A stretch of DNA of 24,000 nt from an uncultured Clostridiaceae bacterium (GTDB lineage Bacteria > Bacillota > Clostridia > Clostridiales > Clostridiaceae), in the NCBI GenBank assembly GCA_946405135.1, contig CAMJGD010000007.1:61580-85579 (forward strand), read 5' to 3'. The notes under the pieces were generated by a model. It was not told the origin of the DNA. It ran no database searches and saw nothing but the letters and a program-made list of their open reading frames with translations. Made by a program: the position numbers and the translations under genes. Below, piece after piece: positions 1-24,000 of the stretch. Every line of letters starts with the position of its first letter. The stretch's first letter is position 1.

Positions 1-153
1 ATAGCATAATGCGTTTTAAAAGAGAATAAAGTTGAAATCATATAGCATTTGGATATATAATCAAATAAATATTTCTATAAAAATGATGTAGACTGTAAAA
101 TGTAATGCACAGGATATCACTAATGATCATAAAGTGAAAGAAGGTAGTGTATT

Positions 154-1014
154 ATGAAAAATCATATATATTCAATATTTCCCAATGAAAGTTTTGTGGA
201 TTTGTCTTTATATCAGTATGGATGGCAAAAATGTGATTCGTTACATTCCTACGGCCCATATATTAGGAATCATTATCTATTTCATTATATTATTTCTGGA
301 AAGGGAACCTTATATTCGCATAACAGCTCAAATGAGGAAATAGAATATCATATAAGTTCAGGAGATGGATTTTTAATCTGTCCTGGACAAATAAATACCT
401 ATTTTGCAGATAAAGAAGATCCTTGGGAGTATGCCTGGGTTGAGTTTGATGGAATTAAAGCAAGAGAATTTTTAAGGGCAGGTGGACTCGGTATTAACTC
501 TCCAATCTATAAACCTTTAGATTCTAAGGCGGGAAATCAAGTTAAAGATGAAATTTTATATATTGTAGGTAATAAAGATGCTTCACCTCTGCATTTGATA
601 GGACATCTTTATTTGTTTTTAGATGCATTAATTCATTCTTCAGTGACCAAAGGTACTTTACGAGGAGGCAAACTAAAGGATTTTTACATAAGGGAAGCAA
701 TTGCATTTGTAGAGCAGCACTATCAGGAAAATATAACTGTTGAAGACATTGCAAATGCTTGTAATCTTGACCGAAGTTATTTTGGAAAGATTTTTAAAGA
801 AACCATGGGATTAAGTCCACAGAATTTCTTAATTCAGTTTCGTATGACTAAGGCTACTGATTTAATGAAGATAACTGATAAATCTATTAAGGAAGTAAGT
901 GAGCTGGTAGGATATGAAAATCAGCTTCATTTCTCACGAGCTTTTAAAAAGTTTTATGGTATAGCCCCTAGAGAATGGAGACAGAATGAATATTATGGTG
1001 CAAAGAAAGAATAA
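154..1014 (+). CDS. AraC family transcriptional regulator (cupin-type sensor domain + AraC HTH)
   Basis: 286-aa ORF. The C-terminal double HTH is typical of AraC/XylS (IANACNLDRSYFGKIFKE ... LVGYENQLHFSRAFKKFYGIAPREWR). The N-terminal region looks like a cupin ligand-binding domain. A GAAGG RBS lies upstream of ATG 154. Confidence 0.85.
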   Translation: MKNHIYSIFPNESFVDLSLYQYGWQKCDSLHSYGPYIRNHYLFHYIISGKGTLYSHNSSNEEIEYHISSGDGFLICPGQINTYFADKEDPWEYAWVEFDGIKAREFLRAGGLGINSPIYKPLDSKAGNQVKDEILYIVGNKDASPLHLIGHLYLFLDALIHSSVTKGTLRGGKLKDFYIREAIAFVEQHYQENITVEDIANACNLDRSYFGKIFKETMGLSPQNFLIQFRMTKATDLMKITDKSIKEVSELVGYENQLHFSRAFKKFYGIAPREWRQNEYYGAKKE

Positions 1015-1035
1015 GAAAGAAAGCAGGAACCTTTT

Positions 1036-2151
1036 ATGAGTAAGATTATGGGAAGTGAAATAAGAAAAGAAAATAAAAGAAAAGTAGCAAGATTTATTCT
1101 GCATAATAGAGAAACCTCAAATGCAGAAATATGTTCTGCCCTTGGACTAAGTATGCCAACAGTTCTGCAGAATGTGCAGGAGCTTATGGAGGAGGAAATT
1201 GTGACAGAGGCTGGACATTATCAGTCAACAGGAGGTCGAAAGGCAAAGCGGTTGGCTATTTCGGGTGATTTTCGCTATTCTATTGGAATTGATATTACTA
1301 AACATCATCTAAGTTTTGTACTTTTAAATCTTCAAGGAGATATTTTAAAAAAGCAGCGTTGTAAATCTATCTTTGAGAATAGTTTTGAATATTATGCAAT
1401 GATTAAAGAAACATTGCAGCAATTCATTATAAGCAGTGAAATTTGTGAAAAAAAGATATTAGGTGTAGGGATTTCACTTCCAGGAATTATTGAACCAGGA
1501 AAAGAGATTTTAATTCACTCTCATATTTTAGGATTACATAACATAAGCTTAAAAACACTTAGCAATTTTATTCCTTTTGAAGTTTGTTTTGAAAATGATG
1601 CCAATAGTGCAGCGATGGCAGAGATGAAATATAAAGAAGGCAATGCTATTTACCTTTCATTAAGCAATACCGTAGGAGGCTCTATATATTTTCATAATGA
1701 AATTTATCCAGGAGATTGCTATAAGAGTGCAGAATTTGGGCATATGATTCTTCAGCCTAAAGGTAAAAAGTGTTACTGTGGAAAAGAAGGCTGTGCGGAC
1801 GCTTACTGTGCTGCCAAAGTGTTGTCAGAACATACAGAGGATAATTTAGAAAAATTTTTTTCACGTCTAGAAGATGGAGATGAAGTAATCACAAATGTTT
1901 GGGATGGATATCTAGATTATTTGGCTGTTCTTATATCAAACTTAAGAATGGCTTTTGATTGCGATATTATACTTGGCGGATATGTAGGGGCACATATTGA
2001 AAGATATATGGTTCTGTTAAGCAGGAAGGTACTTAAGTATAATTTATTTGAGGATGATGTATCATATATAAAACCTTGTAAATATCATGATGAAGCAGCT
2101 GCCATGGGGATTGCCATGAAATTTATAGACAACTATTTCTATAATATCTAG
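1036..2151 (+). CDS. ROK family transcriptional regulator (NagC/XylR-like)
   Basis: 371 aa. N-terminal winged HTH (ICSALGLSMPTVLQNVQELMEE). ROK fold with the Zn-binding signature GHMILQPKGKKCYCGKEGCADAYC. An alternative start exists at ATG 1048. Confidence 0.85.
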   Translation: MSKIMGSEIRKENKRKVARFILHNRETSNAEICSALGLSMPTVLQNVQELMEEEIVTEAGHYQSTGGRKAKRLAISGDFRYSIGIDITKHHLSFVLLNLQGDILKKQRCKSIFENSFEYYAMIKETLQQFIISSEICEKKILGVGISLPGIIEPGKEILIHSHILGLHNISLKTLSNFIPFEVCFENDANSAAMAEMKYKEGNAIYLSLSNTVGGSIYFHNEIYPGDCYKSAEFGHMILQPKGKKCYCGKEGCADAYCAAKVLSEHTEDNLEKFFSRLEDGDEVITNVWDGYLDYLAVLISNLRMAFDCDIILGGYVGAHIERYMVLLSRKVLKYNLFEDDVSYIKPCKYHDEAAAMGIAMKFIDNYFYNI

Positions 2152-2153
2152 AT

Positions 2154-2175
2154 AAAAGGCGAAAGCCTTTTTTTT
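2154..2175 (+). terminator. Weak intrinsic terminator after the ROK gene
   Basis: AAAAGGC-GAAA-GCCTTTT hairpin with a GNRA loop, followed by a T-run, immediately after the stop at 2151. The stem is short, with only 3 G-C pairs. Confidence 0.45.
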
Positions 2176-2179
2176 AGTA

Positions 2180-2207
2180 TTGACATATAAATAAAAAAGA
2201 GTAATAA
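2180..2207 (+). promoter_or_regulatory. Candidate sigmaA promoter of the dehydrogenase-fructokinase operon
   Basis: Consensus -35 TTGACA (2180-2185), a 16-nt spacer, then the -10-like TAATAA (2202-2207). Confidence 0.45.
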
Positions 2208-2209
2208 TA

Positions 2210-2245
2210 AAAATACTTTAATAAAAAGTTTTATAAAAGTATTTT
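2210..2245. promoter_or_regulatory. 36-bp near-perfect palindrome, candidate operator
   Basis: AAAATACTTTAATAAAA-AG-TTTTATAAAAGTATTTT. The arms are 17 bp with one mismatch. It lies between the putative promoter and the RBS of the dehydrogenase gene. Confidence 0.5.
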
Positions 2246-2271
2246 ATAATGTATGGTAAAGGAGAATAGAT

Positions 2272-3300
2272 ATGTTACAGCAGATTATGACAGCGCCAGG
2301 GAAAATTGAATTTCGAGAGATACCAGTGCCAGAGATTAATTCAAATCAGGTATTAATTAAGATTAAGGAAATTGGTATATGTGGTTCTGATATTCATGTA
2401 TATCATGGAAAGCATCCTTTTACTTCCTATCCTGTAACTCAAGGGCATGAAGCTTCTGGTGAAATTGTAAAAGTAGGATCAGAGGTTACAAATTTTAAGG
2501 AAGGTCAAAAGGTAACTATTCAGCCTCAAGTGGTATGCGAAAAATGCTATCCATGCCGTCATGGAAAATATAATCTTTGTGAAGAGTTAAAGGTAATGGG
2601 TTTTCAGACAACAGGAGTTGCATCACACTATTTTGCAGTAGATGTAGAAAAGGTAACTGCTTTGCCTGAAGGTATGACTTTAGAAGAAGGAGCCATGATT
2701 GAACCTCTTGCAGTTGCAGTTCATGGAGTAAAGCAGGCAGGAGATGTACATGGATTAAACATTATTGTATTAGGTGCAGGACCAATTGGGAATTTGGTAG
2801 CTCAAACAGCTAAAGGTATGGGAGCAGCAGCAGTAATGATTACTGATGTAAGTGATCTTCGTTTACAAAAGGCAAGAGAATGTGGTATAGATTATTGCAT
2901 TAATACAAATGAAAAGGATTTAGGAGAAGCTATTATAGAAGCCTTTGGCCCTGATAAAGCAGATATTATCTATGATTGTGCCGGAAACAATATTACAATG
3001 GGACAGGCAATTAAGTATGCTAGAAAAGGAAGTACTATTATTTTGGTAGCTGTTTTTGCTGGTATGGCCACTATTGATCTAGCAGTCGCAAATGACCATG
3101 AATTAGATATTAAGAGTACTATGATGTATCGTAATGAGGATTACATTGATGGAATTAAGCTAGTAAATGAAAAAAAGGTACAGTTACTACCACTTCTTTC
3201 TAAAAAGTTTCCATTTAAAGAATATTTACAAGCATATCAATATATTGATAACAACAGGGAAGCTACAATGAAGGTAATGATTGAGGTTCAGGAGGACTAA
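2272..3300 (+). CDS. Zn-dependent medium-chain dehydrogenase, sorbitol/L-iditol 2-dehydrogenase-like
   Basis: 342 aa. MDR motifs are GICGSDIH, GHEASGEIV, the structural-Zn cluster CEKCYPCRHGKYNLC and the Rossmann motif VLGAGPIGN. AAAGGAG RBS. Confidence 0.85.
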   Translation: MLQQIMTAPGKIEFREIPVPEINSNQVLIKIKEIGICGSDIHVYHGKHPFTSYPVTQGHEASGEIVKVGSEVTNFKEGQKVTIQPQVVCEKCYPCRHGKYNLCEELKVMGFQTTGVASHYFAVDVEKVTALPEGMTLEEGAMIEPLAVAVHGVKQAGDVHGLNIIVLGAGPIGNLVAQTAKGMGAAAVMITDVSDLRLQKARECGIDYCINTNEKDLGEAIIEAFGPDKADIIYDCAGNNITMGQAIKYARKGSTIILVAVFAGMATIDLAVANDHELDIKSTMMYRNEDYIDGIKLVNEKKVQLLPLLSKKFPFKEYLQAYQYIDNNREATMKVMIEVQED

Positions 3301-3304
3301 AACT

Positions 3305-4264
3305 ATGAAATATGATGTAGTAGCTTTGGGAGAGCTTTTAATAGATTTTACTCCAAACGGAGTAAGTTCTCAAGGAAATACTGTATTTGAGGCAAATCCT
3401 GGCGGGGCACCTTGTAATGTACTATCTATGCTCTGTAAATTCGGAAAGAAAACCGCTTTTATAGGAAAGCTGGGCAATGATATGTTTGGACAAATGCTTA
3501 AAGATACCATAAGTGAGATAGGAATAGAAACAAAAGCAGTAACAATGTCAAAGGATGTTAATACAACACTTGCTTTTGTTAAAATTGATGAACAGGGAGA
3601 GAGAAGTTTTGCATTTTATCGTAACCCTGGAGCAGATATGAGATTAACAGAAGAAGAAGTAGATGAATCAATAATTCAGGATGCAAAAATTTTTCATTTT
3701 GGAACGCTGTCTATGACACATGAAGGCGTTAGAAAGGCTACTAAGAAAGCAATTGACATAGCAAAGAAAAATAAGAAGCTAATTTCCTTTGATCCCAATC
3801 TTCGTCCACCTCTTTGGAATAATTTAGATGAGGCGCGAGAACAGATAGAATATGGCTGTTCAGTATGTGATATTCTAAAAATTGAAGATCAGGAACTTAA
3901 GTTTTTGACAGGAAAAGAGACAATTGAAGAAGGGGTGGAAAATCTAAAGGAAGATTATAATATTTCTCTTATTATGGTTACTGCAGGCATTGATGGAAGC
4001 TATGCTTTTTATAAAGAAAATAAAGTATATAAGCCTGCTTTTGTAACAGAAAAGACAATCGATACAACAGGTGCAGGAGATACATTTTGTGGCTGTAGTC
4101 TAGCTTATATTTTAGAGCATGGTCTAGATGGGTTAGAAAGATGTGAGCTAGAGGAAATGCTGACTTTTGCTAATGCGGCAGCTTCTATTGTAACAACTAG
4201 AAAAGGGGCTATAAAATCTATGCCTGAAATAGAAGAAGTAAAAGCGTGGATTAAATGTTTTTAA
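3305..4264 (+). CDS. PfkB-family carbohydrate kinase (fructokinase-like)
   Basis: PfkB signatures GGAPCNV, DPNLRPPLW and DTTGAGDTFCG. I prefer ATG 3305 (MKYDVVALGELLIDF), which lies 9 nt after GGAGG (3291-3295), over the TTG at 3281 in the ORF track. Confidence 0.85.
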   Translation: MKYDVVALGELLIDFTPNGVSSQGNTVFEANPGGAPCNVLSMLCKFGKKTAFIGKLGNDMFGQMLKDTISEIGIETKAVTMSKDVNTTLAFVKIDEQGERSFAFYRNPGADMRLTEEEVDESIIQDAKIFHFGTLSMTHEGVRKATKKAIDIAKKNKKLISFDPNLRPPLWNNLDEAREQIEYGCSVCDILKIEDQELKFLTGKETIEEGVENLKEDYNISLIMVTAGIDGSYAFYKENKVYKPAFVTEKTIDTTGAGDTFCGCSLAYILEHGLDGLERCELEEMLTFANAAASIVTTRKGAIKSMPEIEEVKAWIKCF

Positions 4265-4453
4265 TATAGTAACCTGTTGCTATTGCGGCTTTTTCGTTAA
4301 TAGGTTTAGTTGAAAAATCATTTAGAATGGAATAAAAAACTAAAGTTAAAGTTTGAAAGTGAGAAATAGGATTATGAGAGAAATCTCTTAGTCCTATTTT
4401 CATTTTTAAGTCCAAAATATGATAAATTTTATCTATATTTGATAAAAAAGTCA

Positions 4454-4462
4454 TGGTATAAT
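4454..4462 (+). promoter_or_regulatory. Candidate extended -10 promoter (TGgTATAAT) for the 4565-7517 gene cluster
   Basis: TG-N-TATAAT at 4454-4462. I see no convincing hairpin terminator between it and 7551. Confidence 0.35.
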
Positions 4463-4564
4463 AAACTGCAGGAATATAGAAAAATATGTCGAATATTAGT
4501 ATGTGATTTTTAGTGATTGTAATTGTTAAAGAAATAATAAATTATTAAGGTAGGAGAGATTTTA

Positions 4565-5038
4565 ATGATTAAAAGTGGCATGTTAATAAGCTTAAAAGGA
4601 TCAAATGGTTTATCAATGGGACATGATGTAATGGAAGTTGTTATACCAATAGCACAAAAATACTTTGATACAAAATATAATGAATCTGTAGAAGGATTTT
4701 TTGCCGACTTTTTTGGGAATTTAAACCATAATATTTTAGTATCTATTAATTTGTTTAAAAAAGAACATAATTATTATGCTGAAAATAAGGAGGCTATTAA
4801 TCTTGCTCTAAAGGAATTATATAGACAGGATTGTGCCATATATGATGAAATCCAAAGTGGTTATTTTCCAGTAGAAGTTTATCCGCTTATATGGAGGATA
4901 GCATTGGAGGTATTTGAAAAAACAAAAAATGGTGATGAAATGATGTATTTATTTTACGATGCTACTGCAGTATATGTAAGGGAAAAAATGAACAGTTCAA
5001 ATAAAATAAAACCTCTTAACATTCAATTAGAAATATAA
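4565..5038 (+). CDS. Hypothetical protein, 157 aa, no recognisable domain
   Basis: An AGGAGAG RBS lies 6-8 nt upstream of ATG 4565. Codon usage is consistent with neighbours. It is predicted soluble, and I recognise no motif. Confidence 0.6.
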   Translation: MIKSGMLISLKGSNGLSMGHDVMEVVIPIAQKYFDTKYNESVEGFFADFFGNLNHNILVSINLFKKEHNYYAENKEAINLALKELYRQDCAIYDEIQSGYFPVEVYPLIWRIALEVFEKTKNGDEMMYLFYDATAVYVREKMNSSNKIKPLNIQLEI

Positions 5039-5198
5039 TTTAAATACATATTATCATAAATATAGATTTTAATGAAAGAAATTTATATAATTCAGCGAAG
5101 AAGTGATATTCTAAGTTGCCTATTTAAAATAAGCGATTAAAGAAACTTCAAAAGCAATGCTCAAGAGAATATAAAATAAATATAAAAGGAGTGTAAAC

Positions 5199-5618
5199 AT
5201 GGTTTTATTTAATACTGTTGAAGAAAAAGTATCTTATGTAAAGGCACTACTATATATAGCAAGCCTTGATGAAAAAGTTGATGATAGTGAGGTAGAGGCA
5301 TTAAATAGTATTTGCAGGCTATACAATATTCCTGAAGAATACTATGCCGATATATGGAATAGTGTTAATGGCAGCTCAGATATCAAAAAAATATTAGAAC
5401 CCATAGTAGAAAGAAATATAAAACTTATGCTTATAAATGATTTAATATCACTTTGCTTTGCTGATGGCAGATATACAGATGTAGAGAAAAAAGGTATAAG
5501 AAATATATCAAAATTGTTAAATATAGAGGAAAGCAAAGTGCTTGAATTTGAAGCTATAATGGAGGAAAATATTCTCCTTAGGAAAAAGCTTTTTAATGCT
5601 TTGGAATGGGAGGGATAA
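5199..5618 (+). CDS. TerB-like (tellurite-resistance TerB / DjlA-N fold) domain protein
   Basis: 139 aa. It has the two-fold helical repeat pattern typical of TerB (LLYIASLDEKVDDSEVEALNSICRLYNI ... LISLCFADGRYTDVEKKGIRNISKLLNI). AAAGGAG RBS. The stop at 5616-5618 is 2 nt before the next start. Confidence 0.7.
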   Translation: MVLFNTVEEKVSYVKALLYIASLDEKVDDSEVEALNSICRLYNIPEEYYADIWNSVNGSSDIKKILEPIVERNIKLMLINDLISLCFADGRYTDVEKKGIRNISKLLNIEESKVLEFEAIMEENILLRKKLFNALEWEG

Positions 5619-5620
5619 AG

Positions 5621-6127
5621 ATGAATTTTAAAAAAGTGGCTTTGATTGCAGGAGCAGGTGTGGCTTGTGTAGTAACAGGCGGAATGGCAGCACCAGCTAT
5701 AGGAGCAGCCATAGGTTCTACTTTCATGGGATTATCAGGTGCTGCAGCAACTTCAGCAGGATTAGCAGCATTAGGTGGAGGCTCTTTAGCAGCCGGAGGT
5801 GCTGGAATGGCTGGTGGCACAGCTGTGGTTTCAGCAATAGCAGGTGGTGTAGGTGCTGCCGGTGCTGCCACTGCAAGTTCTATAGTAGAAGGCAATAAAG
5901 CAAAAGAAGATTTAAAAAAAGCACAAGATGATTTACATGAAATACAAAAAAAAGATGCAGCAAAACAAAAGATAATTATGATTCTTGAAAAGAAACTTAA
6001 AGTGGCTGAGTTAAATTATGAAATACTGAGAGAAGATGCAGAGGCTACAAAAGAACAATTGGATGAAGCTCAAAGCCAGATAAAATATATTTTAAATGAA
6101 TTAGAGAAGGCAAAATTAAATGCTTGA
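5621..6127 (+). CDS. Gly/Ala-rich glycine-zipper membrane protein with C-terminal coiled coil
   Basis: I prefer ATG 5621 (MNFKKVALIAGAG...), 6 nt after GGGAGGG, over 5606. Residues about 6-89 are almost only G/A/S/V/I/L/T/M with repeated GxxxG/AxxxG spacing. Residues about 92-168 are a K/E/Q/L-rich heptad-like coiled coil. Confidence 0.7.
   Translation: MNFKKVALIAGAGVACVVTGGMAAPAIGAAIGSTFMGLSGAAATSAGLAALGGGSLAAGGAGMAGGTAVVSAIAGGVGAAGAATASSIVEGNKAKEDLKKAQDDLHEIQKKDAAKQKIIMILEKKLKVAELNYEILREDAEATKEQLDEAQSQIKYILNELEKAKLNA
5636..5887 (+). repeat. Low-complexity GCN/GGN codon tract (locally GC-rich)
   Basis: Degenerate repetition of GCA/GCT/GGT/GGA codons encodes the Gly/Ala region. It is visibly more GC-rich than the flanks and generates long shadow ORFs in other frames (5593-5895 on the - strand, 5665-5898 on the + strand). 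Confidence 0.6.
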
Positions 6128-7517
6128 TAAAGACGTAATAATTTTAAAAAATCAAAAAGATAGAATAGATTTGCTTGAAGGAAAAATGGAACAGGTTACC
6201 TATGCTATCTCTGAAAACAAAAATAAGGTAAATGAAATCAAAAGTGATATTGAAAAAATATATGAACTTACAGGAATAAAACCTTATTCCTGTAGTTCTA
6301 AGCCATCTAAACCTAGTTATGACAATAGAGAAATCTCTGTGGAAGATACAGATTATAATACTCTATATGAAGAATCTAAAATTGCTTTAAAAAATAATGA
6401 GATTGATATTTATAATTTAACTTACGAGGATTTGCTAGAACCAAATGTCATTAGAGAAATTGAAGAACAATTAAACAGACCTGTGGAAAGAAGAGAAAAA
6501 TGGAGCAATGATGATAAAGTCATTGTAATAGCAGCTGTAATAGTAGGATCAATAGCAGATATGGTTTTTAGCAATAGAACAAATAAATTAACTGGGTCAG
6601 GATATAAAGCAAAAATAACTGATGGTGGATGGGAGTTTCAGAAAAGTCAAGATTCTAATTTTTCAAGGTGGCTTAATAATTTTCATATACATGATAAAGG
6701 CTCACCTATAGATTTTCAAGGCAAGGATTTTGGAGGTGGACTTCATAGGCAGCTTTCGAAAGGCCATGATTTGTTTAGAGCCATTGAAACTATTATTAAT
6801 ATAAAAAATGGAAGATTTGAAGGAGTAGTATATAGGAATGGTGTTGCTACAAAAGTAGTAGAATATTCTAATCAGTATGGAACTCCATATAATACTATGT
6901 CAACCATTGAAGCTATAGGAAACTATTTAAAACATATGAAGGGTGATTTTTTTTCTACACATAGCTTACCTATTCCAGGATATTCATTTTTTAGAGAAGC
7001 TTCAAACAGAGATTTAAGAATTTTTTCTGCAAATATGTATAAAGCAGGATTTAATCTAAAGAATGTGGCTATTCAGGGAATATCAACATTATCAATAGAA
7101 TTGATATTAAGAATTTACATGGCAGTTAAGGAAACAGAAAGGATAAAGCAGGAAGGTAAGTCTTTTAATATATTAGAGGACTATTCTAATATAGATAATA
7201 TTAAATCTGTAATTAATTCAGCAGCAAATCCAAAGTATAGAGAAATGTTTCTTTTAGCACATTCATTGGTTACTGCAGTTAACATAGGAAAAGTTATAAT
7301 AAAAAAGGCACCTTGGGAAATAAATATAACGGAAATTATAATGACAGTAAGGTACTTCATACCATTTATAAAAGACTATTTATATAGAAATTCTACACAG
7401 GCAATATTGGATAGAAATACTGCAGAAATTATTACAGAATGGGAAGATATGCTTATGAGGTTTGAGGATTATGACAAAGGTATACCTATGCCTAATAAAG
7501 TATTAATAATTGAATAG
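6120..7517 (+). CDS. Hypothetical 465-aa protein (N-terminal coiled coil, Ser/Pro linker, hydrophobic segment, conserved-looking His/Asp motif region, helical C-terminus)
   Basis: The start ATG 6120 overlaps the upstream stop (ATGCTTGA). GAGAAGG RBS. Hydrophobic segment VIVIAAVIVGSIADMVF (nt 6519-6569). Polar motif HIHDKGSPIDFQGKDFGGGLHRQLSKGHD (nt 6684-6770). I see no P-loop or other familiar catalytic signature. Confidence 0.75.
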   Translation: MLDKDVIILKNQKDRIDLLEGKMEQVTYAISENKNKVNEIKSDIEKIYELTGIKPYSCSSKPSKPSYDNREISVEDTDYNTLYEESKIALKNNEIDIYNLTYEDLLEPNVIREIEEQLNRPVERREKWSNDDKVIVIAAVIVGSIADMVFSNRTNKLTGSGYKAKITDGGWEFQKSQDSNFSRWLNNFHIHDKGSPIDFQGKDFGGGLHRQLSKGHDLFRAIETIINIKNGRFEGVVYRNGVATKVVEYSNQYGTPYNTMSTIEAIGNYLKHMKGDFFSTHSLPIPGYSFFREASNRDLRIFSANMYKAGFNLKNVAIQGISTLSIELILRIYMAVKETERIKQEGKSFNILEDYSNIDNIKSVINSAANPKYREMFLLAHSLVTAVNIGKVIIKKAPWEINITEIIMTVRYFIPFIKDYLYRNSTQAILDRNTAEIITEWEDMLMRFEDYDKGIPMPNKVLIIE

Positions 7518-7550
7518 TGTTAAAAAAGAAAATTTAATTAGAAGTATAAA

Positions 7551-7595
7551 GTGGATAATATATGAGAGTACAGTATTATCCACTATTTATTTTTG
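7551..7595 (+). terminator. Intrinsic terminator closing the 4565/5199-7517 operon
   Basis: Perfect 10-bp stem GTGGATAATA / TATTATCCAC (7551-7560, 7574-7583), followed by the T-rich tail TATTTATTTTT. Confidence 0.7.
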
Positions 7596-7694
7596 TAAAC
7601 TTATAACAGTTTGTTTATATAAAGCTTGGGTACTTAATAATATGATAAAATAAACATTAGAATATTTTAACATTCACTAAAGGAGACGATAAAT

Positions 7695-8456
7695 ATGAAG
7701 ATTGATTTACATGTGCATGCAAAGGAACGCTCAAGCTGTAGTATGGCATCAGAAAAGGAACATATAGAGGCAGCAATTAAATATGGATTAGATGCAATAG
7801 TATTTACAGATCATGATAAGTTAGTACCCATAGACCATATTAGAGAATTAAATGAAATGTATAGTCCTTTTAAGATATATGGAGGAATTGAGATAAGAAT
7901 GAGGGATACTGGAGAAGATATTCTTGTTATAGGACTGCAGGATAAAATTTTAGAAGAAAAAAAATGGGTTTATACTGAACTTTATAAATTTGTTAGAGAA
8001 CATGAAGGATACATAGCTTTGGCACACCCCTACAGATATGAGAATAAAATAAAGGTTAAAATTGAAGAATATATCCCAGATGCTATAGAAATACATTCTA
8101 CAAATATAGGAAAAGATGATTCCGAAAGAATAGAGAGGCTTGCGGGAAGATTAAATACTAATCTTTTGGGTAATTCTGATGCTCATAATTGTGTAGATAT
8201 CGGTATATTTTACAATGAGCTAGAGTATGAGCCTAAAAATGAAAAAGAACTTGTAAAGCTTTTAAAAGATGGAAAGTACAAAATTGGATGTTGTGAAGAT
8301 AGAATAAAAGTGTTTAATGAAGAGAAAAAAAGAAGAGAAACTTTAATAAAAGAGCTGATAGCAGAAAGAAAAACAAGAGAAGATTATCATAAACTCACTG
8401 GAAACTGGGAAGGCGATTTCGATAGAGTTGCTATGGGAAAATCTTACCTTATTTAA
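7695..8456 (+). CDS. PHP-domain metal-dependent phosphoesterase
   Basis: 253 aa. PHP motifs are IDLHVH at the N-terminus, FTDHD, LAHPYR and NSDAH. A C-terminal charged helical extension of about 50 aa follows. AAAGGAG RBS. Confidence 0.8.
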   Translation: MKIDLHVHAKERSSCSMASEKEHIEAAIKYGLDAIVFTDHDKLVPIDHIRELNEMYSPFKIYGGIEIRMRDTGEDILVIGLQDKILEEKKWVYTELYKFVREHEGYIALAHPYRYENKIKVKIEEYIPDAIEIHSTNIGKDDSERIERLAGRLNTNLLGNSDAHNCVDIGIFYNELEYEPKNEKELVKLLKDGKYKIGCCEDRIKVFNEEKKRRETLIKELIAERKTREDYHKLTGNWEGDFDRVAMGKSYLI

Positions 8457-8542
8457 ATAAAAAGAATAGTATTATTACGAATAATTGTGGTATGATAAAA
8501 ATGAATATTTTAAATAATCAGAAAACAAGGGGGCGTGAGCGC

Positions 8543-9070
8543 ATGGAAAACAATTTTGGGGAAAAAGAAGAAGACAAGTTTCAAGGTATAAGTGGGGAAG
8601 AAATCCAATACTTTGTTGGGGACAAATTTGATTACTATATACGTAAATGGAGAGAAGCAAAAAATCCAGAAAGCAATGCAGGATGGAATTGGGCAACATT
8701 TTTTGGCGGAATATTTTGGATGGGATATAGAAAAATATACAAATATGCTTTATATGTTATAGGTTTATTTGCTGCTATAGATGTGGTAGAAATCCTTGCA
8801 AATATAAAGCTTAGACCTTGGATAAATTATGCTATTTGGGCAATTTTAGCTTTTATGGGTAATAGTATATACTTTAAACACGTGAAGAAAAGTATAATTG
8901 AAATTAAACAAAAATCCTTAAGGGATGAAGAAAATATTGGAGAACTCATAAATTGCGGTGGTACTTCTTGGGGAGGAGTAGGAATTGTTCTTTTGATGTT
9001 AATAGCTTATGCAATACTAATATTGCTTTTTGAATATGCTGTTAAAGGAGAAATAAACATCTATAGATAG
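8543..9070 (+). CDS. DUF2628-like small membrane protein
   Basis: Pattern YYIRKWRE...GWNWATFFGGIFWMGYRKIYKY followed by 2-3 TM helices. I prefer ATG 8543, 9 nt after AAGGGGG. Alternatives are ATG 8492 and 8501 as in the ORF track. Confidence 0.7.
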   Translation: MENNFGEKEEDKFQGISGEEIQYFVGDKFDYYIRKWREAKNPESNAGWNWATFFGGIFWMGYRKIYKYALYVIGLFAAIDVVEILANIKLRPWINYAIWAILAFMGNSIYFKHVKKSIIEIKQKSLRDEENIGELINCGGTSWGGVGIVLLMLIAYAILILLFEYAVKGEINIYR

Positions 9071-9077
9071 AAATGTT

Positions 9078-9105
9078 AAAAAAGTGTGGAATTCCACACT
9101 TTTTT
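9078..9105. terminator. Bidirectional intrinsic terminator between convergent genes
   Basis: Perfect 28-nt palindrome AAAAAAGTGTGGAA|TTCCACACTTTTTT, with an A-run on one side and a T-run on the other. It sits between the + gene ending at 9070 and the - gene ending at 9147. Confidence 0.8.
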
Positions 9106-9146
9106 ATATGGGATTAAATTAGTGAAGCACTGTATGTTAAGTAAAA

Positions 9147-10070
9147 TTAGCTATTTAATATTTCTTGTTTTCTATCTAAAGGGGCATTTGATAATAATTC
9201 AGCCTGAAAATTTTCAAAACCAATTCTTTCGATAGTTTGTGATAAACGCTCTCCAGCTTTTCCTTTTTCTTTATATAAAAGTATAGCCTTTTCAATCACA
9301 TCTAAAGCTTCTTCTTTATCTGTAAAAATTTTGTCTATAGTAATGCCTCGGGCAACACGCTTTCCCCATCTGCCTCCAATGTAAATTTTGTATCCTGTCT
9401 TTGCATCTTTCATAGCATTAAAAAGACATTTGGTAGTGCAGCGGCCACAATTTGTACATTCATCTTTATTAATTTTTAAAATTCCATCTACAACCTGAGC
9501 AGCACCAACAGGACAGGCTGTCATTACAGAACACTTTTTACATCCTTTGCAGCTGTTTTCATCAAAGTTAGGTATTCTCTGCCCTATAATTCCTAAGTCA
9601 TTTAAATCAGGTTTAACACAGTTATTTGGACATCCACCTACAGCAATTTTGAATTTATGAGGTAGTTTAACATCTGCATATCCATTGAAAAATCTTTCGT
9701 GTATCTCTTCTGATAAGGTAAAGGTGTCGATGAGACCGTATTGACAGGTTGTCCCCTTGCAGGAAACTACTGGACGAACTTTAGCACCAGTTCCACCTGT
9801 TACAAGGCCTTCCTTAGCTATGTAAGATCTAAAATCTTCAATTTTATCATAAGGAATACCTTGACATTCTACGGTTAATCTTGTGGTAAAAGTTACAATG
9901 CCATTTCCAAAAAGTTCAGCTGCTTCAGCAATACATTTAGCTTGAGAAGCTGTAATTTTACCATTTACAGTAATAACTCTTCCTGAAAAATTGTCAGTAC
10001 CTTTATTGTTTAGAAAACCTAAGGCTTTTACTCTTTTTTCATCTTCTGGACTAATAGTTAAAGCTGCCAT
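9147..10070 (-). CDS. Nitrite/sulfite reductase family protein with 4Fe-4S ferredoxin insert (AsrC/DsrA-like)
   Basis: 307 aa. NIR_SIR ferredoxin-like half-domain, siroheme/4Fe-4S cysteines (VSCKGTTCQYG ... GGCPNNCVKP) and two ferredoxin CxxCxxCxxxCP-type clusters (CKGCKKCSVMTACP, CTNCGRCTTKC). GGAGG RBS on the - strand. Confidence 0.8.
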   Translation of the reverse strand: MAALTISPEDEKRVKALGFLNNKGTDNFSGRVITVNGKITASQAKCIAEAAELFGNGIVTFTTRLTVECQGIPYDKIEDFRSYIAKEGLVTGGTGAKVRPVVSCKGTTCQYGLIDTFTLSEEIHERFFNGYADVKLPHKFKIAVGGCPNNCVKPDLNDLGIIGQRIPNFDENSCKGCKKCSVMTACPVGAAQVVDGILKINKDECTNCGRCTTKCLFNAMKDAKTGYKIYIGGRWGKRVARGITIDKIFTDKEEALDVIEKAILLYKEKGKAGERLSQTIERIGFENFQAELLSNAPLDRKQEILNS

Positions 10071-10164
10071 AATTTAAAATTCCTCCATTGAATTCGTACC
10101 TTTTGTAAGGTTTTTATATTACTTTTATAACATTAATATATCACTTGTTAATTTAATAGGAAAG

Positions 10165-10200
10165 TGATATTATCTTATCAATATCATAGGTAAAACCTAT
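10165..10200. promoter_or_regulatory. Two adjacent dyads in the divergent intergenic region, one fitting the LysR T-N11-A box
   Basis: TGATAT-N10-ATATCA (10165-10186) abuts ATAGG-TAAAA-CCTAT (10186-200), which contains T-N11-A. They lie between the reductase (-) and the LysR gene (+). Confidence 0.5.
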
Positions 10201-10249
10201 CAATAGTTTAAAATTAATTTTAAATTTGTAGGAAGAAGCAGGTGACAGT

Positions 10250-11173
10250 ATGACTATAAGGCATTTAAAAATATTTATTGCGGTAGCAGATAGTGGAAAG
10301 ATGAGTATAGCAGCATCTAAATTTTACATTTCTCAGCCCACAGTAAGTCAAGCCATTAGAGAATTAGAAGAACATTATGGAGTCCTTCTCTTTGAACGCC
10401 TTAGTAAAAAATTATATATAACAGAGGAAGGCAGAAAATTGCTGTCTTATGCAAGACAAGTGGTAAGTGAATTTGATGACTTGGAAGAAAAGATGTTTGA
10501 AGAAACTCGCAGGGAAAAAATTAGAATTGGTGCCACAGTTACAGTAGGCAATTGCCTTCTTACTAATGTGATAAATAGCTTTAAAAAAAGTAATACTGAA
10601 GTTGAAACCTATGCTTATGTAAATAATACAAAGATTATAGAAGAAAAGTTATTGAAATCAGAATTAGATATGGGTATTGTAGAAGGTAAGATTAAAAGCC
10701 CAGACTTAATCAGTATTCCTGCAGTAGATGATTATCTAGTTCTTGTTTGCAGTACTAAACATCCTTTTGCTAAGAAGAAAAAAGTTAAATTATCAGAACT
10801 TGCTGATGTAAGTTTTGCTATGCGTGAAAAAGGCAGTGGTACAAGAGAATTATTTGAAAATTATATGTCAGAGCAAGGAGTACCTATAAAAATCTTATGG
10901 GAAGGTAATTGTCCTGGAGCTATTAAACGTGCAGTGATAGAAAATCAATATTTAGCTGTTATATCTATAAGGCTTATAGAAGAGGAAATTAAAAATGGAG
11001 AGATTCATGTGATTCAAAATTCAGAATGTGCTTGGGATAGATATTTTAGTATTGTACATCATAAAAATAAACATATAACTGAATCAATAAAAAATTTAAT
11101 GGAAGTTGTGAAAAATCATAAGCAGACAGATATTCTTCAAGGAATTGAAACTGGAATGCTTATAAAAGATTAA
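10250..11173 (+). CDS. LysR family transcriptional regulator
   Basis: 307 aa. N-terminal LysR HTH (MTIRHLKIFIAVADSGKMSIAASKFYISQPTVSQAIRELEEHYGVLLFER) plus a LysR substrate-binding domain. It is divergent from the reductase gene. Confidence 0.9.
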   Translation: MTIRHLKIFIAVADSGKMSIAASKFYISQPTVSQAIRELEEHYGVLLFERLSKKLYITEEGRKLLSYARQVVSEFDDLEEKMFEETRREKIRIGATVTVGNCLLTNVINSFKKSNTEVETYAYVNNTKIIEEKLLKSELDMGIVEGKIKSPDLISIPAVDDYLVLVCSTKHPFAKKKKVKLSELADVSFAMREKGSGTRELFENYMSEQGVPIKILWEGNCPGAIKRAVIENQYLAVISIRLIEEEIKNGEIHVIQNSECAWDRYFSIVHHKNKHITESIKNLMEVVKNHKQTDILQGIETGMLIKD

Positions 11174-11195
11174 TTAATTTATTATGGAGGAGTTT

Positions 11196-11588
11196 ATGTT
11201 TTTTATAGGAATATTTGGTATAGAAAGCAAACAAAAAGAAATAAAAATTTTAAATAGTATACCTTGTAAAAATTGCCAGGAGGTACAAGGCGGGAAGCTT
11301 ATAAAGAGTTTCAGCTTTTTTCATTTCTTTTTTATACCTCTTTTTAGATGGAATGAAAAATACTATATAATATGCAACGGCTGTAATTCAGTGTATGAAA
11401 TTCCTCAGGATAAGGGTAAAAAAATTGAAAAAGGTGAAGATATAGAAATTACTTACTGGGATTTAAAAGCTGCTGAAAGTCAATATGATAGTGGCTATTA
11501 TTCCTCAGAAAATAGATGTAAACATTGTGGAAAAGTTATAGATTCCAGCTTTGAATATTGTCCTTATTGTGGAGAGAAGATTAAGTAG
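11196..11588 (+). CDS. Double zinc-ribbon protein with central hydrophobic segment
   Basis: Four CxxC pairs (CKNC, CNGC, CKHC, CPYC) and the hydrophobic stretch FSFFHFFFIPLF. I prefer ATG 11196, 5 nt after GGAGG, over 11184. It starts 22 nt after the LysR stop. Confidence 0.65.
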   Translation: MFFIGIFGIESKQKEIKILNSIPCKNCQEVQGGKLIKSFSFFHFFFIPLFRWNEKYYIICNGCNSVYEIPQDKGKKIEKGEDIEITYWDLKAAESQYDSGYYSSENRCKHCGKVIDSSFEYCPYCGEKIK

Positions 11589-11654
11589 AATATAGTGTGA
11601 TTTATATATTAATTAAAAAGGTTAGATTATATGAGAGTAAATAACATTAAGAAT

Positions 11655-11686
11655 AGAAGAATCGTTTTTGAAGCGATTCTTTTTTA
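11655..11686 (+). terminator. Intrinsic terminator
   Basis: Stem AAGAATCG / CGATTCTT with a 9-nt loop, followed by a T-run. Confidence 0.7.
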
Positions 11687-11792
11687 TATAATATCTATTA
11701 AAGTAGTATACTAATTATTTTATAAAATAATTTTAATATACTAGTGTATAATTGATGTTATTAAAATATAAATTAGGAAAGGGGAAAATGGA

Positions 11793-13154
11793 ATGACAAA
11801 TTTTAAACTAGAGTCTGAAAAATATGGAAAGGAATTTTTGAAACTTTTAGAGCAGTGGGTAAGCATTCCATCGGTATATGATGAAAGTACTATAAGCGAA
11901 AAAGCACCTTTTGGTAGTGAAATAGCAAAAGCATTAAACTGGTTTACTGATTTAGGTAAAAAAGATGGCTTTATCACTAAAAATATTGATGGATATGCAG
12001 CGCATATAGAGTATGGTGAGGGAGATGAATATATCTATGTTTTTGGTCATTGTGATGTGGTGCCACCAGGAGAATACTGGACAAGCAATCCCTTTAAGCT
12101 TTTAAAAAAAGATGATGTGCTTATAGGTAGAGGAGTAGTAGATGATAAGGGACCTGTTCTTGCAAGTTATTTAGCTTTAAAATTAATAAATGATAATAAT
12201 ATAAAGTTAAAAAGAAAAGTTAGGATAGTGGCGGGAGGGAATGAAGAGAGCGGATTTAAATGTATTAAGCACTATTTTTCAAAAGAGCCTAAACCACTTT
12301 ATGGATTTACTCCAGATGCTAAGTTTTCAGTTATAAATGGTGAAAAAGGAGCAGCTATTATTAATATTAGTAAAAAAATTGATAACGATATTGTAATTAT
12401 AGGCGGCGAAGTTCATAATACAATTCCAAATTTTGTTACAATTAAAGGATATGATATAAATATTAAAGATGATTATATAAAAAATTTTTTAAGTAAGGAA
12501 AAGCTTATATTAGAATATGTTGAAAGTGAAAAATCTTATAAATTAGTAGGCATAGGTGGACATTCTTCTAAACCTGAAAAATCTAATAATCCTATAGAAA
12601 AAGTGCTAAAGCTATTAAGTGGTATAATTAACGAACCTTGGATTAATGAACTTAATTGTATGTTTAATGGAGATAACAGAAATGGTGAACTATTTGGAAT
12701 TAATATAAAAGGTAAGTGTGGCAATCTTATATTAGTTCCTACCATAATAGCAGTTGAAAATAGAGAAATGAAACTTACATTAAGTGTTAGGTATCCTGAA
12801 AATATCAATGTAAAAGAAATAGAAAACAAAATTAAGAGTTTTCATCATATGCGAGGCTATGATGTGGAAATAAAAAATATTAAAAGGCCTAATTATATAC
12901 CAGAAGAGTCCATTTTGGTAAAAACACTTTATGATATATATGTAAAACATACTGGAGATATAAGCAACAAAGTAAGAATAACTAGTGCGGGGACTTATGC
13001 TGCCATGATGAATAATTCAGTGATATTTGGAGGAGAATTTCCAGATGGTTCTTCAGGAAACACGCACATGGCTGATGAGTATGGAAGTTATGATAAATTT
13101 ATTAAATGTATAGGAATTTATGCAGAAGCTCTGTATGCACTTTCTTATCTTTAA
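11793..13154 (+). CDS. pepV: M20-family dipeptidase PepV (Sapep/Xaa-His dipeptidase type)
   Basis: 453 aa. Motifs are GHCDVVPPG, GRGVVDDKGP, GGNEESG and a C-terminal NTHMADE. AGGAAAGGGG RBS. Confidence 0.85.
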   Translation: MTNFKLESEKYGKEFLKLLEQWVSIPSVYDESTISEKAPFGSEIAKALNWFTDLGKKDGFITKNIDGYAAHIEYGEGDEYIYVFGHCDVVPPGEYWTSNPFKLLKKDDVLIGRGVVDDKGPVLASYLALKLINDNNIKLKRKVRIVAGGNEESGFKCIKHYFSKEPKPLYGFTPDAKFSVINGEKGAAIINISKKIDNDIVIIGGEVHNTIPNFVTIKGYDINIKDDYIKNFLSKEKLILEYVESEKSYKLVGIGGHSSKPEKSNNPIEKVLKLLSGIINEPWINELNCMFNGDNRNGELFGINIKGKCGNLILVPTIIAVENREMKLTLSVRYPENINVKEIENKIKSFHHMRGYDVEIKNIKRPNYIPEESILVKTLYDIYVKHTGDISNKVRITSAGTYAAMMNNSVIFGGEFPDGSSGNTHMADEYGSYDKFIKCIGIYAEALYALSYL

Positions 13155-13227
13155 TAAATAGTGGCACTTAAGGGGACATTTATTATATACACATGGTTTA
13201 AGAAAATGTTTACAATACATATATAGG

Positions 13228-15141
13228 ATGGTGTATGGAATGATAAGTAAGAAACATTCTATAATAATAAGATGTCTTGTTGATAAGACAGGATACATTA
13301 CAGCAGAAGAATTAAGCAGGCATGTTGGTGTATCAGTTAGAACAATAAAAAGATATATATCAGATATAAACTATTTTCTCAAGAATTTTGGCTCAGAAAT
13401 TGTTTCAGTAAAGGGTATTGGATATAAGTTAGAAGGTCCTAGTAAGGAAATTATGAAAGTTGATGAAGAGGCTCGTAAAATTATAGAAGGCTTTAGGGTT
13501 GATGATTCATTAGAAGGTAGGATTACAAAAGTAATTTGTATTTTATTAAACAATGAATATGTAAGTACAGATGAAATTAGTGAAAAGCTAAATATTAGTT
13601 TATCAAGCACAAATAATCTTATTGCTAGTGTAAAAGATGTATTAAATAATTATGAACTAAAAATAGTGTCAAAACCTTTCCATGGAAGTAAAGTAGTGGG
13701 TGAGGAAAATAAAATAAGATCTCTTATATTGGATTATGCAATAAAAATTGATGAAAATCATTATATTCTTGTAAGGCTAAATAATATATCTAGAAAAGAA
13801 ATTAATCTTATGGAAGATATTATTACTAATTCTTTAAAGGACAACAATATAATAATATCTGATAAAGATTTTAATTCATTACTTATTAGAATTATAGTCT
13901 CAATATCTAGAGTAAGAGCTGGAAATATAATAGATAAAAACGCCTTTCAAGATAGTTATAGGTTTCATAACTATGAGTTAGTAAAAGATATGATGAAAAA
14001 TATAAGTGGCTTATTGAACATTAAACTTGTAGAAAATGAAGTTTTATATGTTTCATCTAGTTGTGGTTTGATTATGTATAATTATAATACTAGAAAAGAG
14101 CTTATTAAAAATTCTAAGGATGAGATAAATAGTTTTGTATATGGAGCTTTAAAAGATATAAATTTAATTACTGGTATTGATTTTATAGAAGATACAGATT
14201 TTACAAATGCATTAATTATGCACTTGAAAATTTTTATTAATAGGTATAAAGCTGGTGTGGTTGCAGATAATCCGCTTTTAAATCAAATAAAAAGCAAGTT
14301 TCCTGTAGAAACAAATCTTGCTACTATAATAGCAAAAAAACTTAAGGAAGAATTTCAAGCAACTCTAGATGAAGATGAAATTGGATTTATAGCCATGCAT
14401 TTTGGAGCTGCTTTTGAAAGAAGAAAAGGGAAAAGAGGTAAGAAGGTATGTATAATTTGTCATTATGGAATAGGTACTTCTCAATTATTATCAGAAAAAC
14501 TAAAGCAGAGGATTAGCGACATAAGTATAGTTGGAATTTACCCAGTAAGATATTTAGATATTGCCTTAAAACAGGATATTGATTTTATAGTGTCTACAGT
14601 AAAGCTAGATATAAAAACTCTTAAGGTACCAGTTTTATATATTGAAAATGTGTTTTCAGATGAAATAATTAATAAGTTATATCAAGCTTTTAATGAGAAA
14701 GACCAAAGAAGAAAAATTCTAAAAGATACTTTTAATAGTAAGGCATTTTTTTATATTAAAGCAAAAACCGCAGAAGAAGCTATAAAAGAAGTTGGACAAG
14801 CAATGAAATCTAAAGGATTTATTAATGATAAAGTTATAGACATGGTATTGGAGAGAGAAAAGATGTCTTCTACTGATATTGGCAACTTAGTAGCTATACC
14901 TCACACTATTTTAGAAGGAGCTTATAAATCTATAATTGGTGTAGGTGTACTAGAAAAACCAATTAAATGGAACAAGGAAGAAGTTCAATTAGTATTCATG
15001 GTGTGTTTCAATAGAAATGAAAGCTATAACTTTCCTGTATTTAAATATTTATATAATTTTATTGAAGATGAAAATGATGTCCGAAGTGCTTTAAAAGATT
15101 TTAGCTTTAATAAGCTAATGAAAATAATGGATGTAAAATAG
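13228..15141 (+). CDS. PRD-domain PTS regulator (HTH - PRD - PRD - EIIB-like - EIIA-like; MtlR/LicR class)
   Basis: 637 aa. N-terminal HTH (ITAEELSRHVGVSVRTIKRYISDIN), PRD regions, an EIIB-like Cys loop (VCIICHYGIGTSQLL) and a C-terminal EIIA(Mtl/Fru)-like region with VAIPHT. An alternative start exists at ATG 13240. Confidence 0.85.
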   Translation: MVYGMISKKHSIIIRCLVDKTGYITAEELSRHVGVSVRTIKRYISDINYFLKNFGSEIVSVKGIGYKLEGPSKEIMKVDEEARKIIEGFRVDDSLEGRITKVICILLNNEYVSTDEISEKLNISLSSTNNLIASVKDVLNNYELKIVSKPFHGSKVVGEENKIRSLILDYAIKIDENHYILVRLNNISRKEINLMEDIITNSLKDNNIIISDKDFNSLLIRIIVSISRVRAGNIIDKNAFQDSYRFHNYELVKDMMKNISGLLNIKLVENEVLYVSSSCGLIMYNYNTRKELIKNSKDEINSFVYGALKDINLITGIDFIEDTDFTNALIMHLKIFINRYKAGVVADNPLLNQIKSKFPVETNLATIIAKKLKEEFQATLDEDEIGFIAMHFGAAFERRKGKRGKKVCIICHYGIGTSQLLSEKLKQRISDISIVGIYPVRYLDIALKQDIDFIVSTVKLDIKTLKVPVLYIENVFSDEIINKLYQAFNEKDQRRKILKDTFNSKAFFYIKAKTAEEAIKEVGQAMKSKGFINDKVIDMVLEREKMSSTDIGNLVAIPHTILEGAYKSIIGVGVLEKPIKWNKEEVQLVFMVCFNRNESYNFPVFKYLYNFIEDENDVRSALKDFSFNKLMKIMDVK

Positions 15142-15153
15142 AGGGAGAAAATT

Positions 15154-15609
15154 ATGAGTGATGTATTTGCAAGAGAATATATAAAAATAAATGTAGAATT
15201 AAAGGATAAAAATGAATATCTTAAATATATTGCTAGGTTATCTGTGGACTTAGGTATTGGAAAAGAAGAACAAGGTGTTTACCAGGGGCTTTTAGATAGA
15301 GAAAAAGAATTTGAGACTAATCTTGGAGATGGAATAGCTATACCACATACAAAATCTAATTTTATTTTAAAACCAGCAGTGATTGTTATCAAACCTAAAA
15401 CTGAAGTTTTTTGGGGAGGGGATAGTGATGAAGGCATAAAAATAATTTTAAGTCTTTTAAGTCCAAATGAACAAGGAGGTAATACTCATTTAAAACTCTT
15501 GGCAAGTTTATCAAGAAAACTTATAGATGAAAAATTTAAAAAGAAATTAGTGAGTACATTAAATAAAGAAGAGATTTTTATAATGCTTGAAAATGCTTTA
15601 AATAGCTAA
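15154..15609 (+). CDS. PTS EIIA component, fructose/mannitol (EIIA-2) family
   Basis: 151 aa. Phosphorylatable His motif GDGIAIPHTKS. GAGGGAG RBS. Confidence 0.85.
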   Translation: MSDVFAREYIKINVELKDKNEYLKYIARLSVDLGIGKEEQGVYQGLLDREKEFETNLGDGIAIPHTKSNFILKPAVIVIKPKTEVFWGGDSDEGIKIILSLLSPNEQGGNTHLKLLASLSRKLIDEKFKKKLVSTLNKEEIFIMLENALNS

Positions 15610-15641
15610 TTAATAAATAAATTATAAAAGGAGGATCATGT

Positions 15642-15959
15642 ATGGGTAAAAAGTTAGTTGCAATTTGTGCATGTCCAATGGGGTTGGCTCACACATTTAT
15701 GGCTGCAGAAGCAATAAAAAAAGCTGCTTTAGAAATGGGATATGAGGTAAAAGTTGAGACTCAGGGAGCAGATGGAATTCAAAATGAATTAACTGCATCA
15801 GACATTGAAAAAGCAGATATAATACTTCATGCTATAGCTGTTACGCCTTCAGGAATAGAAAGATTTGAAGGCTTTGAGATTTATGAAGTTGGTTTGCAGG
15901 AAGTAATAAAGAACCCAAAAGGAGTGATAAAAGAAATAGAAGAAGATTTAGCACAATAG
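15642..15959 (+). CDS. PTS EIIB component, fructose-like family
   Basis: 105 aa. N-terminal active-site Cys loop VAICACPMGLAHTFMAAEA. AAAGGAGG RBS. Confidence 0.85.
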   Translation: MGKKLVAICACPMGLAHTFMAAEAIKKAALEMGYEVKVETQGADGIQNELTASDIEKADIILHAIAVTPSGIERFEGFEIYEVGLQEVIKNPKGVIKEIEEDLAQ

Positions 15960-15964
15960 AAAAA

Positions 15965-15997
15965 GCTCCTTAATCTATACTGCAATATAGAAGGAGC
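15965..15997 (+). other. Interrupted hairpin in the unusually long EIIB-EIIC spacer
   Basis: GCTCCTT...CTATA-N6-TATAG.AAGGAGC. No T-run follows on the + strand, so it is not a canonical terminator. Confidence 0.35.
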
Positions 15998-16082
15998 AAA
16001 GAAAAATAACCTATATATAATAATATAACATTTTTATTAAATAATCTAGCAAAAAATAATAATTTTGTGATGGAGGGTAAAA

Positions 16083-17324
16083 ATGGCAGTTAAGAAAAAA
16101 GTAGTTGGTTCAGCTACATCTAAAAATAATGGGAATAATACTATAGAAAATAAAACCGTATCTACTAATACATCGGCATGGACAGAATTTAGTAAACATG
16201 TAATGACTGGAATATCTTACATGATCCCAGTGCTTATAATGGGAGGACTAATTGGAGCTATTTCTCAACTTATACCATATGTGTTTCTAAAAATAGATCC
16301 TTCTGTATCTATAATAGATGCTATGAATACAGGAAATTATATAGGAACTAGTTTTACTATGCTTAAATTAGCAAGTTTGATGGAAAACTTTGGATTCACA
16401 TTATTTAGTTTTGCTATACCTTTATTTGCAGCGTTCACTGCTAATTCTATAGGCGGGAAAAATGCACTTGCAGCAGGTTTTATAGGAGGTTATGTTGCCA
16501 TTAAGCCTATAGCAAGGGTAGTAATGGAAGAAGGTAAATGGATAACTAAGTCACCAGTTCCTTCCGGATTTTTAGGAGCAATATTAATAGCTTTTATTAT
16601 AGGATATTTTGTAAAATGGTTAAATAAGAAAATTAATTTACCACATAATTGGCTTGCATTTAAGACTACATTTTTAATTCCACTTATTTCTGCTTTATTT
16701 TGTATGATTTTAATGGTTTTTGTAATTACACCTTTCGGAGGATGGTTAAATGGACTTATTAAAAGTTTACTTCAAGCAGCAGGAAATACAGGACAATATG
16801 TTTATGCATTAGTATTATCAGCTACTACAGCTTTTGATTTAGGAGGACCAGTTAATAAAGCAGCAGGTTTTGTAGCACTTGGGTTTACTACTGAAAAAGT
16901 GCTACCAATAACAGCAAGATGTTTATCTATAGTTATACCTTCCTTTGGATTAGGATTAAGTACTTTGATAGATAAAAAGTTGGTTGGGAGAAGAGTTTAT
17001 GATAAGCAATTTTATCAAGCAGGAAAGACTGCAATATTTTTAGCCTTTATGGGAATTTCAGAAGGATCCATTCCTTTTGCTCTTGAAAGACCTTCTTTCT
17101 GTATTCCATTATATGTTTCAGGCTCAATTGTCGGTTCTATGACAGCTATTGCATTAGGTGCAGTTCAGTGGTTCCCAGAGTCAGCTATATGGGCATGGCC
17201 TTTGGTAAAAAATATTATTCCTTATATAATTGGGCTAATAGTAGGAGCAATATTTATTGCAGTTATTAATGTTCTTCATAGAAATAAACTTATAAAAGAT
17301 GGCAAATTAGTAGTAAATGAATAA
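16083..17324 (+). CDS. PTS EIIC permease, fructose-like family
   Basis: 413 aa and polytopic. It has the EIIC-Fru-like HVMTGISYMIPVLIMGG entry motif and about 9-10 TM segments. A hydrophilic N-terminal extension of about 35 aa is present. Strong GGAGGG RBS. Confidence 0.85.
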   Translation: MAVKKKVVGSATSKNNGNNTIENKTVSTNTSAWTEFSKHVMTGISYMIPVLIMGGLIGAISQLIPYVFLKIDPSVSIIDAMNTGNYIGTSFTMLKLASLMENFGFTLFSFAIPLFAAFTANSIGGKNALAAGFIGGYVAIKPIARVVMEEGKWITKSPVPSGFLGAILIAFIIGYFVKWLNKKINLPHNWLAFKTTFLIPLISALFCMILMVFVITPFGGWLNGLIKSLLQAAGNTGQYVYALVLSATTAFDLGGPVNKAAGFVALGFTTEKVLPITARCLSIVIPSFGLGLSTLIDKKLVGRRVYDKQFYQAGKTAIFLAFMGISEGSIPFALERPSFCIPLYVSGSIVGSMTAIALGAVQWFPESAIWAWPLVKNIIPYIIGLIVGAIFIAVINVLHRNKLIKDGKLVVNE

Positions 17325-17335
17325 TTCTAAACTAA

Positions 17336-17366
17336 AGAGAACTGATAGAAATCAGTTCTCTGTTTT
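17336..17366 (+). terminator. Intra-operon hairpin, possible partial terminator or attenuator or mRNA stabiliser
   Basis: Perfect 11-bp stem AGAGAACTGAT / ATCAGTTCTCT with an AGAA loop, followed by GTTTT. It sits 12 nt after the EIIC stop and 16 nt before the peptidase ATG. Confidence 0.5.
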
Positions 17367-17381
17367 ATAAGGAGAAAAATT

Positions 17382-18452
17382 ATGCAATTTGTTAAAAGAA
17401 TTGAGAAATTAATAGATGAATATATGGTAAATAGGATTGATGGTATTCTTATATCTAGCCCTGAAAATAAGTTCTATTTAGGAGGATTATACAGTAGTTC
17501 TGGATATACTTTAATAACGAAGTTAAATAAGTATATAATTGTAGATTATAGATATTTTGAAGAAGTTAAAGGCAGGGAAGATTTATTTCAAATTAAATTA
17601 CTTTCTGAAAAAACTACTTTGATAGATATTCTGAATAGTATAATCAGAACAGAAAATTTAAGTTGTTTAGGTTTTGAAGGAAAAGAAATTTCCTATGATT
17701 TTTATAAATGTCTTAAAGAAAATCTTAATTGTGCATTAACATCAGTTGATTTATCTGATATTAGAGCTATTAAAGATGGAGATGAAATAAAGAATATCAA
17801 GATAGCTTGCAATATTGCAGATAAGGCTTTTTATCACATAACTAAATTTATAAAGTTAGGTATGAAGGAAAAAGATATAGAAAATGAACTGGTTAGATTT
17901 ATTAAAGAAGAGGGAGGACAGAAGGAATCATTTGATATTATTGTGGCTTCAGGCATAAGAGGAGCACTGCCCCATGGAAAAGCAAGTAATAAGAGGATTA
18001 ATAAAGGGGAGTTCATCACTCTAGATTTTGGTGTTAGATATAAAAATTATTGTTCTGATATAACTAGAACTTTAGCTTTGGGACAATGCTCAAGTGAGCT
18101 TCTAAAAATATATGAAGTGGTAAAAATTGCTGGAGAAGAAGCAATAAAGCTTGCAAAGCCTAATGTAAGATTAGGAGAACTTGACGATATAGCTAGAAAA
18201 GTTATTAAGGATTCAGGCTATGGAGATTATTTTAGACATAATTTGGGACACGGATTAGGAATTTTAGTACATGAATATCCTTCAGTAGCACCAGGTGCTA
18301 ATGAAAAGTTAAAAGAAGGAATGGTAATAACTATTGAACCGGGTATATATATATCAAAACTTGGAGGAGTAAGAATAGAAGAGGATATATTAATAACCGA
18401 CCATGGTTGCAAAAAACTTACTAAAAGTACAAGAGATTTAATAATAATATAG
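17382..18452 (+). CDS. M24B-family Xaa-Pro peptidase (PepP/PepQ/YpdF-like)
   Basis: 356 aa. Creatinase-like N-domain plus pita-bread metal ligand motifs (DFGVRYKNYCSDITRT, HNLGHGLGILVHEYP, ITIEPGIY, VRIEEDILIT). Confidence 0.85.
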   Translation: MQFVKRIEKLIDEYMVNRIDGILISSPENKFYLGGLYSSSGYTLITKLNKYIIVDYRYFEEVKGREDLFQIKLLSEKTTLIDILNSIIRTENLSCLGFEGKEISYDFYKCLKENLNCALTSVDLSDIRAIKDGDEIKNIKIACNIADKAFYHITKFIKLGMKEKDIENELVRFIKEEGGQKESFDIIVASGIRGALPHGKASNKRINKGEFITLDFGVRYKNYCSDITRTLALGQCSSELLKIYEVVKIAGEEAIKLAKPNVRLGELDDIARKVIKDSGYGDYFRHNLGHGLGILVHEYPSVAPGANEKLKEGMVITIEPGIYISKLGGVRIEEDILITDHGCKKLTKSTRDLIII

Positions 18453-18463
18453 GAGCAGATAAA

Positions 18464-19642
18464 ATGTATAATTTTAATGAAAAACCAGATAGGATAAGTG
18501 AAAAGTGCAGGAAATGGGATAAAAAAATCATAGAAGAAAATTTTGGTGAAGTGCCTCAGGATTTTATACCTATGTGGATTGCTGATATGGATTTTAAAGT
18601 ACCTAAGGAAATAGAAGAATCTTTTTGCGAAGTGGTATCTAGAGGTGTATTTGGTTATACTTATTGTTACGATGAATTTTATAAAGCAGTTATAGACTGG
18701 CAATACAGTATGCATCAAGCAAAGGTAGAAAAAGAATGGATAACTTTATCCTACGGTACAGTATCTACTATTCATTATATTATCCAGTCATTTTGTAAAA
18801 GTGGAGATTACGTGATAATGAATACCCCAGTATATGATCCTTTTGACGCAGCAGCTAGTAGGCAAGGAGTAAATAGAATATATAATACATTAGCTATAAA
18901 AGATGGTAGATATTATATTGATTTTGAAAATTTAAAAAATCAATTAATGGAATTCAAACCTAAATTATATTTATTTTGCTCACCTCATAATCCTTCAGGA
19001 AGAGTGTGGAGTATAGAAGAGTTAGCTAAAGTTTCAAGGATTTGCAAAGAAAATGGTACTATATTGGTGGTAGATGAGGTTCATGCTGAGCATATACATT
19101 ATGAAAATTTTACTTCGATCCTTAACATTAAAGATTACAAGGATAATATAATATTGCTTACTTCTCCTAATAAAGCGTTTAATCTTGGAGGATTAAAAAC
19201 GTCATATTCAATTATAGCTAATGAGAAGATAAGAAATATCTTCAGAGATAAACTTAAGCAGAATTCTATAACTTCTCCTAATGTTTTTGGTATAATAGGG
19301 CTAATAACAGCTTACAATGAAGGAAGAATTTGGATTAAAGAAGTAAGCTCATATGTGAAAGGTAATTATGAGCTTTTAGAGGGTTATATAAAAAACAATA
19401 TTCCAAAATTAAAAATTATGAAAATGGAAGCTTCCTACTTAGCTTGGGTAGATATTAGGGATACAAAAATGTCTTCTGAGGATATAACAAATTATCTATC
19501 TTCCAAGGCAGGGGTATTAGTAGAAAGTGGTACACATTTTGTAAAAGATGGAGAAGGATATATTAGGATTAATTTAGGTACTCAGAGAGAAAATGTTTTA
19601 GAAGCTCTTAAGAGAATTGATAAAGCTTTAAATATCAAGTAA
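18464..19642 (+). CDS. PLP-dependent C-S lyase / aminotransferase class I-II, MalY/PatB family
   Basis: 392 aa. MalY/PatB-like N-terminus (KWDKK...IPMWIADMDFKVP), CSPHNPSGRVW, and the PLP-lysine motif SPNKAFNLGGLK. Confidence 0.85.
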   Translation: MYNFNEKPDRISEKCRKWDKKIIEENFGEVPQDFIPMWIADMDFKVPKEIEESFCEVVSRGVFGYTYCYDEFYKAVIDWQYSMHQAKVEKEWITLSYGTVSTIHYIIQSFCKSGDYVIMNTPVYDPFDAAASRQGVNRIYNTLAIKDGRYYIDFENLKNQLMEFKPKLYLFCSPHNPSGRVWSIEELAKVSRICKENGTILVVDEVHAEHIHYENFTSILNIKDYKDNIILLTSPNKAFNLGGLKTSYSIIANEKIRNIFRDKLKQNSITSPNVFGIIGLITAYNEGRIWIKEVSSYVKGNYELLEGYIKNNIPKLKIMKMEASYLAWVDIRDTKMSSEDITNYLSSKAGVLVESGTHFVKDGEGYIRINLGTQRENVLEALKRIDKALNIK

Positions 19643-19666
19643 CTTAGAATTTTATTTTCATAGATG

Positions 19667-19710
19667 AAGCTGAATAATCGGTACGATATCTGATTGTTCA
19701 GCTTTTTTTT
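19667..19710 (+). terminator. Intrinsic terminator ending the PTS-peptidase-lyase operon
   Basis: 13-bp stem AAGCTGAATAATC / GATTGTTCAGCTT with one G-U pair, followed by T8. Confidence 0.8.
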
Positions 19711-19780
19711 ACTTTAATTTCTTCCAAAATATTTACTCGATACTATGTGCATTTTGGCTATTATTCATATATTACAAAAC

Positions 19781-19828
19781 AATATTTCAACATTTTATTT
19801 TATTTTTAAAATAAAATGTTGAAATATT
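19781..19828. promoter_or_regulatory. Perfect 21-bp inverted repeat (6-nt spacer), candidate MurR/RpiR operator
   Basis: AATATTTCAACATTTTATTTT-ATTTTT-AAAATAAAATGTTGAAATATT. The right arm contains the -35 hexamer of the murP promoter. Confidence 0.6.
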
Positions 19829-19846
19829 ATTTTAAAGGTATATAAT
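19819..19846 (+). promoter_or_regulatory. Candidate sigmaA promoter of murP-mupG-murQ
   Basis: -35 TTGAAA (19819-19824), a 16-nt spacer, then consensus -10 TATAAT (19841-19846). Confidence 0.55.
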
Positions 19847-19936
19847 AAGGATAAAGGGAGTAAATAAAGCTTTTAAAAAAAGTTTTATTTAGGCTCAGTT
19901 AAATCTGTAGCTTAAAAATAAAATGGAGGGGATATT

Positions 19937-21292
19937 ATGGCAAATTCAAACATTACTCCGGAAGTCCTTGCTAATCAGATTATAAAAAATTTGGGCGGCA
20001 AAGATAACTTAGCATCTGTGGCTTATTGTATGACAAGACTTAGAGTTGTTGCTCATGATAATGAAAAGGTTAACAAAAAGGCCATCAAAGAAACAGAAGG
20101 AGTTCTTGGTCTTGTTGAACAGGATGATCAGCTTCAAATAATTTTAGGACCAGGAAGAGTTACAAAGGTTGCTCAAGAGGTAGCTAAAATTACAGGATTA
20201 AGTCTTGGTGAAGTGGATGAAGCAGAAATTAGAAAGGCAGAAATTAAAGCTAAAAATGACACTTCATTTAAAAGATTACTTAAAAAAATATCCAATGTAT
20301 TTATACCATTAATTCCCGCATTTATAGCTTGTGGTCTTGTTATGGGAATTAATAACATGATAGTTAAAGCAAACCCTGATTTTGCGAAGAGCTTAACAGG
20401 AGGAATATTCGGAATCATAGGTAGTGCAGTATTTTATGGTTTAAATCTTTTTGTAGGTGTTAATGCAGCTAAAGAATTTGGCGGTTCACCAATGCTTGGT
20501 GGTACAATGGCAGCAATTATTACAATGCCAGCTCTTGCAAACATAACTATGAGTGGAAAACCACTTGTACCAGGAAGAGGCGGAGTAATAGCAGTTCTTC
20601 TTGTAGTAGCATTTTCAAGCTGGCTTGAAAATAAGATAAGAAAGATAATACCAGAAGTTCTTGATCTATTTATAACACCACTTTTAACTGTTTTAATTTC
20701 TGGCTTTGTTGCAATTTTTGTACTTCAACCTTTGGGAGGACTTATTTCAGATTCAATAGGAAGTGCAGTTAAAGTTGCAATCAAAGACGGTGGAGGATTT
20801 ACTGGATTTATTCTTGGAGGAACATTCCTTCCACTAGTTATGACTGGATTACATCAAGGATTAACTCCAATTCATGCAGATCTTTTAAAGACTACAGGTG
20901 AAAACCTTCTTCTTCCTATACTTGCTATGGCAGGAGCAGGACAAGTTGGAGCATCTATTGCGGTACTTGCTAAGACAAAGAATAAGAGACTTAAAAAGAC
21001 AATAGCATCAGCTCTTCCAGTTGGAATATTAGGAGTTGGAGAGCCACTTATATATGGTGTAACTCTTCCTCTTGGAAAACCATTCATCGGAGCATGTATA
21101 GGAGGAGCTTTTGGTGGAGCATTTAATGCGGCAATGAAGGTTGCATGTTTAAGTATGGGACTTTCAGGACTTCCCTTGGCAGCACTTATAAAACCAGGTA
21201 AGATAGGTTACTACCTTATAGGTGTTCTTGTTGCTTATGTAGCAGGATTTATAGCAACCTATATAATGGGATTTGAAGACCCAGTTGAATGA
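19937..21292 (+). CDS. murP: PTS EIIBC component, N-acetylmuramic acid-specific (MurP-like, glucose superfamily)
   Basis: 451 aa. N-terminal EIIB-Glc Cys motif AYCMTRLRV followed by a polytopic EIIC. The specificity call rests on context with mupG, murQ and murR. GGAGGGG RBS. Confidence 0.8.
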   Translation: MANSNITPEVLANQIIKNLGGKDNLASVAYCMTRLRVVAHDNEKVNKKAIKETEGVLGLVEQDDQLQIILGPGRVTKVAQEVAKITGLSLGEVDEAEIRKAEIKAKNDTSFKRLLKKISNVFIPLIPAFIACGLVMGINNMIVKANPDFAKSLTGGIFGIIGSAVFYGLNLFVGVNAAKEFGGSPMLGGTMAAIITMPALANITMSGKPLVPGRGGVIAVLLVVAFSSWLENKIRKIIPEVLDLFITPLLTVLISGFVAIFVLQPLGGLISDSIGSAVKVAIKDGGGFTGFILGGTFLPLVMTGLHQGLTPIHADLLKTTGENLLLPILAMAGAGQVGASIAVLAKTKNKRLKKTIASALPVGILGVGEPLIYGVTLPLGKPFIGACIGGAFGGAFNAAMKVACLSMGLSGLPLAALIKPGKIGYYLIGVLVAYVAGFIATYIMGFEDPVE

Positions 21293-21298
21293 TGACAA

Positions 21299-21332
21299 AA
21301 AAGGAGAATTGGGGAATTCCCAGTCTCCTTTT
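21299..21332 (+). terminator. Hairpin after murP, possible leaky terminator or processing site
   Basis: AAAAGGAGA ... TCTCCTTTT 9-bp outer stem with an inner GGGAATTCCC palindrome. The tail TTTTAACTTT is only partly T-rich. The next gene starts 36 nt later, so read-through must occur. Confidence 0.45.
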
Positions 21333-21367
21333 AACTTTAATTACAATAAATAAAGTAGGTGATTTTT

Positions 21368-22447
21368 ATGTCTAAAGGAATATCTGTTTATTTAGGGCTT
21401 GGTCAAAGCATTGAAGAAAATTTAGATTATATTGATAAAGCTAGTAAATATGGTTTTGATAATATTTTTACATCCCTTCATATTCCAGAGGCAGATTACA
21501 GCAAGCTTATAAGTGAATTTAATGCAATAGTTGAATATTCCAATAGTAAAGGGATGAAGATTACTGCGGATGTATCTCCAAGAACCTATAAATATTTAGG
21601 CGGAGAGGAAAATGACTTTAAATTATTAAAAGAACTTGGAATCTCTTGTGTCAGGGTAGATTTTGGTTTTTCTCCCCGTGAAATTGCGGAATTTACTAAG
21701 AATCCTTATGGCATAAAAATAGAGATAAATGGAAGTACAGTTACAGAAAAGTTTCTAAAAGAATTTGAACAGTATGAACCTAACTATGAGAATATACAGG
21801 CATGTCATAATTATTATCCGAGAAAGAATACAGGAATTTCTTTAAAAACCTTTCAATATAAAAATGAGCTTTTAAGAAAGTATGGAATGAAAATTTCAGC
21901 GTTTATTCCTTCAATTACTAATAGAAGAGGACCTGTTTTTGAAGGGCTTCCTACACTTGAAATTCACAGGAATATGAATTCAGTAGTTTCTGCAAAACAT
22001 TTATTTGCCTTAGGCATTGATAATGTAATATTTGGTGATCCATTTGTGGATGAAGAAATACTTCAAGTAGTTGGAAAGATGGATGAACAGATTATAAATT
22101 TTAGAATAGATATTTACACTGAGAATGAAATAGAAAAGAAAATAATATTCAAGAAAGTTCACATAGAAAGACCGGATCAGGCAGAGGATGTTATAAGATC
22201 TACTTCCTCAAGAGAAGAACTAGATAAAGATTCAGTTATAAATCCACATAACAATGTTGACAGAGCAAAAGGATTTATAACTATTGACAATAAAGATTAT
22301 CTTAGGTATGCAGGGGAGCTAGAAATATGTAAAAAATGTCTTCCTGCAGATAAAAGAGTAAATGTAGTAGGAAAAATAGTTGATGAAGAAATATTTTTAA
22401 TGGACTATATAAAAGAAGAAGGAAAATTTAGTTTTGAAGCATATTAA
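21368..22447 (+). CDS. mupG: DUF871-family protein, 6-phospho-N-acetylmuramidase MupG-like
   Basis: About 359 aa. DUF871-like N-terminus (GISVYLG...YGFDNIFTSLHIPE) and position between murP and murQ, as in the Firmicute MurNAc-GlcNAc recycling operon. I prefer ATG 21368, 6 nt after AGGTGA, over GTG 21359. Confidence 0.75.
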   Translation: MSKGISVYLGLGQSIEENLDYIDKASKYGFDNIFTSLHIPEADYSKLISEFNAIVEYSNSKGMKITADVSPRTYKYLGGEENDFKLLKELGISCVRVDFGFSPREIAEFTKNPYGIKIEINGSTVTEKFLKEFEQYEPNYENIQACHNYYPRKNTGISLKTFQYKNELLRKYGMKISAFIPSITNRRGPVFEGLPTLEIHRNMNSVVSAKHLFALGIDNVIFGDPFVDEEILQVVGKMDEQIINFRIDIYTENEIEKKIIFKKVHIERPDQAEDVIRSTSSREELDKDSVINPHNNVDRAKGFITIDNKDYLRYAGELEICKKCLPADKRVNVVGKIVDEEIFLMDYIKEEGKFSFEAY

Positions 22448-22468
22448 TATTTGCAGGAGGTAATTAAG

Positions 22469-23389
22469 ATGAACTTAGAAAAGCTTTCACAATTAGTTAC
22501 TGAAGGAAGAAATCCAGATAGTTTAAATTTAGATAAGTTAGAGACAGTGGATATGTTAAGACTTATCAACAATGAAGACAAAAAAGTAGCTTTTGCTGTG
22601 GAAAAGTCTTTAGAGGATATTGCAAAAGCTGTTGATGTAATAGCAGAAAATATTAAAAATGGCGGAAGACTTATTTATATGGGAGCAGGTACCAGCGGAA
22701 GGCTTGGAATAGTTGACGCTTCAGAATGTCCTCCTACCTTTGGAGTAGATGCAGAGCTTATACAGGGAATGATCGCAGGAGGACATGGTGCTATTTTTAA
22801 AGCAGTAGAAGGTGCAGAGGATAGTGCTGAACTTGGTGAAAAGGATCTTATGGATAAAAATTTAAAATCTTTTGATGTTGTATGTGGAATTGCAGCTTCA
22901 GGCAGAACACCTTATGTATTAGGTGGAATGAGATATGCAAAAGAGATTGGATGTCCTACTATTTCTGTAACTATGAACCCTGATTCTGAGATGGCAAAAG
23001 TTGCGGATTATCCTATAAGTGTGGTAGTAGGGCCAGAAGTTTTAATGGGCTCCACTAGAATGAAAGCAGGTACAGCACAAAAAATGGTTTTAAATATGCT
23101 TACTACAGGTACTATGGTTAAGCTTGGAAAAGTATACAGCAATCTTATGGTAGATGTTAAGGCAAGCAATGAAAAGCTTGTGGCAAGGGCAAAAAGAATA
23201 GTTATGCTTGCTACAGGTGTAGATGAAAGTATTGCTGCTGAATATTTAAATGAAACAAATTTTGATGTAAAATTAAGCATATTCATGATAATATCTAGAT
23301 TAAGTAAAGACAAGGCAAAGGATATATTAGATAAAAACCATGGATATATTCAAAAGGCACTTGATTATTTACAAGAAGAAAATCAATAG
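22469..23389 (+). CDS. murQ: N-acetylmuramic acid 6-phosphate etherase
   Basis: SIS-domain etherase with LVTEGRN near the N-terminus, [11 protein letters not shown] and ECPPTFG. I prefer ATG 22469, 8 nt after AGGAGG, over TTG 22451. Confidence 0.9.
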
Positions 23390-23399
23390 GTTATTTAAT

Positions 23400-23442
23400 A
23401 CATACTGGGTTTAATTAAATTATTTTACCAGTATGTTTTTTT
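23400..23442 (+). terminator. Intrinsic terminator after murQ
   Basis: 9-bp stem ACATACTGG / CCAGTATGT followed by T7. Confidence 0.7.
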
Positions 23443-23472
23443 AGCATTTTAGCTTCACTAACAAATACTTTC

Positions 23473-23481
23473 TGATAAAAT
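23473..23481 (+). promoter_or_regulatory. Candidate extended -10 promoter (TGaTAAAAT) for the RpiR/MurR gene
   Basis: TG-N-TAAAAT lies 44 nt upstream of ATG 23525. A 15-bp palindrome AATTAAG-A-CTTAATT follows at 23485-23499. Confidence 0.35.
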
Positions 23482-23524
23482 ATAAATTAAGACTTAATTA
23501 AAATCAAATATTGGAGTGGATACT

Positions 23525-24000
23525 ATGGCTGGAACGATTTTAAAGATAAAAGAAATGTCAGGAAGCTTTAACCCTACTGAAAAAAGAATAGCAAACTACA
23601 TACTCGAAAATCCGGGGAGTATACTTCACATTACTATAAAAGATTTGGCAGAAAATTGCGGAGTAAGCCAATCTGCAATAGTAAGGTTTTGCAAGCAGCT
23701 ACAGTTTAATGGTTTTAAGGATTTTAAAATTGATATAGCTTCTGATGTTCTTAATTTCCAAAGGGATAATGAGGAAGAAGATAGATATACTGACATAAAG
23801 CCAGGAGATGATCTAAAATCAATTATTGAAAATGTATGTATTAATAATAAAAAATCTATTGATGATACTTTAAGTGTACTTGATTATAATGAAGTTAAGA
23901 GAGCAGTGGATGCAGTACATAAGGCAAAAAGAATTGATTTTTATGGTGTTGGTGCATCTTGGATTGTAGCTTTAGATGCAATGCAAAAATTTATGAGGAT
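23525..24000 (+). CDS. murR: RpiR/MurR family transcriptional regulator (HTH_6 + SIS), 3' end truncated by the window
   Basis: N-terminal RpiR HTH (FNPTEKRIANYILENPGSILHITIKDLAENCGVSQSAIVRFCKQLQFNGFKDFK). The SIS domain begins at FYGVGASWIVA. The reading frame is still open at 24000. Confidence 0.8.
   Translation, partial: MAGTILKIKEMSGSFNPTEKRIANYILENPGSILHITIKDLAENCGVSQSAIVRFCKQLQFNGFKDFKIDIASDVLNFQRDNEEEDRYTDIKPGDDLKSIIENVCINNKKSIDDTLSVLDYNEVKRAVDAVHKAKRIDFYGVGASWIVALDAMQKFMR

Follow-up and report, generated by a model that had tools for sequence, protein, structure and literature searches.

A fry-type PTS locus with peptidase and PatB-family lyase genes in an uncultured Clostridiaceae bacterium: possible import of mannosyl amino acids or small peptides

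Which substrate is taken up by a fructose-family phosphotransferase system (PTS) whose gene neighbours are peptidases and a lyase? This question is raised by a gene block in 24,000 nucleotides of an uncultured Clostridiaceae bacterium (GenBank assembly GCA_946405135.1, contig CAMJGD010000007.1, positions 61,580 to 85,579), referred to here as the window. Seven + strand open reading frames occupy positions 11793-19642; the open reading frame list and profile searches confirmed the genes, families and positions proposed in the initial annotation, as well as the strong terminator behind them (Table 1). The earlier statement that the block holds no sugar-phosphate catabolic enzyme also stands: genes for a kinase, aldolase, isomerase, deglycase or glycosidase were absent from it. 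The neighbourhoods of the EIIC clade, in which the same transporter is accompanied either by a mannosidase or by peptidases and a lyase, suggest import of a mannose-bearing amino acid or small peptide.

Table 1. Features of the locus, with positions in the window
Feature	Position	Strand	Remarks
Left-boundary hairpin, end of upstream zinc-ribbon gene	11656-11690	+	-11.8 kcal/mol; stem of 12 pairs with T's after it
PepV-type M20 dipeptidase	11793-13154	+	Sapep/PepV-type; TIGR01887 363.7 (cut-off 208)
Candidate PRD-regulator operator, imperfect inverted repeat	13162-13178	+	consensus TGTCAC-N5-GTGACA
Candidate activator-dependent promoter for regulator-IIA-IIB-IIC-M24-PatB	13188-13216	+	poor -35; -10-like TACAAT at 13211-13216
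MtlR/ManR/LicR-type regulator (HTH-Mga-PRD-PRD-EIIB-EIIA)	13228-15141	+	H332, H391, C412, H559 present
EIIA, fructose/mannitol type (EIIA_2)	15154-15609	+	phospho-His65 present
EIIB, fructose family, FryB-like	15642-15959	+	phospho-Cys11 present; TIGR00829 above cut-off
Hairpin in the EIIB-EIIC gap, no T-run	15965-15997	+	-13.5 kcal/mol; found in some relatives
EIIC, fructose family	16083-17324	+	TIGR01427 above cut-off; orthologous to FryC (E. coli) and CD2486 (C. difficile)
Hairpin in the EIIC-M24 gap, 11 pairs	17336-17361	+	-15.3 kcal/mol; positionally conserved
M24B aminopeptidase, creatinase N-domain, YpdF clade	17382-18452	+	metal ligands and Xaa-Pro motifs intact
PatB-family PLP-dependent beta-lyase	18464-19642	+	TIGR04350 355.5 bits (cut-off 340); fry-linked clade
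Intrinsic terminator	19666-19712	+	16-pair stem 19666-19705, T-run, -21.9 kcal/mol

The PTS displays the features of the fructose family, namely the phospho-histidine of EIIA_2, the phospho-cysteine of a Fru-type EIIB, and a Fru-type EIIC; the EIIA profile score (100.8 bits) is just under the cut-off of 103.5. A separate FruA-like IIBC is encoded in the same genome (C7:132.7-134 kb). As to a partner of the 1-phosphofructokinase type, no kinase recurs across the operons of the EIIC clade. The same seven-gene order was present in 14 further loci of Clostridiaceae, Sporomusaceae, Thermotaleaceae, Tissierellales, and Peptostreptococcaceae, so the arrangement is not due to chance. No link was accepted between the block and the murP-mupG-murQ-like genes downstream, since the terminator separates them from it and their presence is not conserved alongside it.

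The genes had been described as one block. They are co-directional but do not necessarily form one transcript, given the two internal hairpins and the conserved repeat and promoter-like -10 element between pepV and the regulator gene, whose true start is probably 13240. Because of this position of operator and promoter, pepV probably has a promoter of its own in this genome. An operator-like repeat occurs at the same place in 13 other loci, and TACAAT or TATAAT is kept at the -10 place in related loci. The repeat gave the highest genome-wide score with a matrix derived from other genomes; this score was reached somewhere in two of 20 shuffled genomes, and its significance therefore rests on position. 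The other matches in this genome (at most 18 bits) are at background level and reveal no wider regulon, and none was located upstream of pmi, of the genome's GH38 gene or of pepV. The hairpin between EIIB and EIIC is probably an RNA-stability element, and that between EIIC and M24 probably a stabiliser or leaky terminator.

Over its full length, EIIC shares 54% identity with E. coli FryC and 69% with C. difficile CD2486, and falls into the FryC clade with support of 100. By these comparisons it is orthologous to FryC, which goes beyond the mere resemblance to fry noted in the initial annotation. Clade members linked to peptidases and those linked to GH38 glycosidases are interleaved in the EIIC tree; monophyly of the peptidase type was rejected (p-AU 0.013), with quick and FastTree trees and with AU-test groups named after sight of the first tree. 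Among the three outgroup EIICs, two have a GH38 link and one is of the MngA-like IIABC kind. The peptidase and GH38 types have 124 EIIC positions in common, and no position divides them cleanly. Residue 285 was rejected as a specificity switch: Thr, found here in each of the 21 GH38 loci, is shared by three peptidase loci, and two further GH38-linked EIICs have Ile. A search for solved structures matching EIIC returned none.

A survey of 81 loci of the FryC-type EIIC clade revealed an either/or pattern in the enzyme slot: 59 loci carry peptidases and/or PatB, 21 carry a MngB-like GH38, none carries both, and one is truncated. Eleven loci beyond the 81 obey the same rule. The GH38 scores 756 bits with the mannosylglycerate hydrolase model, which is below its cut-off. 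A one-for-one swap was found in Fusobacteriota: Streptobacillus has regulator-IIA-IIB-IIC-PatB and Pseudoleptotrichia regulator-IIA-IIB-IIC-GH38, and their EIICs are sisters (support 97, 72-76% identical). Peptidase genes near GH38 (M18 in locus L156; M20, PALP, and RidA in locus L010) were left out, as terminator-like hairpins intervene. The gene linkage, a point raised in the initial annotation, is kept in Bacillota, Fusobacteriota, Mycoplasmatota, and Enterobacterales. The distribution of the clade is patchy, with members in 5 of the 39 relatives scored, and a phylum sample of 400 genomes yielded one MngA-like relative and no further members. M24 accompanies EIIC more constantly than any other enzyme (56 loci, versus 25 for PatB). 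Of the 59 peptidase-type loci, 34, among them the E. coli-type fry and Rahnella operons, have no lyase in the operon.

Mannose-6-phosphate isomerase genes from three lineages, 32-39% identical, adjoin peptidase-type loci. One of them lies 43 nt behind PatB, with a terminator after the isomerase, and in C. difficile and its relatives a second operator copy is located between pmi and pepV. In this genome the isomerase gene is on another contig.

The reading we favour, at slightly below even probability, is that the locus encodes an inducible PTS route for the uptake of a small amino acid or peptide bearing alpha-linked mannose, with phosphorylation at position 6, trimming by peptidases and beta-elimination by PatB. 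The substrate in its simplest form would be O-mannosyl-Ser(/Thr), together with short peptides bearing it, from fungal or actinobacterial glycoproteins. The intact EIIA, EIIB, and EIIC would import the conjugate and phosphorylate C6 of the mannose. Its presence would leave the PRD regulator dephosphorylated and switch on the promoter behind 13162-13178. The YpdF-type aminopeptidase and PepV-type dipeptidase would then leave a glyco-amino acid whose alpha-amino group is free, and from this PatB would release mannose-6-phosphate, pyruvate, and ammonia. The isomerase encoded at C5:87459 could pass the sugar phosphate to glycolysis. The operon may thus do without a sugar enzyme because PatB, as proposed, releases mannose-6-phosphate and an isomerase encoded elsewhere takes over. 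Other clade members would reach the same product through hydrolysis by GH38. More doubtful, in our judgement, is the wider proposal that the Fry clade as a whole serves for the uptake of O-mannosyl amino acids or glycopeptides, and that enzymes of this PatB clade are beta-lyases acting on phosphoglycosyl-amino acids, which replace the glycosidase by eliminating mannose-6-phosphate.

The favoured mannosyl conjugate is suggested by the exclusive partners, the MngB-like nature of GH38, the interleaving of the two types, the PatB/GH38 swap, the adjacent isomerases, the PTS-linked enzyme clades, and RidA, whose gene follows the lyase in one Mycoplasmatales locus. Against it count the 34 lyase-less loci, in which the sugar would have to be released in trans, the greater constancy of M24 relative to PatB, and the fact that PatB is the sole member of its family in this genome. 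Some MalY/PatB was found in all five genomes tested for supply in trans; this fits such release weakly, since the family is widespread. Searches of genomes of Rahnella and S. arizonae gave no GH38 match.

Each of the three enzymes belongs to a PTS-linked clade and has intact catalytic residues and invariant basic residues, alongside which invariant acidic ones are also present. In PatB, the catalytic and PLP-binding residues Y65, Y124, N176, D204, H207, K237, and R368 are intact; R16, Y97, H104, K245, and T270 are clade-invariant, and pocket-region residues differ invariantly from those of other PatBs. Its AlphaFold model matches 6QP3 with a TM score of 0.94, which confirms the fold. There is a precedent for a PatB retuned via its N-terminal segment (PMC7385124). 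Our literature search found no documentation of O-glycoside elimination by a PatB enzyme. The regulatory role suggested as an alternative in the initial annotation agrees poorly with the intact catalytic residues and with the PRD regulator present in the locus. That the main role of PatB is regulatory, or that it is a housekeeping cystathionine lyase placed here by position, is very improbable: the E. coli MalY regulatory complex has been solved (PDB 8BOB, by title) and this genome has a single PatB, but the lyase lies outside the MalY clade, enzymes of its own clade stand behind EIIC in 23 loci, and genome G033 retains a separate ordinary PatB besides the fry-linked one. Thr conjugates are perhaps poor substrates of PatB.

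M24 forms one clade with YpdF (support 90, FastTree), which is also its best structure match (5CNX, E 7e-92); its HMM score of 349 bits is under the equivalog cut-off of 393, and K181 and N287 are clade-specific. PepV has the metal- and carboxylate-binding residues of its family, with H87/D89, D118, E151/E152, D175, H425, and R333 present, and the clade-invariant K177, K260, R395, and E415. It misses the equivalog cut-offs despite its subfamily score. The identity of the PTS-linked PepV clade (support 100) to unlinked PepVs does not exceed 35%, and a housekeeping paralogue is encoded on contig C19. Rahnella also has PepV and M24 with the transporter, indicating that the enzymes moved with it between phyla.

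Import of a sugar-amino acid or peptide conjugate, as first suggested, appears the best reading of these sequences, and its chemistry may differ from that of a mannoside. The substrate could be an amino sugar carrying an amide-linked aminoacyl group, such as the Cys-glucosamine that arises when bacillithiol or mycothiol is turned over, or else a cysteine peptide with an S-linked sugar. In either case the sugar-phosphate or Cys conjugate would be set free by the peptidases, and PatB would break the C-S bond. This explains the peptidase-only loci and the constancy of M24, uses the proven chemistry of PatB, and finds an echo in the match of PepV to a Cys-Gly-conjugate dipeptidase model (E 2e-66, far under the cut-off). 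We nevertheless regard it as unlikely, since it leaves unexplained the GH38 alpha-mannosidase interchange under near-identical EIICs, the PatB-only loci, and the recruitment of isomerases. The Cys or thioether conjugate named in the initial annotation is conceivable, although the GH38 and isomerase findings fit it less well. An Amadori product (a fructosyl-amino acid or peptide), which the peptidases would trim and a deglycase encoded elsewhere would finish, would suit an EIIC of the fructose family and the induction of the C. difficile locus in glucose plus tryptone medium, where glycation may occur. However, the alternative partner is a GH38 glycosidase, and no deglycase-like partner recurs in the 81 operons. 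Alpha-glycation blocks aminopeptidases and PLP binding, and ketoamines are cleaved by neither GH38 nor PatB. The glycated substrate of the initial annotation is, accordingly, highly unlikely.

A further candidate is free mannose, alongside which glucose or fructose would be side substrates, or else a simple mannoside; the enzymes would then be co-induced for accompanying peptides and sulfur amino acids and would not act on the transported molecule. The isomerase adjacency is also compatible with such plain uptake, as in a ManP-ManA-like system. The pepV gene without an operator and the single PatB of this genome agree with it as well. In C. difficile, CD2484-2489 is glucose-induced in a CcpA-dependent manner (PMC3510511), which favours free mannose and counts against a mannosyl conjugate, because glucose induction would not be predicted for a specialist scavenging operon. 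We judge free mannose improbable nonetheless: the enzymes form PTS-linked clades apart from housekeeping paralogues and travelled with the transporter between phyla, and the exclusion of GH38 and its swap with PatB are left unexplained.

If the mannosyl-conjugate reading is true, a substrate would be assigned to the core E. coli operon fry and to C. difficile CD2484-2490, gut and soil anaerobes would have a route to O-mannosylated protein debris, and PatB-family enzymes would gain a new reaction. In C. difficile, the corresponding locus is reported to be enriched in spores and to show early up-regulation during infection of mice (10.1101/598045). The partner-swapping pattern makes the fry substrate question experimentally tractable.

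Of the systems already described, the fry operon of E. coli (fryB-fryC-ypdF-ypdE-fryA), carried by 5415 of the 5426 complete genomes of that species, shares with this locus the orthologous EIIC, a YpdF-clade M24 directly after it, a separate EIIB, and the lack of a sugar enzyme. The differences are a stand-alone EIIA instead of the FryA fusion, a PRD instead of an AraC regulator, PepV instead of the M42 peptidase YpdE, and the added PatB lyase. Since FryA, YpdE, and the AraC regulator are absent here, the locus is, by gene content, a variant of fry and not the same operon. C. difficile CD2484-CD2490 has the identical seven-gene order, a PatB sharing 65% identity, and the same operator before the regulator; there, unlike here, a divergent pmi (CD2491) is adjacent and a second operator is present at pepV. 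It is annotated merely as a fructose-like PTS, and we found no substrate study in the literature for it or for fry. E. coli MngA-MngB, a 2-O-alpha-mannosyl-D-glycerate PTS with a GH38, is likewise a fructose-family system for a mannoside of a small acid, related to the clade through the MngB-like partners and the MngA-like outgroup; here, however, EIIC scores 119 bits against the MngA cut-off of 763 and the operon has no GH38. The L. casei alf-2 cluster for fucosyl-GlcNAc-Asn catabolism also combines glyco-amino acid genes with pepV and a PLP enzyme, but has an MFS permease, fucosidase, glycosylasparaginase, and kinase, no PTS, and a dispensable pepV (PMC6960285). Finally, a PLP lyase of the PatB/MalY family occurs in S. 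hominis (PatB) and in E. coli malX-malY, where malY also stands behind a PTS gene. The idea that the locus merges fry with malX-malY was not borne out: MalX is a glucose-family PTS, MalY-like lyases occur in two of 25 lyase-bearing loci, and the lyase described here, 25-30% identical to enterobacterial MalY/PatB, belongs to a fry-linked PatB clade of its own.

The seven ORFs and terminator described in the initial annotation were borne out; the genes are intact, and each of the seven proteins of the block retains its catalytic or phospho-acceptor residues. The host is a low-GC member of the Bacillota, and clostridial EIICs are the nearest to its own. This EIIC shares 54% identity over its full length with the E. 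coli K-12 gene annotated fryC, and the two fall into one clade (support 100) in a tree with three outgroups, one of them an MngA-like IIABC with GH38. Among solved structures, YpdF is nearest to the M24 of the block; a single clade holds all fry-linked M24s, with K181 and N287 nearly invariant. The same seven genes have orthologs in C. difficile, where published annotations of CD2484-2489 and CD2491 agree with the observed gene order and pepV is therefore CD2490. The PatB lyase forms a dedicated clade (support 100), with 44-74% identity inside it; against clostridial PatBs outside the clade, identity does not exceed 42%. The merger of fry with malX-malY envisaged initially does not hold, as lyases grouping with enterobacterial malX-linked ones occurred in 2 loci only. 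Judged by the EIIC, M24 and gene-order relationships with Fry and C. difficile, the locus is the Fry system in a Gram-positive variant rather than a fry/malXY fusion. Enterobacterial PatB-family genes were also seen immediately 3' of a large membrane transporter (L144, L145, L146), with the conserved His207 replaced by Trp in L144 and L145.

The co-occurrence of EIIC with M24 and PatB, put forward earlier as a check, recurs among 81 loci of this EIIC clade: PepV+M24+PatB at 15, M24+M42+PatB at five and M24+PatB at two. The others carry M24+M42 (28), PepV+M24 (six), PatB alone (three) or GH38 (21, two with split GH38), and one is cut off. GH38 was found together with the peptidase/lyase set in none of the 81, and 11 further loci agree. 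Since these counts include close relatives, the tree weighs more. On it, two or more changes of partner type fall across well-supported branches, and parsimony counts four; an AU test with the quick tree (LG+G4) rejects monophyly of the peptidase type (p-AU 0.013). Leptotrichiaceae offer the clearest swap, with either PatB or GH38 as the sole partner downstream of sister EIICs. EIICs of both types have 124 positions in common, and no residue cleanly separating them was found. One record titled Chryseobacterium (L064) holds an Enterobacteriaceae-type fry locus near-identical to that of Scandinavium, probably through contamination or mislabelling.

The GH38 partner is MngB-like, and the substrate of MngB is 6-phospho-mannosylglycerate. 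Peptidase-type loci have recruited adjacent isomerases of three unrelated lineages, which point to mannose-6-phosphate as product; that of Geosporobacter may have its own promoter. For a cargo of one EIIC clade that would be open to cleavage by an alpha-mannosidase in some loci and by a PLP beta-lyase plus aminopeptidases in others, the simplest reading, which we hold tentatively, is a beta-substituted amino acid as its alpha-mannoside, namely O-mannosyl-Ser/Thr or short peptides thereof. We infer that the PTS would 6-phosphorylate the imported mannoside, the peptidases would expose the alpha-amino group, PatB would eliminate mannose-6-phosphate and a housekeeping isomerase would finish it off. 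R16, H104 and K245 are invariant in the PatB clade; by approximate mapping, R16 falls within the N-terminal stretch by which the specificity of S. hominis PatB is tuned (PMC7385124), a position that would suit a phosphate. The host carries a mannose-6-phosphate isomerase on contig C5, a GH38 on C46, a FruA-like PTS at another place on C7, and more distant PepV and M24 paralogues; the PatB of the operon is its only one. A regulatory or housekeeping role for this PatB is among the two worst-fitting readings and very improbable, as is, to the same degree, an Amadori substrate.

The main weakness of the mannosyl-conjugate mechanism is the 34 loci with peptidases and no lyase. Among five genomes with such loci, a GH38 match is absent in two, and a MalY/PatB of some kind is present in all five. 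These lyase-free loci and the two GH38-less genomes keep alive an amide- or S-linked conjugate, which we consider rather unlikely, and simple uptake of mannose alongside co-induction of the peptidases, which seems unlikelier still.

An imperfect 17 bp inverted repeat, located 8 nt 3' of the stop codon of pepV, precedes a weak -35 element and TACAAT. It is conserved at the equivalent place in 13 other loci, some outside the matrix-building set. It is the best matrix match in the host genome, with a score matched somewhere in 2 of 20 shuffled genomes and a mild circularity, the search pattern having been picked after the window's own site was seen. A second copy lies between pmi (the isomerase gene) and pepV in C. 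difficile, Romboutsia and Clostridium CCUG 7971; none was found 5' of pepV in the window. In C. difficile microarrays, CD2484-2489 co-vary (fold changes of 3-12 for the first contrast, against 0.14-0.32 for the last), the study describes CcpA-dependent induction by glucose, and CD2490 (pepV) is absent from the regulated genes (PMC3510511). The genes from regulator to PatB would form a six-gene inducible unit; pepV would have its own promoter, with read-through possible. Even so, pepV belongs functionally to the system: members of its clade occur at loci of this kind, and it entered Rahnella together with EIIB, EIIC and M24. The Rahnella loci (L020, L024, L026-L029) read LacI-pepV-IIB-IIC-M24 with a clostridial-type EIIC and have neither EIIA nor PatB; they look like horizontal transfers from Bacillota.

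Coordinates of features in the window and in comparison loci
Location	Feature	Remark
Window 154-4264	AraC, ROK-like regulator, zinc-dependent dehydrogenase, PfkB-like kinase	About 8 kb upstream of block; no sign of linkage to fry-like locus
Window 5199-7517	Lineage-specific-looking ORFs: TerB-like (139 aa), Gly/Ala-rich (173 aa), one without family (465 aa)	May be an acquired defence-like module
Window 11793-19710 (+)	pepV, PRD regulator, EIIA, EIIB, EIIC, M24, PatB lyase	Seven-gene block
Window 19819-19846	Strong promoter match	murP-like operon
Window 19937-23389	MurP-like EIIBC, MupG, MurQ-like etherase (last gene, called from sequence only)	Separate operon 3' of terminator; peptidoglycan recycling; not conserved with fry-like locus
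L016:10571-11845	IS110-like transposase between EIIC and GH38	Proteiniclasticum
L123 (G033:C1:722000-742000)	Second, degenerate locus copy: M24 and PatB intact, pepV broken	Caloramator; transposase-like gene in place of regulator and PTS genes
L132:1202-7650	MngA-like IIABC, GH38, sucrose-phosphorylase-like GH13 gene	Candidate mannosyl/glucosyl-glycerate locus

In the searchable papers, no substrate was found for the Fry system or the C. difficile locus, both catalogued as fructose-like. Glyco-amino acid catabolism involving pepV has been described in L. casei; that cluster shares pepV with the present locus and differs from it by a non-PTS permease (PMC6960285). The locus is real, and the system of which it is a variant is already known.
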